Of a stretch of DNA of 64,000 nt, positions 1 to 64,000 are shown one piece after another (position 1 is the stretch's first letter; the number at the start of each line of letters is the position of its first letter). The notes beneath the pieces are model-generated. The model made no database searches. It was given only the letters and a program-made list of their open reading frames with translations, and was not told the origin of the DNA. The stretch is from assembly GCA_024614665.1 (NCBI GenBank), contig GCA_024614665.1_4861.1. The stretch is one strand, 5' to 3'. Source of the stretch: a phage. Position numbers and translations under genes: made by a program.

Positions 1-174
1 CAAATCGATTCGCCGATACCGGCAGCCACCTTTAGGTTATCCAGTTCATCGACACCTGCTGAGATCCTGCCGAGTGTGACGTAATACTTTACCAACTGAC
101 GCTCAGTCGCTTTCTGTTGGTAGATATCCGTCTTGCGAAACCACTCTTCGACTGCCTGAACTTGCTGAATGATG

Positions 175-597
175 CTAGGCACAGACTTCTTCCTCCCGAT
201 ACGCGTAGCAGATTGCAAAGTTAAGCTGGCCGGTTGCGCGAGAAACCACAACGGCGATAGTCTGGTCTTCTACACCCGACATCGGTGTGCCCTGGTTAAC
301 CATCTGGCCAGCGGCTTTACTTACCGGACCCAACAAACGCCAGCTGTACAGACGACTACGTAACGCCGCGTTTTGTAAGAAAGCGGAACCGCAATCATAG
401 TCGACGTTAAACGCTGCAAACATTGGACCACAGTCCGCCATCGTGCCGTTAAACGGCAGCTCGCTCGTTACCACAATCTTCACAGGCTTGTCTTTGAGAC
501 GTTGCGCTAACGCTTCCCAGTTAGCGTTATTAGTGCCAGCGACGATGGTGTTGTTCAGAAGTAACCCAACGCCTTTTTCAAACGCGATATTGTTCAT
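175..597 (-). CDS. hypothetical protein (140 aa)
   Basis: Intact ORF in co-directional minus-strand block; no motif recognised. Confidence 0.45.
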   Translation of the reverse strand: MNNIAFEKGVGLLLNNTIVAGTNNANWEALAQRLKDKPVKIVVTSELPFNGTMADCGPMFAAFNVDYDCGSAFLQNAALRSRLYSWRLLGPVSKAAGQMVNQGTPMSGVEDQTIAVVVSRATGQLNFAICYAYREEEVCA

Positions 598-645
598 TAT
601 AGTTCTCCTTGAGGTCTTTTACATACGTACAGCCGTGGCCGTAAA

Positions 646-1008
646 TTATCGAAGAATAAGAATTTGGCTACTGTCGTGCACATTGTACGTATTCATCCTG
701 GGCTTGCTAGGCGGATTGAATCCCATCAATAATTCGCTCAATACACGACCAGGCTGCCCACTGAAGATAACCAGGTGTGTGGTGTCTTCGCCGTCTCCAA
801 GTCGGGAGAAAGCCACGCGTGGCGACGCAGCTTGCGTGTAGAGTTGCAATAGTTGAAACTTACCTTCTGCGAAGGGAGCAAGTTTCTCTTTCCACTCGAC
901 CATAGATGATTCGTCGAGTTCTAACGTGCGTACACGTCTCCCGTCGCTATCCGCAACCCCACAAACAAACACGATTCCGTGACGATTAAAGAAAAAACCG
1001 ATTTGCAT
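646..1008 (-). CDS. hypothetical protein (120 aa)
   Basis: Intact ORF, same strand as neighbours; no motif recognised. Confidence 0.4.
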   Translation of the reverse strand: MQIGFFFNRHGIVFVCGVADSDGRRVRTLELDESSMVEWKEKLAPFAEGKFQLLQLYTQAASPRVAFSRLGDGEDTTHLVIFSGQPGRVLSELLMGFNPPSKPRMNTYNVHDSSQILILR

Positions 1009-1025
1009 TTACATACTCCTTAAGA

Positions 1026-1060
1026 TAAAAAATGAAGATACCCTCCCCCGAAGGAGAGGG
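1026..1060 (-). terminator. hairpin + T-run (imperfect stem)
   Basis: ccctccccc-gaa-ggagaggg inverted repeat followed on minus strand by T-rich run. Confidence 0.35.
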
Positions 1061-1066
1061 TACGAC

Positions 1067-1729
1067 TTAGATGCGGGTTTCATTATCCCAGTAGTCCCGA
1101 ATGACTTCTTGGTCATCGGGGTTAGAAGGATTGCCTGGAATAGCGTCTTCTACTGCAAACGGCAATACGTCCTTGATAGACGTCAGCTCAAATCGCTCAA
1201 CTTCCAGTTCGACTTTTACCCACTCGCCGAATGTAGTGGAGTCGCGCAGTTCGTTGACAAGGTCTTCAAACCCCGCTTGCGATTCGATAACCGGATGACC
1301 TGCCAGTTTAAAGAACAGGTCGATATCCCAATGTTTCGCACCTTGCTCTGCCAGCTCGCCTGGCTCGAGTTTGATACGACGCACGAGATGCGCAAGATTG
1401 CCATCTTCGTAGAAGGTCAGACCGGAAGCAAACCCGATATCCGAGTTCTCTTCGATACGACCATCAGATGCTTGCCTTTTTAACGTCAGTACCGCGGTTT
1501 TATCGGTGGACAACCGCACCCGGCGTTTGCCGTTAACGACCGGCATAATCACATCCAGGAAGGTTTCGCCTGTCTGACCAAACAGCCATTGCCAACCTTC
1601 TTCAGTGGGCTTAACCCACATGCAATACTCACGTTCCTTCTCCGTAGAGATAGACTCACGCGCAACAGTAATGACTTCTTTTTCCTGCTGCTCGTCTAAG
1701 TTTTTGAGAATATCAAATAGTCCCATCAT
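1067..1729 (-). CDS. hypothetical acidic protein (220 aa)
   Basis: Long ORF followed downstream by hairpin+T-run; no motif recognised. Confidence 0.5.
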   Translation of the reverse strand: MMGLFDILKNLDEQQEKEVITVARESISTEKEREYCMWVKPTEEGWQWLFGQTGETFLDVIMPVVNGKRRVRLSTDKTAVLTLKRQASDGRIEENSDIGFASGLTFYEDGNLAHLVRRIKLEPGELAEQGAKHWDIDLFFKLAGHPVIESQAGFEDLVNELRDSTTFGEWVKVELEVERFELTSIKDVLPFAVEDAIPGNPSNPDDQEVIRDYWDNETRI

Positions 1730-2564
1730 CGATTCCTAGTTTCTTCAAAAGTTCGGTTCGATCAAACGTACTGTCCTCAGGATCGATATGTTCAGCTATC
1801 ATCTCAATCAGATTTGGTAGCCAGTCCCAGTGTGCTGGGAATATCTTACGCCCTTGCATCATGTAATAATGCTTAAGCGGGATACGTGCTCGCAGAATCT
1901 CTGCAAATACATTACCTAACGATGTCCCGTCGACCGACAGTATAAAGAGTTTATTTACCAGCGCATGGATAAAACGGCTTTCTGTAACCGGGGTAAATGA
2001 ACCGGGCTTATAACTGGTTCCTCCGTAGATTTCCGCTTTCAGATTACGACCTAGCCGGATACAGTCGGTGCCATCTAGTGCACGCAACTTCTCAATATCA
2101 GGCCAGGTGTTCACTGCCTGTCGCATGATATCAAATTCCATCACCAGAGTGCGGTCATCAATCTCACGCATCAGGTAATCCAGAATACGCAGATAGTGGT
2201 AATAACCCTCGAGCGTTCGGAAAGGCCCGTGGGGGGTAACAAAATACTCACCAGGGCGAGCATAGAAGTTACTCGCCATCCGACCTATCTCAGTTCGACC
2301 CTGCGAATAGATGTTGAAGTGATTCAGACCGTCTGTAGACGGCGTGATATCCACCAAGGTACTCTGGTAACCCATACGCAGTAAATAGCGTACAAAGGCT
2401 TCCTTTTCTTCTGGTGGGAGGATGGGACGTAAAACAGGATATGTGGCTTCTACCGAGGCGGGCAACGTAAACCCAAAAGCAGCCGCCAAAGCATCCACCG
2501 ATGCACCATCGACACGTAGACGTTCCAACGCACTACGCAAAAACTTACCTTCATCTTTCGACAT
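1713..2564 (-). CDS. hypothetical protein (283 aa)
   Basis: Long ORF, 17-nt overlap with downstream gene. Confidence 0.5.
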   Translation of the reverse strand: MSKDEGKFLRSALERLRVDGASVDALAAAFGFTLPASVEATYPVLRPILPPEEKEAFVRYLLRMGYQSTLVDITPSTDGLNHFNIYSQGRTEIGRMASNFYARPGEYFVTPHGPFRTLEGYYHYLRILDYLMREIDDRTLVMEFDIMRQAVNTWPDIEKLRALDGTDCIRLGRNLKAEIYGGTSYKPGSFTPVTESRFIHALVNKLFILSVDGTSLGNVFAEILRARIPLKHYYMMQGRKIFPAHWDWLPNLIEMIAEHIDPEDSTFDRTELLKKLGIDDGTI

Positions 2565-2573
2565 AGAGGTACC

Positions 2574-3848
2574 TTACAAGGCGAAATAGCTCTGCACCAG
2601 CGTACTGGCAGACTGATATTGGACACTACCACCGGCGATAACGTACGGACGTTTCTCGGTGGTCAGGAGTGCTTGAATCGCATTACTGTTGGCGTACGTG
2701 TAAAGCTTAAGCTCAACCATTCCAGGATTCGTTTTAGAGATATCCCAGTTCGGATTAAGCGCTTTAAACAACGTCAACAGTCGTTGGCCGTAGGTGCTGT
2801 AACCCACACCCGGCTCAACGTTAAGGTTCATCAGAAGATTCTGAATAACAGTATCTGCAATCTCAGCACCTTGACCTGGCTGTAGTTTAGGCAAGTAATA
2901 CTCAACAGAATTGAGATTGCCCGAAGCCGCAGCCTGTATCATCAGTTCGCCGTACAACGCTTGTTGTGCAACAGGATCGGTGATAGCCTGAATCATCGGA
3001 TCGATGCGATTCGGCAGACCGTATTGATTGAGCTTCGTGGACATACCGTATATCAACGCAGACGAGGTGTTGATATCCAGCGAGGAGAAATTCCCACTCC
3101 CGCCCGTAAAGCTATCAATGATCCCGTCGATAGACAAGAAGTCGTCCAGGTCCTTAAAGCTATCGAACGTGTGTGTAACATCGTCAATCAGTGCAGTGAC
3201 TTGCCATTTGGCGCTATTGGCCATGTCGACGTAGTTACCGATTTCACGTTGCACCTCACCAGGCAGTTTGGCAAGCTGTCCCGCGATGTTCATCGTGGAC
3301 TCCAGGCGAGCTTTCACCGACGCATAATCTGTCCCGACCGCGCTTAAAGCGCTATCGCGAAGATCAGTCAGCGTATCCCATCCCTTACTTAACAGGCTAC
3401 CTGCGCCACCCGGTGAGAGATAGCTCAGTGCAGTTTTCCCTTCCTGGTTTACCTTCTGAAAGGGTTCGGACACATCGCGCTTCTGCGGATCGATAACCGG
3501 CAGCGCTTCTTTCGTGTTGGAAGCAAAAGTAGGCACACGTTGTGGCGGCGATACTCCGGAAGCCGCTGAACCTGCTGCCTTTTTACCGCCTACCGTGACT
3601 TGGTCACCACCACCGAACACGTTACCAAATTTCTCACTTATCGTGTTGCCAATGTTGGAGATCTTGTCGAACGTCTCTCCGGCTTTAGCAGTTGCGTTAT
3701 TGTACAAATTTTGAGCACTTTCAATACCGCGCTCGGCATTACCAATCGTTGACTGGACACGGTTTTGAACATCGTTAACTTTGTTCTCTATTGCGCCCGT
3801 TGTGCTGCTTATCTGGTTGGTAATCCCATCAAGGTTGTTCAGTTTCAT
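2574..3848 (-). CDS. hypothetical protein with Gly/Ser-rich N-terminal third (424 aa)
   Basis: Long ORF; low-complexity Gly-rich segment (GNVFGGGDQVTVGGKKAAGSAASG); function unknown. Confidence 0.5.
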   Translation of the reverse strand: MKLNNLDGITNQISSTTGAIENKVNDVQNRVQSTIGNAERGIESAQNLYNNATAKAGETFDKISNIGNTISEKFGNVFGGGDQVTVGGKKAAGSAASGVSPPQRVPTFASNTKEALPVIDPQKRDVSEPFQKVNQEGKTALSYLSPGGAGSLLSKGWDTLTDLRDSALSAVGTDYASVKARLESTMNIAGQLAKLPGEVQREIGNYVDMANSAKWQVTALIDDVTHTFDSFKDLDDFLSIDGIIDSFTGGSGNFSSLDINTSSALIYGMSTKLNQYGLPNRIDPMIQAITDPVAQQALYGELMIQAAASGNLNSVEYYLPKLQPGQGAEIADTVIQNLLMNLNVEPGVGYSTYGQRLLTLFKALNPNWDISKTNPGMVELKLYTYANSNAIQALLTTEKRPYVIAGGSVQYQSASTLVQSYFAL

Positions 3849-4707
3849 TGGAACTCCAGAATCTATACGTCGCTAACGGAACGTTGTCGCTGACCTCATA
3901 TTCTCTACCACTGCGATGGCGAACTTTGAAAGTGATTTCGAACTCACGTACGTCCAGCGCTTGTAAGATTATTAGAAACCAACGCCAGGTGATTGCCTCG
4001 GTGTGACGCATCGCCTGTTTCATGTTGTTTCGTCTGTCCCCACGTTTGGATGATGTGCCTGGGCACAACTTAGGGTTGTTGACGTAGTTCGTCGTCCACC
4101 GTTCCAGTTTATCGCCATCGATTTTATACCCACGAATAACTTTGTAGATTAGACGCAGGAGAATATGCTTCATCACATGTTCGATGGTGTGGTCGATGTT
4201 CGCAACATACTCGTTAACGTCGTGAGATGCAGGATGCTCGAAACGCTCTTTACGTTTCTTCCTGTTCTCATTACGTAAGTTCTTAATGAAGTCCTCACGC
4301 ACAAACGTACTGTCGAATACAAAACACTTCGTGTCAAAGCTTCCCCGCTTAGTCAGCAGGGTGACTGTTAGCGTTTGCATCTCCAGGATAACTAATCCCT
4401 CGATGAAACGTTTCCACGTAAAATCGACTGTCAGGTTACGTACTGAACCACCCGTAAGTGAGGTGTTCAGCCGGTTAACGCGGTCGGTCATCGTGGTCAG
4501 TTTGCTGTCGCGAAACTGTTTCAGATACTCCGGGTCGTTGACATGTTGACGGATAAGGTTTTTCCATATCCCGTCGCTAATACCCATCAACTTAACCAGA
4601 TTCCAATAAGCTTTCCTTAACGGGTAGCTGGAATCTGACGCCGGTGGCGTACCGTGCCAAATTTGCTCGCGTGTGCTATTCAGCGGCGGCTTTTTCTCAT
4701 CATCCAT
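3829..4707 (-). CDS. hypothetical basic (Lys/Arg-rich) protein (292 aa)
   Basis: Long ORF; KR-rich stretches (RNENRKKRKERF); no catalytic motif recognised. Confidence 0.45.
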   Translation of the reverse strand: MDDEKKPPLNSTREQIWHGTPPASDSSYPLRKAYWNLVKLMGISDGIWKNLIRQHVNDPEYLKQFRDSKLTTMTDRVNRLNTSLTGGSVRNLTVDFTWKRFIEGLVILEMQTLTVTLLTKRGSFDTKCFVFDSTFVREDFIKNLRNENRKKRKERFEHPASHDVNEYVANIDHTIEHVMKHILLRLIYKVIRGYKIDGDKLERWTTNYVNNPKLCPGTSSKRGDRRNNMKQAMRHTEAITWRWFLIILQALDVREFEITFKVRHRSGREYEVSDNVPLATYRFWSSNETEQP

Positions 4708-4740
4708 ACATCACCTTGTTACAAGGGAATAGATTAAAAG

Positions 4741-5271
4741 TTAGAGATAGTGTTCCACTATCACTTCTAACTCGCGGAAGATATGTGCGGTTTGATTAAA
4801 CAGCGTATCCTGTTCGGGTGTTTGTTTATCAAATGCACGCTGATACTGTTCTAACATAGCGAAGACCGTGCGCAGTTTTTCGCGCGCGACTTCAGGATCG
4901 GATGCACCGAAATAGTGATCAAGCCATCGTGGTTCTGAACTCTCTCCTTTTCTATCGATTGCCTCAGGCAACTCTAACCAACGTTGATTGGGAATGTTGC
5001 TACTGGATACACGGTTATACTCAGAAATGAAGAATTCCAATCGCTCCACCAACGTGTCAAAATCTCGAATACGTAATTCGAGTTGTCCACGCAATGAAAA
5101 AGGAAGGTATTCTTTCCCATTATATTCCAGAGGCTCTGTAATGAGTTCTAAGCCCACCATCACTCTGTGCAGGGTGTTATGGGTATTCTTATGAAACTCA
5201 GCCTCCAAAGAGCGTCTGCGAGCTTCTACAGCCTTACGACGCAGGAGTGTTGAAAGCCATTTAAAAAGCAT
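4741..5271 (-). CDS. hypothetical protein (176 aa)
   Basis: Intact ORF preceded by divergent intergenic region with AGATAATATCT motif. Confidence 0.45.
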   Translation of the reverse strand: MLFKWLSTLLRRKAVEARRRSLEAEFHKNTHNTLHRVMVGLELITEPLEYNGKEYLPFSLRGQLELRIRDFDTLVERLEFFISEYNRVSSSNIPNQRWLELPEAIDRKGESSEPRWLDHYFGASDPEVAREKLRTVFAMLEQYQRAFDKQTPEQDTLFNQTAHIFRELEVIVEHYL

Positions 5272-5304
5272 AGGTGTTATCCTATTATGAGATGTTGTCT
5301 CGGA

Positions 5305-5318
5305 TAGATAATATCTGT
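5305..5318. promoter_or_regulatory. palindromic AGATAATATCT motif in divergent intergenic region
   Basis: Near-palindrome containing TAATAT/ATATTA hexamers 30-45 nt from both flanking start codons. Confidence 0.3.
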
Positions 5319-5347
5319 CTGAGTTCTTTTTGAGATGAGGTTATCCC

Positions 5348-5818
5348 ATGAGCGAAGAAGTGAAATACCAAGCGTTCGACGGAGATGTGGACAACGAAGA
5401 TTCGCTTCTCCGCCAAACACAACAGCTACGCGTTAAGCTCGTCACAGATATGGTTAACGACGGTGAAGTACACAAAGACTTAAAAGCCGTCGACCGAATC
5501 GAGCGCCTAATCAACGGCATCGACAAACAGGTCATGACGAAGCGGAAAATTAAAGCTGCTGAGAAAGGCGCTGAGGCGACTCAAGATTTGGCCAACAGTT
5601 TAAACGGCTTCTTAATGACCCGTGCAGGCGTTGGTATCAAACGTCACGACGATGAAGAAGATTTAAATAACGGATACCAACCCACCGTCCCACAGATTGC
5701 CGCAGTACGGCCTCCGAAAGAAGGTGAGTTGGCACCAGTAGGCGAAAAGATTGACGTTGACCAGATCATGGCATCTGCGTTTGCGAGTCGTCGTCCTGCT
5801 GATGACGACGAAGACTAA
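5348..5818 (+). CDS. hypothetical protein with acidic C-terminus (156 aa)
   Basis: ATG preceded by GAGG; ends PADDDED; convergent 53-nt overlap with next minus gene so one end may be mis-set. Confidence 0.4.
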   Translation: MSEEVKYQAFDGDVDNEDSLLRQTQQLRVKLVTDMVNDGEVHKDLKAVDRIERLINGIDKQVMTKRKIKAAEKGAEATQDLANSLNGFLMTRAGVGIKRHDDEEDLNNGYQPTVPQIAAVRPPKEGELAPVGEKIDVDQIMASAFASRRPADDDED

Positions 5819-6494
5819 ACAGCGCAGTGTCCTTTACGTCAGTACCGACGTATTGGGCAAGAAAACGGGTGGACTCCTTAAAGGGGTTCACCTTATCTCT
5901 TTTTATTTGCGCGATTGCTTCTTCCGTTAATTCGCTGGTCAGCATACTCGGTCGGGTAATCGTAAAATCCGGAATCGGTTTCTGGAAATGGCTCGCGTGT
6001 TGTTCTATCCACGGATACCAATCGTACATTATCCAACCATCCCATGCAGAAGCAAGTCGTCCTGGTGTAAGATCGCTGTGAGGAATAACAACGACGTCTA
6101 CTTGCACTTCGTTGTAGTAGTAGCGCAGTTCTTCCAAAAACGCATGACGTTCTTCATCATCGAGATCGGCGTATGGCCACAGGTTAAACGTTAAGACAGG
6201 TCGCTCGATAGGAGCGTGCATCTGTATCGTCATTAACATTGCCTGTACTTCGTTCTTTAGCGTAAGCAACATTTCTGTTGGCTGCGCGTTCTGCAACGCG
6301 CGTTTATCACGCTCCGCGAACTTTTTATTCCAGTCCTGAATTCCTACCACTTCGGCCCACGCATCCGTGAACCGCATCCGATACACTTCTAAATCAAGCT
6401 TCTCTAATACATCAGGCTGCAACACTTTCGCCCAACCAATTCGTGTATCGAAGATTGTGTCGATATCGACTAAGAAACGGCGTCCTAATCTCAT
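5766..6494 (-). CDS. hypothetical protein (242 aa)
   Basis: Long ORF; ATGA-type overlap with upstream gene. Confidence 0.45.
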   Translation of the reverse strand: MRLGRRFLVDIDTIFDTRIGWAKVLQPDVLEKLDLEVYRMRFTDAWAEVVGIQDWNKKFAERDKRALQNAQPTEMLLTLKNEVQAMLMTIQMHAPIERPVLTFNLWPYADLDDEERHAFLEELRYYYNEVQVDVVVIPHSDLTPGRLASAWDGWIMYDWYPWIEQHASHFQKPIPDFTITRPSMLTSELTEEAIAQIKRDKVNPFKESTRFLAQYVGTDVKDTALFSLRRHQQDDDSQTQMP

Positions 6495-7159
6495 TCCGGG
6501 CGTCCTAAGTTGTTACCGATGTGCATTGCTTTAAAGTACGAAGACCATGTACGCGGTGCTTTTGAACTGGTCCGCTCAGCCCCTTCCAGGTTGATGCGAC
6601 CTTTACCGGTTTGCCGTAGCGATTGATAGAACGCACGTTGTAACGTATCGTTACCACCACGCGCCCACAGGAACTCCTGGAGCGTTGAGTCGTGTCCATC
6701 CGAGTACATGATGTACGCTTCTGGAAACGAAACACCTGAAGCTTTGGAAGGCCCTACTACCTGACCTGAGAGTTTATCGCGGACTTTATCGTTCTTCGCC
6801 ACCGCCATTTTCTTCTCTTGCATCTGCGTCTGGCGACGTGCAGGTAAACGGAAGACTAAATGGGGGTAACGGGTACGCTGCAGGATACCGGTTTTCGGTT
6901 CCGTGAGCCACAGGCGCTGACACAAGTTCAGTCCCATCGCTTCGCAAATTTTAATATTGCGCATATGGTCAATTTTGACCTTGCCACCAGTTGGGTTGTA
7001 AACAGGCAACCCTTCGCGCAGACGATTGAACTCTTCGTCAGACATTCGCGAGAAAGCGCGCTTGGCAGCTTCCGCGTTAATCCCGGTCGGGTCAACTAAG
7101 TTCAGTAACTGTAAAGCATAAGCTTCTGCTTTTTTTCGCCGTGCCGGGTCTAATCTCAT
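6491..7159 (-). CDS. hypothetical protein (222 aa)
   Basis: Long ORF in operon-like array. Confidence 0.45.
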   Translation of the reverse strand: MRLDPARRKKAEAYALQLLNLVDPTGINAEAAKRAFSRMSDEEFNRLREGLPVYNPTGGKVKIDHMRNIKICEAMGLNLCQRLWLTEPKTGILQRTRYPHLVFRLPARRQTQMQEKKMAVAKNDKVRDKLSGQVVGPSKASGVSFPEAYIMYSDGHDSTLQEFLWARGGNDTLQRAFYQSLRQTGKGRINLEGAERTSSKAPRTWSSYFKAMHIGNNLGRPE

Positions 7160-7431
7160 TTTTTCATCCTCTCACGGAGCACTGGAAGAACCACACGTTC
7201 CAGGTCTTCAATCCAGTACGGGATATCTTCATTGTGTTCAGGCACACCGACCGCATCAACCTTCGGTTTATCATTAATCAGGTTGCCGTAGTGGGCATTT
7301 ACCTGATGACTAAATTCAGACAGTGCATGTCGCGGTGCTGAGAACTCGTTATGGAACGCAGTGCTAAGCTCCTGGCTAATGCCAGCGAGGCCCAGACAGA
7401 GACGCTCTACAATATCTTTCTGATAACGCAT
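7156..7431 (-). CDS. hypothetical protein (91 aa)
   Basis: Small ORF with 4-nt overlap to downstream gene. Confidence 0.35.
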   Translation of the reverse strand: MRYQKDIVERLCLGLAGISQELSTAFHNEFSAPRHALSEFSHQVNAHYGNLINDKPKVDAVGVPEHNEDIPYWIEDLERVVLPVLRERMKK

Positions 7432-7474
7432 CGCTAATCCTCAGGGGAAAACAGGCGGGTTGCCCCGCCCATGC

Positions 7475-8968
7475 TTATTTCTTCTTAGTCAAGAACTTCG
7501 GTTCCAGACCATCCACGGCCATCGCTAGTAATGACATTGCTGTTAAACAACGCTTACCACCTTTGACTTCCTGATCCTTGAACATCCAGTATTCCACCGT
7601 ATTGTCCAGAATTTCATTCCAGTCCCACTTTTCGTCGATAACCTTATAAAGCTCCGCCGGTGAGAGATGATATTTCATTTCCAGTCGGTGGTAGTTGTTC
7701 TGCATATACGCTAACGCAGCAGTGATTTCCAATGCCCTACGTAAACGCGGATTGCTGTCACACATGTCGCGAATCGTGGTACGCATGAAAGATGTACCAG
7801 GTAACAAATCGAGGGTATAATTAGCACCACTACGTTTGTAGCCCCATTCATCTTTCAGTGTGTCGCTCAGGTAATGCCACAGAGAGAGGTGATAAAGCAG
7901 ACCCATCTCCTGTGAGAAGACCATTTTGAACTTAACGCCTGTGTGACCACCTTTCGCACGGTACTGCGTGAAGACGATTTCTTTCAGGTCGTTTACCGAA
8001 GCATTCATCGCTTTTGAACGCGCAGTCGGGTATTTCTCTTCGTTTACACCGGTCTTCGCGTTGTAAGTCTGATCCTGCTTCAACTCACCAGACTTGGTTG
8101 CAACCAGCAGGGAGTTAGTTAAGAACGACAACTGACGACGCGGAATACCCGCAAACTTCAAATCATCGCCAGCATCGTCTAGCAGTTTACCGTTCGCTTT
8201 CGGTCCACCGCGACCGCCGGCAGCCATCGCCTTACCAGCATCGTCGGCCAGTTGAGCAACAAAGCCCATGTAGAAACCGCCACGCGCGAATGCAGATGGC
8301 CAACGACTCATCATGTTAGACTTTTGCAGCGCGTCGTGGGCGTTCAGGATGTTCTGTTCGGAGTCACCGACTTCTGATTTGGCATGTTTCTCTTCCAGAG
8401 AAGAGGTGTGCCATTCAGACAGGGAGTCAATCGAGTACAACCACGGGTCGAGAATCTTTTTCGCAGAGCGGCGAATTGGGTCCGGGAACGGCGTTTCGCG
8501 CGCTTTACCAGCCATATACTCTTTGAAACGTTTTTCGACTTCATCACGAATATAGGCAGAGTAATATTCTTCACCTGCCATGATATCCGAGCCAACCATG
8601 TTGTAACGACCTTCGTGGATCAGGTCCAGCACGCCGCCTGTTGGTGATACTTCTAATCCGTTTGCTTTCGCAGCGGAGATGTACCCCGTTTCCAGACGAC
8701 TTAATGCTGCCGTAACTTCGGTATCGTATTTCGATCCCCAGGCTGCATTATAACGTTGCAGAATCATGAAAATGCAGAAGTCTAATAAGGTAGACTTAAA
8801 AGTGTTCCCACGACCTGCGAAGCCCATGATGTGGGCAAAACCACCGTTGAGGTAGTACAAACCATCTTCCCCGCGCTCGTAGTTACCGAGAGCGTGGTCC
8901 ATGATGGTATATACGTTAAAACGAGGGCGAATTACTTCACCCATGACTTGTTTAGCTGGACCTGCCAT
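7475..8968 (-). CDS. putative RecA/UvsX-family recombinase-like ATPase (497 aa)
   Basis: N-terminal P-loop-like segment GFAGRGNTFKSTLLDFCIFMILQRY, which I recall resembles the T4 UvsX Walker A region (AGPSKSFKS...YMRQY); rest unassigned. Confidence 0.4.
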   Translation of the reverse strand: MAGPAKQVMGEVIRPRFNVYTIMDHALGNYERGEDGLYYLNGGFAHIMGFAGRGNTFKSTLLDFCIFMILQRYNAAWGSKYDTEVTAALSRLETGYISAAKANGLEVSPTGGVLDLIHEGRYNMVGSDIMAGEEYYSAYIRDEVEKRFKEYMAGKARETPFPDPIRRSAKKILDPWLYSIDSLSEWHTSSLEEKHAKSEVGDSEQNILNAHDALQKSNMMSRWPSAFARGGFYMGFVAQLADDAGKAMAAGGRGGPKANGKLLDDAGDDLKFAGIPRRQLSFLTNSLLVATKSGELKQDQTYNAKTGVNEEKYPTARSKAMNASVNDLKEIVFTQYRAKGGHTGVKFKMVFSQEMGLLYHLSLWHYLSDTLKDEWGYKRSGANYTLDLLPGTSFMRTTIRDMCDSNPRLRRALEITAALAYMQNNYHRLEMKYHLSPAELYKVIDEKWDWNEILDNTVEYWMFKDQEVKGGKRCLTAMSLLAMAVDGLEPKFLTKKK

Positions 8969-8983
8969 TTAGCGCTCCGTCAA

Positions 8984-9283
8984 TTAGCGTTTTTTCAGTG
9001 GGAGTAACAGACGACGTTTATGCCAAACTTCGAAATGCATTTCTGCCCACTCGGTGACTTGATTGTCATCCTTAGGATTGATGTTAGAAATGCTTTTGAA
9101 GCGGTTACGGTTACGTTCGTCGATTTCGATTTCTAGAACGCGCTTACCATCAGCACGAGTGGTCACGTTCAGGATTTTACCAACCACGATAGGACTACCA
9201 TCGGCATTCTTCTTCGTCGGGGTGGTGTAAATCTCAGGTTCGATACGAGAGGTTAAAGCACGAGTCAGTAATTTGATTCTCAT
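8984..9283 (-). CDS. hypothetical protein (99 aa)
   Basis: Small ORF directly upstream of the RecA-like gene on same strand. Confidence 0.4.
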   Translation of the reverse strand: MRIKLLTRALTSRIEPEIYTTPTKKNADGSPIVVGKILNVTTRADGKRVLEIEIDERNRNRFKSISNINPKDDNQVTEWAEMHFEVWHKRRLLLPLKKR

Positions 9284-9381
9284 CAGGTGTTACCTTTTTG
9301 CAGTTCTCGTACATAAGGTTTGGGTGATACGTAAAAGACTTACTATGTAGCCCAATCCCTTATATATTCGAGGTTGATAGA

Positions 9382-10137
9382 ATGAATGTTAATCCACTTG
9401 CAGCGTTGTCGGGCTTTGTTGCCAAAGCATCCACGATTCTGCCTAAAGCCTTTAGCGGCTCTCAACAGGAACTCGCGCTGACCACCTATGACGACATGTC
9501 TGATGTGTCCAAGTGGATGCAGCAAGAGAAGTTTTTAAACTTTACCGGAATGCTTGTACCCGTACCTCCGGGCTTCAACACGTATGTGATGGACCACATA
9601 GAACGGTTGGAATCTGTATGGGCTGTGCTCCAGAAGATTCAGGAAGGGGTTTTAACACCCATCGATAAACGTTTCGGTGCGATGACCCATGACCTGGGCA
9701 TGTTAACTCTGCCGATTGGGTTTAAGTTCAAAGACCTGAACTACCCGCTGAAAAATATCAATCCAAAAGATCTGGTTGAGAAACTGGCGAAGTCGTATAC
9801 CAACAACGTCATTGACCAGCGTCCGATTGAAAAGACCTACCACAGCGCAGGCGAGATCGATGTTGCATTTAATCGTGCCAAAGCGCTGAACCTGGAAGTG
9901 ACTAAGAAACTTCAGAAAAGTATTGACCGTACAGTTGAAAGCATCAATGTCTCTGTGGATATTATCTCTAATTCACAAGTCCATCCTAATGTGGCGGCAG
10001 AGTTAGTGAAAATGGCTGACATGGGTGCTGACTGGGTTGAGCTGTTCGGACTTTTTATGAAACAGATTAACGAACTGACAGAATGTCTGAACGTAACTGG
10101 TGATCGCCTCAAGACCCTGAAAGCAAACAAAAAATAA
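9382..10137 (+). CDS. hypothetical protein (251 aa)
   Basis: ATG start; followed by strong hairpin terminator at 10147-10188. Confidence 0.5.
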   Translation: MNVNPLAALSGFVAKASTILPKAFSGSQQELALTTYDDMSDVSKWMQQEKFLNFTGMLVPVPPGFNTYVMDHIERLESVWAVLQKIQEGVLTPIDKRFGAMTHDLGMLTLPIGFKFKDLNYPLKNINPKDLVEKLAKSYTNNVIDQRPIEKTYHSAGEIDVAFNRAKALNLEVTKKLQKSIDRTVESINVSVDIISNSQVHPNVAAELVKMADMGADWVELFGLFMKQINELTECLNVTGDRLKTLKANKK

Positions 10138-10146
10138 AACGTGATA

Positions 10147-10188
10147 CCTCCCACCTACCGTAACTGGTAGGTGGGAGGGTTTTATTTT
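10147..10188 (+). terminator. intrinsic terminator
   Basis: 13-bp GC-rich stem cctcccacctacc/ggtaggtgggagg then TTTTATTTT. Confidence 0.6.
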
Positions 10189-11110
10189 AAACGGTAAGGA
10201 AACCACGAACGAGCGTTGGTGGAATCCATCTTACGACTTTCTGGCGTACGCCATCGCGCGGACCTTTCCAGAAAGTGTGCCAATGTGCACGCCGCATATG
10301 TGCTTTACGACCACCTTCTCTTAATCCGCTCGTGGTTGTTCCGTACTGATTGAGATAGCGTTCCTGTTCGTTTATGGTTGAAATAACAATTGGCTTAGAT
10401 CGTGGCTGGACATGATAATCCGGCATCGTTTTTCTTTTCTTCCTTTTTGGGTATACCGTAGGTTCGGGATAACGCGGGATGAGAGAACAGGTAAAGAGCA
10501 TTGCAGTGACTAGCCGATGGGGTGCCTCTGTCCATTCATCGAACACCCCACTAAGTTTAACAAAGCCGTTCCCCACATCTACGATTTCTGCGGCATCAAC
10601 CTGTACACAATCGACCGCGTTACGAAAAATACTTAGAATCAAACAGTCTTTTCCTTGAATCCACCGCCTGGAGATATAATAAACCAATTCCAGTTTTTCA
10701 CCAGTCTGCTGTATGATCTCTAGGGGGAATTCTACGGTCCATCCTGGGATTTTATCAAACCAGTCACGCGGCAATTCATCGAGAAGATCGGAGCCTATCA
10801 TCTGTTCAAACACAAAAGAGTCACCGATAAGTAACACACCACCATAACGGTAACCGTGTGCGATAGTGGCGTAAAGATTTTGAACTTCAAGGTTTTTCGG
10901 AGTAGACGATAAGAAATATTCCGGTGGAATGAACCGCTGACCTATGCACCCCTCGTGCTCAGACGCATATTTCTCAACCAAGTTGATGCCCCTGGAACGT
11001 TCATTTGCTTTACTCAACATGACAAGGAAATCACCATCGGTTTTCACTCTATCAGCATCAATACCCAGCAATTTTAATGCTACTTTATCACTTTCACTAA
11101 TGTTAAACAT
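10187..11110 (-). CDS. hypothetical protein (307 aa)
   Basis: Long ORF; upstream has terminator hairpin, AATCGACTAT motif, AAGGTG RBS. Confidence 0.5.
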   Translation of the reverse strand: MFNISESDKVALKLLGIDADRVKTDGDFLVMLSKANERSRGINLVEKYASEHEGCIGQRFIPPEYFLSSTPKNLEVQNLYATIAHGYRYGGVLLIGDSFVFEQMIGSDLLDELPRDWFDKIPGWTVEFPLEIIQQTGEKLELVYYISRRWIQGKDCLILSIFRNAVDCVQVDAAEIVDVGNGFVKLSGVFDEWTEAPHRLVTAMLFTCSLIPRYPEPTVYPKRKKRKTMPDYHVQPRSKPIVISTINEQERYLNQYGTTTSGLREGGRKAHMRRAHWHTFWKGPRDGVRQKVVRWIPPTLVRGFLTV

Positions 11111-11130
11111 TTTAATACACCTTACGTAAA

Positions 11131-11142
11131 TAGTCGATTAAA
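11131..11142 (-). promoter_or_regulatory. conserved upstream motif AATCGACTAT (candidate promoter element)
   Basis: TTAATCGACTATTTACGTAAGG about 20 nt upstream of ATG at 11110; same motif recurs at three other gene starts. Confidence 0.3.
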
Positions 11143-11175
11143 AAATAAAACTGCGGACACCCCGAAGAGTGTCCG
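11140..11175 (-). terminator. intrinsic terminator
   Basis: cggacac/gtgtccg stem followed on minus strand by T-run. Confidence 0.45.
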
Positions 11176-11180
11176 TTTAA

Positions 11181-11723
11181 TTAGAAGTTGCCAATAGCGA
11201 TAGGCTGCATTGGCTCGACCACAATCAGTATTTCTTTCAGACGCGAAACGATATGCTCCCAGACTTGTGCTTCGAGGTGACGTAACATGGTGGTGAACTC
11301 GCCCATGTACATCTCTTTAAACTCGTCGCGATTGAGATGTTCCCACGCTTCTTTCAATGGGCCTGCTTCTGGACCAGACATCTTGATCATCATTTCGATG
11401 TCTTTCATCTCATCAAACGCCTTGCCGACTTTATCAATAACCTCGTCGGTCTTGAGTTCGAGTGAGAAACGACCCATCTTAGACTGCAGGAAGCCATCTT
11501 CAATATCTTCGTCGTTGTATTCGAAACACGCAATACGTTGCGCGAGTTGATGAACTTCATTTACCGCGATGTTGACGTACGCCGCAGAAATAAGTCCAGC
11601 GAGGTGCTGACGATCGATATTCTTTGGTATCAGATAGTCTTCACACTTACGCTTAAACTCGAACAACGCCGCTGGAAATATTTCACGAAATTCGTCATCG
11701 AGTAAATCAATGAATATTTTCAT
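11181..11723 (-). CDS. hypothetical protein (180 aa)
   Basis: Intact ORF; 4-nt overlap with upstream gene. Confidence 0.45.
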   Translation of the reverse strand: MKIFIDLLDDEFREIFPAALFEFKRKCEDYLIPKNIDRQHLAGLISAAYVNIAVNEVHQLAQRIACFEYNDEDIEDGFLQSKMGRFSLELKTDEVIDKVGKAFDEMKDIEMMIKMSGPEAGPLKEAWEHLNRDEFKEMYMGEFTTMLRHLEAQVWEHIVSRLKEILIVVEPMQPIAIGNF

Positions 11724-12259
11724 TCAACAGGTTTCCCATATTTCTCGCCGAGATACAGCAGTTCACGACGACAGATAGCCAGCACTTTCATTTCCGCTTC
11801 ACGATACAGCTTGGTGATTTTGTCAATGATTGGCTGGTCAACGATATCAGACCAAGTTACCGTATCCGTAACGTTCGATGATTGCCCGTTAATGACCACA
11901 GCAACGTATGTCTCGCCCAGGTTCTCTTGATGTAACCCCGCCAGAGATTCACCAACCTTATCAAAGGCTTCACTCAATAAGTCGGTGATTTGGTCCGTCC
12001 CTTCTACCAGTTCAAAACGATGGGGATAGTTCAGAATGTTACGCAGCCGCGTGAACATGCGTTCAATAAGCTGATTTACCATATCCTCAGTGTCACAGAT
12101 AGCCACATCTACGCCCGAACCTATTTCGTCAGACAAACGATTTTCGTGGACGACCAACGCGTCGTGAAGTTCAAATTCCACGTCTCGTTTTAATCCTAAC
12201 AGAATTTCATCTAGCTGACGTCTCGACTCCGACAGAGCGAAGTCTATTACGATTTGCAT
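11720..12259 (-). CDS. hypothetical protein (179 aa)
   Basis: Intact ORF in array. Confidence 0.45.
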   Translation of the reverse strand: MQIVIDFALSESRRQLDEILLGLKRDVEFELHDALVVHENRLSDEIGSGVDVAICDTEDMVNQLIERMFTRLRNILNYPHRFELVEGTDQITDLLSEAFDKVGESLAGLHQENLGETYVAVVINGQSSNVTDTVTWSDIVDQPIIDKITKLYREAEMKVLAICRRELLYLGEKYGKPVE

Positions 12260-12269
12260 CTAATACTCC

Positions 12270-12677
12270 TTAGAAGTTACTTACCTCGGGCTGCGTATAC
12301 CAGTATCTACACGCTACGAGATCCACAACGTTATATTTCAGTTGTCCGCCGTGCTGTGACGTATCTGCTAGTTCATGTGCAAGCTTGTACGCCAAATCTT
12401 CACGGTTGTCGAGGATAAGCAACACAACACGCTGCACCTCATTGAAGATATCTGGTTCACGTAAACAACTGTAGCGGTCGCCAAGATGCTTAATAACGCC
12501 TTTATAAACATCTCCTGGTACAGCAGTGCCATTTTCTGCCGCGTGGAATGAAACAAGCACGATTTTAATTAAAATCTCGACAACCATGGAGTATATCATT
12601 CCACGGTTGCCGTTAATTTCCACGTGCTTTAGATACTCTTGCAAATCCATCAGTGACTCGCTATACACCTTTAACAT
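12270..12677 (-). CDS. hypothetical protein (135 aa)
   Basis: Intact ORF in array. Confidence 0.4.
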   Translation of the reverse strand: MLKVYSESLMDLQEYLKHVEINGNRGMIYSMVVEILIKIVLVSFHAAENGTAVPGDVYKGVIKHLGDRYSCLREPDIFNEVQRVVLLILDNREDLAYKLAHELADTSQHGGQLKYNVVDLVACRYWYTQPEVSNF

Positions 12678-12687
12678 AGCGACCTCG

Positions 12688-13059
12688 CTATTTGTTCGCT
12701 GGCCATACCCCCGGTGAAGGTATTGCCGTTAATCCTCGCCACTTCTTGACGGTTATTTGATCCTGTCCAGCCACGCCGAATATGTCGAACCCCACAGTTG
12801 CCACCACATCGACTTCACGGTCAAGTGACGATTCGCTAAAGGGAGAGATATGCACAAACGACACCAGTTTGCCGCCGTTGATGGCCGTGTCGCGAACAAG
12901 ACGTGCCATCTTACGCAACTCTACGGTCACATCGCCGCGGATAGCCGTGCTTGCGGTAGTGGGATTTAACCATTGTTCATGGCCAGGTGCCACAATATAC
13001 AGAATAGCACCTTCTTTGTAATACTGTTTTACCATTGTTTCAAATTCATCTTGCGTCAT
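12688..13059 (-). CDS. hypothetical protein (123 aa)
   Basis: Intact ORF in array. Confidence 0.4.
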   Translation of the reverse strand: MTQDEFETMVKQYYKEGAILYIVAPGHEQWLNPTTASTAIRGDVTVELRKMARLVRDTAINGGKLVSFVHISPFSESSLDREVDVVATVGFDIFGVAGQDQITVKKWRGLTAIPSPGVWPANK

Positions 13060-13072
13060 GTTAAATACTCCT

Positions 13073-13807
13073 TCAGTAGTTTAGCTTCTCAGAGACTTCT
13101 TTACGGATGCGACACATCACCACCATCGCACCATTCGGAATTTGGCTCACGCAGTTATCCGTGTAAAACTTACCTTCACACAGATAAAAGTCCAGACACA
13201 TGGCATCGGTCAGCTCGTGCCACAGGGTGCCGAAACCATACTGCCAAGGGCCGGAATGAACGACATCGTAATCGCCATCAGTTATGCCAAATGCGGCAGT
13301 AGCGGAAGACCACAGTGTTGAGGAGGTGGTATAAGTGTCATACCAGTAACCGAGCAGTCGATGGTTACGACGTATCTCAGCTAACCGCTCGTACATTGGG
13401 ATGAATACGTCCTCCACTTGCGTGACAAAATCAGCCAGCATCAACTTTTCCGTGAACCACTCGATCCACGCAAAGATTTGTTCTTCAACGTCTTGCTGGC
13501 TTAACCCCGTGGCAGTAATGCCTTCTTCGTAGGAGTAACCTTCGTAGACGTCAACAACATTAATCTCTACATGTTCTAGCGTGAACAACCGTTCGGTGTT
13601 GATGCAGTCGTACATCTCTTGTAACCACGCAGTGAAGACTTCTATACAGACGTTGATGGCTGTATACTTGAACTCGTCACGCAGAGGATACCACTGTGGG
13701 TTATCCTTTAGTTCGTTCTTCGCGAACGCGGGCCAATGCTTTTCGAACAACGCTTCAAAGAACTGGGGCGTGAGGTTTAAAAGCACTGGCACTTCGACTT
13801 TAAGCAT
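13073..13807 (-). CDS. hypothetical protein (244 aa)
   Basis: AAGGAG RBS before ATG; AGATATTATCT motif about 40 nt upstream. Confidence 0.5.
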   Translation of the reverse strand: MLKVEVPVLLNLTPQFFEALFEKHWPAFAKNELKDNPQWYPLRDEFKYTAINVCIEVFTAWLQEMYDCINTERLFTLEHVEINVVDVYEGYSYEEGITATGLSQQDVEEQIFAWIEWFTEKLMLADFVTQVEDVFIPMYERLAEIRRNHRLLGYWYDTYTTSSTLWSSATAAFGITDGDYDVVHSGPWQYGFGTLWHELTDAMCLDFYLCEGKFYTDNCVSQIPNGAMVVMCRIRKEVSEKLNY

Positions 13808-13840
13808 CGTGAATAAATTCTCCTTAAGGTTACGTCCCTG

Positions 13841-13855
13841 TAGATAATATCTATC
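13841..13855 (-). promoter_or_regulatory. AGATATTATCT motif upstream of gene 13073..13807
   Basis: Same motif as at 5305, about 40 nt upstream of ATG. Confidence 0.3.
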
Positions 13856-13860
13856 TCAGA

Positions 13861-14601
13861 TTACTTTAAGAGATGCAAGAAGCGTGCTGCCTGTTCTGTA
13901 AAGTGAAAATACTCGATGGTATCAGGTTCGTCCGAGTGAATGTCATCCGGGTCCAGCAGGTAGCCCGAGATATCATCCGTTAAAACCCAAGCGTCCCCTT
14001 GCAGGAAAATACCCATCGGTTTTTCTACCACGGGCATCACTAAGTCCGAATAAGAGTTACCTTCTGCTACCCTTACAATGTCTACACACGGGTCAACAAT
14101 ATACAGGTTGCAGAGACTGCGATCTTTAAGACTGCGATGAAACATCGCTCGATCGTACCAAATAACCTGAGAACAATTATCTTCGTCACCCGCCACATCG
14201 ACCAACTCTGTCCAGAAACGATGTAAGAACCAGTTCAACGCACCGGTTATTAGCTCGTTCGGTTTCAGCATTCTAACGTGTTCGTCGTACAACTCTTCCA
14301 TTGTCCAGATTCGACACTGCTCACGATCGATTGTCGGTAGGGGAGGTATTTGCGGCGGGACTTGTTTAGGCATCGGTTCATCACATCTTGCATTGTAACG
14401 CGCAATTGTTTCGGTAACCAGCTCTGCCACAACATCACAAGCCGCTTCAAATCCCCACTTGTACAACACGTCGTAATCTTCCATGGGCGCAGCACCGAAC
14501 TCACGGTTCGTTGCCATCCACGACATCCATCCGTATTGCTCCACACAGTTAATCAGACTTTGTGTGTGGAGCGTGAGCGATTCACTCACGACTCGCAACA
14601 T
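13861..14601 (-). CDS. hypothetical protein (about 246 aa)
   Basis: Start moved to the ATG at 14601, directly after the stop of the upstream RNase H gene; the longer track ORF would overlap it. Confidence 0.45.
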   Translation of the reverse strand: MLRVVSESLTLHTQSLINCVEQYGWMSWMATNREFGAAPMEDYDVLYKWGFEAACDVVAELVTETIARYNARCDEPMPKQVPPQIPPLPTIDREQCRIWTMEELYDEHVRMLKPNELITGALNWFLHRFWTELVDVAGDEDNCSQVIWYDRAMFHRSLKDRSLCNLYIVDPCVDIVRVAEGNSYSDLVMPVVEKPMGIFLQGDAWVLTDDISGYLLDPDDIHSDEPDTIEYFHFTEQAARFLHLLK

Positions 14602-14602
14602 G

Positions 14603-16117
14603 TTACACCTCTTCTTCTCGCAGTATGCGACGGTTTGCGTAATACGCACACCACAACCCATGATACTCTTTACCGATATAGATTAAGAAGTAACGGATGT
14701 AGTATTTTTCAGGACGACACACCGCGATGTAATAACGGCCTTCCGGTTCTTTAATACGGTTGATTTCCGTACGCGATGGAATATCGATGCCGCGAGTCAA
14801 AATAACCGAGACAGGTCGTTTACCCATCGGAAAGTCAATCTTTAACGTTATTGACTTATCGACGCTACGGTAGTATTCCTTGACAGGTTTACCTTTGTCG
14901 TCGAATAGCAAGTCGGTAATGTCGTTTAAGACATAACCCTTTTCCTGATGCAGAACATCTCGCAACGTTGTAGCGAGTTCGTCACGAATATCCAGCGCAC
15001 GGTACGACAATAAGGGCGGGCGAAGCATTCTGGAGATGGCCAGGTCTTCAAAGAACCAGACATTGGAATCTTCTCCACTGAAATGCATCTTGTCTGCCGG
15101 TAATCCATCACCTGCCACATCAACGAACTTCTTACGTTTAACGAACTCATTGTTAACAACACCGATTGGATCATACTGCCGCATCTTCGGTGTATCTTTC
15201 CATGCCAGGGCGGCGTGGGTGTTTACAATCGTGTAGATGTTATCCCACGGTTGTTTAGTGAACATTACGGAAAAGTGTGCATCAGGAATCATTTTCCCAA
15301 TAAACACCAAGTCGTCCTTGTTCTTTGCATGGTTACCACCAAACATGTAATAGAAAGTTTCATCTTTCACTTTTACAGTAGGATGGTCCTCGTTCACCAA
15401 CGGATAGCAATATTTAACCGTACAAATCGGCGGATATGCCGCAAGGTTCATCCCAGCGGCGATGGGCTCGGGTTCCGCGGATGCAGGCAACTCATCTTTC
15501 GACCAGTACGGCTGATATGGAACGCCGTCGTTGGTCGCAGTGATAGCTGAACCTTTTCTAGCCAATTCGTCCGCCCGGTCGTTACCGTAGTGGCCGGAGT
15601 GTCCTTTGATTTTGATAACCTTAACACCCCGTCCTTCTTTTTTCATCTGCTGTTTGATTTCCCAGATACGAACAATAAGTTCTTTGTTCGCCAGCGGAGT
15701 ACCGTCAGCACGAACCCAACCACGTTTATGCCAGCCGTCTATCCACTCGTTAAAAGTGTTTACAACGTAACTGGCATCCACGTAGATGATATAGTTCTTC
15801 GCGCGGAAGGGTGCGTTCTCAAACAACGTGATGAAGGCGATTAACTCGCCCACATCTGAGTAGAACTCTTTCGGAACGGGAATAACGGCGTCGACAAATT
15901 GAACGGTGTCCGGCAACTCCGGACACTTCACATCCTGCGGCACTTTTTTGTATCCAACAGTGGTAATCCGTTCTGAAACACCCGGATGGCTATAAGCCTG
16001 ACTGTCTTCCAAATCTCCGTTGTTGAATAAATAACCATGAATACCAGCCCCCGAACCTTTCGGGGACTCAGTATGACTACCATCGGTATAAATAACCGCT
16101 ACGTCGACGTCTTTCAT
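14603..16117 (-). CDS. RNase H (type 1) domain protein with about 320-aa C-terminal extension
   Basis: N-terminal VIYTDGS and KIKGHSGHYGNDRADELARKG match RNase HI catalytic motifs; C-terminal two thirds have no recognisable motif. Confidence 0.65.
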   Translation of the reverse strand: MKDVDVAVIYTDGSHTESPKGSGAGIHGYLFNNGDLEDSQAYSHPGVSERITTVGYKKVPQDVKCPELPDTVQFVDAVIPVPKEFYSDVGELIAFITLFENAPFRAKNYIIYVDASYVVNTFNEWIDGWHKRGWVRADGTPLANKELIVRIWEIKQQMKKEGRGVKVIKIKGHSGHYGNDRADELARKGSAITATNDGVPYQPYWSKDELPASAEPEPIAAGMNLAAYPPICTVKYCYPLVNEDHPTVKVKDETFYYMFGGNHAKNKDDLVFIGKMIPDAHFSVMFTKQPWDNIYTIVNTHAALAWKDTPKMRQYDPIGVVNNEFVKRKKFVDVAGDGLPADKMHFSGEDSNVWFFEDLAISRMLRPPLLSYRALDIRDELATTLRDVLHQEKGYVLNDITDLLFDDKGKPVKEYYRSVDKSITLKIDFPMGKRPVSVILTRGIDIPSRTEINRIKEPEGRYYIAVCRPEKYYIRYFLIYIGKEYHGLWCAYYANRRILREEEV

Positions 16118-16836
16118 TATTCTCCTCGCAACTGCGGTGGAATGTATTCACCTGTGCACATTTCGCGGTGGGCTTCTAACATGCGCTCGAAGCCGTACGT
16201 ACGCGCGACCAGGGCCAAATGATAGATGCGTGCCGTAGAATACGCTTCCTTCGCAGCATCAAAGCTAGCGTTATGCTCGTACGCTTCTTTGCCACGGGTC
16301 CAATGGTGCGCTTCTGCGTGCCAGTTAGGTTCCAGGCCAAACGCATATGCAATACGCTCTGCAGTCCGGTCAGAGTCCAATATAGAAAACTTGCGGTACT
16401 TGCCCGGCGGGATATCGCACTGCGCGAACGCGTTCATCAGAATTGGAGCATCGAAATCGGGACCGCGCATGGTGATAACCATTTTCACGTTGCCCAGATC
16501 ATCCAACCATTTTTTGGCCGCCCACAGTGCTTCTGGCAGTGGCGTGGTCCCAGAAAACGCTTCAACACGTGCTTTCTCGCTCGGTGCGTATTCGGGGTCG
16601 CCTTTACCTTCCCAATAGCCGACCGTTTGTGGATCGATGTAGAAGATTTCTTTTGCTTTTGCATCGTTAGGGTCGATTTTGTGGTAACACGAACCGATCA
16701 TTTTCATTGTCGGAACATCGAATGCCACGTTTGCCAACGTTAAGATGTAGGCATCTGGACGTAAAGCCAGGGTCTCTAAGTCTGTACCAACAACCACGGT
16801 TGGTGTTAAAACAGGCAGAATTTTAGGATAGGTCAT
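16117..16836 (-). CDS. DEDDh-type 3'-5' exonuclease (DnaQ-like fold)
   Basis: VVGTDLETLAL (Exo I D-x-E) and HNASFDAAKEAY (H-x4-D Exo III) motifs; 1-nt overlap with RNase H gene. Confidence 0.55.
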   Translation of the reverse strand: MTYPKILPVLTPTVVVGTDLETLALRPDAYILTLANVAFDVPTMKMIGSCYHKIDPNDAKAKEIFYIDPQTVGYWEGKGDPEYAPSEKARVEAFSGTTPLPEALWAAKKWLDDLGNVKMVITMRGPDFDAPILMNAFAQCDIPPGKYRKFSILDSDRTAERIAYAFGLEPNWHAEAHHWTRGKEAYEHNASFDAAKEAYSTARIYHLALVARTYGFERMLEAHREMCTGEYIPPQLRGE

Positions 16837-16881
16837 TTCAACTCTCCACGAGATTATATATCACACTATTAACTATTAACG

Positions 16882-16918
16882 TAAAAAAGGAAATCCCTCT
16901 TACCCGAAGGTAAGAGGG
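16882..16918 (-). terminator. intrinsic terminator
   Basis: ccctcttacc-cgaa-ggtaagaggg stem followed on minus strand by T-run. Confidence 0.55.
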
Positions 16919-16924
16919 GAATTT

Positions 16925-17404
16925 TCATTGCACAAGGCAACTACTTCTGTGCCGTTCGTAGGCACGATTAAAAGACACTCTGTCTTCGCGATAGCCGCGA
17001 ATGAGAGACTTAATCTGTCGTGACAAATCACGACTAATGTCTTGAGGGCTACGAGAACCAGGGTCGAGATATATCCCAGTGGGTATATCATGAAGAGTGG
17101 GGCGAATAAACTCTTCACAAAGCGGTGCGGCCATCGGGGTGCGCCACCCCTTAGCTTCTGCGTAATTGTTCAACGACTTAGCGTACAGATAAACGTAATA
17201 AGCATAAGCGTTCACATCCGCAACAAACATTTTCCCTGCCAGCTTTTTCGCCTCAGGACTGTTCCCACCGACATAAACTGGTGGGTGTTCTAAAGGACGA
17301 AAAGGCCAATCTCCGGTTGAGGAGTAATCTGGGTCTACGTGACGGATGACCCCAGGGCATCCTGTCAACAATAGCACCAATATCGCCGCCAAAAATAACT
17401 TCAT
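16925..17404 (-). CDS. putative lipoprotein (159 aa)
   Basis: N-terminus MKLFLAAILVLLLTGC = signal peptide with lipobox LTGC; terminator hairpin downstream. Confidence 0.5.
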   Translation of the reverse strand: MKLFLAAILVLLLTGCPGVIRHVDPDYSSTGDWPFRPLEHPPVYVGGNSPEAKKLAGKMFVADVNAYAYYVYLYAKSLNNYAEAKGWRTPMAAPLCEEFIRPTLHDIPTGIYLDPGSRSPQDISRDLSRQIKSLIRGYREDRVSFNRAYERHRSSCLVQ

Positions 17405-17413
17405 GTATGCTCC

Positions 17414-17929
17414 TCATGGATTATTAAGCGTACTGATAATCTCCTGTCGGAAATCATTTGCCTCCTGCGACCCTACCGGGCGAGAAGCGGCCTGGTGTTT
17501 CTTGGCAGGTGGGCTAGACGGATTTAACGGTGCCGGCGGTGTTACCGGCTTGGGTTCTACAGGCGGAACCGCGGCCCCAGTGCCTGTTCCTGTTGGAGAT
17601 TTGGTACCATCATATGGCGGTCGAGAACCCAGGCACGTGAAGAGACGATCGTACAACTTATTGTTCTCCACTTCGCCGTGATCGGACTTCTCTTTTAGCT
17701 CCTTATAGGATATCTCCAGATACTGAGTACGCGATTGAACGCTAACCAGTGTGTGGTATTGAACAATATAGGCATATGAGACAAATGCAGAGAACGCGAT
17801 CAGTGCCACTATCACTAGTGTCACTATTTTCCCGGCTCGTGTTACTTTCTCCCCCTCGCCCGGTTTAAATGCTTCCCACAGTATCTGTAAGAATGGAAGC
17901 AGTTTGAAAACTGATGCTATCATGCTCAC
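17414..17929 (-). CDS. membrane protein with Pro-rich periplasmic/cytoplasmic tail (171 aa)
   Basis: Hydrophobic segments (KIVTLVIVALIAFSAFVSYAYIV); Pro-rich PVEPKPVTPPAPLNPSSPP. Confidence 0.45.
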   Translation of the reverse strand: MSMIASVFKLLPFLQILWEAFKPGEGEKVTRAGKIVTLVIVALIAFSAFVSYAYIVQYHTLVSVQSRTQYLEISYKELKEKSDHGEVENNKLYDRLFTCLGSRPPYDGTKSPTGTGTGAAVPPVEPKPVTPPAPLNPSSPPAKKHQAASRPVGSQEANDFRQEIISTLNNP

Positions 17930-17947
17930 CTCGGAGAGTTTTTAATT

Positions 17948-19327
17948 ATGTATGATTTACAAGGCTTTATTCAAATAGCGGCTCTGATTGATAATGGCCC
18001 TGGCAACACCGCTCCGGTAGGTGAGTTGTCTGAGCTGTCATATTCGTTCGCTAAAAGCAAGCAGTATTTTACTAAAGAAAATCTGCAGGTGGAACTGGTT
18101 GCTTTTACTTCTAAACGTGACGAGTTGCCTATTAAGACCCCGGCCGTCTTTAGCGACCACGTTCTTACTGTTTCCCAATGGATCTACCAACAGTCTATCC
18201 TTGGCAACTTAAGAAACGACGAAGTTGAATTCCAGCGTTTGCTGTTGGGGCAATTTAATAGTGTCATCAGCGGTGTTCAGTCTGGCGCGATGATTCAGAC
18301 TAACAGTAACTGGTTCCCACGTTGGGTCAGTTGGAAACTTGAAACCACAGCAGATAAAGTCGAAGACCCATCTGATGTGAATAACCAGATTATTCTCTGG
18401 TTTGCTGATGAAGATTTCAATCAGGACTATACCGGATTTGAAATTGAAGTCCAAATGCCGATATTACCGGTTGATACTTTCTTGGCTGTGAAATCTGTAG
18501 TCGAAAAGGCAATGGAAGGGTTCAACCTTCCGGATCACCATAATAAGATTAACGAATTAGCTGACGGTTATCCGTACACTAGCCTGATTACTAACATCTA
18601 TACTTGGCACGACCAGGAAGACTTTGATTCCACCCTACCGATACCGATGTCGGCTATCATCTACGGACGCGCGGGTCGTAACCCGAGCAGAATTAAACAA
18701 GCGTTACGTGATTACATTTTGGCAAACTCCAGTTTTACTGTGGCGTTGGGTGTCAAGGTGTTCCCAGAAATCTTTACGACCACCAAGTTCACAATTGTTC
18801 CCGGTTGGTCAATTCGTGGGATTCCAAATGAGGAAGATGTTGCGGCATTATACTCGCCGATTCTCCCATATGATTTCTGGGTCAAAGCAATCTCCCGATT
18901 TGGGGAGTGGACTGTTCAAACCATTACGGAAAAAAATAGTGGAGCAATCTCAACTCCAACTACCGATGTAACGGATTTACCGTCCATCTATAAATCACTA
19001 AACGCTGTAGTTATCGCAGGCCCTGAAAACGATTCACGCAAAACGACCCTGCACGATACGATTCCCGACTACGCATTAATCGGCACTAACAATGCAGATA
19101 TTGCGAGAATGTCGAAGAAAACCACCGAGTGGCTGGACCTGTTCTTCCAGGCGTTAATCGCAGCGGAAGAGTATCACCCACATTCCACCCCGCTGGATAT
19201 CGTGAAGCTCGTAGACGACGTTGATCCTAATGTTTACTTCTACGTCTTCGAATTCGATAACGTGGAGTATCGTGTCTTGGCCCGCAAAGCTGTTTGGGAT
19301 GTCCCTGCGGTAGAGCCAGAAGCCTAA
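17948..19327 (+). CDS. hypothetical protein (459 aa)
   Basis: Plus-strand island inside minus-strand block; function unknown. Confidence 0.5.
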   Translation: MYDLQGFIQIAALIDNGPGNTAPVGELSELSYSFAKSKQYFTKENLQVELVAFTSKRDELPIKTPAVFSDHVLTVSQWIYQQSILGNLRNDEVEFQRLLLGQFNSVISGVQSGAMIQTNSNWFPRWVSWKLETTADKVEDPSDVNNQIILWFADEDFNQDYTGFEIEVQMPILPVDTFLAVKSVVEKAMEGFNLPDHHNKINELADGYPYTSLITNIYTWHDQEDFDSTLPIPMSAIIYGRAGRNPSRIKQALRDYILANSSFTVALGVKVFPEIFTTTKFTIVPGWSIRGIPNEEDVAALYSPILPYDFWVKAISRFGEWTVQTITEKNSGAISTPTTDVTDLPSIYKSLNAVVIAGPENDSRKTTLHDTIPDYALIGTNNADIARMSKKTTEWLDLFFQALIAAEEYHPHSTPLDIVKLVDDVDPNVYFYVFEFDNVEYRVLARKAVWDVPAVEPEA

Positions 19328-19337
19328 GGAGGGTTAA

Positions 19338-19961
19338 ATGGCACAACTGTTGCCTAATACGCCTCAGGTTAACCTTGAGGGGTTGTTCAAGGTTAAGGCA
19401 CCTTATACGTTGCCAGATAAAGTGATTTACCGTGTTGACGCGGTACAGAACTTTCCGAAGCTCCAACGTAATAATATTGACGTTTATAGCAAGTATTATA
19501 AACCCGTCGGCCTAACTCGTGACGACTATATCAGCGACGCTAATGTCGAAGCTTCGATTGTAACATTAAAGTCGAGGGACGGTCAAGTCTACGAGTTGCC
19601 TGATACGTACATTGAGACGTATCCCGGACTGAACGGGTTAAATTATAGACGCAATGTTGTGGTTATTGACCTGGCATTAATACCCGAATACGTCGACGTC
19701 ACACTGCTAACGAACGACCTGAAAAGCATTTTAGAACGCGGTTTAGGAATCGATGCACGTGTGGACATCACATCGATGGATTACGAAGGGACGGTGACGG
19801 AAGAAGAACACTTGCAAATGGAAGCGGTGCGTAAAGCCAAAATCCGTGAGCAGGTTCCTCTGACAGAACAAGTTGCAACACTCACTAAGCAGAATCAAGA
19901 ACTGCAGGCGTTGAATGATGCGATGTTGAAAATCCTGAAAGATAACGGGTTAACAAATTAA
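19338..19961 (+). CDS. hypothetical protein with C-terminal coiled-coil-like region (207 aa)
   Basis: AAGGAGGG RBS; followed by bidirectional terminator. Confidence 0.5.
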   Translation: MAQLLPNTPQVNLEGLFKVKAPYTLPDKVIYRVDAVQNFPKLQRNNIDVYSKYYKPVGLTRDDYISDANVEASIVTLKSRDGQVYELPDTYIETYPGLNGLNYRRNVVVIDLALIPEYVDVTLLTNDLKSILERGLGIDARVDITSMDYEGTVTEEEHLQMEAVRKAKIREQVPLTEQVATLTKQNQELQALNDAMLKILKDNGLTN

Positions 19962-20011
19962 AGAAAAAAAGAACTACCTACTCCCTTGGGAGTAGGTAGG
20001 CTTTTATTTTT
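19962..20011. terminator. bidirectional intrinsic terminator
   Basis: A-run, stem ctacctactcc/ggagtaggtag, T-run; sits between convergent genes. Confidence 0.6.
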
Positions 20012-20018
20012 TATCGCA

Positions 20019-21176
20019 TTATTTACCGACGATGTCGCGGACCATTGCTTTGATTGTGGCAGCAGTACGTTTCTTTTTCGGCAGCTTGCGGATTTCCGCG
20101 TACAGTTTATCCAGGTTCAGAGTTTTCTGTACCTGAGCAACAATCTGCATTTGCTCTTCGTCGATTTTCACTTCGACGGTCTGCTCCTGCATTTTGCCCA
20201 GTTCCTGAATCACACTGGCAACCGACACCGGATAAGCTGTTGATTTTGGACGTTCGATACCGAGGGTAACAAAGATTTCGTCGTCAATAAACACATTTTC
20301 GATATCAGCCAAGTTTTCCAGAATGATTTCATCGTGGTCTTCATCTTCTGACGCATTCGGATATGGACGTTTGTAGGTGTAATCCCACACGTCATAGCCG
20401 AGTTTATCTGCGAGTTGTACGAAACCTTCCCAGGTTACTTCGCCGGGGTTGATAGTCTGACCACGGAAACCAGGGTTGGCCGTAAAGACTTTCACCCAGT
20501 CGATGTTTGCGATGCTGCGACACTCTTCCAGCGGCGCGTAACGATCTCCCACTTCGTCATTGTCAGACTCTTCAACATGCTCTGCTTCACAACGCTCGAA
20601 AGTAACTGAGTGTGGTTTACCGTCACCGAAGATAACGGAGGCAGAACGCCAGTCTTCGATAGTCCACTGGACATGAGTCAAATCAATGTAACAATGCCCA
20701 ACTTTAACACGACCTCGTGGGGCACTTACTGGTTTAATCAGTTCACCTGGTTCGAAGAAGAATTCGTCAGAATGTGCAATGGCATACCAGACACCATCAA
20801 CACCTTCAACGAGAATAGACCAGTTATACGGCGCATGGCAACTTTGGAAAGCTACGCCCAGCATACTTCCCCAACGGTCATCTGGCGAATATTTCAGCGG
20901 CGGTAGGTTATCAAACTGAAGAGTTTGAGAAGAAAGGCACAACTTATTACGCAGGTGCGGCAGCGGCAGATAAGCCTCCACATTGTTATCGAACAGCGCA
21001 TTGTAAAGATCCGGGTTGATAACACCGGTGCCAGTGACGTGTTGTGCAATCAGAGCTTCGGAATATGCACGAAAACCTTCGTAGCTAAGCACATACGCAC
21101 GGTTACGTACTACACGAGCCATATCTTCGATTACGGAAATTGGAAATTGCATGTTAATAGTCCTTATAAAAGTCAA
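20019..21176 (-). CDS. hypothetical protein (385 aa)
   Basis: Long ORF; start may be the internal ATG 24 nt downstream. Confidence 0.5.
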   Translation of the reverse strand: MTFIRTINMQFPISVIEDMARVVRNRAYVLSYEGFRAYSEALIAQHVTGTGVINPDLYNALFDNNVEAYLPLPHLRNKLCLSSQTLQFDNLPPLKYSPDDRWGSMLGVAFQSCHAPYNWSILVEGVDGVWYAIAHSDEFFFEPGELIKPVSAPRGRVKVGHCYIDLTHVQWTIEDWRSASVIFGDGKPHSVTFERCEAEHVEESDNDEVGDRYAPLEECRSIANIDWVKVFTANPGFRGQTINPGEVTWEGFVQLADKLGYDVWDYTYKRPYPNASEDEDHDEIILENLADIENVFIDDEIFVTLGIERPKSTAYPVSVASVIQELGKMQEQTVEVKIDEEQMQIVAQVQKTLNLDKLYAEIRKLPKKKRTAATIKAMVRDIVGK

Positions 21177-21211
21177 TGGTATTTTCAGATGATTAGTTAC
21201 TGCTGTAAAAA

Positions 21212-21478
21212 CTAGTTACGGTCGGAATTAAAGACGTGCCAGGTACTACGCCAGCGAAAGAATCGGGTCATGAAACCACGCACGTGGTAGCCTGAGAACA
21301 ACATCCAGATCGTGAGAAAAAGCTGCGCCCATGGAGTGGTGAGTTCCATCAAATGTGCGACTATCGCACCAACTATCAACATTACCGTGGAGAATAACAA
21401 ACCATACATCATCGGAATGTTGTGGCTATAGTGTTTCTCCATCCAGTAGAGAAAATTTATTAAACGTTTCACGAACAC
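21212..21478 (-). CDS. small membrane protein (88 aa)
   Basis: Two hydrophobic helices (LLFSTVMLIVGAIVAHL, LFLTIWMLFSGY). Confidence 0.4.
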   Translation of the reverse strand: MFVKRLINFLYWMEKHYSHNIPMMYGLLFSTVMLIVGAIVAHLMELTTPWAQLFLTIWMLFSGYHVRGFMTRFFRWRSTWHVFNSDRN

Positions 21479-21490
21479 ACATCCAAGAAT

Positions 21491-21525
21491 TAAATAAAAG
21501 GTGGTCAGACCCGAAGGTCTGACCG
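21491..21525 (-). terminator. intrinsic terminator
   Basis: ggtcagacc-cgaa-ggtctgacc followed on minus strand by T-run. Confidence 0.5.
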
Positions 21526-21529
21526 TTAA

Positions 21530-22123
21530 TTACGCATCGGCCTCAAAGAACGGCTGGTTTGGTACCACTGCGTATTCGAGCACGAACAGATGTTCTGGGG
21601 CATCTTCTGCTCGCCACAGTTTGTGACACGTTGCCAGTTTTTCCAGGATGGTCAGCCAGCTGAGTTGGCAAAACGCACGATCGCCGAAGAACAGTTTCTG
21701 CAGTGCAATTGACACATCCATATACGCCTGTTTGAAGTCGAGCCCTTTATCGTAACCTGCCGACTGTCGCCAGGTCAGCACGAAACCTGCTTCGGTTTCG
21801 TTAATTGCTGGACGTAAACCACAAATCCACATCAGTGCCAGATTAACGTTCCAGTCGAATTCGATACCTTCGTCTTCGTCATCACCAAACGCCGCGTTTA
21901 ACGCGTCGTAGAAACCGTGGTTCTCTGCGAACCATTCGCCGTACTCAACGTAGACCGGTGCTTCGACAGCCTCCCCATCGACTTCACCGATAGGGCGCTC
22001 TACATAGTTCGGGTTGGTTTGAACGTGTTCCGCACCCGCGCGAATCAGTTCGTAGACATCTTTGGCGGTGATTTGTGCGGCTGTTTTAAGACCTGGATAC
22101 CAGGGGCGTGTTACGAGTGTCAA
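21530..22123 (-). CDS. hypothetical protein (197 aa)
   Basis: Intact ORF; terminator hairpin downstream. Confidence 0.45.
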   Translation of the reverse strand: MTLVTRPWYPGLKTAAQITAKDVYELIRAGAEHVQTNPNYVERPIGEVDGEAVEAPVYVEYGEWFAENHGFYDALNAAFGDDEDEGIEFDWNVNLALMWICGLRPAINETEAGFVLTWRQSAGYDKGLDFKQAYMDVSIALQKLFFGDRAFCQLSWLTILEKLATCHKLWRAEDAPEHLFVLEYAVVPNQPFFEADA

Positions 22124-22881
22124 AGCAGTGCTCCTTTCATGATGGTGTTATTTGCCAGTAATGTACCGGCCGCAGGTGATATTTTGGTGTACAGCGTATC
22201 CCAGATTTTCTGAAGTTCAGCGACGCGTTGGTCGTGGTCTTCCTTCGCAAAAGCAAGCTGACGTGTTTCAGCTTTCGGTGGCGTCATTTTCGCACCGTAG
22301 AATGCTGCGTCTTTTCGGTAACTGGCCATCCAGCGTTTCCCGACCGGTGATTTCTTTTTAATCATCGCAACAGCAGCACTCTCACCGAAGCGGTAGCCTA
22401 ATGCGATTTCGGCTGTGCTCGGCTTGCGTTTGAGTTGTTTCGTCAGATGATCCTCGATGTGTTTCATGTAAACAGCAGCAAGCTGTACAGCATATTTCGG
22501 TTTATTAAGGTCTGCGTTCTTTGGGATGTTAAGTTGTTTCCCATACAGACGTATCATGGAGCGTTTAGTGCCTGTCGTCATTTGGACAACACTACTAGCA
22601 CTGCTCGATTTATTCTTACCCACGTTTTTATTAAAACGGGATTCACGGTAAATAGTGGTCGCAAGCATCCCGGCGTGTACACCTTGCTTTTGAGATGCGG
22701 AGACGATGAGAGGTTTAATCTCATTGAACTGGTCCTGGATAAGGACAAATTCTTTTTGATGTTTGTTACTGGTGGACTGGTAAGAAGCGTTGCTGTTGAA
22801 TGTGGTCACTGCTACCAGAAGAAATAAAATGGTGCGAAACATGGATGTTCTCCAAATGGATTTATACTTTTCCGTTCCCAA
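22120..22881 (-). CDS. putative exported lytic transglycosylase-like (SLT-like) protein
   Basis: N-terminal hydrophobic signal (MFRTILFLLVAVTTF from internal ATG); ESRFN...SSVVQMT...GYRFG resembles SLT catalytic Glu-Ser region; start uncertain. Confidence 0.4.
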   Translation of the reverse strand: MGTEKYKSIWRTSMFRTILFLLVAVTTFNSNASYQSTSNKHQKEFVLIQDQFNEIKPLIVSASQKQGVHAGMLATTIYRESRFNKNVGKNKSSSASSVVQMTTGTKRSMIRLYGKQLNIPKNADLNKPKYAVQLAAVYMKHIEDHLTKQLKRKPSTAEIALGYRFGESAAVAMIKKKSPVGKRWMASYRKDAAFYGAKMTPPKAETRQLAFAKEDHDQRVAELQKIWDTLYTKISPAAGTLLANNTIMKGALL

Positions 22882-22929
22882 TCCGGGAAGACGGCGCGGA
22901 CGGCATTGTGCTCCTTTGTAATGTGCCCT

Positions 22930-22944
22930 GATAATAATATCTAT
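22930..22944 (-). promoter_or_regulatory. AGATATTATTATC motif upstream of gene 22120..22881
   Basis: Related motif about 50 nt upstream of start. Confidence 0.25.
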
Positions 22945-23441
22945 TTGAAACTTTTTGGGATGATTTTCTCTGCTTCCCTCAGCAGGGTGTCTGGTAAATA
23001 GAATCGATAAGTCTGCTCCGTGTGCTGTAGTCGTTTCTGTAAGTGTATAAAGATTTCCAATCGCTCATGGTAACGTAACCAACCGTTAGCCATCCCTAGG
23101 GGCGGTATCGCAATCCCTCCTTCTAAGTCTTCCCCTAGTCGCGCCAGCGCATCAATGCCGGACGTGACATAGTAAATCTGCGATTTATAGCGAAAATGGG
23201 TTTTAGTAGGAAGGAGTATTACCCCTTCCTCAGGATAACAATAGACCTCACCGATAACGATTTGCTCTTTACGACATTTCTGGCGATAGTCGTTATAAAG
23301 CGATGGGAAGCGTTCTCGGCACGCCAAGGCAATGCCCCTTCCCATCGCACCAACACAGTTAACTGTAACGACCTTGAAGCGCTCAGGCGCGTTAAACAGG
23401 TCGTGGGAGATAATAGCCTCGTCGATCAGTTCGAGTGACAT
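22941..23441 (-). CDS. macrodomain protein, TARG1/DarG-like (166 aa)
   Basis: KVVTVNCVGAMGRGIALACRERFP and IAIPPLGMANGWL match the NCxGxMGxGIA / GxxNG pattern I recall for TARG1/DarG-type macrodomains. Confidence 0.5.
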   Translation of the reverse strand: MSLELIDEAIISHDLFNAPERFKVVTVNCVGAMGRGIALACRERFPSLYNDYRQKCRKEQIVIGEVYCYPEEGVILLPTKTHFRYKSQIYYVTSGIDALARLGEDLEGGIAIPPLGMANGWLRYHERLEIFIHLQKRLQHTEQTYRFYLPDTLLREAEKIIPKSFK

Positions 23442-23640
23442 CTATTGCCATACCCCATTGTGAAATAACCGGAGACTGAAGCAGCGATTCCAGCTCAGTA
23501 AGAACTCTGGCTTTTGCTTCTTCGCGCAACTTACGGACTTCCGGATCAGGTTTGCCTGCGCCCAAATATTGGGGTTCTGTCTGCGGGGTAGGGAAACCAC
23601 AGAAAGAACTAACCATTATTCCGATGATTGTTTTTTGCAT
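23392..23640 (-). CDS. hypothetical small protein with hydrophobic N-terminus (82 aa)
   Basis: ORF overlapping the macrodomain gene start by 50 nt; N-terminus MQKTIIGIMVSSFCGF. Confidence 0.3.
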   Translation of the reverse strand: MQKTIIGIMVSSFCGFPTPQTEPQYLGAGKPDPEVRKLREEAKARVLTELESLLQSPVISQWGMAIDVTRTDRRGYYLPRPV

Positions 23641-24063
23641 TTAGCTATTCCTTTTCGCCCAGGCATGTACCGCTGACTCGAAACCTTCGTGTTCGATACC
23701 GAGCCGTTTCATTGCCAACATAGTGTTGAGGCTATTCGTAATTTCTTCACGGTAGCGATGGTCATCCATCTTACGCCAACACTTCTCCGGGTCAACGCCT
23801 AAACGCTGGAGTAGATACGCCTCACGCACCATACCAGGCCGCCAGAATTTAGGGCGGGTAATCGCGATTTCAATCATGGGCGTCATGTCCAACGTGTGGG
23901 CGAGAATACTAACCGGCGTTTCCCCAACTTTATCACGTAGCGCTAAACGTAACCACCACTGAACATTTGCTTTGGTTTCAGGTAACAGGTCGTAGAATAA
24001 GGCTGTTTCTTCTTCTGATAAATGATCGTATAGTGATTTTGTTTCGCGAATAGCGGTAACCAT
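23641..24063 (-). CDS. hypothetical protein (140 aa)
   Basis: Intact ORF. Confidence 0.4.
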   Translation of the reverse strand: MVTAIRETKSLYDHLSEEETALFYDLLPETKANVQWWLRLALRDKVGETPVSILAHTLDMTPMIEIAITRPKFWRPGMVREAYLLQRLGVDPEKCWRKMDDHRYREEITNSLNTMLAMKRLGIEHEGFESAVHAWAKRNS

Positions 24064-24074
24064 TTTAATGCTCC

Positions 24075-24338
24075 TTAGGGTAAAGTTGCCTCCCAGTCGT
24101 AACGGTGAGGCTCAGGCAGCGTACCAAGCGCTGCTTTAATACACGTACTCAGCGGAGTATCATCGAACGCAACACGCCCGATAGTACCCACGTTGATGTG
24201 TTTTGGATTTACGGGTAAGAACTCCTTCACCCGCTCGTACTCAGCCCAACAGATATCGGTGTTTAAAGCTGAAAACCCAGGACGGTGAAACATAAATAGC
24301 ACTCCTCGCGTAAAAATACCCCACTCATAGTGAGGCAT
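24075..24338 (-). CDS. hypothetical protein (87 aa)
   Basis: Intact ORF. Confidence 0.35.
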   Translation of the reverse strand: MPHYEWGIFTRGVLFMFHRPGFSALNTDICWAEYERVKEFLPVNPKHINVGTIGRVAFDDTPLSTCIKAALGTLPEPHRYDWEATLP

Positions 24339-24363
24339 AATCGTAAGGAGTGCTAAAACAGGA

Positions 24364-24852
24364 CTATGCTACCGCAGTCCTTAAAGGTTCATCTGCTTCC
24401 GCAGGAACCTGCTTCGTAAATTCAAGCCATTGTCCGTCTGTAGAGACGGTCTTGCCAAAGCCGCGAGCGGTAAAGAACGCAATACCAGCTTCCTGGCAAG
24501 CGTATATTCCCCCATGCGCACTGGTGAACCGTTCATTCACATCAAGCGCATCAAAAATCTGCGTCATCGTTTTGCGACGGCGTGCCATTTCGGACACGAA
24601 CATCGTACGAATCTTCAGAACCCCGGCGATTACGCGATAGAGACAGTAACCAATAGGGGTGCCCCCTTCCAGAGCAACGCAAGCACGGTTCCCCGCCAAC
24701 AGTTTCTCCAGAGTGAGGTTCGGAATCTCACCTTTTTCGATATGGAGTATGGTACGTTGGTGGTTCAGAAATTTATAATGCAGCCCCAACAGCTGTTTAT
24801 TTTGTGCTTCCGTTAAATCTGAGGATGAGGTAAGAATGACAATTTCGGCCAT
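24364..24852 (-). CDS. hypothetical protein (about 162 aa)
   Basis: Start set at internal ATG (MAEIVILT) preceded by AGGAA; the longer track ORF begins at a TTG. Confidence 0.4.
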   Translation of the reverse strand: MAEIVILTSSSDLTEAQNKQLLGLHYKFLNHQRTILHIEKGEIPNLTLEKLLAGNRACVALEGGTPIGYCLYRVIAGVLKIRTMFVSEMARRRKTMTQIFDALDVNERFTSAHGGIYACQEAGIAFFTARGFGKTVSTDGQWLEFTKQVPAEADEPLRTAVA

Positions 24853-25013
24853 GAGCTGAATTCCTAAGTGAGCTTTCACCTGCAATGAAAGCGTGTGACG
24901 AAGAATTGCGTTTGTGTTTTCTTAAGTTTACCGGTAAAGCTTAGCGGTGTATACCGCCACAGATGAAGACCAGTTCTCTATCGGAACTATGTCTTTAATC
25001 AGCAACGACGTTT

Positions 25014-25277
25014 TCAACGTCGTGATGCTGAGGTAACCTTCCGTCGCCACATTCGCTCATGGCGCTTCTGATTACCACGCCAGTCTTCCCCGACTGTACG
25101 TGAAACTGCAAAATCATCCGGCCCGCAGACTTCCGCGATGTCTGCTAAAAGGTTCTTTGAAGACCCTATAGCCATCCCCACGCTAGAAAGAACGATACGC
25201 CGGGTTGGCTCGGCCGCCCCTAAACCCACGACCACGGGATCAGAGACTGTTTCACTGCTACATGTTGTTTCTCCCAC
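25014..25277 (-). CDS. hypothetical protein (87 aa)
   Basis: Intact ORF. Confidence 0.3.
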   Translation of the reverse strand: MGETTCSSETVSDPVVVGLGAAEPTRRIVLSSVGMAIGSSKNLLADIAEVCGPDDFAVSRTVGEDWRGNQKRHERMWRRKVTSASRR

Positions 25278-25390
25278 TTCGTAATTACCCTCCTGTTAAA
25301 ACCAACCTTGCGTCAATGCAAGGATTGCGCCTAGGGCGTATGCGCCTGCTCCTAGTATCAGGCTACAGACGATACACCCAATCCATTTCA

Positions 25391-25522
25391 CTAAAATAGC
25401 CACGTTACTACAAACGCTCCGATTGCGCAAACGATAAACGTGATACCAACATCTGTCCAGGTGGCACCGTCATACGCACCCGTTGCAATCATCGCCGCGT
25501 TGACACTATTCACGACTGTCAT
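25391..25522 (-). CDS. small hydrophobic peptide (43 aa)
   Basis: Not in the ORF track (below its length cut-off); ATG...TAG; translation MTVVNSVNAAMIATGAYDGATWTDVGITFIVCAIGAFVVTWLF. Confidence 0.25.
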   Translation of the reverse strand: MTVVNSVNAAMIATGAYDGATWTDVGITFIVCAIGAFVVTWLF

Positions 25523-25709
25523 AAGCCGGGTCCCTTAAACGTGGGGGCTTGCTCCACAGATTACCGAAGTAAACCCCTTCTAAGAACACCAAAACAACTA
25601 ATCCCCAAAAGGCAGGCGTGGCACGAGACAAGAAAATACCCAGCAGCACCGCAGTGTGCATTACCACAACTGCCCAAAACTTTAAACGTCGCGGTTTACG
25701 TGTTGCCAT
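25506..25709 (-). CDS. small membrane protein (about 67 aa)
   Basis: Start at internal ATG (MATRKPRRLKFWAVVVMHTAVLLGIF) with AAAGGA upstream; one TM helix. Confidence 0.35.
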   Translation of the reverse strand: MATRKPRRLKFWAVVVMHTAVLLGIFLSRATPAFWGLVVLVFLEGVYFGNLWSKPPRLRDPAYDSRE

Positions 25710-25796
25710 GGAATGCCCATCCTTTCGTGCGGATAATCCAATCCCAGGCACCACGAATTAACCACAGCGCAATACCGGTTAGTACAATACCTTCGA

Positions 25797-25988
25797 TCAT
25801 GACCGTTCCCCTACATCTCGCCACTCACAACGTGTGTCGAACAGACGTTCTTTAAGAGCAGCAGCTAAATAAACAACCGCAGCGATAACCACTACGGTTG
25901 CACAAAAGGAGAGGTACAGTACCATCACAACAAACTGAAGGAACTGAAAACCCCACCAAGCCCATAAGCGCCAACCTTTATGATGCAT
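25797..25988 (-). CDS. small membrane protein (63 aa)
   Basis: Trp-rich hydrophobic N-terminus and second helix VVVIAAVVYLAAAL. Confidence 0.35.
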   Translation of the reverse strand: MHHKGWRLWAWWGFQFLQFVVMVLYLSFCATVVVIAAVVYLAAALKERLFDTRCEWRDVGERS

Positions 25989-28488
25989 ATTTGATTATTA
26001 CCCCTTCGTTATAAACCGGTGGAAGCGTTACACCTTCTGGCTCGACGACACAGTAGGTGGCTTCGTTAAGTTTAGAATGAACTTCCGCTTCATGCGAAAC
26101 GACCAGTAATTGAGAAAACTCTCCCGACAACGCCAACGATTTAATGAAGTTAACTAATCGGTTTTTGTGTTCTTCATCCATGCCTTCAGATGGTTCATCC
26201 AATAACAAAGGATAGTTTTGTAAACCAAGCGCTTTATACGCCGTTAAACGAAACATCATGTTAAAGATAATACGCTGTGCTTTTGAACCTTTCTTCACAT
26301 CCGGTACCAGTTCTACATGGTCTTTTAATCGCACAGGGAACGTGTAGTCCAGATCCCCGTCGGTTAGATCGCACGGAATAACCTGCATCGGATATGCCCA
26401 CACCATTTCGATATACCGATTCATTAAATCCATGATGCGGGTAATCGCAGCGTAGAAGTAACGTCTCAGTAAACCTTTTTCAGGAGAAACCGCATTAATA
26501 ATCAGTCTGGCATGGTGGTGTTCTTTGAGCAACTCAGCTTGCTCTTTTTCCAGTTCCGCTAAACGTGCAATAGCCCCTTCCATTTGACGAAACCGTTCAC
26601 GAGCTGAAGTATACGCATCGAGCTTCGCTTCGCGGCGGTTTAACAACTCACGAACTACGACGTTGTTAACGGAGATGTTCATTTCCGATACCAGATGTTC
26701 GTAGCCCTTTTGGAAACGTTCGATTGCTTCTTTGGTTTGTTGCAGTTGGGTGGTTTCGCGTTCCAGCTCATTGGCTTGTCTGCGGTATTCTATCAGTCGA
26801 CGGTTAGCCCCGTCTAGTTGTGAACGGATATGTTCAATTTTCTGGCTCAGAGCACCATCAACATTACCTACTGCGGCAACAGCCTCTTGCCATTCCCGTT
26901 CCGCTGTTGCAAGCTTCGCTGATTGACGCAGATACATCATGGCCGAATCTAACTCTTCGGTAAAGGCACGTGCAATGGCACCATATCGATCCCGCGCCGT
27001 GGTGAAGATATCCAGCTCCTGTAGTTTACGGAAAAACAAACCGACAACGGGATGATTGGAATACGACATGACAATTTCGCGAATCGTACGTAGGCTACGG
27101 ACGTCCTCTTCAATCTCTTTGCGGTCACGCAAAAGACTATCCATTTCGTCTTTCAGCTGTTTTTTCCAACCTTCATTATCGTTGATGGCCTTTTCAATTT
27201 CAGGTAACGACTTACGAATCCCAGGACGGAAACGGTGGTTACACTGTGGACAATCAACTTCTGCAGTTTCTAAGAAGTGTTGACGGTCGTGGTATAAACC
27301 GTGTAGCACATTCTCACAACGTTGCAACTTTTCAGATAGACCCGCAGAGGTTAAATCCATACCCTGTAAACGCTTCTCTAACGCTCCTAGGCGCTCTGTT
27401 GTCTTTAACTGGTCCAGATGCATGGACAACGGTAAATTCCAGTTACAGGCGTCGTTTAACGCGTTCTGAATGCTATCCACGTCGATGCGGGTACCTTCAA
27501 ACAGAGCCGGGAACATCCAGTTCTGTTGGAACGTTGCCAGTTCCTGTTTTAAGCTGTCGATTGTTTGTTTTAGACCGGTATGGTTACGCATCAGATACGC
27601 TTGACGCGACTCCTCATCCAGTAGCTGTGACAACTCTTTATTGTACATGTTGCATTCAGTTTCAGCGGAGGCAGCTTGCTCACGCCAGGCAACCACACGA
27701 CTTTGAAACTCGTTAATCAGTTCGTCAGAAGGCAGAACGCCATAACGTTCCATAATGAGTTTTACAGCCGGTTGCAACGAAGCAATGCGTTTCCGGATAC
27801 TGTCAACCGAAACAGCGTTATCTAAACCGGGCCTTGCTTCAATTGTGCGGTTTAATTCTTGAAGCTCAGCATCGAGTTCTTTCAAACGAACTTCTAAACG
27901 TGCACGATCTTCTTCATCGTCAACGACGCGCATTTTTGCTTCGCCGATTTTTCGTCCGGTGTGTTCGATGGCCCCGCTTAAACTGGAAGCGAGTTTACGC
28001 AAACGTCGATAGCAGCCAACAACGTACGTCAGATCAGATTCTGACATTAACGTAAACCATTTACGACGAACTTCGGTAGTGGCGTCAGTTAATAAGGTCT
28101 CACCATTAATTAACTCTTTGATTTCTTTGGTGATTCCGGTTAATTGCTCCACCATGGAGTTGTAAACTTTGGCGTTTACCGAGTCCACAATGGGGACGCC
28201 TTTGGTGATATTGAAAATACTACAAGACAAAGAAGACCCACGTCGCAGGACTTCAAACTTAAGACGGTCGTCCCCGACTAACGCGTAGTTAGTGTAAGAA
28301 CCACCTTCACGGAATTCAGATTTTGCTGGAGCTAAGGGGAGAAAAACAGATAGGAGGCTTGTTTTACCGCAACCATTCCCACCAAGGATAATGGTAACGG
28401 TTGATTTAAGGGTGAAATCAAACGTTTCGATTTCATGTAACCCCATGCCGGTAAATCCTTTCAAAATGATACGTTCGACCTTGAGCAT
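25978..28488 (-). CDS. SbcC/Rad50-like recombination ATPase (836 aa)
   Basis: N-terminal Walker A GGNGCGKTS; long central coiled coil with CPQC hook-like motif; C-terminal LLLDEPSEGMD Walker B and VVSHE. Confidence 0.7.
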   Translation of the reverse strand: MLKVERIILKGFTGMGLHEIETFDFTLKSTVTIILGGNGCGKTSLLSVFLPLAPAKSEFREGGSYTNYALVGDDRLKFEVLRRGSSLSCSIFNITKGVPIVDSVNAKVYNSMVEQLTGITKEIKELINGETLLTDATTEVRRKWFTLMSESDLTYVVGCYRRLRKLASSLSGAIEHTGRKIGEAKMRVVDDEEDRARLEVRLKELDAELQELNRTIEARPGLDNAVSVDSIRKRIASLQPAVKLIMERYGVLPSDELINEFQSRVVAWREQAASAETECNMYNKELSQLLDEESRQAYLMRNHTGLKQTIDSLKQELATFQQNWMFPALFEGTRIDVDSIQNALNDACNWNLPLSMHLDQLKTTERLGALEKRLQGMDLTSAGLSEKLQRCENVLHGLYHDRQHFLETAEVDCPQCNHRFRPGIRKSLPEIEKAINDNEGWKKQLKDEMDSLLRDRKEIEEDVRSLRTIREIVMSYSNHPVVGLFFRKLQELDIFTTARDRYGAIARAFTEELDSAMMYLRQSAKLATAEREWQEAVAAVGNVDGALSQKIEHIRSQLDGANRRLIEYRRQANELERETTQLQQTKEAIERFQKGYEHLVSEMNISVNNVVVRELLNRREAKLDAYTSARERFRQMEGAIARLAELEKEQAELLKEHHHARLIINAVSPEKGLLRRYFYAAITRIMDLMNRYIEMVWAYPMQVIPCDLTDGDLDYTFPVRLKDHVELVPDVKKGSKAQRIIFNMMFRLTAYKALGLQNYPLLLDEPSEGMDEEHKNRLVNFIKSLALSGEFSQLLVVSHEAEVHSKLNEATYCVVEPEGVTLPPVYNEGVIIKYAS

Positions 28489-28541
28489 GTTTGCCTTCTA
28501 ATGAGAAAGTATTAGTCGTTCATATCCAAAAGGTCATGCGT

Positions 28542-28573
28542 AAAAAAGAAGAAATGGAACCCCGAAGGGTTCC
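28542..28573 (-). terminator. intrinsic terminator
   Basis: ggaaccc-cgaa-gggttcc followed on minus strand by T-run. Confidence 0.5.
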
Positions 28574-28584
28574 AGAGAGGAGAG

Positions 28585-29211
28585 TTATTGCGGAATAAAC
28601 TTACGGTGTCCGAGTGATTCCCAAAAACTATCGGTGCGCTCTTTGGTTAATTCATACCACGCACGCCCGGCATCAGAATCGACAACCTTTAACGTTTCAG
28701 TAAGCAGGAATTTGAACAGTTCAGCGCTACGACCGGGTGCTACACCGTCGAGATATATCGGAATTAAATAACCGGTTTTGATTTCTTCGTACGGTTGCGA
28801 TTGGTGCTGACCAACAACCCAGGCGTCAGCCGCGCTACCGACCAAAGTGGTGTTTACAGTTAACTCATCAGAAATCCAGTTAACGGTATCAGCCATTATT
28901 GAATCGCCATTGACGTAGAAGAAAACTAAACGTTTAGGTTGCTCCACCGAACCGGCCAAATCTAATGCAGTAGTTCCGGTGAAGATCGTATTATTGGGAT
29001 TACGTTCTGCAATAGGTAGAGCAAACCACGCTTCGAGCTGTTCCCAGCTACGCGGCAGTGCTTCTTTAAACCACTTCACCAATCGCGGGTATTCCAGAAA
29101 CCCTTCTACCTCTTCTTCCATCAGATTGATACGCAGTTTGGTATCCTGACGATTCGCTTTCTGACATGTCACCATGTCATCGATGAAACGAATCAGGGTA
29201 ATTTCGTTCAT
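28585..29211 (-). CDS. hypothetical protein (208 aa)
   Basis: Intact ORF followed by terminator hairpin; no phosphoesterase motifs. Confidence 0.45.
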   Translation of the reverse strand: MNEITLIRFIDDMVTCQKANRQDTKLRINLMEEEVEGFLEYPRLVKWFKEALPRSWEQLEAWFALPIAERNPNNTIFTGTTALDLAGSVEQPKRLVFFYVNGDSIMADTVNWISDELTVNTTLVGSAADAWVVGQHQSQPYEEIKTGYLIPIYLDGVAPGRSAELFKFLLTETLKVVDSDAGRAWYELTKERTDSFWESLGHRKFIPQ

Positions 29212-29228
29212 GTTTAATCCTTCTTCAA

Positions 29229-29256
29229 CAAAAAAAGAAGGTAGCCCGTAGGCTAC
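29229..29256 (-). terminator. intrinsic terminator
   Basis: ggtagcc-cgta-ggctacc followed on minus strand by T-run. Confidence 0.5.
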
Positions 29257-29265
29257 CTCTCGTAT

Positions 29266-29766
29266 TTACAGCCCCATATGCATAAGGGAAATGATAGGGA
29301 CTTTTCGGCCACGTATCATTGCATACGGTTCGTACATTTGTGCGTTAGTTTCGAATAACTCACAGGCCGGAATACGATCGCCGGTAGAGAGTTGTAAGAC
29401 TTCGATTTGGTCGCCCCAGAAGTTATTCACTAATACGTGGTCGACAGTGTTGTCTTCACGACCTTCAGGGGTTTTGCAATAAGTGGCGGCATCGTACCAA
29501 CCTTTGCGGTATACTTCATAACCCGCGTGAAGCATCCGGTAGTACGGACGCAGTTGTGGGGCATTCAACGCAGCATCTAGCCACTCGCTGTGAATGCTGT
29601 TAATCAACACGGTCGCTTCTTCTGGCCACTCGCTGCGGTTTAGGGTTAACTCGCCTAACAGCTTTAACTTCCAGCCAGTGGAAAGAATAGCGCGGGTACG
29701 TTCTGGATTGACGTTCATCTGAGTAAAGAAAGTAGAACGAGTATCGTCAAGAATGTTCATGTTCAT
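29266..29766 (-). CDS. hypothetical protein (about 166 aa)
   Basis: Start at ATG (MNMNILDD) with AAGGA RBS, preceded by AATCGACTAT motif and hairpin. Confidence 0.45.
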   Translation of the reverse strand: MNMNILDDTRSTFFTQMNVNPERTRAILSTGWKLKLLGELTLNRSEWPEEATVLINSIHSEWLDAALNAPQLRPYYRMLHAGYEVYRKGWYDAATYCKTPEGREDNTVDHVLVNNFWGDQIEVLQLSTGDRIPACELFETNAQMYEPYAMIRGRKVPIISLMHMGL

Positions 29767-29785
29767 TTGCTTAGTCCTTACGAGT

Positions 29786-29796
29786 AATAGTCGATT
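29786..29796 (-). promoter_or_regulatory. conserved upstream motif AATCGACTAT (candidate promoter element)
   Basis: TTAATCGACTATTACTCGTAAGG upstream of ATG at 29766, nearly identical to the 11131 copy. Confidence 0.3.
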
Positions 29797-29895
29797 AAAA
29801 AGGACCCTGCGGCTATGTGTTGGGGATATCACCGCAGGGCCAAAGTGAGATGGGTCGTCATCTCACGTTATAACATCTGTCTGAAAACTTTTCGG

Positions 29896-30279
29896 TTACT
29901 GGTCGAGCGCTACTGAACCACGCACCACTCCTTGCTGTTCAATAACCAGGAGGCGTTGTTTGGTTTTCGTATTGTAAGCGAGCGACGCGCGAAGCGTCGG
30001 GTCGCACGTTATTGTCTCTACTGGCACAATCTCTTGTGCCTTTGAGTTCAACAAAAAGTAGTAACCTGCCGGACAAGTTTCCTCGCCCTTTGCGTGGACC
30101 AGGATGTACTCGTCGTGCCGGCTGACTTCTTCACATCTACCATCATCCCCAGTACAGACTTCGAACGAAGGCGGGTTGTACTGATACGGTGTGCCTGGTA
30201 GTAAATCTTCTACGCTAGTTGTAGCTGAAGCAGAAGCGGTAAAGAACACCGCCACGATAATACCCATAAATCCACGCAT
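29896..30279 (-). CDS. secreted small protein with conserved Cys (127 aa)
   Basis: Signal peptide MRGFMGIIVAVFFTASASA; 4 Cys in mature part. Confidence 0.45.
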   Translation of the reverse strand: MRGFMGIIVAVFFTASASATTSVEDLLPGTPYQYNPPSFEVCTGDDGRCEEVSRHDEYILVHAKGEETCPAGYYFLLNSKAQEIVPVETITCDPTLRASLAYNTKTKQRLLVIEQQGVVRGSVALDQ

Positions 30280-30292
30280 GTTGTTTCCTTAC

Positions 30293-30703
30293 TTAAAAGT
30301 CGAGTTTATTGATGCCTACGTTTTTCTTAATCGTAGGGTCATACATGATAACCGTCAGGGCATTATCACCTGGGTCGCGAGTAAACTCAGCAACGGCTTC
30401 ACCACTGCAGGCCTGGTTATCATTATAGTTCATGGTTTCGGCTTGCCCGGTTGCCATGTTAATAACCCCGTATTCCGGGTCGCCACATGCGACGCCGCCC
30501 ATCGTTTTCACTAACAGGTAACGGTTGTTATCGGACATCGCAACGATCTGGCAGCTACCGCCTTGTACGTCAGAGTTCTGGCACCAGAACTGGCCGCCGT
30601 ATTCGTGATCGTTAACAACTTTTGGTAACTCGATACTTCCAGCACGAGCGAAGAAGCTAATGGCCAGAGTAGCAAGTAAAACTGGTAATAAAAAATGTTT
30701 CAT
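30293..30703 (-). CDS. secreted small protein with conserved Cys (136 aa)
   Basis: Signal peptide MKHFLLPVLLATLAISFFARA; about 5 Cys in mature part. Confidence 0.45.
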   Translation of the reverse strand: MKHFLLPVLLATLAISFFARAGSIELPKVVNDHEYGGQFWCQNSDVQGGSCQIVAMSDNNRYLLVKTMGGVACGDPEYGVINMATGQAETMNYNDNQACSGEAVAEFTRDPGDNALTVIMYDPTIKKNVGINKLDF

Positions 30704-30725
30704 AATAGCACCTCAATTTTTTGAG

Positions 30726-31217
30726 TTATTCTGAATAGTCGATTGTTTTGATAGTTTCCATACCGTAGTACATAGCGATGGAGGCCAGAGTTTTGGTATC
30801 CGGTCGCTGTACAAAACCGGCCCTGAAATCTTTGCTGCAAATTTTCTCCACTGATAGTTCATCACGATTAGGGATAAGCCATAACGCGTCACCGTTGTGA
30901 CGGTCGACTGCACCCCACCAACCACCTGGGCAATCTTTATCGCCCGGACGGTGTACGATAGCGACACGTCCGTTGAAGGATATGTCAACTACACGACACT
31001 GTTTCTTAAGCAGCTTACGCGCATTGCACCAGAACGGCTTATCATTAAGATTGATGGTGCGGGTATATGCTGGAATGCTGCCGTTAATACTGCCCTGGAA
31101 CCCGCTGAATTCGTCAGCGCGTGCCTTAGAAATCCGTAGCCCAACAACAAGTGCCATCAACAGCACAGTAAAAAGCACCACTTTGGCCAAGTGGCGATTA
31201 ACGTTATTGCATTTCAT
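30726..31217 (-). CDS. secreted or membrane-anchored small protein (about 163 aa)
   Basis: Start at ATG with GGAG RBS; hydrophobic N-terminus HLAKVVLFTVLLMALVVGL; 4 Cys. Confidence 0.4.
   Translation of the reverse strand: MKCNNVNRHLAKVVLFTVLLMALVVGLRISKARADEFSGFQGSINGSIPAYTRTINLNDKPFWCNARKLLKKQCRVVDISFNGRVAIVHRPGDKDCPGGWWGAVDRHNGDALWLIPNRDELSVEKICSKDFRAGFVQRPDTKTLASIAMYYGMETIKTIDYSE
30734..30744 (-). promoter_or_regulatory. conserved upstream motif AATCGACTAT (candidate promoter element)
   Basis: CAATCGACTATTCAG about 30 nt upstream of ATG at 30703, inside 3' end of upstream gene. Confidence 0.25.
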
Positions 31218-31605
31218 TTTTAATATCTCCACGATTAAGGGTGATGCGACCGACGAGCACATCGTTGTGATAAAAACTCACAGCAACCAGATCTGGCAAT
31301 TCCAACGGCGATACACTGACCGAGGTGACTTTTGGTTGATTGCACGATATGTCGATTAATCGCTGATACATTTTCAATTTCTTATCAGCGATAACCAGCC
31401 CTGTGCAGTTCTTACCGTCCGTCAGTCTGTAGATTTGTAACTGTTCGACCTCACGCATCAGTTCCGGTTTTTCATTCGGTGCAATGGCATAATCCGAATC
31501 AGCTGATGTGTATTCAGTCACGTCTGGCTTATCGAAAGCATAAGTTGCTGCAATACCACATGCGGCCAGAACTACTACTGCTTGTAAGAACTTCTTGATA
31601 GTCAT
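31204..31605 (-). CDS. putative lipoprotein (133 aa)
   Basis: MTIKKFLQAVVVLAACG = signal peptide + lipobox LAAC; AATCGACTAT motif 12 nt upstream. Confidence 0.45.
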   Translation of the reverse strand: MTIKKFLQAVVVLAACGIAATYAFDKPDVTEYTSADSDYAIAPNEKPELMREVEQLQIYRLTDGKNCTGLVIADKKLKMYQRLIDISCNQPKVTSVSVSPLELPDLVAVSFYHNDVLVGRITLNRGDIKNEMQ

Positions 31606-31614
31606 GTTTTGCTC

Positions 31615-31625
31615 TATAGTCGATT
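31615..31625 (-). promoter_or_regulatory. conserved upstream motif AATCGACTAT (candidate promoter element)
   Basis: CCAATCGACTATAGAG 12 nt upstream of ATG at 31605, just after terminator hairpin. Confidence 0.25.
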
Positions 31626-31630
31626 GGTTT

Positions 31631-31659
31631 AAAAAAGAATAGGCTACCCGAGGGTAGCC
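31631..31659 (-). terminator. intrinsic terminator
   Basis: ggctaccc-gag-ggtagcc followed on minus strand by T-run, then AATCGACTAT motif and gene start. Confidence 0.55.
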
Positions 31660-31710
31660 AGTTGAGTTAATCTCTTAACTCTCACCTAGGTAATATATAT
31701 CTGAGATATT

Positions 31711-32298
31711 TTACAATGTGAAGGTTGTGTTAAGAATACGAAAACCCAATGCTCGCTTAGCGATTTGCATATTTGCAGGCGTGAAGTCCACCAGTTTGAT
31801 TTGAACGATCGATAAATCGTAAAGCTTGTGAAGCACTTCGATTTTGTGCCGCCAATCTGTTTTTTGGTGCAGCTCTATCGTCGTTGGTATCTCGCCTAGT
31901 CTCGGCAACTGTGCCCCAAGTAAACGATGATGGACTTTACCGTTTATAGTTGGGGTACCTTCCGTAACCATCAGTCGTGCATCGATGTAGTTATTTCGCT
32001 TAGCGTACTCCATAAAAGTTTTGACATTTATCTTTTCCTCGTATAGAATGCTGCGAAAGTATTCGTAAATGATGTGTCCTGCCTCCCTACCGCTTTCCGA
32101 GTCTGGAATAACCTTATCGATGAAAATCGCAGAGACCACTTCGCTCCGACGCGAATGCATTGTAATGACCCTATCCCCGTGCTGTGCGGCAGTTAATAAT
32201 CCACTCACATCAAGCCCCACCGGAAACAAGCCACGACTACGCATTACGTGCAGGTCTTCTAACTTGTTCTCTTGCAGTCGTAAAATACGTTCTGTCAT
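31711..32298 (-). CDS. hypothetical protein (about 195 aa)
   Basis: Start at ATG (MTERIL) with GAGGTG RBS; the track ORF begins at an upstream GTG. Confidence 0.45.
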   Translation of the reverse strand: MTERILRLQENKLEDLHVMRSRGLFPVGLDVSGLLTAAQHGDRVITMHSRRSEVVSAIFIDKVIPDSESGREAGHIIYEYFRSILYEEKINVKTFMEYAKRNNYIDARLMVTEGTPTINGKVHHRLLGAQLPRLGEIPTTIELHQKTDWRHKIEVLHKLYDLSIVQIKLVDFTPANMQIAKRALGFRILNTTFTL

Positions 32299-32331
32299 AT
32301 ACCACACCTCAAATTAATTTGAGTTAAGTGT

Positions 32332-32372
32332 AAAAAATAAGAGGACTCCAGTAACCCTCGTGGTTACTGGAG
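32332..32372 (-). terminator. intrinsic terminator
   Basis: ctccagtaacc-ctcg-tggttactggag followed on minus strand by T-run. Confidence 0.55.
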
Positions 32373-32377
32373 ATAAA

Positions 32378-32905
32378 CTACACACTCAACGTTTCAATGA
32401 ATTTGATGCGCGCTGGGTGAAATGTGTGATAAACAGTTACCGGCGTGTGCGCGCCTTCTGCTGCGTGTATTGCACCATCGTATCCGTTCAGCAATAGATG
32501 GTCGTATATCGTACTGCAGTTATACGCCACCGATGCCCACAGAGGTAACTTGTCAAACTCTTTAGGGTGTTGGTGGTAAACCTCCATCAAACCCTTTTCA
32601 GGATGACGCTCTCGGATACGCTCCCACTCATTTGTTTCAATGAGCAAGTTCCCTTTCTTCTGTGCAACAGTCTGGTATTGGTGCGGGGAGAGAATCTCGC
32701 GGAAATTACCGATATCGACGAACGGGTCAGTAGGATCGTTGATAAACGGATTGGTGATTTCCAAAGAAACGTGGTTGATTAGCCAGCTGGGATTCGCTTT
32801 AACAATTTCAGCAGGGACATCGATGTCTTTATAGACAACTTGAGAACGTGAAAGGTTAGCCTCAACAAACGGCTTATCAGTAACAATATAACCTTCGAGT
32901 TTCAT
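32378..32905 (-). CDS. hypothetical protein (175 aa)
   Basis: Intact ORF; terminator downstream. Confidence 0.45.
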   Translation of the reverse strand: MKLEGYIVTDKPFVEANLSRSQVVYKDIDVPAEIVKANPSWLINHVSLEITNPFINDPTDPFVDIGNFREILSPHQYQTVAQKKGNLLIETNEWERIRERHPEKGLMEVYHQHPKEFDKLPLWASVAYNCSTIYDHLLLNGYDGAIHAAEGAHTPVTVYHTFHPARIKFIETLSV

Positions 32906-33468
32906 TATAAGGCTCCTTTAAAGTGGTATGTCATGCTTTCCACGAGGTGAGAAGTCTGGCTTTCAAAGAAGTGTAAAACGGGTTCGAGCGGTACACCACC
33001 GAGATTATAAATAGTGACGTCCTGCTTTAATCCCGCATTAATTTCACTAAGAAAAGACTCGATTGCCTGTTCGCTGTTCGTTGTGGAGAGGGTGATCGTT
33101 GTTTCACCCTCTTCGCTAAAGCCTGACGCATCTTGTAAACGTAAAACAGTTGGCACAGTTTTACTAATACGGATGTCTGGCGGAAGGATGACCTCCAATT
33201 GTGGCGTACGTACTTTACGCGCAAGGTAATTAACAAACAGATTGACATCAAGCTCACTGACTCCGCAGCAAATGCAGTTTAGAACCGTTGCCAAATTCGT
33301 TGTCTTCCGTTCAAAAATTCCCTTGATCTGTTTAGCTTTATCGCTGTAAAGGAACACCAGTAGTTGGTCGGGATTATCTGGTAAATCCTTTTCCACTCCC
33401 TCCCATTCCGGATCGTCGCGGACATGTTCTTGCCAGATATCGTTACGTATTTCTAACAAGCGGAACAT
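32905..33468 (-). CDS. hypothetical protein (187 aa)
   Basis: Intact ORF; 1-nt overlap with downstream gene. Confidence 0.45.
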   Translation of the reverse strand: MFRLLEIRNDIWQEHVRDDPEWEGVEKDLPDNPDQLLVFLYSDKAKQIKGIFERKTTNLATVLNCICCGVSELDVNLFVNYLARKVRTPQLEVILPPDIRISKTVPTVLRLQDASGFSEEGETTITLSTTNSEQAIESFLSEINAGLKQDVTIYNLGGVPLEPVLHFFESQTSHLVESMTYHFKGAL

Positions 33469-33477
33469 ATACCCTCC

Positions 33478-34059
33478 TTACGCAACGTAAACCGCGCGAT
33501 GGTTGCGGAAGCCGTGTTCTTCGGTAAGGTAGCGGGCGTAGGTGTGTTCAATAGACGGAGTATAACAAAGCAGATGCAGTTCCTGCCCTTCAGCTAGGCC
33601 AGGCAACATCACACTCAACCAGTCCATTCCACCGTTCTGTTGAAGCATGTCTTGAGTTAGCGTTAGCGGTTGAACAATATGTTCCGGACTGCTATCGTCT
33701 TCACTTTTTGTAAAACGAAGAATTCCCGGACGAGAACCCTCCACCAGTACCGTGCGCGGTAAGTCAAACGCGACCACTTTCGCTTTCTGTTCGTAGGACG
33801 ACTTATAACGACGTAGTAGTCCAATATCGGTATCCAGTACGGTAGCCATCACGTTATACAACATCACAAGACGGCCGTCGTTGTCGTTAGTGACATGTTT
33901 TACGAACACCAACATCGGAATACCTTCGCGTTGGAATACCACGAAGTCTGCTTCTTTGTATTTCTCGCAACCTTCTACTACCTGTGGGGCTTTCACGCGA
34001 TAGCGGCGGGTCAGTTCTTCGTAGTTCATTTCATGTTGTTCAATAATTGGTTGTGGCAT
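33478..34059 (-). CDS. hypothetical protein (193 aa)
   Basis: Intact ORF. Confidence 0.45.
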   Translation of the reverse strand: MPQPIIEQHEMNYEELTRRYRVKAPQVVEGCEKYKEADFVVFQREGIPMLVFVKHVTNDNDGRLVMLYNVMATVLDTDIGLLRRYKSSYEQKAKVVAFDLPRTVLVEGSRPGILRFTKSEDDSSPEHIVQPLTLTQDMLQQNGGMDWLSVMLPGLAEGQELHLLCYTPSIEHTYARYLTEEHGFRNHRAVYVA

Positions 34060-34080
34060 GGTTATATACTCTTTACGGTT

Positions 34081-34110
34081 AAAAAATAAGAAGGGGGTAC
34101 AAGACCCCCG
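34081..34110 (-). terminator. intrinsic terminator
   Basis: gggggt-acaaga-ccccc followed on minus strand by T-run. Confidence 0.45.
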
Positions 34111-34119
34111 ATGACGAGA

Positions 34120-35358
34120 TTACAGTAAACGCAAATCTGCGACAAACAACAGTTGACGGCCGTACTTAGTCACTTCTTTCCAGCCATTGTTAACACCCCA
34201 TTTGATGATAGCGTCGTAATGCCACTGTTTCAGTTCGCTGGTACCCCACGCATCCCGTACCGCCTTCGCCGACATCAAATAAGCAGGTTCGGCAACGGAG
34301 CGCATTTCAGAATCTGGCAGGCGAGAAACAACGGAACTGTTCACGCGCCGCAGCGTTCCTGACACTTGTATCCAGAACGCAGGCGATATTGTATTTGTCG
34401 GTCGACAGTCAAATACCCACGCCGTGTCATTTTCACTGGCCGGGGTCTTGCGTTTATAGATGCTTAACAGTATTTCTGACTGGATAACTTCGCGGAAAAC
34501 AGCAAGAAGAGCGACGACTTTCTCATTAACCACCTCACCCTTTTCGACCTTATAGTAATCTTTAAGGTTTCCTGGCTCTGTTATCGGCATTACTGACCAA
34601 ACATCGGCGTCTAACATCTCACCGAAATAATGGTTAGCGTTTTCATCAGATGTCCAGAACATCGTATTACCGTCATTGGCAGTGGTGACTAGATCACGCA
34701 GTGCTTCCTTGGTGTCTTCGTCAATTTCCACAGGTTTGGCTGCTTCACGCGGTGCGTTTTTCGTGTAGAATCTGCGCTTGCTTACCGCTCTATTCCATAC
34801 GGTAGTAATTTGGTACGCAGTGAATTCGGGGAACTGCTGCACCAACACTTCCGCATCAACATCGAGTCGCTCTGAATTAAAGTTTTGTAATTTCTCATTA
34901 AACCCTGTATTCAGCTCTCCGCCAGTCCACCAGTTGCTGTCGCTTAGTGCAGGCATGTCAGGTGTTAACTCGAACACCGGTTTACCGGTCAGCAGAGTAA
35001 GAATGTAGTGCACCCACATTGTGTTACCCTCAGCAATGGCGCGTCCGATGTTTTGATTACCCGATAGGTAAGTTACTCGCGAATCCCCTTCGAACGTCAT
35101 GGTTAACTCAACCCACGGCGCTAAGTCGGAGACGTGGTGGCCTAAACGGCACTTTACTTCCCCTTTGTCAAGCAGACGCTTTTCAACAACGGTTGAGAGC
35201 TTTTGTGGCAGGCACGCACAATCCTGCCACGTTACGTCGCTGTAAGCCATACTCCGAATATTGAACTGCATTCCCAACAGTACAATTGAGTTAGTAATTA
35301 CTGCATTAAAGAATGCTTCTTTCGGTGTCTGGTAAACTAATTCGTATTCGTTATACAT
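34120..35358 (-). CDS. hypothetical protein (412 aa)
   Basis: Long ORF; terminator hairpin downstream. Confidence 0.5.
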   Translation of the reverse strand: MYNEYELVYQTPKEAFFNAVITNSIVLLGMQFNIRSMAYSDVTWQDCACLPQKLSTVVEKRLLDKGEVKCRLGHHVSDLAPWVELTMTFEGDSRVTYLSGNQNIGRAIAEGNTMWVHYILTLLTGKPVFELTPDMPALSDSNWWTGGELNTGFNEKLQNFNSERLDVDAEVLVQQFPEFTAYQITTVWNRAVSKRRFYTKNAPREAAKPVEIDEDTKEALRDLVTTANDGNTMFWTSDENANHYFGEMLDADVWSVMPITEPGNLKDYYKVEKGEVVNEKVVALLAVFREVIQSEILLSIYKRKTPASENDTAWVFDCRPTNTISPAFWIQVSGTLRRVNSSVVSRLPDSEMRSVAEPAYLMSAKAVRDAWGTSELKQWHYDAIIKWGVNNGWKEVTKYGRQLLFVADLRLL

Positions 35359-35478
35359 TTGGTATTTCCTTTAAAGTACACTAAAGTGACCAAAAACTGT
35401 TACTAAAGAACAGTTGGTGTTTAAGCGACTGTGGGTTTATACACAATGCTCACTAAGATGACATCTATCTGTAAAAAC

Positions 35479-35796
35479 TTAGTATACGACCAGGACGACG
35501 CAGTCATCGATAGCCAGATTCAGTAATGAGTAGTCGTTACTTAACCGCTGGTAACGCATCCCTTTTTCAAACTGACTTAATTGTTCAGTCGGCATGGCGT
35601 ATACCGCGCTTTGCACTACTCCCGTAAACAGTTCGTCGTAGAACTGGTCTACTTCCCCGACTTTGTAAAAGCGCATTCTTTGATTGTTAGCAAAGACGCT
35701 GTCTAGCTTCCCGTTACTGGCTTTCTGTAACGCAGTAAAGGCACTGTCTGCATCATTACGCTCTAATGCACTTTTAATGGTTTGAAATAAAGACAT
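35479..35796 (-). CDS. hypothetical protein (105 aa)
   Basis: Intact ORF facing divergent intergenic region. Confidence 0.4.
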   Translation of the reverse strand: MSLFQTIKSALERNDADSAFTALQKASNGKLDSVFANNQRMRFYKVGEVDQFYDELFTGVVQSAVYAMPTEQLSQFEKGMRYQRLSNDYSLLNLAIDDCVVLVVY

Positions 35797-35976
35797 GGTA
35801 CTGCACTCCTCGTTAGGTTAAAAGTCAAGGTCAACTACAAAAAGGATGTCGGTATCCTACGGATACCTCCGTTTATGTTCGCATCCAATACATAAACCCC
35901 CTTACCCCCGTACTCTCCTCGATTGTCAAACGATGAGATCGAAACGTAAAAAAGTGTAGTATGAGAGGAGGGTGGT

Positions 35977-36909
35977 ATGAACAAATCTAAGTCAGGGTTG
36001 CACATCTTCTCGATAGGTATCGTCGCGGAAGATAAACCTCGTGGTGCCACTCGAGTTAAAGTCATCCCTATCGAAGTTAACTTTATTAATCCAACAGCTG
36101 TCGATGCAACAGAGACGCCTGTAGAGAAGCAACACAACAGTTTAAGTGGTACTGACAACCTTACTGTAAAGCAAGGTAATGCCATCACTGCAAAATGGAT
36201 GAAGTCCAATAGCAACCGGGTTAACCCTCCGGATGTGAAAAAAGAAGACTATGTAAGAATCTGGCGTATCGGTGAAACCGATATGTACTTCTGGGAAGAT
36301 TTAAACAACAGTAACGTTAAGCGACTGGAAGATGGGGTATATGCCTGGTCTGCTGACCCAGTAAACCAGATGGCCGATGACCTCTCTAACGCCTACGTAC
36401 TGAATATCTCCCCGATGGATGGTCACATTACCTTACGTACCAGTATGACCAACGGTGAGAAAAATGCGTATTTGCTCCAGCTGAATACCCGTGACGGACT
36501 TTGCCAGTTAGTGGATGACGAAGGGCGTAAGTTCTACCTCAATTCTCCGGAGGATGACTTAGGGTTTGAAAACGCCTGCCGGTCGAAGATTAATATCAAT
36601 AAAGAGGACGCTTTCATTTATGCTAAACGTTCTATTAATCTCGAGACAAAGACGATTAACGAGAAGTGCGAAACTCGCAACTCTACAGCGTCGAAAAACA
36701 TGGCATGGACGACTGAAGACTGGAAGACCACATGCCCAACGAATCTATTTACCGGTAACCTGGAAGTAGGTAAGGATTTCCTCTATAACGGCAAGGGTGA
36801 GGGTAAGGGCACATTCACAGTTACCGAATCGGTTATCGGCGGCATCACCTTTACTCTTCACGTACATACTGGCCATGGTCCGGGCAACGACACCAGTACA
36901 CCTCACTAA
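35977..36909 (+). CDS. hypothetical protein, possibly virion-associated (310 aa)
   Basis: GAGGAGGG RBS; first gene of plus-strand module; function unknown. Confidence 0.5.
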   Translation: MNKSKSGLHIFSIGIVAEDKPRGATRVKVIPIEVNFINPTAVDATETPVEKQHNSLSGTDNLTVKQGNAITAKWMKSNSNRVNPPDVKKEDYVRIWRIGETDMYFWEDLNNSNVKRLEDGVYAWSADPVNQMADDLSNAYVLNISPMDGHITLRTSMTNGEKNAYLLQLNTRDGLCQLVDDEGRKFYLNSPEDDLGFENACRSKININKEDAFIYAKRSINLETKTINEKCETRNSTASKNMAWTTEDWKTTCPTNLFTGNLEVGKDFLYNGKGEGKGTFTVTESVIGGITFTLHVHTGHGPGNDTSTPH

Positions 36910-36910
36910 G

Positions 36911-36934
36911 TTATTTACGTGTGTGGGGTATAAT
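36911..36934 (+). promoter_or_regulatory. candidate sigma70-like promoter (perfect TATAAT)
   Basis: TTATTTACGTGTGTGGGGTATAAT; -10 hexamer TATAAT at 36929-36934; about 180 nt upstream of DUF1471-like gene. Confidence 0.3.
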
Positions 36935-37116
36935 GTGACAATAAACCCCTAACTGTAACGATAACCCGAATCGCTTGTACACAGTTAGCCACTTTTTTCG
37001 CACAAAAGCCGGTTTATTGTCAACTAACTTACGAGTCGGGGCAGTTAATATGCCTCGTAGTACAAGTAGTTGAACATAGGGTTCTTCTGCTATCATTTGT
37101 TAATGGAGATAAGTAA

Positions 37117-37326
37117 ATGAGCATTCGTGAAATCACCGCAGGCAGCGACGTTTCTGGTCTGGTAGAAGCAGGCACCGTTCAGGTTTCTGGACTGAGCACC
37201 GTTACCGAAGTTACCGAAGCGCTGGCTAAAAAAGCCGAAGCTGAAGGCGGCGTAGCATTCAAAGTTACCGCTTGTGGCGGCAACAACAAAATGTTCGGCA
37301 ACGCGATCTATTACGTAAACGCGTAA
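37117..37326 (+). CDS. DUF1471 (YdgH/BhsA/McbA-like) domain protein without signal peptide (69 aa)
   Basis: LAKKAEAEGGVAFKVTACGGNNKMFGNAIYY closely resembles the BhsA-type C-terminal region as I recall it (LAQKADEMGAKSFRITSVTGPNTLHGTAVIY); in-frame stop directly upstream of ATG; GGAG RBS. Confidence 0.5.
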   Translation: MSIREITAGSDVSGLVEAGTVQVSGLSTVTEVTEALAKKAEAEGGVAFKVTACGGNNKMFGNAIYYVNA

Positions 37327-37339
37327 TCAGCCTGCAGGC

Positions 37340-37397
37340 AAAAAAAGATATAGGTACCCTACTCCCAACGGGAGTAGGGTTTACCTTTTATTTTTTT
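37340..37397. terminator. bidirectional intrinsic terminator
   Basis: A-run, stem ccctactcc/ggagtaggg, long T-run; between convergent genes. Confidence 0.6.
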
Positions 37398-38650
37398 CTT
37401 GCTTTGTAGCGATGCATTTCAACAAACGGCTTACCCCAAGCCCCGAAAGGCCCGACGATTGCCTGCGCGTCGTTTACCAAATTCTGGTTATACCAACGTG
37501 CGTTCCCCAACAAAAAGTTTTCCCGGTCGAAGAATGTGGTATTGAAAACCCACTCCCCTTCTTCCCAGGTCGGCCAGTACCCTACACATTTACCAATACG
37601 GTTAAAGATAGGACCTAGCGTTTTCTTCCCATCTGGGTCAGTTGGGTCTTTTAAATAGAACCGGCCCCAGATAGCGTTGTGGCTTATTCCGTGAATCTCT
37701 TTTTCGAGATACGGGTTGTCTATCGTAAAGATAAACGAGGATTCGTGCGTCAGCAACGCTTTTAACGTTTCTGAGTTACGAATACGTTGAACGGACGTAG
37801 GCGTACTTAAATCACCTACACCGATGGCGTCCCAATCGTAATAGCGACGGGTTTCCAATACAATCTTCGCCACGCTAAGGTTTGGCAGACTCAGCATAAT
37901 CGCACGGTCGCTGAAATAGCCCTGCGGTGGCAACCAATGCAGAATACCCCCGATGACGAACCCAACGGTTTTCCCTGTAATGGAATCGGGTAAGGTCAAC
38001 ATTAACGAAGAATAGTAATCTCGCGTAGTATCGAGTTTGTTCATCGTTAAACCGGATATGGGGTAGGTCTTTACTTTACCGATGTTTGCCATCACCAGAC
38101 AGCCGATGTCAGGTGTATTGGCACGCCGCACGATGTTACCAGCGCCAGTTAAGCGAACACCCACTGGGTCAGATTGGTGAGGTACCCATTGACCGTTGAT
38201 GTTGTACAGTACCCCGGTACGGTATTTCTCTTTCCACTCATCGTCGCAGACTACAACAACGTCATGTGCATCATCAGGATTGAAGTCCTGAGTGTAATGG
38301 TACCCAGGAGGGCATAGGTGCGTTTCTACGGGCACATCTGCATTAATAGACTGGTAGTGTGCCTCAACGAATTCGAGCTTCGGTAGGCCCTTCCCAAGCG
38401 TTGGAATCGCGATTCCTGACTTGGTGTTTAACCAATCTTGCAACGTGTCCGTACGGTTTTGTAAATCTGCCAGGTGATACTGGCTATAGAAGGTATATTC
38501 AGCACCTAGTGCTTCTAGTCCTACTTCGAAAAAGTGGTAGTTAGCACAAAGGGTATTTAAGGGCTGCGTGACATCGATGGTTCCCCAAGTTCGGGTGTCT
38601 CGAGAGAAGCCAAAAGCGCTGTCGGCCCGCACTTGATAAGCAGTAGTCAC
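37388..38650 (-). CDS. hypothetical protein (420 aa)
   Basis: Long minus-strand ORF between plus-strand structural genes. Confidence 0.5.
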   Translation of the reverse strand: MTTAYQVRADSAFGFSRDTRTWGTIDVTQPLNTLCANYHFFEVGLEALGAEYTFYSQYHLADLQNRTDTLQDWLNTKSGIAIPTLGKGLPKLEFVEAHYQSINADVPVETHLCPPGYHYTQDFNPDDAHDVVVVCDDEWKEKYRTGVLYNINGQWVPHQSDPVGVRLTGAGNIVRRANTPDIGCLVMANIGKVKTYPISGLTMNKLDTTRDYYSSLMLTLPDSITGKTVGFVIGGILHWLPPQGYFSDRAIMLSLPNLSVAKIVLETRRYYDWDAIGVGDLSTPTSVQRIRNSETLKALLTHESSFIFTIDNPYLEKEIHGISHNAIWGRFYLKDPTDPDGKKTLGPIFNRIGKCVGYWPTWEEGEWVFNTTFFDRENFLLGNARWYNQNLVNDAQAIVGPFGAWGKPFVEMHRYKARKK

Positions 38651-38717
38651 TGGCTGTTTCCTCTAAGGATTCGGGTCATAGTATGAACTCGACGCCCTCA
38701 GAGAAAAGGAGTGTAAA

Positions 38718-41700
38718 ATGGCTGTCGTCCCTGACCCGCACTATCAAGAACCGGGGAATATGCAGACCGGTGAAGCGGTAACGCCGATCGGTACTAAGTA
38801 CCGGATGCTGTTCCCCGCACACGCCCCCTTTTATACCACATCCCTGGTGGTCAAGAGTGGCGGCAAGAAATTAACATTAGGTGATGATTACGTCATCACC
38901 CATGCGTACGTTACGGGCATGGCCCGCACTGGTCATGTTTGTCACGGCGGCGTGTGGATTACCAACCCGAAATATCAGAGTGGCTTTACACTCGATTACC
39001 ATGCAATTGGTATCGGTGAAGCCACTGCAGAAATGATCGCCGCAGAACGAGAAGCGAATAAAGATCGCTATCCTGTAGACTGCCAATGGGATAACGTCAT
39101 TGGGGATTTATATTTCCCACCGGTCGATATTAAGTTCGACTGGGAAAACTGGCGTGGTGAATCCGAACTGATGGAAGCGATTGCCGAGATCGGACAGAAG
39201 ATCGCGACATTACCACCGATACCCGATCCGATGGCAAATAACACCGCAAAATACGTTGATAACGATTTAGTTGAACCGAACTTTACGTACGATAACGCCG
39301 GTGGCTTCGTTACTAATACGAACAAAGCTGACCAGTATAGCACCTTAGGGTCAAGGACGTATTCTCTTGGTGACTATAAGTTCCAGGCAACGTATACATT
39401 ACCAAGTTACTACTCGACAACCACTACGCCGTACTGGTGGTTCACGCTAATCGGGTACTGGGGATCGCCTTTCCGCAAGGCAACGCTTGAACTTGTTAAC
39501 GGTAACACTTTCCGCTTCCTAATTACCTACGACTCGTTTGACAAAAAAGAAACGTTCGTCTGGGCAACTTTGCCGGTTGGGATTGATTTCTTCAAGAAGC
39601 CTTTTACAGTTACCATTGACCGTAAACGTGCGGCCCGCACCATCGAATTGACTATTACGCAGGATTCGAAGGTCGTTTTACACTCGCTGATGGATATGAA
39701 TAATCCACCGGCAGAGTTTGCGACCAGGTTTACACAACTGGGTATTGCGTCGACGCTGGATCGCAATACGGACTTCCGTTTCCGTCACATCAGCAGCATC
39801 GGCGATAAAGTGTCTTTTAGGGCTCTTCCAGGCGCAGTCATTGAGGCCCCTGATGGCTCAGATGTACTATCGATACTCAAAAAGTATCACGCATTAGTTG
39901 ACCAACTGTACCGAGGCGCGCCAGCGCACGCGCACGTGCCGCGCAAGGATAACCCACATCGCGATTCGTGGGGTGCAATCCGTGCTTTGGAAAATAACGG
40001 TATTGCTTCGGACGCGACACTGGTATACGGAAAAACGCAACCGCAGCTGACAGATTACGTTAACAATCTGTTGCCGAAACTGTCAACGCTGGCGAATAAG
40101 CTTTTGCGTTTACCGGCGGCTGCACAGTCTATCAGCGGCACGTTCGGCATGAAGCCTGGCCTGACTTCGATAACGTCAGCAGTGGGTACCGATGAGTCTG
40201 AAGGCGTGGGTGCGCAATTCACGGTTGACCCGAGGGTTATCCGTTTTATTGGACGCGATTCGCAAACCGTTAACGCCGGGAACAACCCGATCACATGGCA
40301 AGGCGGTGCTAACCAACTCATCCTTTATCCGGATTCCCGTGGATTGGAGTTCAACGGTAAGAAACTGTTGGACCCTACTACGGTCGGGCCGTATTTGCCG
40401 GGTAACGAGTCAGGTGGCGATGGACTGTTTTACGGAACTTCCACAGCTACTGTAACCATTAACGGTAACGGTATTCAGTCTGTTCCGTTTATTTGTACCT
40501 TTGTTCCACCGGAGTCCGATGACCTTGGCCTGATGGCTGTCCGTTTGTTGGCTACTGAATTCGGCGATCGTGAGGACTTGGCCGCAACGCCGGCACTCAT
40601 CAAGAAATTGGATCAGCAGTTTACGGGCAAGTTGGTTGCCGTTAAATCGTACATCAACGACATGCCACTGACGAGTTCTATTTACATCGATAAAACTAAC
40701 TTTGGCTTATCGAACGTACAGAACGTCCCAGATGTACAATTGCCGATTTCCCCGCTCCAACAAGCTGAGCTGGACAAGTATGCAGTCGTCGGTCACAAAC
40801 ACACTTCTGCTGCGTTCGGGATTAAGCGTGCAACAACGACGGAGTTCGGTTTAGTACAGTTCGGCACCGCGGTTGACGATGCCACGCTGGCATTAGACGG
40901 CGGTGTGGTCATCCGACAGGCGGACGCCATCACAGAGATAGAGAAGGTTGCGAAGACGGTCGACTCTGGTGCTGCAATCGACATTATTCGTTACGGTTTA
41001 CCCGGCACAGATATCATTGAAAACGGCATCACTTACACCGACTGGATGGTTACTATTAAAGCGAACGATTATTTCGTTGGTCGCGAGTACAAAGTACCTC
41101 TTTCCACATTTAACTTGGCGGAGCTATTCCCAGCAACGCACGAGGATGCTGAGTTTGGCGTGTATGTTGACGTGGCAGGCAACGATGCTAAGTATATTAT
41201 CTACGAAAATCCAAATACGGCAGAAACTGAGACGATGACCAAAATAGGTTCCATCATCACCAGTGAAACCGGTGTGGTGTTTGTAGAAATCCGCAACGTG
41301 ACGCGTTTAGGTGAGTTCCGTGAATTAGGCGAGCATATCGAGGATGATAACGCCCATATTCGTCGGGGTATGACGCAAGCTGAATTCGGATTTACTTACG
41401 GTACGGGCGGGCCTGTGTGGTCCACGGGTGCACCGGGTACAAAACGTATAGATGCTGATTGGCGTTACGCGCAGGCTAACAGCTATACGCCTATGTTGGA
41501 AGCGGACTACGATCCGGCTGCTGACAAATGGACGTTTAAAACAACCAGTTTATCTGTAGCCGATTATCGTTTTGTCCACAACACATTCCCGATGTTCCAG
41601 AATAACGGCATTACCGCGACGTGGACACCTTTAACCGCAACAGCGGACAGTGTGCTAGAAACGGTAATTGGGTGTTGCCATCACTCGGCCACGTTCATGC

Positions 41701-42422
41701 ACCGTATTTCTGTACTCGTCGCACGCACCGCAGGGCGTATTACCACTCCAGGCGGCGTGAGCACGTATGCGGGAATCGCGGTTAACTACGGACGTGCTGC
41801 ACAGGTTGTTATTGGCCTGAATGGTGTCACTGGTTCTGGCCGAGACTGGACGGCACTTAATCCATCGGTGCGTTTCAGCCACACGCGAACAGCGGACGGT
41901 ATTTCGTTCGAGGGAACGATTAACATCGATTCCAAAACGATTAACTTTGAGTTGACGCTAACCGCGACAACAAAGACGCTGAAATACACCTTGCAGTCGA
42001 CCGGCGAGTCGTGGACTGAAGATTTGTCTACCCGTCTCCGTCCTGACTATATTGACTTGACGAAACTGATTACCGATCCGAGTACGCCGATTTATCACGG
42101 CATGGGTGGTTTGTTTAGTTCCGACACAGAAGTGCGTTTGACCTACGCTAACCTGAACACGATGCCGACAAAGAATCGTTATTACGCCACGTTCCTTGAT
42201 TATGCGATTAACTATTCCGGCTTAAACCGCGCAAGATTCTTTACTGGCGTGGTGGAAGCAGGTTCAACGATTAATGAGATGAACAGCGAGATGTGCAACT
42301 ATTCATACAGTTCGTTCCGACCAGTGGATACAGGTAAAATTCCGCCGGCGGCACACCCATCCAAGATGATGACGTTCAATCCGCAAAACACGTCAGGTCG
42401 AACACTTATTATTCGTGATTAA
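38718..42422 (+). CDS. large tail fibre / receptor-binding-like structural protein 1 (1234 aa)
   Basis: Very large ORF with AAAGGAG RBS; N-terminal domain shared with next three proteins (APFY...LGDDYVI...GVWITNPK); fibre role is inferred from size and arrangement. Confidence 0.55.
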   Translation: MAVVPDPHYQEPGNMQTGEAVTPIGTKYRMLFPAHAPFYTTSLVVKSGGKKLTLGDDYVITHAYVTGMARTGHVCHGGVWITNPKYQSGFTLDYHAIGIGEATAEMIAAEREANKDRYPVDCQWDNVIGDLYFPPVDIKFDWENWRGESELMEAIAEIGQKIATLPPIPDPMANNTAKYVDNDLVEPNFTYDNAGGFVTNTNKADQYSTLGSRTYSLGDYKFQATYTLPSYYSTTTTPYWWFTLIGYWGSPFRKATLELVNGNTFRFLITYDSFDKKETFVWATLPVGIDFFKKPFTVTIDRKRAARTIELTITQDSKVVLHSLMDMNNPPAEFATRFTQLGIASTLDRNTDFRFRHISSIGDKVSFRALPGAVIEAPDGSDVLSILKKYHALVDQLYRGAPAHAHVPRKDNPHRDSWGAIRALENNGIASDATLVYGKTQPQLTDYVNNLLPKLSTLANKLLRLPAAAQSISGTFGMKPGLTSITSAVGTDESEGVGAQFTVDPRVIRFIGRDSQTVNAGNNPITWQGGANQLILYPDSRGLEFNGKKLLDPTTVGPYLPGNESGGDGLFYGTSTATVTINGNGIQSVPFICTFVPPESDDLGLMAVRLLATEFGDREDLAATPALIKKLDQQFTGKLVAVKSYINDMPLTSSIYIDKTNFGLSNVQNVPDVQLPISPLQQAELDKYAVVGHKHTSAAFGIKRATTTEFGLVQFGTAVDDATLALDGGVVIRQADAITEIEKVAKTVDSGAAIDIIRYGLPGTDIIENGITYTDWMVTIKANDYFVGREYKVPLSTFNLAELFPATHEDAEFGVYVDVAGNDAKYIIYENPNTAETETMTKIGSIITSETGVVFVEIRNVTRLGEFRELGEHIEDDNAHIRRGMTQAEFGFTYGTGGPVWSTGAPGTKRIDADWRYAQANSYTPMLEADYDPAADKWTFKTTSLSVADYRFVHNTFPMFQNNGITATWTPLTATADSVLETVIGCCHHSATFMHRISVLVARTAGRITTPGGVSTYAGIAVNYGRAAQVVIGLNGVTGSGRDWTALNPSVRFSHTRTADGISFEGTINIDSKTINFELTLTATTKTLKYTLQSTGESWTEDLSTRLRPDYIDLTKLITDPSTPIYHGMGGLFSSDTEVRLTYANLNTMPTKNRYYATFLDYAINYSGLNRARFFTGVVEAGSTINEMNSEMCNYSYSSFRPVDTGKIPPAAHPSKMMTFNPQNTSGRTLIIRD

Positions 42423-42434
42423 GGAGATTTTTGA

Positions 42435-45400
42435 ATGAAAACGTATCCTTACGATCCTCGGGGTGTAAATCCCGAGTGTCACTTCATCGAGGAACGTATC
42501 ATCGACTCCGACAATCCTAACGATCGGGTGGTGATGCTAGATCATCGCCCGTTTTTCGAAGGATTGGTGGTAACGCTCGCCGGCTCGTCCATACCGCTTA
42601 CCCGCGGGACGGACTATGAGCTGGAGTATGCTTTAACACCGTTGGACGACTCGGTGACGACCCCGGTGTTCTGTGGGGTGCATCTTATTAACCCTAAACT
42701 GCGTGGTGCAGTGGTCTTTGAAGGCCAGATGCTCGGGGGTACGTTTTACAGTGGTCTGATTGAGATGTTGGATGAGCTAATTAAGGCTCTCAACAATCCA
42801 ACGGCTGCAGATTGGCTGCTTTTAGGTAATCGACCTTCCCTGTACCCAGCCACCCCTGCAGCGGTAGCTTGGTCAGACATGCTGAATAAAAAGTATGTTG
42901 CCTCTGCAGTGCATGATGTGGAGTTAGATGCCGGGGCGGCCAACGAGCAGATTCGTGAAAAGCTTACCGAGCTGAAAGATACGGTTCTGGCCTTAGGAAC
43001 TGAAATCGCCACATTTAACTACCCCGGACACATTGCGTCCACTAACCCTCATGGGACTACCGCGGCGCAGGCCGGTGCGCATCCTGTCAACCTGAAAACG
43101 CCAGATACTTTCCTGGCGTACGGAAAGACGTTGCGTCAGTTAACCAGCGAGGTCCGTGCACTGGGTCTGCAGCAATCGGATATCGACAAGTACATTTCTA
43201 AATGGGTATCGAAAGAATCCAAAGGGGTGTTTAATGCGACGATATCTGGTACTCGTGCCCTGTTCCGTTCTCCTGCTGGCGAATCTGAAATTGTGTTCTC
43301 TGCTGAGGCTTTCACTCTTAAATCTAATGGCTCTGTTGTGTTGGCGTGTGGGTATGCCGATACTACTGGAACCGTCCGGTTTATGGAGTGGAAAGCAGGC
43401 ATCAATACATTACGTATTGAGTCGACTGGCAGTGCCTTGGGGATGGATAAGCTGACGCTTAACGGAACAACGTTGCTGACCACCACCGCTCTCATGGGCT
43501 ATCAACAAGACCCTGGTGCCGGCGGTGGTACCGGCGGTGGTACCGTTGACCCGGATGACAATAAACTGTACATTAGCGGGGTGAACGGCATTACTTTCAC
43601 GGGTAAAGGGTCAAAAGCCGATCCCGTCGCCGGGAAGGTCACAGCCAAGCCAGCGACGACCTCTGAACCCGGCGTTGTGACGCTAACTGATAAGCCGAGC
43701 GATGTAGTCAAAGGACAAGCAGCCACCCCAGCTTCGCTCTTACCGTACGAGGGTGATCTGTCTTCGTACGTCAGGAAGACAACACTGCTGAATAACCAGC
43801 CGATGGACACTGGTAGCCGAACGCTAACGAAAAAGGATTTGGGTCTGGACTTGGCTGATAACACAGCTGACGTCGATAAACCACTTTCTGATTCGTTGGC
43901 AGAAGCAGTTACTGGTCTTAGTGATAAAGGCCACCATCACAACTTCGCCGATTTACAGATCCCAACGGCTTCTCAAACAGTTCCCGGTATCGCTCGATAT
44001 TCTACCAACCTAAATAGCTTGTCGGATAATCGCGGCGTTACCCCGAACGTACTGAACGATTTGTCAAAACGTTTAGACGTAGTTGCAGCTGCGCTAGCAA
44101 ACGCGAAAGAGGACACCGTGACCGATTTTGCCGCTGTGCGCGGTAAGACTTGGACTGTGGGGTCTTCACGTACCACCCTCGCCGTAACGGATTTGAATTA
44201 TTTCTATCTGTTAAATGGTGCACGTAAAGAGGGGACGGTATCCGGTTCGATAGACCTGCAAACCACGCCGATGTTCCAGTGGTTCTCTCCAGATAACCGT
44301 ATGGAAAGAACGTGGCAGAACGCGGTAATCAATACCGGTGCCGGTATTGATTTTAGTGGGTTTGAGGTTGCCGTCCCGGAAACGGACTACGGTGCCCAGA
44401 TTGGTTTAACGACAACCGGAATGGGTGATTTGTCGGTCGTTAACCTCTTGGCGAAAACGTGGGTTCGTTGCGACTCTGGTAAGCTGCGGATTTGGGTTCG
44501 TGGCGGTGGTGCTGTTTCTGTTTATCTAGACGGTGAAATTATCGCTGCGGGTATTACAGAAGCGGGGTATCTGGAGGCGACTGTCAAGGAGGGGTGGAAG
44601 CAACACTGCTTAGCATTCCGTGCCGAGTGTAACGATAGCGCTAAAGCAGCCGCAATTCGTTTCACAATTTACGACGGTGACTTTGCGGTTGGGGCCTCGG
44701 ATAAAAACACCAAAGTTGCCCGCCTGCAGGAGTTTGTTAAGACACCGAATGGTTTAAGGCATTACCTCTATGTGAACATGATAACCGATGCGTTATATTC
44801 GCGCGCCGAACCTATTGTGGACACGGATGGTATTAACCTGGAGCGCGGGTACATTGGTTACATTGATGTGCCCGAGACGGGATTGGTTGCAGGTACGACT
44901 TACGAGTTTGAAACGACGTTTGATTTTGGCATGGCGTCCGAACTTAAACGGCACTTCGAAACACGTCTGGCGCACGGAGTGAGTAATACCGACTGGTCGT
45001 TGACGGATAACCCGAAAATGCTGCCGTTGAATAAGGTTGATCCGTTACCTAAACAATGGCTGTACGCGTATCCAACTAACCCGTCAGTTTCTGGGGATAA
45101 CCTCGTTCGTTTAGATCGTGGGTTATTTGATTATAAATTCGTAAGTGCCACCTCGCTCACGATTCTTCTTGCGGCGGTTGTTTCCACTGAAAACGCGTCC
45201 CCGTATTGCTGGTTTACACCAAGCAACCCGAAAGAAAATGGAATGGCGACATTCGAGGGTTCGGTGGTAATCGACACTGATTATCCTGAAGTCCCAAAAA
45301 CCTCGGACGTCGAAGTTTCATTAAACTTCATGGCCCCTTCTGCTGATGGGAAAGGTAAAACCAGAGTTCTGCAGTGGAGTAATTCCAAGACCAGTTTAAA

Positions 45401-46577
45401 CTGTGGCTTTATTGCTGCGCCGTACGATAAACCAACCGGAAGAATTGCCAGCACACAATCCAGCGTTACTAATACGCTGGTTGATGCTCCTCGTGTAATC
45501 AAGAGCGTGGAAGTTCAGTCGCCTGACTGTTTAGACTATCTCCCGGTTTCAATCGCTAGCGAGTTCGCAGCCATTGGTTCACGCTGGCTTATTCGTTATC
45601 GCTATATTGTTGATACGCAGATACTGCGAATATCGACGATTAGTAAGATAGGTGGCCAGGCTTCGGCAACTGTTCGTGAGATAGAATACGACATTCCGTT
45701 TGACGCGATTGATTATTTTAAAGGTGGCGCTTTATCGATTAGTGTTACTGGCATCGAAACTGGTGAAGGCGTCACAATCAACCACGGTTTGATGGACCCC
45801 TCCACAACAGAAGTAGATTTAAATCGTTTCCATTATCTACGCTCATTATTTGAGTCGTATATTGAGCGTTCTCCAGACACCCAGTCTTCTGGGCATGAGG
45901 AGATGTCGATATCAACCGTCACGTTCGCGAACTTTGGAGATAACGTCGATAACCCGGTTACGGAATACATCACGTTGTCTGCTGCAGGCGAGGGTTATCC
46001 GGAACTTGCACCGAATGGTAAACTCCCTGCACCGTTTTACAAAGGACTGCAGAAACGTGGTGCTCCGCTACTTGAGTCGGCTCCTACAGACTATACGTCT
46101 AACGGTGGTGAATGGAAGTACGGCTTTATGCGGGCTTATCGCCCAACTCAAAATGAGCGTTTTGTGTCGGTAAATGGGACAATGCTCTCTAACTACCCTG
46201 GATACATCATCGTGGGTAGTGAGAAAATTCCGGGTAATGTTATACCTTTCAGTGCATCGACAACAGCTGTTCAGATATCTGGGACTCTTGCCCGCACGAA
46301 ACCGATGCAGCCAATTCACATCGTGTTCGTGCCTCCGGAAGGTTCTGTGCCGCCACTGCAAGCGAAGTTCACTATTAATGGTGTGGGCAGTAGTGGTAAT
46401 CCGTTGTTCGTGATTACTGAAACGACACCGGTGGAACTTCGCACAGGTGGCGAGACGGTCCTCATTGAGAAGCGTAATCCATTCCACATCCCCACCAGGA
46501 CATGGGATTGGATTTTACAAACGTTGGATACTGAACGTAGAAACGAAGGCAACAACTCGGGTGAGTGGGCCTCTTAG
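42435..46577 (+). CDS. large tail fibre / receptor-binding-like structural protein 2 (1380 aa)
   Basis: AAGGAG RBS; N-terminus RPFFEGLVV...GTDYELEYA...GVHLINPK; Gly-rich linker GGGTGGGT. Confidence 0.55.
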   Translation: MKTYPYDPRGVNPECHFIEERIIDSDNPNDRVVMLDHRPFFEGLVVTLAGSSIPLTRGTDYELEYALTPLDDSVTTPVFCGVHLINPKLRGAVVFEGQMLGGTFYSGLIEMLDELIKALNNPTAADWLLLGNRPSLYPATPAAVAWSDMLNKKYVASAVHDVELDAGAANEQIREKLTELKDTVLALGTEIATFNYPGHIASTNPHGTTAAQAGAHPVNLKTPDTFLAYGKTLRQLTSEVRALGLQQSDIDKYISKWVSKESKGVFNATISGTRALFRSPAGESEIVFSAEAFTLKSNGSVVLACGYADTTGTVRFMEWKAGINTLRIESTGSALGMDKLTLNGTTLLTTTALMGYQQDPGAGGGTGGGTVDPDDNKLYISGVNGITFTGKGSKADPVAGKVTAKPATTSEPGVVTLTDKPSDVVKGQAATPASLLPYEGDLSSYVRKTTLLNNQPMDTGSRTLTKKDLGLDLADNTADVDKPLSDSLAEAVTGLSDKGHHHNFADLQIPTASQTVPGIARYSTNLNSLSDNRGVTPNVLNDLSKRLDVVAAALANAKEDTVTDFAAVRGKTWTVGSSRTTLAVTDLNYFYLLNGARKEGTVSGSIDLQTTPMFQWFSPDNRMERTWQNAVINTGAGIDFSGFEVAVPETDYGAQIGLTTTGMGDLSVVNLLAKTWVRCDSGKLRIWVRGGGAVSVYLDGEIIAAGITEAGYLEATVKEGWKQHCLAFRAECNDSAKAAAIRFTIYDGDFAVGASDKNTKVARLQEFVKTPNGLRHYLYVNMITDALYSRAEPIVDTDGINLERGYIGYIDVPETGLVAGTTYEFETTFDFGMASELKRHFETRLAHGVSNTDWSLTDNPKMLPLNKVDPLPKQWLYAYPTNPSVSGDNLVRLDRGLFDYKFVSATSLTILLAAVVSTENASPYCWFTPSNPKENGMATFEGSVVIDTDYPEVPKTSDVEVSLNFMAPSADGKGKTRVLQWSNSKTSLNCGFIAAPYDKPTGRIASTQSSVTNTLVDAPRVIKSVEVQSPDCLDYLPVSIASEFAAIGSRWLIRYRYIVDTQILRISTISKIGGQASATVREIEYDIPFDAIDYFKGGALSISVTGIETGEGVTINHGLMDPSTTEVDLNRFHYLRSLFESYIERSPDTQSSGHEEMSISTVTFANFGDNVDNPVTEYITLSAAGEGYPELAPNGKLPAPFYKGLQKRGAPLLESAPTDYTSNGGEWKYGFMRAYRPTQNERFVSVNGTMLSNYPGYIIVGSEKIPGNVIPFSASTTAVQISGTLARTKPMQPIHIVFVPPEGSVPPLQAKFTINGVGSSGNPLFVITETTPVELRTGGETVLIEKRNPFHIPTRTWDWILQTLDTERRNEGNNSGEWAS

Positions 46578-46578
46578 G

Positions 46579-46652
46579 ACGGACTGCCTACGGGCGGGTA
46601 GTCCGTAGGTAAACCGCCCTTCCGTTATTGGGAGGGCGGTCTCCGTTTTATT
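46579..46652 (+). terminator. tandem hairpins + T-run between fibre genes (terminator/attenuator)
   Basis: acggact...agtccgt stem then accgccct/agggcggt stem followed by CTCCGTTTTATT. Confidence 0.4.
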
Positions 46653-46672
46653 ACAGATTAGGAGTGTTTGCA

Positions 46673-49600
46673 ATGCCGAGAGAAGATGCGGCGCAGTTTA
46701 ACGGTACGCTCAGTACCGCTACTTACCCGAACCGTTATTCGGCGGTCATTCCCGTCGAAGCACCGTTCTATCGCATCGGGTTAACGTTAACCGTTACCGA
46801 TAAAACAACCGGAACCAAACGCAAGTTAATAGAAGGTCTTGATTATTTCTTAGGACATTACTTCCAGGAATTAGCCGAGGCTGAGAACGATGCAATATAC
46901 GGCAGCATAATGCTGCTGAACGCCACAGAGGTAGAATACGAGTTGTTGTCGGTTGGTCGACAGTATCGCATCCCTGCTTCTGAAATCGGCAAGTATCTGG
47001 TTAAGACAGATATGAAAGACCCGCGTAACTGCGATTGGTCTGAGCTGATGAAATATCCGCCGATTATCTCGCCAATCGACCCGCCAAAAGACCTCGAAGA
47101 AGCGATTCTTCGCGATGAAATCGTAAAGGCGTTGGAAGATATCCGTCTGGGTATTTTAGAGCGCGCCCACGAGCTGGATGAGGCTTTTGCCGAAGTTACC
47201 GATTTGATTTATCAGAACGGTAAGCAGGTGTTTGAAGATGAGATGTATCAGCACCACCTGGTTAAAAACGCACACGGTTACACCTGCGGTGATATTGGCG
47301 CTCTCCCGGTACTCGGCAAAGCCGTAGATGCGACTAAGGCATTCGGACGTACCCTGGCAGAGCTAGTGACGTTAATGTCTACCAGCGGCATCCAACAGAA
47401 ACACGTTGACATGCTTCTGGATAATACCCTGGGTGATTTACTGGGCCGTATGCGTGTTCTGAATAACGACGCGATTACGTTCCAAACAACGTCTGGTCAC
47501 GTTATCAGCATGAAGGGTGAGAAGTTCATCATCACCTCGACAAAACCGCTGGTATTAAAAGCTGACCAGGATAACAACGAACCGGGTATCGCTACGGAGT
47601 TCAGTGCTGGTCTGAACACGCTTTGGGTTCACTCGGGTAAAGCAGGTGACAAGTGGGGCGATTATGATGCGGGTGTGCTTGCACCTGTGTATAATAGCGT
47701 GTATCTCGTTACACCGGATATGGTTAAGATGTACTTGACCTCGGTGAAGATACTTCCAGCAAACGCCTACTTCAAGTCCAGCGACACGTTGAAGATTTAT
47801 GGCTCTGGTAAAGAAACAAACAAAGTTTACATGAATGCGGAGCTGCCTGCAGCAACCACAACTGTGCAGGGTTTGTTTGCGATTACTAACCTTTCGGCGT
47901 CCGCTGCATCGTCCACAGCGATTTCCCAAAAAGCTGTTACTGACTTGAAGAACAAACTCGACGGATATGTGGACGACACGTATACGGTCAACGGCAAAGG
48001 GTTTGTGTTAGACGAAAACGGTCAAATGCATTTAACCTTAACCGCGTCGGATTTCGGTATTGAGAAGATGAACAATACCGGGCCGCTGGAGAAACCGGTT
48101 ACTAATGCGTTGCGCACCGTGCTATCAGGCAAGGCACTCTCAACACACACCCACACCATTGCTGATCTCGATGACGTGCCGTACGCATCCACATCTGTTA
48201 CAGGTTTGGCTAAACTGTGGGATGCTATTGACACCACAACAGATAAGATGGTTACTGCCCGCCAGGGTTTCTTGCTCGAACAGAAGATCGGTACACTGAA
48301 CGACAAGATTGCTACGTTGTTGCCAGCATGGACCGTTGGCGGATCGTCGTACGGTAACAATAACTTCTTGCCTATACCTGTCCAGGGGAACTACGAAGGG
48401 TACACCAAAAACCAAACTTGGCAAAAAGGACTGGCGCGTTACGAGGCTGGTAAGGTTTACTCGTTGCGTAATGGTTCCAACGGTAACGCCCCTGCTGACT
48501 GGGCTATCTATTACGCCTATGCTGATGTGTCGCCAAGCAATACGCTGGAAAATATGCAGCAGACGTCCGTACGTTATCACCCCGCTGGAATGTCGGCGTA
48601 TCCTGGGGTGAATCTGGTTGCTATTCTGATTACCGGTACAGATGCAATGATCTGCTTAGGCAGTGACGGTGCGTATTACCTGGTCATCTTTGACGGCACC
48701 ATTGACCATGCAAAACATCATCGTGTTGTTAAAGTTTACTTGGGCGATTACCGAAATGGTAACGCGGCCGGTGTGATTACAACCGCACCATGGGTTGCCG
48801 ATCCATCAACAAACGATTTGATCGTTTGCAACGATCGGGTTTATCTGCTCCGTACTGTGCTTACCTCCGGTGACTATTTCGTGAGTATGCGTAGCATCGC
48901 ACTCGACGAACTTAATCTGGGTGGTAGCAACACGTTTGTGGCGGATGTGTTAACGGGTGGGATGTTAACGTCGGGAGATAATATCTACTTGCGTCAGGGT
49001 CAGAAACGTTCTGATACAGATGTGTTGGTAGCGCCAGTAACACAAATCTACGCAGACGCATCGGCGAAGTGGAATAGTGCGCGAAATTTCGTCCATGGTC
49101 CGGAATGTAATCACGCGATTGCTGTGGATGGGCTGAACTTTCGTGTTGGTTTAACGCCAACAGTCTGGTTTGCTTCTACTACAGGGCAAACTATTAACTT
49201 TAAACAATGGGTGTCAAGCTTTGTTGTTGATTGCAGTTCAATGACGGTAACGCTGGAAGGGGCTGATCGATTCCCTATTGTGGCTGATCTTACCGCGGTT
49301 CGTTATAACGGTGGTGCTGAGATTGGGATTCCGAGCTGGAAGTGGGGCGAAGGTCAAGCTAATAACCGAACCTTTGCAACATCGCAAGACAAGTATATTG
49401 TTTCGCAAGGACTTTCAGGCGATCGCGACCTAATGCCTTATGTCAGGATTACAACGTTAGATGACGGTGTGAGTTGGTACGAGTACCTGTCGTGCGACTA
49501 CAACTTCACTGCCAGAAGTTTTAGTGCGGTAATGTTAAACCAAGGACGTGGTTCTATCTACGAGCTGGGTATGGCGTATCCGCTGACTCTGGGAGCGAAT

Positions 49601-51856
49601 TCCAGACTTATCTGGTTGTCACAACCGCGTACCCGTTTGGCAATTGAAGTTGAGTTTGATCCGAACACCACTTACTCAGGTAAGGCGGGGTATGGCCCAA
49701 CTAACAATCGTCGTGTAGTAGATTCTATCACGTATGAGAATCTGTCGCAGATGTGCCACATTGTTACACCGGCGTCGCCTGGTACAGAGTTAAACGGCTG
49801 GTATTGCACAGGACCAGAAACATTCCCTTACCACAACGTTTCCGGCACTTTCACGATTCATGCCGATCGATTGACGCTGTCACAAGCTGAATGGAATAAG
49901 ATGAAGCAGATGATCATCGACGGAGCACCGGCAGGCGCTGCGAATGGTTATGCTTCGGAATTTATCCTTGCTGCAAATAACGCAGGAAAGGCATTGTTTT
50001 CCGTTTGGTTCATCGGCATCGGAACGGCCACACCGCTCACATTAGCACAAGTAGCATGTACACGTACTGTGAACAATGTTAACGTGTTAGATATCTACTA
50101 CTTTACACTGAAACCAACAATCAGCAACGGGCAGGTAACATTCCCCGCAGCGATATTGGCACTGTTTGACTTCTATAACAACCTCGTCTATGGCTTGAAC
50201 TATGCTACGTTGGGAGAGATAACGGGAGGAAAAACACGCCGGCCGGGACAACCTACCATGGTGTCGGTAGATGGTACGCAGTTCGGGTTGTATCTTCCAC
50301 ACACGTTAACCTTGCGCCAAATTGGCGACTTGGGTGCGCTTAACTACGGTGTCGGTCTTACGCTGTCTAATGGTACCTGGACGCGTTCTTCTGCCCCGCG
50401 CGGCATTGGACGCATGGCACCATCACACACTCCAGTCAGCCCAGCTTATCTGGCTCATCGTGATCAGGTGATGCTACACAACTCATCTCTCGACTACGTC
50501 TATTGTGGTGGTATCGCAATGTCGTCGAGTGATTTTGTCGCGGCTCCTAATTTTAGTGGCCCGACTGAATCGGTCGTCATTGCTGGTGTGGAAACAGCCG
50601 AAGGTTGGCTGGTATATGTGACTGAGGAAGTTAACCTGCGTTTCGGCTCGAGCACTTATAAGCTGCCTACGTGGTATATTGACCTCAGCGCAGCGTTTCC
50701 AACAAACCATCAGAACCGGACATTCTACCTGCACGCCAAGGTAGAAAATGGTACACCGAAGTACGTAATGGACGTGATTCAACATCCAGACACTGAAACG
50801 GAACTCTATATCGGGTATGTTAAAACGGGCTCGTCGCGAGTCGTCGAGACTAATGTCGAACATGTTAAGCGCTTGGGTGCGGTGAAACAGCTGTTGGAAC
50901 ACGCAGCAGTTGAGAATAAGCACGATGTGGAAGTGGGAAGGGATGCAGCAACGGGCAGACTGGCACCATTACGTAAAGAAGCGATGGGTCCTTTGTCTAT
51001 CGATGGCAAGAAAGGCTATCTGGATAGTCAGTTGCTTTATACCGTATCTGACGCACAGCGTCGCGGTAAAGCGATGGTGTCCAAACGTTTCGAAGGCTTG
51101 AAAACCTTGCCGGTGTTTACTCAGGCAAACAAGTCGGGGGCGTTTTGGAAACATCCTACAACAATTGCGACGGTAACGGCCGATGAGAACGGTGAAGCGG
51201 CATCGTTGGGAATGGAGTGGGTAGGTATTCCAACGCCCGCCTTCTCTCCGACCACAACATACGCGATGGTGATGATACAAAGTAAATTCGTCGTCCCAGG
51301 TACACCTGGAGTGGAAACAACCTTTAATGTCAACATCGCCCCATGGGAGACGGTAGAAATGTTTTTCTACAACGTCGAGGCGGAAGGTAAGGATGTTAAC
51401 ATTGATGAAAGTTCAGAACTGTTAACGCCGAGACCACATACCGTGTATCACGAACAGCACTCTCTGCCCGCAGGCGTGCCATGTACGTTTACTTTCGTTG
51501 GTGTGTTGAGTTCCTCAGCGCTTGAGATGGCCAACCAGCATATTTGCTCTTGGCTTTTCACGGACGCGGGGGGACTACCAATCACCACCGATCTTTCGGA
51601 TAGTAAGATTCAAATCTTTCCAGCGGCGGGAGAGACCAACGGCACACCAGTTGTTTTTAACAGCCGTAGCTACACGTTTGTGGATGTGGCGGGTGCAATT
51701 CCGGTTGTTACCACGGGCGCTCAGGGTTTATACCCACCACCGATCGTGGCGTGGGATGGCGATGATCTTACGTTAACGATTGCGCACGATTGGGTGAACG
51801 AGAGAGGATGGCAACAGGCTAATGTTATCCAGGTCAATCTTATGTTCCGTACCTAA
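46673..51856 (+). CDS. large tail fibre / receptor-binding-like structural protein 3 (about 1727 aa)
   Basis: Start at ATG with AGGAG RBS (track ORF begins at upstream TTG); N-terminus APFYRIGLTLTV...LIEGLDYFLGHY. Confidence 0.55.
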   Translation: MPREDAAQFNGTLSTATYPNRYSAVIPVEAPFYRIGLTLTVTDKTTGTKRKLIEGLDYFLGHYFQELAEAENDAIYGSIMLLNATEVEYELLSVGRQYRIPASEIGKYLVKTDMKDPRNCDWSELMKYPPIISPIDPPKDLEEAILRDEIVKALEDIRLGILERAHELDEAFAEVTDLIYQNGKQVFEDEMYQHHLVKNAHGYTCGDIGALPVLGKAVDATKAFGRTLAELVTLMSTSGIQQKHVDMLLDNTLGDLLGRMRVLNNDAITFQTTSGHVISMKGEKFIITSTKPLVLKADQDNNEPGIATEFSAGLNTLWVHSGKAGDKWGDYDAGVLAPVYNSVYLVTPDMVKMYLTSVKILPANAYFKSSDTLKIYGSGKETNKVYMNAELPAATTTVQGLFAITNLSASAASSTAISQKAVTDLKNKLDGYVDDTYTVNGKGFVLDENGQMHLTLTASDFGIEKMNNTGPLEKPVTNALRTVLSGKALSTHTHTIADLDDVPYASTSVTGLAKLWDAIDTTTDKMVTARQGFLLEQKIGTLNDKIATLLPAWTVGGSSYGNNNFLPIPVQGNYEGYTKNQTWQKGLARYEAGKVYSLRNGSNGNAPADWAIYYAYADVSPSNTLENMQQTSVRYHPAGMSAYPGVNLVAILITGTDAMICLGSDGAYYLVIFDGTIDHAKHHRVVKVYLGDYRNGNAAGVITTAPWVADPSTNDLIVCNDRVYLLRTVLTSGDYFVSMRSIALDELNLGGSNTFVADVLTGGMLTSGDNIYLRQGQKRSDTDVLVAPVTQIYADASAKWNSARNFVHGPECNHAIAVDGLNFRVGLTPTVWFASTTGQTINFKQWVSSFVVDCSSMTVTLEGADRFPIVADLTAVRYNGGAEIGIPSWKWGEGQANNRTFATSQDKYIVSQGLSGDRDLMPYVRITTLDDGVSWYEYLSCDYNFTARSFSAVMLNQGRGSIYELGMAYPLTLGANSRLIWLSQPRTRLAIEVEFDPNTTYSGKAGYGPTNNRRVVDSITYENLSQMCHIVTPASPGTELNGWYCTGPETFPYHNVSGTFTIHADRLTLSQAEWNKMKQMIIDGAPAGAANGYASEFILAANNAGKALFSVWFIGIGTATPLTLAQVACTRTVNNVNVLDIYYFTLKPTISNGQVTFPAAILALFDFYNNLVYGLNYATLGEITGGKTRRPGQPTMVSVDGTQFGLYLPHTLTLRQIGDLGALNYGVGLTLSNGTWTRSSAPRGIGRMAPSHTPVSPAYLAHRDQVMLHNSSLDYVYCGGIAMSSSDFVAAPNFSGPTESVVIAGVETAEGWLVYVTEEVNLRFGSSTYKLPTWYIDLSAAFPTNHQNRTFYLHAKVENGTPKYVMDVIQHPDTETELYIGYVKTGSSRVVETNVEHVKRLGAVKQLLEHAAVENKHDVEVGRDAATGRLAPLRKEAMGPLSIDGKKGYLDSQLLYTVSDAQRRGKAMVSKRFEGLKTLPVFTQANKSGAFWKHPTTIATVTADENGEAASLGMEWVGIPTPAFSPTTTYAMVMIQSKFVVPGTPGVETTFNVNIAPWETVEMFFYNVEAEGKDVNIDESSELLTPRPHTVYHEQHSLPAGVPCTFTFVGVLSSSALEMANQHICSWLFTDAGGLPITTDLSDSKIQIFPAAGETNGTPVVFNSRSYTFVDVAGAIPVVTTGAQGLYPPPIVAWDGDDLTLTIAHDWVNERGWQQANVIQVNLMFRT

Positions 51857-51903
51857 CAGATAGCGCTATGGGGCAAGGAAGCCCCAATCAAAGGAGTTTG
51901 GCA

Positions 51904-53106
51904 ATGGCCGAAATCATTTATCAGTACCCGCTCGACCTTACCGGGACATTAACGTCGAACGCCGTTACGCGGCGTATTACGTTAGGTTCTGGTAAAGTTA
52001 ACCGGGCTTTTGCATTTCCTGACGGAGCTTTCTACGCGGATACTTTCCGCTTAGCGGCTGCGAACAAACCGGGTGTCTACCCGTACAAACGTGGTACAGA
52101 CTACGAGCTGATTTTTGCACATACTGCATATCAGAAAATGACCAAGAACCGCGAAGTGGTCATGGGTGTGGTGGTAACTAACTCGGCCATTCCTACAGAT
52201 ATCGAAGTCTCTGCGCAAGTCGTTGGTGGTTTTCAGTCTGCGAACGTCGAAGGCATCCGACAAGCGATTGCGTCGTTGAAAATTGAAGACCGCGTGGTGG
52301 ACTTCAAGGATCTTCGGAACGTACCCGATACGTTCCCGTCCGCACCGACGTATAAAGACCTTGGCGATATCTACGGTTTTGAGTACATCATTACCGTGCT
52401 CGCGGGGATTAAAGATGCGATTAACTCCGGCTCTGCAGTACAGCTGGAAGAAATTAAAGGTATTCTGGACGGTCTGAAAAACGACTTCCTCGATGCCTTA
52501 AATACCCACATCAACGCCGAAGGTAACGTACACAATCTCGACATTCATCAGGTTAATGGCCTGACGGAGACGGAGATTCGTGCTCTGATTCAAAGTGTAC
52601 AGACTGCCATTGACGCCACTATCAGAGATATCGGCGACTTAAGAGCAGCAGACACGGCGTTGGGGCAACGCATCGATGCAGTTGTGGCTTCGTTAGCCGC
52701 GTGGAACGACCAGCTTAATGTAGTTGCTCAAAATTACCAGAAAATGTCGTTAGCATTAGCTAACCTTAATTCTCTGGTGTTGCAATTACAGAAGAAGGTT
52801 AATGATCTTCAGTCTGCGCTGAATGAAACAAATCAGCGTGTCACGGATCTTGAGAATCAAGGCAAAGACTTCCAACAGCAAATTGATAACCTGCAAGGAC
52901 AAATCAACAGTCTTAAAACTCAGGTTGTAAACAACACCAACGCAATTTCGCAGGCAAACCAGAATCTGGCGAACCATGCGGCTGCGGATAACCCACACCC
53001 GAATTACCTCCATAAACAGTATGGCGGTGTTGTGCAGGCTGCTGTTCACGTCAACAACAACCTCACCTCGCGCGACGATGTTCAAGCTGAAGCGGGTACT
53101 AAGTAA
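51904..53106 (+). CDS. fibre-like protein with shared N-terminal domain and C-terminal coiled coil (about 400 aa)
   Basis: Start at ATG with AAAGGAG RBS; N-terminus GAFYADTF...KRGTDYELIFAH; heptad-like Q/N/L-rich C-terminus. Confidence 0.5.
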   Translation: MAEIIYQYPLDLTGTLTSNAVTRRITLGSGKVNRAFAFPDGAFYADTFRLAAANKPGVYPYKRGTDYELIFAHTAYQKMTKNREVVMGVVVTNSAIPTDIEVSAQVVGGFQSANVEGIRQAIASLKIEDRVVDFKDLRNVPDTFPSAPTYKDLGDIYGFEYIITVLAGIKDAINSGSAVQLEEIKGILDGLKNDFLDALNTHINAEGNVHNLDIHQVNGLTETEIRALIQSVQTAIDATIRDIGDLRAADTALGQRIDAVVASLAAWNDQLNVVAQNYQKMSLALANLNSLVLQLQKKVNDLQSALNETNQRVTDLENQGKDFQQQIDNLQGQINSLKTQVVNNTNAISQANQNLANHAAADNPHPNYLHKQYGGVVQAAVHVNNNLTSRDDVQAEAGTK

Positions 53107-53113
53107 CTTGTTT

Positions 53114-53160
53114 ACGAGCCGGACTATGTTTATGGACATAGTCCGCTCGTTCTACTTTTT
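53114..53160 (+). terminator. intrinsic terminator separating fibre module from Cys-peptide cassette
   Basis: cggactatgt/acatagtccg stem, then TCTACTTTTT. Confidence 0.5.
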
Positions 53161-53171
53161 AAGGAAGCGTA

Positions 53172-53564
53172 ATGGCGATATCTATTAAAGACGTCAGAAA
53201 CCGCGTCCAGATAGTCGAAGCTAACATGGCGACAGGCCCCCGTATCGACGCGCAAGTGGCCTCTAAAGCCCATAACGCGGCAGACCGATTTGGGGGTTGG
53301 ACGAAAACACAGCTAGATTGCGGCGGGACATGTTCTTGGACGTGCTCTAACGGTTGCTCGCATGGCTGTTCGAGCTGTTCAGGAAGCTGTTCTGCTTCTT
53401 GTATCGGTAGCTGTTCTTCGACGTGTGGCGGTAACTGTTCTGGTTGCTCTGGTTGTTCTGGTGGTTGCAGTAGTAGCTGTACCGGTAACTGCACAGGTGG
53501 TTGCGGTGGCTCTTGTTCCGCAAACTGCTCCGGGGCCTGCTCCGGCGGCTGTTCAGGTCGCTAA
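53172..53564 (+). CDS. Cys-rich leader+core peptide A (130 aa), candidate RiPP precursor
   Basis: AAGGAAG RBS; leader-like N-terminus (ISIKDVRNRVQIVEAN); core has about 21 Cys at Cxxx spacing. Confidence 0.6.
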   Translation: MAISIKDVRNRVQIVEANMATGPRIDAQVASKAHNAADRFGGWTKTQLDCGGTCSWTCSNGCSHGCSSCSGSCSASCIGSCSSTCGGNCSGCSGCSGGCSSSCTGNCTGGCGGSCSANCSGACSGGCSGR

Positions 53565-53574
53565 GGGGGATTAA

Positions 53575-53979
53575 ATGGCAATTGGATTAAAAGAACTGAA
53601 TAACCGATTAAACACGATCGATGCAAACGCTCTAAAGAATACCACGAATGTGCAAAACTACATTCGCAATAAAGCTACGAATAACGCCGACTTGTTCGCA
53701 GGTCAAGGCCGTTCGCACTATGACTGTGGTGGCACATGCTCTTTTAGTTGCTCGAGTTGTTCTGGCGGATGTACTGGGTCTGCGACAGGTGGTTGTGGGT
53801 CGACTTGTTCGGCAAACTGTGTATCAGGCTGTAGCAGCAGCTGCACGGGCTGTAGCTCTTCGTGCTCTGGTGGTTGTAGCGGCACGTGCACAGGCAGCTG
53901 TTCTGGGGGTTGTGGTAAATCCTGCTCCGCAAACTGCTCAGGTGCGTGCTCTGGTGGTTGTTCAGGTCCTAACTCCTAA
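53575..53979 (+). CDS. Cys-rich leader+core peptide B (134 aa), candidate RiPP precursor
   Basis: AAGGGGGA RBS; leader (IGLKELNNRLNTIDAN); core about 20 Cys; C-terminus near-identical to peptide A (SCSANCSGACSGGCSG). Confidence 0.6.
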   Translation: MAIGLKELNNRLNTIDANALKNTTNVQNYIRNKATNNADLFAGQGRSHYDCGGTCSFSCSSCSGGCTGSATGGCGSTCSANCVSGCSSSCTGCSSSCSGGCSGTCTGSCSGGCGKSCSANCSGACSGGCSGPNS

Positions 53980-53994
53980 CTGACGGAGGCTTAT

Positions 53995-54201
53995 GTGATC
54001 AGTCTCAAGACTATTCGAAACCGTCTCGTTACGGCAGAAGGCTACATTACAACCGCGCAGGCAAACAACTATATCGCTAACCAGGGCACCGTGTCAACCA
54101 CGAACAACCTGGCTGGTTTACCGCTTTCTCACTATAACTGTAATGGTGGGTGTAGCTGGTCCTGCAGCGGAAGCTGTAGCCGTGGAGCGGGGAATCGATA
54201 A
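53995..54201 (+). CDS. short Cys-containing leader+core peptide C (68 aa), candidate RiPP precursor
   Basis: GTG start 5 nt after GACGGAGG; leader (ISLKTIRNRLVTAEGY); short core CNGGCSWSCSGSCS. Confidence 0.45.
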   Translation: MISLKTIRNRLVTAEGYITTAQANNYIANQGTVSTTNNLAGLPLSHYNCNGGCSWSCSGSCSRGAGNR

Positions 54202-54223
54202 CAGAAAACGTTCGGAGTATTAA

Positions 54224-55111
54224 ATGAAAAACGATTTGCATCTTGCGTATAAAACCACATTCAACCACCCGCTGCATCTATCTTCCCCAGATTCGGTGCG
54301 TGCACACCTCGCTGACAAAGTCAGACTGATTGCACAGATTCCTGGTGAGTGGCCAAAGGTTCGTGGTCGCTTCTTGACCGACAAGAAGAACTACACCGTA
54401 GAAAATACGTTTAAGATCCGTGATATGGTTGCAGAGGCCATCGTTATCTTTAACGGCGATGGTAACTCTCGCGGCGTGTTGGTTGACGGTAAGTATTTCT
54501 TCAGTGAAGGGATTCTGAACAACAGTGTCGATTTAGAACTGATGTTTACACCGTTTGACGAACTCGAAGCAAAACCGATGGCGCGCCGTTGGTGGAGTCC
54601 GGACTATCTGGGCTCGTTCCCTTACTACTTTGTACTGGTACCTGCCGATACGGAAACGTATTTCGACACCGAACCGTACATCGATATCGAGGGATATAAA
54701 GAACTCGGCATCACCCGTTTAGCGGACATGATGGCGTATAGCTATAAGTTCGTGTGGGATAAAAAGCGTTCTGTCTGGTATGCGCTGACTGACGATTTTG
54801 AAATCACCAAACGTATTCGTAAGCCGTGGATGCAACACCTGGTTCAAACCCGATATGGGGATTACCCGGCGACAGAAGCGGATTTGAGTAAGCTGGTAAG
54901 CTTCCTCTTAACGAAGGTGGATTTAACGAAAGAAGAAGCAGAAGCTGTTTCTGAGATTCGTAGTCGTTCGGTTACGTTGGCCGATTTGAAACGCTTGAAC
55001 GAAAGACATGCCGACCTGAACAAAATTTTAGCTGCCTATCACGACCCGATGTTACTGGTGCCTGGCGCTAATGTAGACGAAGATCCTTTATTCGCCATTG
55101 ATTATATTTAA
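54224..55111 (+). CDS. hypothetical protein in Cys-peptide/radical SAM cassette (295 aa)
   Basis: Between the peptide genes and the radical SAM genes; no motif recognised. Confidence 0.5.
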   Translation: MKNDLHLAYKTTFNHPLHLSSPDSVRAHLADKVRLIAQIPGEWPKVRGRFLTDKKNYTVENTFKIRDMVAEAIVIFNGDGNSRGVLVDGKYFFSEGILNNSVDLELMFTPFDELEAKPMARRWWSPDYLGSFPYYFVLVPADTETYFDTEPYIDIEGYKELGITRLADMMAYSYKFVWDKKRSVWYALTDDFEITKRIRKPWMQHLVQTRYGDYPATEADLSKLVSFLLTKVDLTKEEAEAVSEIRSRSVTLADLKRLNERHADLNKILAAYHDPMLLVPGANVDEDPLFAIDYI

Positions 55112-55133
55112 AAATATACTGGAGCAACCTGCA

Positions 55134-56048
55134 ATGACAGATCAAGTAGAATCCAGGATCTCGTCTGAACTGTACGACAAACCGTCAATTCTGTCGGTTG
55201 TCGCAACTTCTAAGTGTAACTTAGACTGTAGCTTCTGTGGAGGGGCTTATTACATGGATAGAGAAGATACTTCTCGTGAGTTTCAACGTGAAGAGATTCT
55301 CTCGATTTTAGAGAAGAATCCGGATATCGGTGAAATTCATTGGACGGGCGGTGAGCCGCTGTTAGCGCAGCGCAAGATTGAAGACTTCGTGAACGAGTTG
55401 AAGGAGTCTCATCCGAACCTCCGTCATCACATGTACACCAACGGTTTAAAGATGCGTAAATCACATCTGCCGTTGCTGAAACAGTTCGACCTTATCTTTG
55501 TGTCCATTGACGGCTACAAGAAGTCGGAACGTCCGTTTATGAACTTTGTAAACGGTGGTAATCACGAAGCGCTGGAAGTGCTGTACGAGCTGGACAACTA
55601 TTACACCTGGGGTGTGATGACGCGTGACCAGTTAGGTGATAAACGCTGGTACGAAGATTTCATCGAGCTGCACCGAGCAATCTATCATTACCGTCCAGGT
55701 GGTATGTCGTTGCTGTTTGATGCGATGATGCCGAAACCGTTATCGCCAGACCACGTCATGAACTTCATGTACGGGTATTGGAAAATACTCGACAATATCG
55801 AACGCCTTAACATGCAGAACGATTCTGAGTGTGGGCTTGCGATCAGTAAAATGTTCGATACTGAGTGCAACACGTGCAGTGAAGTGCTGTGGCTTAACGC
55901 CGACGGTACGCAGGAGCAAATTCAGAACGCCCCAGAGATATTGGAAGTCGGCTGTAATCGCCTGGCGCGTTCTATCGGCGTTGATGCGTATAACTACATC
56001 AACCGTGTAATTTCTGCTAAGCGTAAACGGGCGGCGAACAATGAGTAA
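55134..56048 (+). CDS. radical SAM enzyme 1 (about 304 aa)
   Basis: CNLDCSFC (CxxxCxxC) near N-terminus and IHWTGGEPLL; extra C-terminal Cys; ATG with GGAG RBS (track ORF begins at upstream TTG). Confidence 0.7.
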   Translation: MTDQVESRISSELYDKPSILSVVATSKCNLDCSFCGGAYYMDREDTSREFQREEILSILEKNPDIGEIHWTGGEPLLAQRKIEDFVNELKESHPNLRHHMYTNGLKMRKSHLPLLKQFDLIFVSIDGYKKSERPFMNFVNGGNHEALEVLYELDNYYTWGVMTRDQLGDKRWYEDFIELHRAIYHYRPGGMSLLFDAMMPKPLSPDHVMNFMYGYWKILDNIERLNMQNDSECGLAISKMFDTECNTCSEVLWLNADGTQEQIQNAPEILEVGCNRLARSIGVDAYNYINRVISAKRKRAANNE

Positions 56049-57369
56049 CAGCGAACAGCAAATCCAGTACACACCACGCACGTATCAGGTTGTGACTAAC
56101 CTGTCATGTAATCTGGACTGCGAATACTGCTACGAGCGTAAATATCCTCGTAACAACAAAGTAGCAGACGTGATTGATTTTATCCACGCTTGTTTCGAGC
56201 GTGATAAAGATATCCCGAACGTTGAGGTCATCATCGATATCATCGGTGGTGAGCCGTTCATGCAGCCTAAACTTCTTTTGGCGGCCTTTGAAACCGCAGA
56301 GAAGTTATGCGCAGAACACAATCGCCCGTATATGTTCAGTATCTCCACGAACGGTACACTTCTGGACCGTCCGCTGAACAAAGAAATTATCGAGCGCTGG
56401 AAAGACAAACTGTCTATTGGGGTCTCCATCGATGGTTTACCTGAAGTCCATGACAAATATCGTATCTTTACCACGACGCGTGAAGGGTCGTACGAAGCTG
56501 CGGTACGCGGTTACAATTATCTGAAGAGTGTTGGCATCGCTGAATTAGGCGTAAAGGCGACGTTTACGATCGATACATTGCCGCACTATGCCGCCAGCAT
56601 GAAATCGTTAATTGACATGTCCGGCGGTGGTACCATTTCTGGTAACGTAACGTACGAAGATATCCTGCCGCGCCATATGGCGTTGGATATCGCGAACCAG
56701 ATGATGGACGTGATGGACTACTGGATTGAGAAGGGTCTGCACACCAACCCGCGTAACACGATTACACACATCATCCCGGATGGCCTGAACTTTATGGCAA
56801 CTTGGGACCCGGATTGGCGTGACAAACTCTTACATGACGACTCTGTTCGTCTCGACCCAGAACGCCTGAAACCGTACTGCGGTACGTTGACGCACATGAC
56901 CTGTCTCGGCTTTGATCGCAAGATTTACGGTTGTAACCGTTTCATGTCCACGGTAACTTCCCGTTCTGCTGTAGCAGAACTGGTCGGTCGTGAGTTTGTG
57001 AGCCTGGACGGTGGTAAGTTGTTAGAAGAGATTCAAACACAGTACACCAACTACCCAGAAACCTGTTTAGGGTGTCCGATGAAACACAGTTGCGGTAGCT
57101 GCGCAGCAGCATCGTACGAAAACGGTGAAGGTACACTGGAAGACCGTAAAGCGTATCACGCCGAGCGTCGTCAGTGTGGTTGGACTACTGCGAAGCTGAT
57201 GGCGGCGGAATATTGGTATCAGAAAACTGGTACGACCCGCGCATCAGATTTGCATGATAAATCCATGTGCTATTGTTCACGTTGTGTACGCCAACGTGCT
57301 GAAGCAGAAAAATTACAAAACGGAGCCCAGAATGAAGTCAATACTGATTCACAATTTTACGAAGCGTAA
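56041..57369 (+). CDS. radical SAM enzyme 2 with SPASM-like C-terminal Cys cluster (442 aa)
   Basis: CNLDCEYC and IIGGEPFMQP; C-terminal CGTLTHMTC...CLGCPMKHSCGSC...CYCSRC; ATGAGTAA overlap with enzyme 1. Confidence 0.7.
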   Translation: MSNSEQQIQYTPRTYQVVTNLSCNLDCEYCYERKYPRNNKVADVIDFIHACFERDKDIPNVEVIIDIIGGEPFMQPKLLLAAFETAEKLCAEHNRPYMFSISTNGTLLDRPLNKEIIERWKDKLSIGVSIDGLPEVHDKYRIFTTTREGSYEAAVRGYNYLKSVGIAELGVKATFTIDTLPHYAASMKSLIDMSGGGTISGNVTYEDILPRHMALDIANQMMDVMDYWIEKGLHTNPRNTITHIIPDGLNFMATWDPDWRDKLLHDDSVRLDPERLKPYCGTLTHMTCLGFDRKIYGCNRFMSTVTSRSAVAELVGREFVSLDGGKLLEEIQTQYTNYPETCLGCPMKHSCGSCAAASYENGEGTLEDRKAYHAERRQCGWTTAKLMAAEYWYQKTGTTRASDLHDKSMCYCSRCVRQRAEAEKLQNGAQNEVNTDSQFYEA

Positions 57370-57898
57370 ACTGCACTTGGTCGATCGCTTCCTGCGCAAA
57401 AGCAAGCTGTACAATGTGCACGCAATTGTGGCAGGGGAAGACTTCACTGATGAAATCCAAAGCCTGTTGATTAAATACGGGCTGAATGTGATGATCCCGG
57501 TCTACTGCGTTGAGAAAGGACACGAGTCTGTCGCGGAAATCGAAAAGCGCAACCCCGGCTTTGAGAAGCGACTGCTTGCATACCCACGCCACAAAATCGA
57601 ACTGCTACGTCACTCTATTGATGAAGCCAGTCCTGAAAGTTTAGTGGCTTTGGGCTTGTCTTTCCCGCGGATGCGTATTCGTAACTTACGCTCCAATAAC
57701 CCGGTTGACGCTTATTACACAGAGCGTCAAATCTTCGAAGAACACCTGCTCCCGCAGTTGGAAGAAGAAGAGCAACACAACATTTCTCTGTTGTGGGCCG
57801 GTAACCTCGATCAGGACTTCCAGATGCTGGACTTCGGTTTGTTGTTAGAACTTGGCCTGATTGAGGAGGACGAATGTCTGTTACTGACAAAAGCTTAA
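57332..57898 (+). CDS. hypothetical protein in cassette (about 188 aa)
   Basis: Start at ATG with GGAG RBS (MKSILIHNF); overlaps end of radical SAM 2. Confidence 0.45.
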   Translation: MKSILIHNFTKRKLHLVDRFLRKSKLYNVHAIVAGEDFTDEIQSLLIKYGLNVMIPVYCVEKGHESVAEIEKRNPGFEKRLLAYPRHKIELLRHSIDEASPESLVALGLSFPRMRIRNLRSNNPVDAYYTERQIFEEHLLPQLEEEEQHNISLLWAGNLDQDFQMLDFGLLLELGLIEEDECLLLTKA

Positions 57899-58545
57899 CG
57901 AACGAAGAGATCCGCGCCCGTTATTTCCAGCGTGATTTGCCGATTGATCGTCACGGTAATTTCATGGAACGAATCGGTGCGCAGGATCAGGGCCGTACAG
58001 GCTTTTGCGCTCTGCTCCATTATCATCTCATCGAAGGGATGTCTGATAAAGAAGCCCTGGCACGCATGAAGCTGTATGAGATGTCGGAGATTGAAGCTAA
58101 CTTCACATTGAAACGCACGAAAGAGTTTATTGCTAATGTGCTGGAGATTGACCTCGACGAAATTCGCGGGAATCTGAAATCTACCGCACGTTACATTTAC
58201 GAAGACGTGCAGAAGATGCTGTTGGAGCTTGACCACCGCTACGAAGATGAGCGTCATGGTTATATCGAGTTTGAAGGTAGTCACTTTCAAGCCGATGAAT
58301 CGTCGCGTACCATCCTCGGTCAATACATTCAGGCAGATACCGCACCAGAATACTGGCTCGATACGCTGAATACTAAGCACAGTCCGTTTACAGTAGCCCA
58401 ATGTAAAGCGTTGCTGGCCGCTATTGTTGCACGTGACCAAGTGTTGCACTCAGCAATGGCAGATAACAAACGCCATATCCGTGAGTTAGCTGAAAAGCGC
58501 GATTACACTGGATTAAAAACATTGTCCGAATCTCTCGGCATTTAA
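57874..58545 (+). CDS. hypothetical protein in cassette (223 aa)
   Basis: GGAGGA RBS; followed by bidirectional terminator. Confidence 0.45.
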   Translation: MSVTDKSLTNEEIRARYFQRDLPIDRHGNFMERIGAQDQGRTGFCALLHYHLIEGMSDKEALARMKLYEMSEIEANFTLKRTKEFIANVLEIDLDEIRGNLKSTARYIYEDVQKMLLELDHRYEDERHGYIEFEGSHFQADESSRTILGQYIQADTAPEYWLDTLNTKHSPFTVAQCKALLAAIVARDQVLHSAMADNKRHIRELAEKRDYTGLKTLSESLGI

Positions 58546-58547
58546 GC

Positions 58548-58602
58548 AAAGAAAATAAAGGCCCTACCTCCCTTCGGGGAGGTAGGTACCTTATTTTATT
58601 TC
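58548..58602. terminator. bidirectional intrinsic terminator
   Basis: A-rich run, stem cctacctccc/gggaggtagg, T-run CCTTATTTTATTTC. Confidence 0.6.
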
Positions 58603-58625
58603 TTAGAAACTACTAAGTTGTTTTG

Positions 58626-59153
58626 TTAAACGAATCCGTCCAGTTCACCGTTGGTGGTGCTCAGGTCAGTTTTAACGATTGGCTGCGTTACAGTATAAAC
58701 TGCAGGGCTGCCAGGTCGGTATTTAATGTGGCCTGATTTCACCTTAACAGTGATGACTTTCTCACCACTGCTGCCGTCCACGCGTTTAATGATGAGTTCA
58801 GACAATGCAAACGCATCTTCCGTTTTACCGGCGGCAATTAGATCTGCGTTGACAAAAGCAAGCACTTCTTCATCGGTATCCCATTCTGCCTGGTCAGCGG
58901 TAACTGCCTTCTCACCGATGATGTCCGATAAATTGAGGCGGGTATAATGCAGCTCTTTCACGCCAGTAAAGTTAGCGGATTCCGCGGTGGCGGTGATGGT
59001 GAGATTGGTGTTGCGAGTGTCTCCAGAATCTGCTGGTGAATAGTCAGCAACAGCGCCGAATGTAACGTCAGCAGCAGTTAACGGACTAGGCAGTCCGCTG
59101 TTTGCAGCATTAAACAGCGCGACGAGTTGGTCTTTTGCAGAGATGACTGCCAT
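58626..59153 (-). CDS. hypothetical protein, possibly structural (175 aa)
   Basis: Intact ORF; Thr/Ala/Val-rich composition; function unknown. Confidence 0.45.
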   Translation of the reverse strand: MAVISAKDQLVALFNAANSGLPSPLTAADVTFGAVADYSPADSGDTRNTNLTITATAESANFTGVKELHYTRLNLSDIIGEKAVTADQAEWDTDEEVLAFVNADLIAAGKTEDAFALSELIIKRVDGSSGEKVITVKVKSGHIKYRPGSPAVYTVTQPIVKTDLSTTNGELDGFV

Positions 59154-59280
59154 GGTTGTTTCCTTATAGTAGGTTTGTGGTGCATACTAAATCGTTCTAA
59201 AAAAAATACATAGTGGGCTTAATATGACAGTAAAGTTGACTGTTAAACGAGAAAATTATTTACCACTGAAAGGATACCTT

Positions 59281-59772
59281 ATGAAACGTCTATTTATCGT
59301 ATTCGCGATTATAAACCTGTTGGCCGGTTGTGTTCAGTCGCCAAGCAACATAGGGCAATTTAGCGCCACACCGGTAAAGAATCACGACTTGGTGATTTAT
59401 ACATGCACAGGGACGCAGGAGAAGTTTGTAGACTACCGTCCGGTTCTGGACAACCTACAAATGATGCCGCGGTCAGTAACAGTATTGGATGTGGGTGCAA
59501 ACTGGGTAGCAACGTGGGACGGCGGCAAACTAGAGTCGCCGATGATGTTTAAAGACATGATCGGCAAAATCGACGGGAATGTTAACACCACCACGGGCGA
59601 GCGTTATTACCGTATTAATAAAACCGTAAACGATGGCCCCACTTATTCTTTTTCGGATGTGAACCCGCATACCGGGGAAGGTAAAGGGATGACGTTCTTT
59701 CGCTGCAATGGCGGCCTTATTGACGAAGTTCCTACCCCGATTACGATTGTTCCGTTAGAAGAAAATAAATAG
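59281..59772 (+). CDS. putative lipoprotein (about 163 aa)
   Basis: ATG with AAAGGA RBS; MKRLFIVFAIINLLAGC = signal peptide + lipobox LAGC; own terminator. Confidence 0.5.
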   Translation: MKRLFIVFAIINLLAGCVQSPSNIGQFSATPVKNHDLVIYTCTGTQEKFVDYRPVLDNLQMMPRSVTVLDVGANWVATWDGGKLESPMMFKDMIGKIDGNVNTTTGERYYRINKTVNDGPTYSFSDVNPHTGEGKGMTFFRCNGGLIDEVPTPITIVPLEENK

Positions 59773-59774
59773 TG

Positions 59775-59818
59775 CTTACCCACTCCCGTAAGGGGAGTGG
59801 GTAAGGGCTTTATTTACC
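59775..59818 (+). terminator. intrinsic terminator
   Basis: cttacccactccc-gtaa-ggggagtgggtaag then GGCTTTATTT. Confidence 0.55.
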
Positions 59819-59897
59819 CTCTAAAACGCTCTGTAACGCTCTCTAAAAGCGCTAAACGTATTAGATGATAAATTATATTACTTTTGATTAAAGTAGC

Positions 59898-60413
59898 TTA
59901 GATTTTAACTAGCTTGCTCCAATCGATGGGTTGTTGTTTTACCACTTTAACGGTACCACGCGTTGGTGACCAGAAGGTGATATCAGGCTGGTTGCGTACG
60001 TCAACATGCAGCCAGGTAATATCGCACTCGATAAAGTGAATAAACGGAAACTCGTTAGGGTTCGCGGCAATATAGTCGTGTACTTTCTGCAACGGAGTAT
60101 CAAGCATTGTTGCATCAAACGCATTACCGAATTTATGCATACTGCCTGATTCCGCGTACAGTTTGTTTGCACGAGTTTGCCAATCGCCACCCTTTGGTTT
60201 CTCTTGATTAATAAAGAACTGCAGGGTACGCAGACTACGCTGTTGCTGGGAACTGGTTAAAATCACCATCCGCCCAAAACGATTACGAATCTGTTGGAGC
60301 GAGATTAGCAGTAACGGATTAAGGAAACGAATAGCGCCTTCACCGTATTTCGCGATGTACTCCTGCGGCATCAACTCTTTTAACGCGAAGTTGGCAGGAT
60401 TCGGATGAAACAT
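59898..60413 (-). CDS. LAS-type metallopeptidase (peptidase M15-like) cell-wall hydrolase
   Basis: SMHKFGNAFD (H-x6-D) and WLHVDV motifs as in M15/VanY-type zinc peptidases. Confidence 0.5.
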   Translation of the reverse strand: MFHPNPANFALKELMPQEYIAKYGEGAIRFLNPLLLISLQQIRNRFGRMVILTSSQQQRSLRTLQFFINQEKPKGGDWQTRANKLYAESGSMHKFGNAFDATMLDTPLQKVHDYIAANPNEFPFIHFIECDITWLHVDVRNQPDITFWSPTRGTVKVVKQQPIDWSKLVKI

Positions 60414-60422
60414 TTTCTCTCC

Positions 60423-61064
60423 TTAAGGGGCAGTCAGGAACGCACGTTTGATATTCAAATACTGCACGTTTACCGGTTGCCCATTAGTGATGTCAACACG
60501 TTCGTGTTCAGGAATCGCTAACGTATGCGACGTTCTAAAGAACAGGTAGTTGCGATTATAGGACAGCGTCTTTTCTACCGGCCGACTATAAACCACCTTA
60601 GAGTTATCGTCTACATAGGACGGCCAACCAAACTCGTGAACGGCACGGTAGAAGGACTTACGAATAAAAGTGTCAACGCCTAATGCCTCCATGATGCGTA
60701 AGAACATCAGGTCAGCGAATGTTTTGTCGCAAGCACGAGATAGATTACCTTCAGCGGTGTCAGGGTAAAAGCCTACCGATGAACGTTTCTGGTAAAACAA
60801 ATCATGCACACAAGCGGCAGCAGCCCAAGGGCCATCCGGATGCAGGATAGGACGTAACGCTTCTGGAATACTTGCCAGGTCCGTTACAAATCCTTTCGGC
60901 ACCGTTACCCATAACGGAGTATCCGGATGTACACCTGATAATGCTACCATCGCATCCATTCCGGTGTGTTCACGATACAAGCTGCGCAACGTAAACTCGA
61001 AATGGAAATCATCCGTGAGAATAAACCACGGCTTCTCTAACAACTTATACTTAAGTGCTTCCAT
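60423..61064 (-). CDS. DUF1353-like protein (213 aa)
   Basis: VPKGFVTDLASIP ... CVHDLFY matches the DUF1353 FxTDxASIP...HDxxY pattern as I recall it. Confidence 0.45.
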   Translation of the reverse strand: MEALKYKLLEKPWFILTDDFHFEFTLRSLYREHTGMDAMVALSGVHPDTPLWVTVPKGFVTDLASIPEALRPILHPDGPWAAAACVHDLFYQKRSSVGFYPDTAEGNLSRACDKTFADLMFLRIMEALGVDTFIRKSFYRAVHEFGWPSYVDDNSKVVYSRPVEKTLSYNRNYLFFRTSHTLAIPEHERVDITNGQPVNVQYLNIKRAFLTAP

Positions 61065-61352
61065 ACTGGCCTCACGTCATATAACGCACGAGCATCGTGA
61101 GCGCCATCAATCCCAGTAAAATGGGTATTAAGCCTTTCGGCCAGTCGTCGTTGTCGTATTGCATGGCTTTACCCTCCGACAGAAGATCGCACGTAATAGT
61201 TTGAAGAACCCAGAATCGTAATACGTTTCCGGAACGGTTCGTACTTCAGGGAACATAGGCGGAGTTGGACGGTGGGTCATTACGTTTTCTCCTTGCGGCA
61301 AACACAAGGGCACGCCAGATAGCTTTCATTAAGGTAGCAAACCAATTCTGTT

Positions 61353-61970
61353 TCATTTGCACATCCCCAACTTAGCCGCGTAGTCTGGCATTTCCTGATA
61401 GACGCGCCCATACCAGCCGTAAGTAAACTCTTCGTTATCCTCACGCCTTTCACTGATTTCCGTGTAGTACGCTACCTGATGACAGGTTAAAGCGAACATC
61501 AGTCGATTCAGGCCCTCTTCCCCACGAGCTTTGATAAAGCCTTCTAACGCTGTTAACGTACGTGGACCAATACCGCCATCTGCTTCGATGTCGTCGTACA
61601 GTTTACCCTGACGGTTTAATACGTTCAGAATACGCTGCAGGGACTTGATACAGTTGCCACGACCTGCGTTGATGCCGAAATCAAACATCCGGTCAGCTAG
61701 CAGGACATTCATTTTCATAATCTGGTCTAAGCGCATCCGCTGCCACCAGAGCTTGTTGTAAATGTCTAACGCGGTTTCTAGGCTCAGGTCACGCATATCC
61801 CCTTTATAGCCATATTCACGCGCCGTGAGTTCGGTGACACCACGGTTCGTTGCTTTACCCAAATCTTTCGGGTTATTAACGTAACCGGCTTCGATGTTTA
61901 CTTTGGCACGAATAATGCCCTCTTTACTCCAACGATCGACCACGATAACCTCCTGAGTTGATAGGGTCAT
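61353..61970 (-). CDS. endolysin-like: GH108-type muramidase with PG_binding_3-like C-terminal domain
   Basis: IEAGYVNNPKDLGKATNRGVT resembles GH108 EGGYVNDP...GIT; DGGIGPRTLTAL resembles peptidoglycan-binding motif; start at internal ATG (MTLSTQ), since the longer track ORF runs through a terminator hairpin. Confidence 0.55.
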   Translation of the reverse strand: MTLSTQEVIVVDRWSKEGIIRAKVNIEAGYVNNPKDLGKATNRGVTELTAREYGYKGDMRDLSLETALDIYNKLWWQRMRLDQIMKMNVLLADRMFDFGINAGRGNCIKSLQRILNVLNRQGKLYDDIEADGGIGPRTLTALEGFIKARGEEGLNRLMFALTCHQVAYYTEISERREDNEEFTYGWYGRVYQEMPDYAAKLGMCK

Positions 61971-62002
61971 AAAAAGAAAGCCTCTTCCCCGTGGGGAAGA
62001 GG
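61971..62002 (-). terminator. intrinsic terminator abutting endolysin start
   Basis: cctcttcc/ggaagagg stem followed on minus strand by CTTTCTTTTT then ATG. Confidence 0.45.
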
Positions 62003-62048
62003 GCATGGGTTATCCTCAGGCTTTAACCCCGTCAAGTTCCTCGTTAAA

Positions 62049-63998
62049 TTATGATAACGATTTCTTTGGCCGCTCCCACGGTTTAGGGGCGGATTTGGTA
62101 TACGGATTACATTCCATCATCTTGCCGAGATACGCATCGTAATACACGAAGCGATCGACATAGAACCTCTCCACCGGTGCACTACTGGTAGCCGATTTCA
62201 CCCGGTTGCGTTCCACAGCGAGGTTAATCGTCCCGGTAGGCGCGGGTTTTAGCGTGAACATCACCGCACGGTTGTAACGCCAAGTGTCGTGCACAATATC
62301 AAACTCCGATACACTGTGTGCCATGATACCAAACAATGTGGTGCTCGGTAAATTGGCTACAGCATCACCGTATGGTGTTCCCACCAAACCGCCGGGTAAG
62401 TTTTGCTTTTTGAACAGCGTACCTGAAATAATCGTACCTAAGAACTCCACAACTACAGGCTTGGTTGGGTCGGTGACTTTATCTATCCCATCCGCACTGG
62501 CCAATCTGTTGGCATCTAAATCTGCGAGGTAGTCGAGGAACTCTTGGTACTCGTCGGTGACATTCGGTTTCACCGTTCCGACGGATACCCAGTTGACGAT
62601 ACTTTTATTCCCACCGACAGCTTCGCCTGCCATCCCAGGGCGAGTCCATGACATCCCGTCTTCACGACCGTAGACATAGACTGGCGAGCCGGTAGCCGGG
62701 GTGTTCCATTGCTCGAACGCTGTATATCGTCCCGGCTGGCCCCAATCCCCACCCGGACCGCCATAGTAGCGACTCTGGTAGCCGGTAAATTGTGCGACGA
62801 CTAACTGGGTAGCACCGCCTTTGTCACGGGACCCAGCTAAGCCGTTACGGTTATTGGTGCCACTGGGTACCGCCGCGCCTGGCCCGAGTGGCGCACCACC
62901 AGCTCCACCGATCTTGGTGGTGCTAAACGCATAGTAGTCGCCCCCACCCCCACCACCGGCGATGGTGCCGTAGTTTTCGATGGTGACTTTGCCACGGAAG
63001 GTATCGCTAATGTGGATTGCGTCAGCTCCGTCCGCTGATGTGTTCGCAGGCAGTGAATAGACCATGCCCGAACCACCGCGACCAAGAATGGTTCCCCGGT
63101 TAACGAAGTTCCAAACCACCTCGCCAATTTGCGGCAATTCATCGATAACGAACGTCGGTTTCAGGTTGCTGTCGCGATAAACGAAAGCCCCCGCATCTAC
63201 GGTCACGTTAACAAACAAACGCCCGCACGCCGCATGGTTGGTCAACGTCGTGGCCCAGTAGCTGTCCGAAACTTGCGACGTAGTTGTGTAGTTCAGGTTA
63301 AGGGTTTGCTCGTTATCTTGATAGCGTGCCACATTCAACGTGGCGTTGCCCATGACTTTGTACGAACCCTCTACGGGTGCCAATTGCACTTGTCTTGGCC
63401 ACTCGCCTTCCAGGTTCTCTACAGGAGCAATTTCGTTTACATCAAAAACACCCCGAATGCCGAGTGTCTCGATGGCCAGAGCATCGTGCAGGCTACCGGT
63501 GAAATCATCCGGGACGTATGTGGTTTTGCCTGCATATGTCTCGAGTTTGTTACGTGAGAAGAACACATACTTCGTTCCAAACATCCCGCTCCCCGGTCTA
63601 GCGGTCAAAGCTACGACGCTGTTATACGCAGAGGTTTGGCCTATATCCTCCGGGGACATCGGGGCACTGACATCGACTTTATCAAGATCCACGATCCGTT
63701 TGGTTGCATTAGAGTAGAAGTTAATCCACTGCTGTTTATTCGCAGCCTTTAGCGTGAGAATGATGTTGGTAACAGTGTAGACGGTGTTGATATCCACGTC
63801 ACCGTTTATCACATCTAGCGTTTGGCTGCCGTACCAGATAAGACTTGTCTGTTTCGCCTGGAACGTGATGCGCGCAGCATTGTTTGTCCAAGTGATGGGC
63901 AGGTCTTCAAAGTCGTCGGTTAAAAAGGTAATCCCTAGTAGAGTGTCTAAATGCGGCAACAGTTCGTGGATGGACGCACAAGTGGGAATGGCATCCAA
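62049..63998 (-). CDS. structural (tail/fibre-like) protein with Gly-rich segments, N-terminus possibly beyond window end
   Basis: Long ORF reaching window edge; Gly-rich stretches (GTIAGGGGGGDYY, GGAGGAPLGPG); function inferred only from composition and context. Confidence 0.45.
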   Translation of the reverse strand: MDAIPTCASIHELLPHLDTLLGITFLTDDFEDLPITWTNNAARITFQAKQTSLIWYGSQTLDVINGDVDINTVYTVTNIILTLKAANKQQWINFYSNATKRIVDLDKVDVSAPMSPEDIGQTSAYNSVVALTARPGSGMFGTKYVFFSRNKLETYAGKTTYVPDDFTGSLHDALAIETLGIRGVFDVNEIAPVENLEGEWPRQVQLAPVEGSYKVMGNATLNVARYQDNEQTLNLNYTTTSQVSDSYWATTLTNHAACGRLFVNVTVDAGAFVYRDSNLKPTFVIDELPQIGEVVWNFVNRGTILGRGGSGMVYSLPANTSADGADAIHISDTFRGKVTIENYGTIAGGGGGGDYYAFSTTKIGGAGGAPLGPGAAVPSGTNNRNGLAGSRDKGGATQLVVAQFTGYQSRYYGGPGGDWGQPGRYTAFEQWNTPATGSPVYVYGREDGMSWTRPGMAGEAVGGNKSIVNWVSVGTVKPNVTDEYQEFLDYLADLDANRLASADGIDKVTDPTKPVVVEFLGTIISGTLFKKQNLPGGLVGTPYGDAVANLPSTTLFGIMAHSVSEFDIVHDTWRYNRAVMFTLKPAPTGTINLAVERNRVKSATSSAPVERFYVDRFVYYDAYLGKMMECNPYTKSAPKPWERPKKSLS

Positions 63999-64000
63999 CT

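What the first reader, a model, noticed from the sequence alone, without database searches (positions are those of the whole stretch)
14603..16836. RNase H domain fused to a large unknown C-terminal domain, overlapping a DEDDh exonuclease gene
Seen: the 504-aa protein has a canonical RNase HI N-terminal domain (about 180 aa) followed by about 320 aa without recognisable motifs; its start codon overlaps the stop of an upstream DEDDh-type exonuclease gene by 1 nt. Inference: a coupled nuclease pair for primer removal or host nucleic acid degradation; the extension may target the RNase H to replication or another complex.
Basis: partly seen in the sequence, partly recalled or inferred. Interest (0 to 1): 0.45.

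Follow-up and report, generated by a model that had tools for sequence, protein, structure and literature searches.

The report
Jumbo-phage RNase H–clamp polymerase subunit (Rhc)
The 504-residue protein is the Salmonella phage SPN3US copy of Rhc, a recently characterised protein of nucleus-forming jumbo phages. In Rhc an RNase H domain is tethered to a sliding-clamp-like DNA-binding domain that docks on the phage's split DNA polymerase, so the finding is real but already explained.

Summary
Window 14603-16117 (-) encodes a 504-aa protein with an intact RNase HI domain. Its ATG shares one base (TAATG) with the stop of an upstream 239-aa DEDDh exonuclease gene, 16117-16836 (-).

The window is an SPN3US-like jumbo phage (Seoulvirus, a chimallin-encoding lineage). 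The protein equals SPN3US_0207 / ACQ60_gp059.

The whole protein aligns end to end with phiKZ gp155 and Goslar gp190 and sits in the same gene neighbourhood. Those two are the characterised Rhc ("RNase H-clamp") proteins. Two 2026 preprints and a 2025 Nature paper show that Rhc is an active RNase H. Its clamp domain binds the thumb of the split B-family polymerase and the emerging duplex, and it is needed for phage DNA replication.

The "coupled nuclease pair" idea is only weakly supported. The T4 DexA-like exonuclease is overlap-coupled to Rhc across the SPN3US-like lineage, but it is absent at this position, and undetected by tblastn, in phiKZ-type and Goslar phages.

Novelty: already known. 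The conserved exonuclease coupling is the only untouched point.

The parts
14603..16117 (-). Rhc (RNase H-clamp) gene, 504 aa plus stop. Equals SPN3US_0207 / ACQ60_gp059. Orthologue of phiKZ gp155 and Goslar gp190.
   Evidence: ORF. 99.2% DNA identity to SPN3US. Annotation. Full-length BLASTP to Goslar gp190 at 8e-38 and to phiKZ gp155 at 4e-38. PHROG 3265 at 1e-189.
15533..16117 (-). RNase HI domain, residues 1-195. Catalytic residues D12, E91, D114, H173 and D183. Carries an E. coli-type basic protrusion (WIDGWHKRGWVRADGTPLANKEL) and a roughly 40-residue insertion at about 32-72.
15437..15532 (-). Flexible acidic, proline-rich linker, residues 196-227 (pI 4.05).
   Evidence: pLDDT below 50 at residues 209-215, and full-length pTM 0.56 against 0.89 for the C-terminal domain alone. 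The most variable and indel-rich stretch of the alignment. Composition.
14606..15436 (-). Sliding-clamp-like DNA-binding and polymerase-docking domain, residues 228-504 (pI 8.2). Conserved motifs include RPPLLSYRA, where L370 aligns with phiKZ M346, and a C-terminal YYxxxRIL tail.
16117..16836 (-). DexA-like / Rv2179c-like DEDDh 3'-5' exonuclease gene, 239 aa (SPN3US_0206 / ACQ60_gp060). Its stop overlaps the Rhc start by 1 nt.
   Evidence: PF16473 at 8.6e-9, above the cut-off, and PHROG 255 at 4.5e-53. D19, E21, D129, H188 and D193 conserved. T4 DexA is in the same Pfam family. hhalign against DexA gives probability 85%, E 5.8e-6.
16115..16127 (-). Translational-coupling junction: GAGGAG Shine-Dalgarno (16127-16122), 4-nt spacer, then TAATG stop/start overlap.
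   Evidence: Read directly from the sequence. The same overlapped junction occurs in relatives: 1 nt in L012, 4 nt in L010, 8 nt in Vibrio phage pVp-JHP1101.
16885..16919 (-). Hairpin terminator (10-11 bp stem, TTCG loop, T-run) that ends the upstream unit. It is followed by an AT-rich TATATAAT element (16860-16853) and a GGAG Shine-Dalgarno (16847-16844) before the exonuclease ATG. This is the likely start of the exonuclease-Rhc transcription unit.
   Evidence: Terminator scan and sequence. Promoter function is not shown.
13861..14601 (-). Next gene in the same tightly packed unit (246 aa, PHROG 9472, function unknown). Its ATG lies 1 nt after the Rhc stop.
   Evidence: ORF and PHROG match starting at residue 21 of the longest ORF. 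SPN3US annotation of gp058.

Best explanation
The 504-aa protein is the SPN3US-type orthologue of Rhc, the RNase H-clamp subunit of the chimallivirus replication machine.

Proposed mechanism:
1. An active RNase HI domain (residues 1-195) is joined by a flexible acidic linker (196-227) to a basic, monomeric, sliding-clamp-derived domain (228-504).
2. The clamp domain docks on the thumb, palm and palm-insertion domains of the phage's two-gene B-family DNA polymerase (DNAP-N and DNAP-C). Together with the thumb it grips the duplex leaving the active site, which raises polymerase activity and probably processivity.
3. The tethered RNase H is held near the incoming template, where it can remove annealed RNA such as R-loops and possibly primers. 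Separately, it resolves R-loops that impede late transcription.
4. In Goslar the clamp domain, not the RNase H domain, localises to the phage nucleus.

Basis of each step. Shown here: the domain anatomy, the intact active site, the clamp-like fold, orthology, synteny, and the presence of polymerase partner genes in the reference genome. Shown by others for phiKZ and Goslar: RNase H activity, polymerase binding and stimulation, essentiality, and localisation. Inferred: that these properties transfer to this phage.

The upstream overlapping gene encodes a T4 DexA-like DEDDh 3'-5' exonuclease. It is probably co-transcribed and translationally coupled with Rhc in this lineage, but it is an accessory gene and not part of the conserved Rhc-polymerase core.
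For: Identity of the window:
- It is 99.2% identical to SPN3US over the locus.
- SPN3US encodes a diverged chimallin homologue (PMC9365700).

Orthology:
- Full-length BLASTP gives 26% identity to phiKZ gp155 (4e-38) and 27% to Goslar gp190 (8e-38).
- The catalytic residue phiKZ D102 aligns with D114 here.
- Gene order is conserved in SPN3US, phiKZ, PA7 and Goslar: a divergently transcribed virion structural protein, small genes, Rhc, then a UvsX-like gene of about 490 aa, then an RNAP beta fragment.

Domains:
- RNase HI. Each catalytic residue is kept in 95-98% of 137 representatives.
- The C-terminal-only model has pLDDT 90.3 and pTM 0.89.
- The full-length pTM of 0.56 and the low-confidence linker indicate flexible tethering. 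This matches the RNase H domain being unresolved in the cryoEM maps (PMC13648687).

Distribution:
- The clamp domain alone finds 241 phage records, all under "ribonuclease H" genes of phiKZ-like jumbo phages.
- It also finds 795 protein clusters, nearly all 440-580 aa with the domain at the C-terminus.

Partner genes in SPN3US:
- gp248 is PF20286 (divergent family B polymerase) at 4.6e-284.
- gp222 is 32-37% identical to phiKZ gp82, the DNAP-N subunit, at 5e-53.

Literature on orthologues:
- PMC12571901: phiKZ155 is a bona fide RNase H, it is essential for genome amplification, and the D102N mutant still complements.
- PMC13648687: cryoEM of polymerase-Rhc-DNA, plus stimulation of primer extension that is abolished by interface mutations.
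- PMC13648698: in Goslar both domains are needed, and there is a separate role in late transcription.
Against: - Nothing was measured for the SPN3US protein itself. Identity to the characterised orthologues is only 26-27%.
- Of the three phiKZ interface residues mutated in the preprint, only M346 maps cleanly, to the conserved L370. F478 and I479 fall in a tail that BLASTP did not align. The RIL (497-499) to FIL (478-480) correspondence is my reading.
- The two model phages disagree on whether RNase H catalysis is needed, so the catalytic contribution in this phage cannot be predicted.
- The polymerase partner genes lie outside the 64-kb window and were checked only in the SPN3US reference genome.
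Confidence: 0.88

Rival explanations
1. Coupled nuclease pair. The DEDDh exonuclease and the RNase H fusion act together as one nuclease system. For example, RNase H nicks RNA in hybrids and the 3'-5' exonuclease degrades the released oligonucleotides, for primer removal, or the pair degrades host nucleic acids.
For: The stop/start overlap, with a Shine-Dalgarno inside the exonuclease gene, is conserved from the window to relatives whose Rhc is only 29-47% identical. These are L012 (1 nt), L010 (4 nt) and Vibrio phage pVp-JHP1101 (8 nt). Adjacency in Erwinia phages follows from matching coordinates. A terminator immediately upstream suggests the two genes head one transcription unit. The exonuclease belongs to the family of T4 DexA, which RefSeq annotates as acting in replication and host DNA degradation.
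Against: No exonuclease gene sits upstream of Rhc in phiKZ, PA7 or Goslar. tblastn finds the exonuclease in 83 phage records, none of them Pseudomonas phages, against 241 records with the Rhc clamp domain. Rhc is essential on its own in phiKZ and Goslar, and in phiKZ its essential role is non-catalytic (PMC12571901). Gene order in this region is conserved generally, so adjacency may simply be inherited. One family member has lost the D-x-E motif (P0059). No interaction or activity data exist.
Confidence: 0.2
2. The C-terminal domain is a true ring-forming sliding clamp (an oligomer encircling DNA) that carries RNase H around the replisome, as PCNA recruits RNase H2 or FEN1.
For: The best structural matches are ring-forming clamp protomers: 9-1-1 subunits, PCNA, gp45 and beta clamps. 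Chimalliviruses lack any other recognisable clamp (PMC7824862; PMC13648687).
Confidence: 0.04
3. The protein is chiefly an R-loop and transcription factor, or a nuclear-import cargo or scaffold. The C-terminal domain would serve mainly for nuclear targeting and general nucleic-acid binding, not as a polymerase subunit.
For: In Goslar the clamp domain alone localises to the nucleus and the RNase H domain alone does not. Rhc is also needed for late-gene transcription independently of replication (PMC13648698). phiKZ gp155 (Nlp2) is an import cargo (10.1101/2024.03.27.586873). Each catalytic residue is conserved in 95-98% of family representatives, which argues that catalysis matters.
Against: These roles add to the polymerase role and do not replace it. 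Direct polymerase binding, stimulation of primer extension and loss of replication on knockdown are documented for two orthologues (PMC13648687, PMC13648698). Family members that have lost the RNase H active site or the whole RNase H domain still keep the clamp domain. That points to the clamp function as the indispensable part.
Confidence: 0.08

Closest known systems
Rhc (RNase H-clamp) of Chimalliviridae: phiKZ gp155 (also called phiKZ155 or Nlp2) and Goslar gp190
   Same: The architecture matches: an RNase HI domain, a flexible linker and a C-terminal clamp-like domain of about 280 aa, total 482-508 aa. Full-length sequence homology holds at E about 1e-38. The catalytic Asp aligns (phiKZ D102 with D114 here). 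The genomic neighbourhood is the same. The genome has the same split DNAP-N/DNAP-C polymerase.
   Different: Identity is only 26-27%. The SPN3US-lineage gene is preceded by, and overlaps, a DexA-like exonuclease gene that phiKZ and Goslar lack. Nothing has been measured for this orthologue.
Bacterial and eukaryotic RNase HI/H1 (E. coli RnhA, human RNase H1 catalytic domain)
   Different: A roughly 40-residue insertion separates strands 2 and 3. The protein scores far below the NCBIfam equivalog cut-offs (70 bits against 160). It is fused to a 300-residue C-terminal module. It has no hybrid-binding domain of the eukaryotic type.
Monomeric clamp-fold processivity factors of eukaryotic DNA viruses (HSV-1 UL42; also HCMV UL44, KSHV PF-8, EBV BMRF1)
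   Different: Structural similarity is weak, and the match to 9-1-1 and PCNA protomers is closer. For phiKZ the association with the polymerase is reported as transient. Rhc carries a fused nuclease, which the herpesvirus factors do not.
Ring-forming sliding clamps (PCNA, 9-1-1, T4/RB69 gp45, bacterial beta)
   Different: There is no sequence similarity (6-12% identity). The protein is reported to be monomeric and to lack ring-closing elements. No clamp loader is known.
T4 DexA (exonuclease A) and M. tuberculosis Rv2179c family, Pfam PF16473 (for the upstream gene)
   Same: The upstream gene passes the Pfam gathering score. It has the DEDDh motifs D-x-E, FDxPI and H-x4-D. The profile aligns with T4 DexA at probability 85%, E 5.8e-6.
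   Different: The relationship is very distant: tblastn does not find T4, and no PDB sequence hit is significant. Substrate (RNA or DNA) is unknown. Overlap-coupling to an RNase H-clamp gene has no counterpart at the T4 dexA locus.

Membership tests
Chimallivirus Rhc (RNase H-clamp) | N-terminal type-1 RNase H domain with the catalytic D-E-D-(H)-D set | tested here: met
Chimallivirus Rhc (RNase H-clamp) | C-terminal domain of about 280 aa with a sliding-clamp-protomer fold | tested here: met
Chimallivirus Rhc (RNase H-clamp) | Full-length sequence homology to the experimentally characterised members | tested here: met
   phiKZ gp155: 26% identity over residues 5-493, E 4e-38. Goslar gp190: 27% identity, E 8e-38. 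The clamp domain alone retrieves both lineages by tblastn.
Chimallivirus Rhc (RNase H-clamp) | Conserved genomic position in a chimallin-encoding jumbo phage | tested here: met
   Shared gene order in SPN3US, phiKZ, PA7 and Goslar. The SPN3US chimallin homologue is reported in PMC9365700. My own BLASTP of the presumed chimallin found nothing, as expected at the reported 10% identity.
Chimallivirus Rhc (RNase H-clamp) | The genome encodes the split B-family polymerase partners DNAP-N and DNAP-C | tested here: met
   SPN3US gp248 is PF20286 at 4.6e-284. gp222 against phiKZ gp82 gives 5e-53. Both genes lie outside the window and were checked in the reference genome only.
Chimallivirus Rhc (RNase H-clamp) | Conservation of the polymerase-interface residues (phiKZ M346, F478, I479) | tested here: inconclusive
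   M346 aligns with L370 in the nearly invariant RPPLLSYRA motif. F478 and I479 lie in a tail beyond the BLASTP alignment. A conserved RIL (497-499) may correspond to FIL.
Chimallivirus Rhc (RNase H-clamp) | Binds DNAP-C and duplex DNA as a monomer, stimulates polymerase, cleaves RNA:DNA hybrids, localises to the phage nucleus | not testable with these tools
   Known only for phiKZ and Goslar (PMC13648687, PMC13648698, PMC12571901). No multimer prediction or assay was available here.
Canonical sliding clamps (PCNA / beta / gp45) | Protomers assemble into a closed ring around DNA and are loaded by a clamp loader | not testable with these tools
RNase HI equivalog (NCBIfam NF001236, RnhA) | Score above the curated equivalog cut-off | tested here: not met
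   70.4 bits against a cut-off of 160. It is a type-1 RNase H domain but not an RnhA equivalog.
DEDDh exonucleases of Pfam PF16473 (T4 DexA / Rv2179c-like), for the upstream gene | Pfam gathering score passed and the D, E, D, H, D catalytic residues present | tested here: met
   35.8 bits against a cut-off of 27. D19, E21, D129, H188 and D193 are conserved. T4 DexA is in the same family. hhalign gives probability 85%. Activity and substrate were not tested.

The most novel reading that the evidence does not exclude
In the SPN3US-like branch of nucleus-forming jumbo phages, the DexA-like DEDDh exonuclease may be a lineage-specific fourth component of the Rhc-polymerase machine. This branch includes the Salmonella, Erwinia, Cronobacter and Vibrio pVa-21-type phages and marine relatives. 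The exonuclease would be made in fixed proportion to Rhc through stop/start coupling. It would act on Rhc's products or substrates, for example by degrading the RNA oligonucleotides left by RNase H or by trimming 3' ends at R-loop-primed replication starts. The published phiKZ and Goslar work could not have seen this, because those phages lack the gene.
Probability: 0.15. Interest if true: 0.5.

Novelty: already known. Interest (0 to 1): 0.3.

Why it matters
Rhc explains how nucleus-forming jumbo phages replicate 200-300 kb genomes without a recognisable sliding clamp or primase. A clamp-derived, non-ring DNA-binding module with a tethered RNase H serves as a third polymerase subunit and also clears R-loops, in a compartment where transcription is uncoupled from translation.

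Recognising the window's gene as the SPN3US orthologue extends that model to a genetically tractable Salmonella phage and corrects the vague "ribonuclease H" annotation.

The remaining open point is why one large sub-lineage keeps a DexA-like exonuclease translationally coupled to Rhc. A second comparative point supports the clamp as the indispensable part. Each catalytic residue is kept in 95-98% of family members, yet rare members have lost the active site or the whole RNase H domain while keeping the clamp.

Tried and rejected
- Sequence searches of the full protein against PDB chains and NCBIfam recovered only the RNase H part. Nothing matched residues 200-504 by sequence.
- The exonuclease, alone and as a profile, gave no significant PDB match. 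RNase T scored E 0.22, although its motifs were in register. NCBIfam gave nothing.
- BLASTP of the presumed SPN3US chimallin against the phiKZ shell protein found no similarity. The literature reports only 10% identity between the SPN3US homologue and 201phi2-1 chimallin.
- Sigma-70 promoter matches around the locus were no more frequent than in shuffled sequence (6 against 7.4 expected). These phages use their own RNA polymerases, so no promoter is claimed.
- I considered whether the exonuclease-Rhc pairing is a universal feature of the family. I rejected this after reading the phiKZ, PA7 and Goslar loci.
- I considered whether the short proteins hit by the clamp profile are just gene fragments. 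At least one, P0197, is a complete 280-aa gene inside a viral contig.
Full report
**Observation.**
- The ORF listing gives a 504-aa ORF at 14603-16117 (-) and a 239-aa ORF at 16117-16836 (-).
- The minus strand reads CGAGGAGAATAATGAAA. The upstream stop TAA and the downstream ATG therefore share one base, at 16117. A GAGGAG Shine-Dalgarno lies 4 nt before the ATG, inside the exonuclease gene.
- The next gene downstream starts 1 nt after the 504-aa ORF's stop.
- Upstream of the exonuclease gene there is an 88-nt gap. It holds a strong hairpin terminator (16918-16895, T-run), an AT-rich TATATAAT element and a GGAG Shine-Dalgarno.
The two genes probably head one tightly packed transcription unit. 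That last point is inferred.

**Source of the window.**
- The locus is 99.2% identical to Salmonella phage SPN3US (Seoulvirus) and its close relatives.
- There the two genes are SPN3US_0207 "putative ribonuclease H" and SPN3US_0206 "putative endodeoxyribonuclease". In RefSeq they are ACQ60_gp059 and ACQ60_gp060.
- SPN3US has a diverged chimallin homologue, so it belongs with the nucleus-forming jumbo phages (PMC9365700).

**N-terminal domain.**
- Pfam RNase_H scores 8e-22 but covers only residues 89-190.
- PDB phmmer hits to E. coli, Thermus and human RNase HI/H1 reach 1e-11 to 1e-13. They align the basic-protrusion segment WIDGWHKRGWVRADGTPLANKEL and the GHSGHYGNDRADELA motif.
- In an alignment of 39 homologues, E91, D114, H173 and D183 are invariant and D12 is nearly so.
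- In 137 representatives of the wider family, each of the five residues is kept in 95-98%, and 129 of 137 keep all five.
- The AlphaFold model (mean pLDDT 88) has the RNase H fold, with an insertion of about 40 residues between strands 2 and 3.
- The protein is not an RnhA equivalog by NCBI's cut-off: 70 bits against 160.

**C-terminal domain.**
- No Pfam, NCBIfam or PDB sequence match exists. PHROG 3265 does cover the full length at 1e-189, and the region is highly conserved.
- Residues 196-227 form an acidic, proline-rich linker of variable length and low confidence. Full-length pTM is 0.56, against 0.89 when residues 228-504 are modelled alone at pLDDT 90.3. The two domains are therefore flexibly tethered.
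- Foldseek ranked PCNA and 9-1-1 first but below significance: best E 1.8e-3, TM about 0.3. The similarity is consistent in kind but distant.
- The domain is net basic (pI 8.2), whereas the rest of the protein is acidic.

**Family and literature.**
- tblastn with the C-terminal domain alone finds 241 phage records. All are phiKZ-like jumbo phages, infecting Pseudomonas, Erwinia, Salmonella, Aeromonas, Vibrio, Serratia, Klebsiella, Ralstonia and others. The match always lies under a gene annotated as ribonuclease H.
- A profile of the domain finds 795 clusters among 1.84 billion representatives. Nearly all of the top 150 are 440-580 aa with the domain at the C-terminus.
- The window protein aligns end to end with phiKZ gp155 (26% identity, E 4e-38). 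phiKZ D102 falls on D114, and M346 falls on L370 of the RPPLLSYRA motif. It also aligns with Goslar gp190 (27% identity, E 8e-38).
- Gene order around it is shared by SPN3US, phiKZ, PA7 and Goslar. The neighbouring 497-aa gene is a UvsX-like recombinase.
- These orthologues are now characterised.
[quoted passage not shown] - It is a nuclear import cargo, named Nlp2.
  - Two October 2026 preprints name it Rhc (RNase H-clamp). They relate its C-terminal domain to PCNA and 9-1-1. By cryoEM, a single clamp domain sits on the DNAP-C thumb and on the product duplex of the split DNAP-N/DNAP-C B-family polymerase. Rhc strongly stimulates primer extension unless the interface is mutated.
  - In Goslar both domains are needed for replication, and Rhc has a separate role in late transcription that is attributed to R-loop removal (PMC13648687; PMC13648698).
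- SPN3US encodes both polymerase halves. gp248 is PF20286 at 4.6e-284, and gp222 matches phiKZ gp82 at 5e-53. Iyer et al. had already noted that this phage group always has an RNase H1 but no primase (PMC7824862).

**Upstream exonuclease.**
- Pfam PF16473 (Rv2179c-like) is above threshold, and PHROG 255 scores 4.5e-53.
- The family alignment conserves D19-x-E21, F128-D129 and H188-x4-D193, which is the DEDDh signature.
- PDB sequence searches gave nothing significant. RNase T scored E 0.22, with its motifs in register.
- T4 DexA belongs to the same Pfam family at 2.4e-22. It aligns to the family profile at 85% probability, E 5.8e-6. Its RefSeq note describes a 3'-5' DNA exonuclease acting in replication and host DNA degradation.
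- tblastn finds the gene in only 83 phage records. These are the Salmonella, Erwinia, Cronobacter and Vibrio jumbo phages plus a few distant small phages. No Pseudomonas phage is among them.
- Where the gene is present in jumbo phages, it sits directly upstream of Rhc.
  - Erwinia phages Asesino, Machina, Kwan, Phobos, Derbicus and pEa_SNUABM_38, by matching coordinates.
  - Vibrio phage pVp-JHP1101, with an 8-nt overlap.
  - A marine metagenome contig, with a 4-nt overlap.
  - A 184-kb contig, with a 1-nt overlap.
- phiKZ, PA7 and Goslar have small unrelated genes at that position.
- The coupling is therefore an old, conserved trait of one sub-lineage and not of the Rhc family. Neither the Goslar Rhc preprint when searched for the term nor the parts of the phiKZ preprint that I read mention such an exonuclease gene next to Rhc.

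**Interpretation.**
- Best explanation, confidence 0.88: the gene is the SPN3US orthologue of Rhc and works as described for phiKZ and Goslar.
- The idea of a functional nuclease pair is possible for this lineage but unsupported (0.2).
- Host nucleic acid degradation by Rhc is unlikely, given that its orthologues localise to the phage nucleus.

**Additional comparative point.**
- A few family members have lost the RNase H active site. Examples are P0099, which carries an N-terminal Macro domain, and P0100 and P0168. Others lack the RNase H domain entirely, such as P0197, a complete 280-aa gene on a viral contig. All of them keep the clamp domain.
- This agrees with the experimental finding that the non-catalytic clamp function is the indispensable one.

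**Verdict.** The feature is real and correctly described, but it is already annotated and its family is already explained mechanistically. Interest is 0.3. The only unexplored element is the conserved exonuclease coupling.

Noticed in passing
window 10187-11110 (-): A 307-aa ORF (PHROG 6160, unknown function, no Pfam hit). SPN3US lacks it at this position: the window has 981 bp more between the UvsX-like gene and Rhc. Salmonella phage SaP7 has it, at 99.2% identity over the whole stretch. JN03 and EC001 cover only 61% of the stretch, so this looks like a variable accessory-gene slot.
   Followed up: partly
window 7475-8968 (-): A 497-aa UvsX-like recombinase (PHROG 97, 2.8e-55; no Pfam hit). 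It occupies the position of phiKZ gp152, which the import preprint calls Nlp1, a nuclear RecA-like protein. Rhc therefore lies in a conserved replication and recombination neighbourhood.
   Followed up: partly
window 16894-16919 (both strands): A perfect 10-11 bp GC-rich hairpin with a TTCG loop and T-runs on both sides. It is a bidirectional terminator-like element between the gp061 homologue and the exonuclease gene. TATATAAT (16860-16853) follows it, just before the exonuclease gene.
   Followed up: partly
P0099, P0100, P0168, P0197, P0128; locus L014 2203-3045: Rhc relatives that keep the clamp domain without an intact RNase H. P0099 has an N-terminal Macro domain and a degenerate RNase H region. 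P0197 is a complete 280-aa clamp-only gene on a 7-kb viral contig, two genes upstream of a DUF7194 gene. Overall, 8 of 137 representatives lack the D-E-D-H-D set.
   Followed up: partly
P0193 (668 aa): [quoted passage not shown] It may be a homing-endonuclease remnant or insertion, or a merged gene call.
   Followed up: no
GenBank LR535903-LR535917 (SPFM phages): Several SPFM genome records match this locus only as 5-40 short pieces. They yield fragmented "hypothetical proteins" (P0035-P0037, P0047, P0070-P0075, P0079). These look like frameshift-rich assemblies, not real gene variants.
   Followed up: no
P0059 in alignment A3: One member of the exonuclease family, on a 239.5-kb contig, has CVAKT in place of the D-x-E-T motif. 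Its exonuclease is probably inactive even though the gene is retained.
   Followed up: no
window about 25,400-64,000 (by correspondence with SPN3US 133900-172500): According to the SPN3US annotation, the rest of the window carries two adjacent radical-SAM genes, a macro-domain gene, an SMC-domain (SbcC-like) gene, an endolysin and very large virion structural genes. I did not verify any of these in the window.
   Followed up: no

Follow-up and report, generated by a model that had tools for sequence, protein, structure and literature searches.

A putative AdfM orthologue in an SPN3US-type jumbo phage: a stand-alone macrodomain related to DarG

A short gene within a 64,000-nucleotide stretch of phage DNA (hereafter the window) raises the question of which process a single macrodomain could serve in a virulent jumbo phage. 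The reading favoured here is that the gene most probably specifies an orphan DarG2-type antitoxin of the AdfM group, which would erase DarT2 marks in the phage nucleus. The AdfM family and its function are already known, having been published in April 2026 (Morgan et al., Cell Rep 2026; PMC13309987), when phiKZ gp104 was named AdfM, short for anti-DarT factor macro, in a study stating that no macrodomain Adf had been reported earlier. What is new is the confident assignment of an orthologue from the enterobacterial SPN3US clade, and little more.

The gene is an ATG-initiated frame in the ORF listing, and its translation includes both of the motifs on which the original prediction had been built, KVVTVNCVGAMGRGIALACRERFPSLY and GGIAIPPLGMANGWLRYH. 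Its start codon is supported because the orthologue in Erwinia phage Asesino opens with the same nine residues, MSLELIDEA. The frame is equivalent to SPN3US gp196, which is SPN3US_0196 in the original record and the 'macro domain-containing protein' ACQ60_gp070 in RefSeq. Against the SPN3US copy the window protein shows 98.8% identity, and it matches the Escherichia phage vB_EcoM_Lh1B protein at every residue (100%). Papers on the virion and on the genetics of SPN3US make no mention of gp196. A recent transfer of the frame was considered and rejected, as its composition matches that of its surroundings (GC of 0.475 for the frame vs 0.479 for the window), which is consistent with a long-resident gene. 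A scan for sigma-70 promoters and terminators around the gene returned only background levels; such a scan is of little relevance to phages with their own RNA polymerases. A conserved ORF of 82 amino acids overlaps the start of the macrodomain gene. The strand of the gene, together with the phage nucleus and the likely nuclear site of action, had been left out of the original prediction.

Table 1. Positions in the window of the macrodomain gene and of its predicted functional elements
Feature	Positions	Strand	Basis
Complete CDS, stand-alone DarG2-like macrodomain (putative AdfM orthologue), 166 aa	22941..23441	minus	ORF listing, DarG profiles, PDB matches, AF2, Foldseek, synteny
First ADP-ribose-binding loop, residues 26–38 (TVNCVGAMGRGIA)	23328..23366	minus	Mapping from Taq DarG
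N28 codon	23358..23360	minus	Equivalent to Taq DarG N22 and phiKZ AdfM N23
K80 codon, PTK motif, predicted catalytic lysine	23202..23204	minus	Equivalent to Taq DarG K80, phiKZ AdfM K78 and TARG1 K84
Second ADP-ribose-binding loop, residues 113–122 (PPLGMANGWL)	23076..23105	minus	Equivalent to Taq DarG loop 117–122

The 5-kb stretch around the frame shares 96–99% nucleotide identity with some 23 complete genomes of SPN3US-type Seoulvirus jumbo phages, which are approximately 240 kb in size and have Salmonella, E. coli or Proteus as hosts. The window is part of the genome of an SPN3US-like, nucleus-forming jumbo phage, or chimallivirus. SPN3US has a diverged chimallin homologue, gp244 (PMC9365700), and a 2026 review places it with the phages for which construction of a nucleus-like compartment has been shown by experiment (PMC13282480). 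No tblastn match to phiKZ chimallin or to PicA was obtained within the 64-kb window, and a search of all phages with phiKZ chimallin as the query reached neither SPN3US nor Asesino at E≤1e-10, the chimallins being too divergent.

According to Pfam, the neighbours of the gene comprise an SLT transglycosylase, a GNAT acetyltransferase, an SMC/SbcC-like ATPase and small ORFs without family matches. No darT toxin gene adjoins the frame among the neighbours checked. Similarly, no ADP-ribosyltransferase (ART) was found by Pfam among these neighbours, and the PHROG annotation of a relative lists none within ±20 kb, which leaves the suggestion that the macrodomain might regulate phage ADP-ribosyltransferases with no support. 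The window holds 33 copies per kb of the DarT2 motif TNTC (z=+1.3 relative to dinucleotide shuffles). Avoidance of DarT2 target motifs by the phage DNA was tried as an explanation and rejected, with z-scores of −2.4 for TTTW and −1.8 for TCTC alongside that for TNTC; since TNTC is abundant and not depleted, protection of the phage DNA would have to come from something other than motif avoidance.

The protein consists of one macrodomain, which belongs to the DarG/TARG1 subclass and lies far closer to DarG. In a phmmer search of the PDB the best match is 5M3I, the macrodomain of M. tuberculosis DarG (E=1.9e-20), followed by 5M31/5M3E from T. aquaticus (Taq) DarG (E=8e-19) and 7OMU from a Thermosipho DarTG (E=1.5e-10); the identity of 5M31/5M3E and 5M3I as DarG macrodomains is confirmed in PMC5179494. 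The PADLOC DarG profile matches with E=4e-32. The NCBIfam antitoxin_DarG profile (NF048014) matches with E=9.7e-31, aligning residues 14–152 with profile positions 7–150 of 338, at a score of 107 bits that lies under the curated cutoff of 250 and with profile positions 151–338 unmatched. phiKZ gp104 behaves likewise, matching both DarG profiles with its N-terminal macro half only.

Macro-domain profiles and superposition on solved structures had been put forward in the original prediction as the means of checking the assignment. The first of these gave a divided answer, for the generic Pfam Macro model (PF01661) is borderline, scoring 21.7 bits where the gathering cutoff is 22 (E=2e-4, profile positions 2–105 of 118), whereas the DarG profiles are strong. 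The macrodomain call rests on the DarG-specific profiles, the PDB matches and the fold, for which the evidence is unambiguous, and not on the borderline Pfam score. The second came out well. An AlphaFold2 (AF2) model built with 56 homologues has a pLDDT of 93.6 and a pTM of 0.90 and forms one domain, and the top four matches of this model in a Foldseek search of the PDB are all DarG entries (E=1e-13 to 7e-10, 25–32% identity). The best of them, 5M3E, superposes with TM-scores of 0.77/0.83 and an rmsd of 2.2 Å (E=1.1e-13, 32% identity). After a gap come TTHA0132 (2.5e-7), TARG1 (2.7e-7, 16% identity) and alphavirus macrodomains; a fold search of BFVD gave nothing beyond generic phage macrodomains. 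The macrodomain type that had been predicted is thereby supported, with DarG much the nearer of the two named relatives, and so is the idea of a stand-alone single domain. The C-terminal DarT-binding domain is absent, as the protein stops at residue 166 when compared with a full-length DarG profile of about 340 amino acids. With neither a DarT-binding domain nor a neighbouring darT, the gene product has the character of an antitoxin-like orphan enzyme encoded by a virulent phage.

The residues of Taq DarG that were defined in PMC5179494 were mapped onto the protein. Those kept are N22 (N28 in the phage protein), K80 (K80), T20 (T26), T79 (T79), G117 (G116), N120 (N119) and G121 (G120), and the position of K29 is occupied by R35, which was counted as retained. 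Among the 149 closest representatives N28 is found in every one and K80 in 148, and N28 is also invariant in both alignments of relatives. In Taq DarG, the K80A substitution inactivates the enzyme, N22A is the next most damaging mutation, and the loop 117–122 closes over ADP-ribose (PMC5179494); in phiKZ AdfM, N23A lowers activity (PMC13309987).

The pocket does contain some changes relative to Taq DarG. W83 is replaced by F83, a residue shared by just 5 of the 149 closest representatives, and Q34 is replaced by A40. G119 has become A118, a position at which G119E impairs Taq DarG (PMC5179494) and at which active phiKZ AdfM also has alanine. Finally, G122 has become W121; tryptophan is found here in 12 of the 149 and glycine in 100, and the change is typical of the SPN3US/Erwinia clade.

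The link to AdfM is made through Asesino gp217 (YP_009290835.1), to which the protein is 69.3% identical over 100% of its length. Both phages have the same gene order, of SMC-like, GNAT, macro and transglycosylase genes, and comparison of sequence and synteny identifies the protein as the syntenic orthologue of gp217, a named AdfM. The AdfM set consists of phiKZ gp104, PhiPA3 gp108, Asesino gp217 and Goslar gp83 (PMC13309987); the legend to Figure 1 of that paper lists gp217 as AdfM, and localisation is the only property of it tested there. Connections to phiKZ itself are also evident. A direct BLASTP comparison with phiKZ gp104 gives 36% identity (E=2e-25), and in the reverse search gp104 has a single match in SPN3US, which is the macrodomain gene. 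By tblastn, homologues are found in 253 phage records, mostly from phiKZ-like jumbo phages, with gp104 as the match in phiKZ.

The properties of AdfM have been described in some depth. The phiKZ protein strips DarT2-made ADP-ribose from TNTC-containing ssDNA in vitro and rescues DarT2 toxicity (PMC13309987). Deletion of AdfM in phiKZ and PhiPA3 brings the titre down by 3–6 logs on DarTG2-expressing hosts, with ADP-ribosylation of the phage DNA raised and packaging defective (PMC13309987). Import into the phage nucleus was shown for phiKZ gp104, PhiPA3 gp108 and GFP-tagged Asesino gp217 (PMC13309987), and such import is set by a species-specific folded surface, and not by a motif, together with PicA (PMC11087766). 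By analogy with phiKZ gp104 and PhiPA3 gp108, and through the 69% identity to Asesino gp217, these observations lend support to the original view that the protein counters a DarT-type defence.

If the protein is an AdfM, as appears most probable, its action can be envisaged as a series of steps. The DarT2 toxin of a host DarTG2 system would attach ADP-ribose to thymidines at TNTC-like motifs where the phage DNA is single-stranded, and these marks would block replication of the phage and packaging of its genome. The two glycine-rich loops of the 166-residue macrodomain would then bind the ADP-ribose, with K80 cleaving the bond between thymidine and ribose and N28 helping to position the substrate, so that unmodified DNA results. 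Unlike bacterial DarG, the protein has no C-terminal domain for binding DarT, and it would hence act solely by erasing the modification. With a chimallin nucleus built by the phage, its own import pathway most likely carries the enzyme inside, where it would work on replicating phage DNA and back up the shell, which would be an imperfect barrier to DarT2. On the model of its tested relatives, the protein is thus expected to hydrolyse thymidine-linked ADP-ribose on ssDNA, to be a cargo of the SPN3US-type nucleus and to protect against the DarTG2 of enterobacterial hosts. E. coli has DarTG2 systems, and these defend against phages (PMC11825919).

The wider family bears on how the gene may have arisen. 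A phmmer search over 1.84 billion representatives yields 4,244 relatives at E≤1e-3 and just 3 at E≤1e-30, so that the SPN3US/Erwinia clade forms a compact island. The NCBIfam DarG equivalog is matched over its full length at E≤1e-60 by 75 of the 149 closest representatives; in architecture, 49 of the 149 are stand-alone, 60 have an N-terminal macrodomain followed by a long C-terminal extension, and in 22 the macrodomain is C-terminal. Core identity to the window protein is 74% for Asesino, 38% for Taq DarG, 37% for Mtb DarG and 36% for phiKZ AdfM. A neighbour-joining tree of 163 macro cores groups the protein with Asesino and other short proteins, and a clan that includes phiKZ gp104 and is free of long DarG-type proteins is recovered in only 50 of 200 bootstraps. 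From these comparisons, chimalliviruses may have taken the DarG macrodomain once or several times. That the SPN3US/Erwinia clade represents an independently captured DarG macrodomain, with its substrate range shifted or broadened, is doubtful. Under such a scheme the substrates might include what other DarT variants produce, further modified bases, or RNA or protein bearing ADP-ribose. The idea draws on the unusual pocket residues of the clade: W121 lies in the closing loop, A40 takes the place of glutamine, and F83 stands in place of a near-universal tryptophan for which stacking on the modified thymine has been proposed. The overlapping 82-residue ORF might be a functional partner.

It is unlikely that the enzyme is instead a de-ADP-ribosylase for proteins or RNA, which would reverse other ART-based defences or tune phage ARTs. 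The fold and the catalytic lysine are common to TARG1, a protein de-ADP-ribosylase (PMC5179494), the clade-specific residues F83, A40 and W121 could shift substrate preference, and ARTs, like macrodomains, are common among jumbo phages (PMC9503650). However, DarG outperforms TARG1 by about six orders of magnitude in Foldseek E-value, and genuine full-length DarG antitoxins make up half of the closest relatives. Moreover, the neighbourhood of the gene and the flanks of annotated relatives, as noted above, contain no ART; ARTs are reported to be commonest in jumbo phages that have no RNA polymerases of their own, a class to which the phiKZ-like group does not belong (PMC7824862), and the orthologue sits in a phage nucleus that contains DNA (PMC13309987).

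Less likely still is a small substrate derived from ADP-ribose, such as ADP-ribose-1''-phosphate, O-acetyl-ADP-ribose or immune signals of the cyclic ADP-ribose type. The proposal draws largely on names: the matching PHROG 335 (E=6.6e-30) is called 'phosphatase', many Erwinia phage records have a 'putative Appr-1-p processing protein', and 5M3I bears the label 'RNase III inhibitor'. In addition, the breakdown of soluble ADPr signals has been proposed for jumbo-phage macrodomains from comparative genomics (PMC7824862). Across the relatives, GenBank labels include 'hypothetical protein', 'phosphatase', 'Appr-1-p processing protein' and 'protein-ADP-ribosylation protein', and those on many records of SPN3US-clade relatives are uninformative or misleading. 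The 'phosphatase' and 'Appr-1-p processing' labels are inherited from macrodomains of the Appr-1''-p phosphatase type. Significant similarity to characterised Appr-1''-p phosphatases was not found by phmmer against the PDB, where the chains of yeast Poa1p match weakly (E=0.05–0.13), with 15–16 bits over 39 residues as against 71–76 bits for DarG. The active site is of the DarG/TARG1 lysine type, and the AdfM that has been tested acts on ADP-ribosylated DNA, with a deletion phenotype that is specific to DarTG2 (PMC13309987).

The least probable option is a non-catalytic reader of ADP-ribose, or a decaying gene without an anti-defence function in the SPN3US lineage, for although phiKZ gp104 is non-core, with knock-down or deletion mattering little on hosts without DarTG2, and several SPFM phage records have shortened versions of the gene, the full-length frame is kept at 98–100% in over 20 SPN3US-type phages that were isolated independently, and at 45–81% across Erwinia, Cronobacter and Salmonella jumbo phages, with all the catalytic and ligand-contacting residues intact. 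Alignments of the SPFM records in question break up into 40 pieces, a sign that the shortened copies stem from assembly errors. The three rivals set out in these last paragraphs together hold only a small share of the probability.

An AdfM-type role for the gene, the reading preferred here, would have consequences for how jumbo phages are viewed. The protein shell of these phages would be an incomplete shield, through which DarT2, being small and diffusible, still marks the phage DNA, and an eraser enzyme would be needed inside the nuclear compartment. SPN3US-type phages are candidates for the biocontrol of Salmonella and E. coli, and the gene predicts resistance to the DarTG2 of their hosts; its loss would be expected to narrow their host range.

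When compared with other known systems, the protein has its most distant counterpart in the Appr-1''-p phosphatases, represented by yeast Poa1p (6LFQ–6LFU). The macrodomain fold and a glycine-rich first loop are shared, but the match is marginal and the catalytic arrangement is a different one. TARG1 (C6orf130, the human terminal ADP-ribose protein glycohydrolase; 4J5Q, 4J5S) belongs to the same macrodomain subclass and has a lysine at the K84 position, with Foldseek TM-scores of 0.68–0.69/0.77–0.81. However, it is only 16–17% identical to the phage protein, its E-value is some 10^6 weaker than that of DarG, and its substrate is glutamate-linked protein ADP-ribosylation; the relationship is a distant one and not one of orthology.

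DarG provides the closest solved structures and profiles, and its catalytic lysine and asparagine, as well as the residues in contact with ADP-ribose, are the same in the phage protein. The isolated macrodomain of DarG suffices as an antitoxin (PMC5179494). The phage protein is half as long as DarG, lacks the C-terminal domain that binds DarT, and is encoded without an adjoining darT. Moreover, its gene resides in a virulent phage, where it would serve in counter-defence and not as an antitoxin guarding against a toxin of its own.

A parallel in strategy is found in AdfN of T4-like phages (PMC11825919), which is likewise the orphan eraser half of a DarTG system and cleans the phage's own DNA. 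In contrast to the macrodomain, AdfN has a NADAR fold that is unrelated to it and acts on guanosine-linked ADP-ribose made by DarT1; it counters DarTG1 and not DarTG2 (PMC11825919). The nearest counterpart of all is AdfM. In comparison with phiKZ AdfM, the protein lacks an insertion that is specific to phiKZ and precedes the second loop, its W121 and F83 correspond to a glycine and a tryptophan in phiKZ, and its C-terminal helix is longer. The likeness to AdfM lies in a gene of chimallin-type jumbo phages, a stand-alone macrodomain of about 160–166 amino acids with DarG2-like sequence and fold, and the conserved catalytic asparagine and lysine in a protein free of the DarT-binding domain.

Within the SPN3US clade, the ADP-ribose pocket of the stand-alone macrodomain, the orthologue of the phage counter-defence protein AdfM, carries clade-specific substitutions at three positions, W121, A118 and F83. 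At position 121 of the closing loop a near-universal glycine is replaced by tryptophan, which is found in 12 of the 149 relatives compared, and at position 83 a tryptophan is replaced by phenylalanine, a residue shared by only five of those 149. A stacking role against the modified thymine has been proposed for the tryptophan at the equivalent of position 83. With respect to the motifs targeted by the DarT2 toxin, no depletion of TNTC was detected across the whole window (2112 observed against 2062 expected, z=+1.3), and TTTW is slightly under-represented over the same stretch (z=-2.4), as judged against dinucleotide shuffles.

The macrodomain gene is overlapped by an 82-aa ORF, the end of which lies 50 nt within it and hence covers its start. 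The small protein has a hydrophobic N-terminus (MQKTIIGIMVSSFCGF...) and found no match in a Pfam search. An unannotated counterpart in the Erwinia phage Asesino, 43% identical over 81 aa at the protein level, also overlaps the start of the AdfM gene there, gp217. The 82-aa ORF is probably a real gene, and its translation may be coupled to that of the AdfM orthologue. Further along, an indel of ~0.5 kb divides the window phage from SPN3US, SEGD1 and EC001. SPN3US has an additional 172-aa ORF (RefSeq gp073) between the gp072 homologue and an 87-aa ORF; it gave no significant Pfam match, and is missing from the window, SaP7, the SPFM phages and the SPLA phages. An 88-aa ORF elsewhere in the window resembles DUF4231 weakly and below threshold in Pfam (E=0.004, 18 bits against a cutoff of 24.7).

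Features of the window and of related phage loci
Feature	Record	Coordinates or identifiers	Strand	Remark
Pocket substitutions W121, A118, F83	window	23076..23105 and 23193..23195	-	
82-aa ORF (SPN3US_0195 / RefSeq gp071)	window	23392..23640	-	overlaps start of macrodomain gene
Asesino counterpart of 82-aa ORF	L003 (Asesino locus)	4811-5047		
Indel	window; L001 (SPN3US locus)	~24064..24363; 9083-9852		
87-aa ORF	window	24075..24338		homologous position flanks the 172-aa ORF in SPN3US
88-aa ORF	window	21212..21478	-	predicted hydrophobic segments
Shortened macro copies	SPFM records	P0037, P0038, P0042, P0043, P0047, P0050, P0052		
DarG-like gene, full-length, 357 aa	L009 (phiMa locus), MH673674.1	27026-28099		Thermus phage phiMa, 52 kb

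The macro gene is truncated or frameshifted (111-152 aa) in Salmonella phages SPFM1, 6, 8, 12, 14, 15 and 20. The SPFM7 and SPFM14 megablast alignment is broken into 40 fragments with merely 49% of the query covered, and the shortened copies most likely reflect error-rich assemblies rather than true pseudogenes. The cluster of proteins 99% identical to that of the window (P0001) comprises 90 sequences, spread over 75 contigs. Some carry the label of Salmonella enterica isolates, on contigs reaching 243 kb, so that entire SPN3US-type phage genomes occur within bacterial isolate assemblies.

Some phages that do not form a nucleus likewise encode stand-alone DarG-like macrodomains, namely the phiEco32-like podophages (phiEco32 gp37, locus L006), vB_EcoM_DE15, T4-like phages of Morganella, Proteus and Providencia, and Vibrio phages (matches H64-H84 and H221-H230). 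As the phiEco32 group is closer to the phiKZ AdfM (41-45% identity) than is the SPN3US clade (35-36%), these sequences suggest that AdfM-type counter-defence may reach well past the chimalliviruses. In the Streptomyces phages Quantum, Frankenweenie and Kela (H63, H258-H260) a DarG-like macro match falls under genes annotated 'ADP-ribosyltransferase', which may be ART-macro fusions or mis-annotations. Finally, the non-jumbo Thermus phage phiMa encodes a macro core that is 86% identical to the DarG of T. aquaticus and its sister in 200 of 200 bootstraps; from this relationship, the gene seems to have been acquired recently from a host as an entire DarG, including the DarT-binding half.

Follow-up and report, generated by a model that had tools for sequence, protein, structure and literature searches.

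An SbcC/Rad50-family ATPase gene in an SPN3US-like jumbo phage and its probable, distantly encoded SbcD/Mre11 partner

Phage-encoded relatives of the SbcCD nuclease complex have been described in several systems, which differ considerably in the arrangement of the two genes. In the giant Salmonella phage SPN3US, gp186 was identified as an essential SbcC subunit by means of an amber mutant, featuring split ABC domains and a middle region of more than 600 residues, and gp27 was named SbcD, its gene being "drastically separated" from the SbcC gene in SPN3US, phiKZ and their relatives (Thomas et al., 2016, J Virol, PMC5105663). Phage T4 likewise encodes an essential Rad50-like ATPase (gp46) together with an Mre11-like nuclease (gp47). 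Here, genes 46 and 47 are clustered with two small ORFs between them, gp46 is smaller (63.6 kDa), and the T4 proteins share no BLASTP-detectable similarity with those of SPN3US (PMC5105663). In E. coli, sbcD and sbcC even form one operon (PMC5105663), whereas the phage genes described below lie about 90 kb apart. Among jumbo phages, SbcC and SbcD are practically universal (Iyer et al., 2021, PMC7824862), and in Pseudomonas phage phiKZ both phiKZ065 ('Nuclease') and phiKZ165 ('SbcC-like nuclease') represent core genes with knock-down phenotypes (PMC12571901). The main text of a further core-genome study makes no mention of SbcC or SbcD (Prichard et al., 2023, PMC10299810).

The window analysed in this study, i.e., one stretch of 64,000 nucleotides (64 kb), derives from an SPN3US-like jumbo phage, with 96-98% nucleotide identity to SPN3US-like phages and phage SaP7 as the nearest record (98.1%). 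Its sbcC-like gene (Table 1) is essentially the same gene as that of SPN3US: the protein shows 99.8% amino acid identity to gp186, has the same length of 836 aa and the published gp186 mass of 95.7 kDa (PMC5105663), and the neighbours are shared. Nothing of substance differs, and the window represents a different isolate. Already in 2016, the SPN3US study had described the gene, shown it to be essential and noted how far it lies from the SbcD gene (PMC5105663). As a discovery, the sbcC finding consequently carries little weight; it is real but ordinary. An earlier note on this DNA, made from the sequence alone, had described the product as an 836-aa SbcC/Rad50-like ATPase with Walker A, a CPQC hook and Walker B/H-loop, and had pointed to the lack of an adjacent Mre11/SbcD-type nuclease. 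All of these motifs were located and found conserved in homologues. The span 25978-29211 which it highlighted covers two genes, sbcC and that of the 208-aa protein.

Table 1. Features of the sbcC locus (positions in the window) and the SbcD-like gene (positions in SPN3US).
Feature	Position	Strand	Basis or remark
SbcD-like CDS, 382 aa, gp27	SPN3US 21020..22168		annotation, then profile and fold
sbcC-like gene, 836 aa, 95.7 kDa	25978..28488	-	ORF; phrog_77; Rad50 profile; orthologue of SPN3US gp186 and phiKZ gp165
Walker A/P-loop GGNGCGKT, aa 36-43	28360..28383	-	regex and homologue alignment
CPQC motif (putative zinc hook), aa 413-416	27241..27252	-	midpoint of the 836-aa chain/coiled coil
Degenerate ABC signature SKAQ, aa 735-738	26275..26286	-	aligned to SGGE of P. 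furiosus Rad50
Walker B LLLDE, aa 761-765, then D-loop D771	26194..26208	-	homologue alignment
H-loop VVSH, aa 796-799	26092..26103	-	regex and homologue alignment
208-aa ORF, phrog_9964	28585..29211	-	upstream neighbour of sbcC
166-aa ORF, phrog_8115	29266..29766	-	188 aa with upstream GTG start; upstream of sbcC
63-aa hydrophobic ORF	25797..25988	-	start overlaps sbcC stop by 11 nt; hypothetical in SPN3US
Terminator-like GC hairpin and T-run	28555..28574	-	between 208-aa ORF and sbcC start; consensus match

Taken as a single sequence, the 836-aa protein remains below the curated cut-offs of Pfam and NCBIfam, scoring far below those of the cellular equivalogs. It matches phrog_77 ('SbcC-like') at E=4.4e-96, and a profile of its family retrieved exclusively Rad50 among the top 11 PDB matches, the best with E=6.5e-13 and covering both ATPase lobes. 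On these matches we assign it to the SbcC/Rad50 family. Conservation of the motifs was judged on an alignment of 11 homologues; a word-indexed search yielded relatives of at least 29% identity only, and phiKZ, Aphrodite1 and Goslar were added from phage records. Down to homologues of 20% identity, the motifs are invariant or nearly so. This applies to G36, N38, G39, G41 and K42 of Walker A, which are invariant as far as phiKZ and Goslar, to L761, D764 and E765 of Walker B followed by D771, and to S798 and H799 of the H-loop. At the apex, C413 and C416 are invariant and F420, P422 and G423 are conserved, so that motif and cysteines together suggest a zinc hook. In the signature, S735 is invariant and Q738 nearly so; the phage sequence reads SKAQ instead of the cellular SGGE/Q, and SGGE is retained in Aphrodite1. 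The Q-loop stretch features no invariant Gln (G129, T134 and R141 are invariant) and is skipped by the PDB alignments. Between approximately aa 150 and 690, the protein appears helical and heptad-rich, according to a crude score (EKRQLA fraction 0.50-0.55, low Pro/Gly). E. coli SbcCD and the archaeal and eukaryotic Mre11-Rad50 complexes share this architecture, and the phage SbcC possesses their CxxC hook, Walker A, Walker B and H-loop. The same motifs and hook also occur in phiKZ gp165, a full-length homologue with 21.5% identity (E=1e-48).

Regarding the nuclease, the window itself contains no SbcD homologue: the best tblastn match (E=0.77) is at the level of chance, and no ORF unites phosphoesterase motif III with motif V. 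As a hidden SbcD, the 385-aa ORF at 20019..21176 was rejected, showing a chance tblastn match (E=3) and no pairing of motifs III and V. Likewise rejected as surrogate partners were a 239-aa ORF (16117..16836), a Rv2179c-like (DEDD-type) 3'-5' exonuclease, and a 504-aa ORF (14603..16117) encoding an RNase H-domain protein, neither of which is Mre11-like. Both the exonuclease ORF and the RNase H-domain ORF have conserved roles of their own.

Beyond the window, where the earlier note had proposed to look for a phosphoesterase, an SbcD candidate is present in all 36 close relatives, with 98-100% nucleotide identity to the SPN3US gene. The 36 records matching the sbcC region are the same 36 that carry SbcD, and in 34 of them the sbcC region shows 95-98% nucleotide identity. 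In the close relatives, the gene lies about 90 kb from sbcC; projected onto SaP7 coordinates, some 66 kb would separate it from the edge of the window. A homologue just outside the window had been named as evidence against an unpartnered ATPase; in substance such a gene is found, but considerably further away. From the absence of SbcD in the visible 64 kb one could assume that this particular isolate has lost its partner, leaving an orphan SbcC. Given the SbcD gene in every one of the 36 relatives with this sbcC region, and the SaP7 and SPN3US maps, which both place it outside the window, such a loss is extremely improbable. That this exact isolate carries SbcD as well is inferred from these relatives. 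The suggestion that the partner is encoded elsewhere thus holds, and the further proposals that it was replaced, or that the ATPase works differently, found no support.

Searches with the single SbcD sequence were weak, yielding Pfam Metallophos at E=0.032 only and no match by phmmer against the PDB, and the annotation was therefore not taken on trust; its identity was resolved by a profile of 33 sequences and a structure model. The candidate matches phrog_100 (E=8.5e-64), and each of the five phosphoesterase motifs is conserved fully or to at least 90% across the 33 sequences (D22/H24; G57-D58; G97-T-P-S-H101-D102; H180; G211-H212-x-H214). Motif III thereby reads GTPSHD, a variant of the GNH[DE] found in Mre11. 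The profile aligns over nearly the full length (positions 10-359) with Thermotoga maritima Mre11 (E=7.8e-11) and also matches P. furiosus Mre11 and E. coli SbcD. Consistently, the AF2 model (pLDDT 91.6) has E. coli SbcD in the SbcCD head complex as best Foldseek match (7yzo_A, E=2.7e-14), and the top 25 matches are all Mre11/SbcD, with LpxH and the small subunits of Pol delta/D appearing only at E>1e-4. At its C-terminus, the model shows two helices (356-363 and 371-381) after a linker of lower confidence (pLDDT 61-75), which would be consistent with a C-terminal helix-loop-helix Rad50-binding domain. Profile and predicted fold hence independently confirm that the gp27 family really is Mre11/SbcD. 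This support for a divergent family that had escaped Pfam and PDB searches with a single sequence is what the present analysis adds. Judged by sequence, SbcC and SbcD are both very divergent from their cellular homologues, and their family-invariant non-canonical motifs (GTPSHD in SbcD, S-x-x-Q in the SbcC signature) could be of interest to enzymologists.

Moreover, the two families occur together. By tblastn over phage records, SbcC was found in 298 and SbcD in 301, with near-identical counts per genus. In 18 genomes checked, a distance of 83-113 kb separates their genes, with 113 kb in phiKZ, where the unlinked genes of gp165 and gp065 both belong to the Chimalliviridae core. The unlinked arrangement is the ancestral state of the phiKZ-related phages (Chimalliviridae) and does not mean that the partner is missing or was replaced. 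In this phage family, a Rad50-like ATPase should consequently not be taken as orphaned or repurposed because a 64-kb window shows no Mre11/SbcD gene beside it.

We therefore consider the gene to encode the SbcC/Rad50 subunit of an SbcCD complex (Mre11-Rad50 type) belonging to the phage itself, with SbcD encoded at a distance, and assign this reading a probability of roughly 0.9. An ABC head would form from the ATPase half-domains located at both ends of the chain, the middle part of roughly 540 residues would fold back as an antiparallel coiled coil, and the CPxC hook at its apex could dimerise via zinc. The separate 382-aa protein of the SbcD/Mre11 family (gp27) would provide the nuclease subunit. 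By analogy to T4 gp46/gp47 and E. coli SbcCD, both could constitute an ATP-driven complex processing DNA ends and hairpins, which might serve recombination-dependent replication and repair of the phage genome. Both family memberships, the conservation of the catalytic motifs, the co-occurrence and the gene separation were observed here; the physical complex of gp186 and gp27 and its biochemical role are what this analogy suggests.

An alternative option would be that the ATPase acts alone or with a non-Mre11 partner, e.g., as SMC-like organiser or as Lamassu/LmuB-like sensor, and that the distant SbcD is independent of it. Such independence could account for genes unlinked over the whole history of the family and for the ASO screen in phiKZ, in which SbcC knock-down was weaker (+/+) than that of the gp065 nuclease (++/++; PMC12571901). 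The protein also matches LmuB in PADLOC (E=2.7e-20) and an 'archaea-specific SMC-related protein' in NCBIfam (E=1.3e-19), but these matches reflect generic similarity of coiled coil and ABC head; the best structural relatives of the profile are Rad50 proteins, and a CPxC hook exactly at the midpoint is a hallmark of Rad50/SbcC. The near-identical distributions over about 300 phages speak against independence as well. A Lamassu-like role, in particular, is at odds with neighbours that lack any PADLOC match, including an LmuA-like effector, and with the status of the gene, which belongs to the essential phage core and not to a defence island (PMC5105663, PMC12571901). Altogether, we regard a solitary or differently partnered ATPase as very unlikely. 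Likewise very unlikely is that the ancient and universal unlinking in nucleus-forming jumbo phages is itself functional, relating to expression timing, to sorting with respect to the phage nucleus or to an SbcD-independent role of SbcC, and that the fast-evolving 208-aa protein of the SPN3US/Erwinia phages could act as a lineage-specific accessory or regulator of SbcC.

This 208-aa protein (or the 166-aa protein next to it) could in principle also replace or supplement SbcD as a nuclease or accessory subunit that has diverged strongly. In every genome carrying it, the gene adjoins sbcC directly upstream, even at 22% identity, and its AF2 model, built from a four-sequence alignment, is of poor quality (pLDDT 57), so that a known fold might go unrecognised; Foldseek with this model gave no fold match in the PDB (best E=0.11, TM<0.2). 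The sequence argues clearly in the other direction. The protein contains two His residues only, and both ORFs lack D-x-H, GNH[DE] and GH-x-H motifs, as the earlier note had stated for the phosphoesterase motifs of the neighbours, which excludes a calcineurin-like phosphoesterase in the case of the 208-aa protein. Neither has a match in Pfam, NCBIfam or PADLOC. By its matches, the 208-aa family is clade-restricted, being found in 57 phage records, all of the SPN3US/Erwinia clade, against 298 for SbcC, and in nine clusters among 1.84e9 representatives by exhaustive HMMER. In phiKZ, Aphrodite1 and Goslar, by contrast, sbcC abuts a divergently oriented baseplate or structural gene (a baseplate gene in phiKZ) with nothing between, the corresponding interval of the SPN3US clade being filled by about 7 kb of small ORFs specific to this clade, the 208-aa gene among them. 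A putative terminator, assigned by consensus match, would furthermore separate the ORF from sbcC, and a bona fide SbcD is encoded elsewhere. A role as substitute or additional subunit is hence highly improbable, and on present evidence the 208-aa protein is neither a nuclease nor a member of the complex.

A scan for sigma-70 promoters, yielding 6 against 6.5 expected in shuffled sequences, is uninformative, as the phage uses its own RNA polymerases. Downstream of sbcC, four small ORFs (25296..25988, the 63-aa ORF being the first) each contain a strongly hydrophobic, TM-like segment, in line with the small membrane peptides noted there before.

Each of the elements that the earlier note had attributed to the 836-aa protein, i.e., Walker A, a CPQC hook, Walker B and an H-loop, was located in the product of sbcC (95.7 kDa, computed), whose middle is of a heptad-rich helical type by a crude score, the region between the ATPase halves showing an E/K/R/Q/L/A fraction of 0.50–0.55 and few Pro or Gly residues. 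As a single sequence, SbcC did not reach the curated thresholds of Pfam and NCBIfam; it matched phrog_77 (SbcC-like) at E=4.4e-96. A profile comprising 11 homologues with 74% down to 20% identity, including those of CR5, phiKZ (gp165), Vibrio phage Aphrodite1 and E. coli phage Goslar, had Rad50 heads in the first eleven places of its PDB matches (top E=6.5e-13), with both lobes covered. In this alignment, the P-loop, both hook cysteines, F420, P422, G423, S735, D764-E765, D771 and S798-H799 are invariant. The signature reads SKAQ, unlike SGGE or LSGGQ, and represents a family-wide S-x-x-Q/E, of which the Ser and the Gln/Glu alone are conserved across the family; Aphrodite1 retains SGGE. A canonical Q-loop Gln was not identifiable in the N-lobe of the 11 homologues, the invariant residues there being G129, T134 and R141 instead.

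Features of the sbcC region and of the sbcC and sbcD genes in related phages (window coordinates unless stated otherwise)
Feature	Position	Strand	Remark
UvsX-like recombinase	7475..8968		
Four short ORFs (63, about 67-82, 43, 44 aa)	25296..25988	-	directly downstream of sbcC
sbcC, 836 codons	25978..28488	-	ORF call
Walker A GGNGCGKT	SbcC residues 36-43		
CPQC hook motif	SbcC residues 413-416		chain midpoint
Signature-like SKAQ	SbcC residues 735-738; 26275..26286	-	
Walker B LLLDE	SbcC residues 761-765		
H-loop VVSH	SbcC residues 796-799		
GC-rich hairpin + T-run	28574..28555	-	between 208-aa ORF and sbcC start; consensus match only
208-codon ORF	28585..29211	-	upstream of sbcC; phrog_9964, function unassigned
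GC-rich hairpin + T-run	29238..29259	-	upstream of 208-aa ORF; consensus match only
166-codon ORF	29266..29766	-	188 codons from upstream GTG start
sbcD	SaP7 142624..143772		
sbcC	SaP7 235581..238088		
"SbcD-like" CDS, 382 aa	SPN3US NC_027402 21020..22168 (locus L002:11021-12169)		outside window; RefSeq annotation

Over bases 25000-30000, the window shares 95–98% identity with 34 SPN3US-like jumbo phages (genus Seoulvirus), with Salmonella phage SaP7 as the closest record (98.1%), and the SPN3US protein encoded at 168900..171410, by gene 186 in the original numbering, shares 99.8% identity with SbcC. The computed mass equals that published for gp186 (PMC5105663). In this earlier work, a gp186 amber mutant was isolated, the gene was found to be essential and its product, featuring a split ABC domain and a middle region of >600 residues, was named the SbcC subunit, with gp27 as SbcD subunit; the wide separation of the two genes in SPN3US and phiKZ was pointed out as well (Thomas et al., 2016, J Virol; PMC5105663). 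Practically all jumbo phages were further described as having an SbcC ABC ATPase together with its calcineurin-like SbcD nuclease (Iyer et al., 2021; PMC7824862), and a 2025 antisense screen reported phiKZ065 ("Nuclease") and phiKZ165 ("SbcC-like nuclease") as Chimalliviridae core genes with knock-down phenotypes (PMC12571901). The puzzle of a Rad50-like ATPase without an adjacent Mre11/SbcD-type nuclease is therefore a described property of this phage family: the feature is real and was rightly read, yet the gene and its arrangement are both already described.

No SbcD copy was found beside sbcC or anywhere else in the window (best tblastn E=0.77; no ORF joining motif III with motif V). The suggestion that the partner lies elsewhere was borne out, as sbcD was matched in all 36 of the 36 records matching the sbcC region, which also contradicts a loss of sbcD from the isolate of the window. 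In SaP7, 91.8 kb separate the gene from sbcC, which places it about 66 kb past the window's left edge (SaP7 coordinates), and the shorter sbcC-sbcD distance amounts to 83–113 kb in the 18 genomes with both coordinates listed. Across the phage collection, tblastn detected SbcC in 298 and SbcD in 301 records, with near-identical SbcC/SbcD counts by genus, such as 81/81 for Pseudomonas, 62/62 for Erwinia, 21/21 for Serratia, 19/19 for Aeromonas, 16/16 for Klebsiella and 13/13 for Ralstonia. Such co-inheritance combined with permanent unlinking is expected for the partners of a single complex where the gene order of a lineage is scrambled, and not for an orphan ATPase.

As a single sequence, the SPN3US SbcD matched Pfam Metallophos at E=0.032 and nothing better, and phmmer against the PDB gave no match; the RefSeq label was therefore put to further profile and structure tests. 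The phiKZ-type SbcD family all but escapes Pfam and PDB searches made with single sequences. The protein matched phrog_100 (E=8.5e-64), and a database search returned 187 homologues, some distant ones with PF00149. In a 33-sequence alignment, the five phosphoesterase motifs (D22/H24, G57-D58, G97-T-P-S-H101-D102, H180 and G211-H212-x-H214) are invariant or at least 90% conserved; motif III, GTPSHD in 33/33 phiKZ-type sequences, replaces the canonical G-N-H-[DE] and aligns with G--NHD of T. maritima Mre11. The SbcD profile matched the latter (3qg5_C) over almost the full length at E=7.8e-11, followed by P. furiosus Mre11 and E. coli SbcD, and every one of its top sixteen matches was Mre11/SbcD. 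A confident AlphaFold2 model (pLDDT 91.6, pTM 0.82) had its top structural match in E. coli SbcD of the SbcCD head complex (7yzo_A; E=2.7e-14, TM 0.60), with 24 more Mre11 structures ranking after it and generic metallophosphatases appearing only above E=1e-4.

SbcC and SbcD are members of their families with intact catalytic motifs, and their genes co-occur while being separated. By analogy to T4 gp46/gp47 and E. coli SbcCD, gp186 would dimerise via the zinc hook and ATP-engaged heads, with a gp27 dimer bound at its coiled-coil base. ATP binding and hydrolysis by gp186 could gate an exo- and endonuclease activity of the Mre11 type that acts on DNA ends and hairpins, and such end processing might feed recombination-dependent replication and repair. 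An SbcD-independent action of SbcC in an SMC- or LmuB-like role, suggested by generic similarity (NCBIfam, PADLOC), is contradicted by the CPxC hook, by Rad50 ranking first among the profile matches and by the distribution that SbcC shares with SbcD.

Another candidate for the nuclease partner was the 208-aa protein encoded upstream of sbcC. Neither this nor the 166-aa protein matched Pfam, NCBIfam or PADLOC, and both lack the D-x-H, GNH[DE] and GH-x-H motifs, in agreement with the earlier note, which saw no phosphoesterase motifs in the neighbouring ORFs; the 208-aa sequence, with two histidines only, excludes a calcineurin-like phosphoesterase. Its gene is confined to 57 phage records, exclusively of the SPN3US/Erwinia sub-clade, where it always lies directly upstream of sbcC, and its product diverges fast (22% identity in phage Parshik vs. 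52% for SbcC). An exhaustive HMMER scan yielded nine clusters among 1.84 billion representatives, and an AlphaFold model from just four sequences was poor (pLDDT 57) and gave no fold match (best E=0.11). A nuclease role is contradicted by the protein's own sequence, its narrow distribution and the true SbcD elsewhere. Similarity to the 208-aa protein is spread over 9–13 separate short stretches in two very long database proteins, P0183 (1340 aa) and P0184 (2998 aa), and in several SPFM phage records matches are likewise split into many pieces, probably reflecting error-rich assemblies and not biology.

Within 24800..30400, 12 terminator-like sites were counted vs. 5.7±2.5 in shuffles, and the hairpins flanking the 208-aa ORF suggest, from consensus matches alone, separate transcription units. 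The immediate neighbour of sbcC in phiKZ, Aphrodite1 and Goslar is a baseplate or structural gene in divergent orientation, whereas the homologous baseplate gene lies at 35977..36909 here; the intervening small ORFs (~7 kb), among them the 208-aa gene, therefore look like an insertion specific to the clade and not like part of a conserved SbcC module. Four tandem small ORFs at 29896..31605 (-; 127, 136, about 163 and 133 aa), each with a hydrophobic signal-like start and several cysteines, may constitute a paralogous secreted or periplasmic set that only the SPN3US clade has inserted between its sbcC and baseplate genes.

Downstream of sbcC, the four short ORFs correspond to the small membrane peptides of the earlier note: all of them carry a strongly hydrophobic stretch of 19 residues and one or two TM-like segments, and an 11-nt overlap of the first ORF with the sbcC stop codon suggests translational coupling. 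The motifs and neighbours thus bear out the earlier note's observation in all its details. A few kb further downstream, a gene cluster at 22120..24885 (-) encodes proteins of 253 aa (putative SLT transglycosylase), 166 aa (Macro domain; phrog "phosphatase") and 173 aa (GNAT acetyltransferase). At 14603..16836 (-), the gene of a 504-aa RNase H-domain protein directly precedes that of a 239-aa Rv2179c-like 3'-5' exonuclease, with overlapping stop and start codons. By its RNase HI domain, the 504-aa protein looks like a candidate counterpart of phiKZ155, which is essential for phage-nucleus formation (2025 ASO study).
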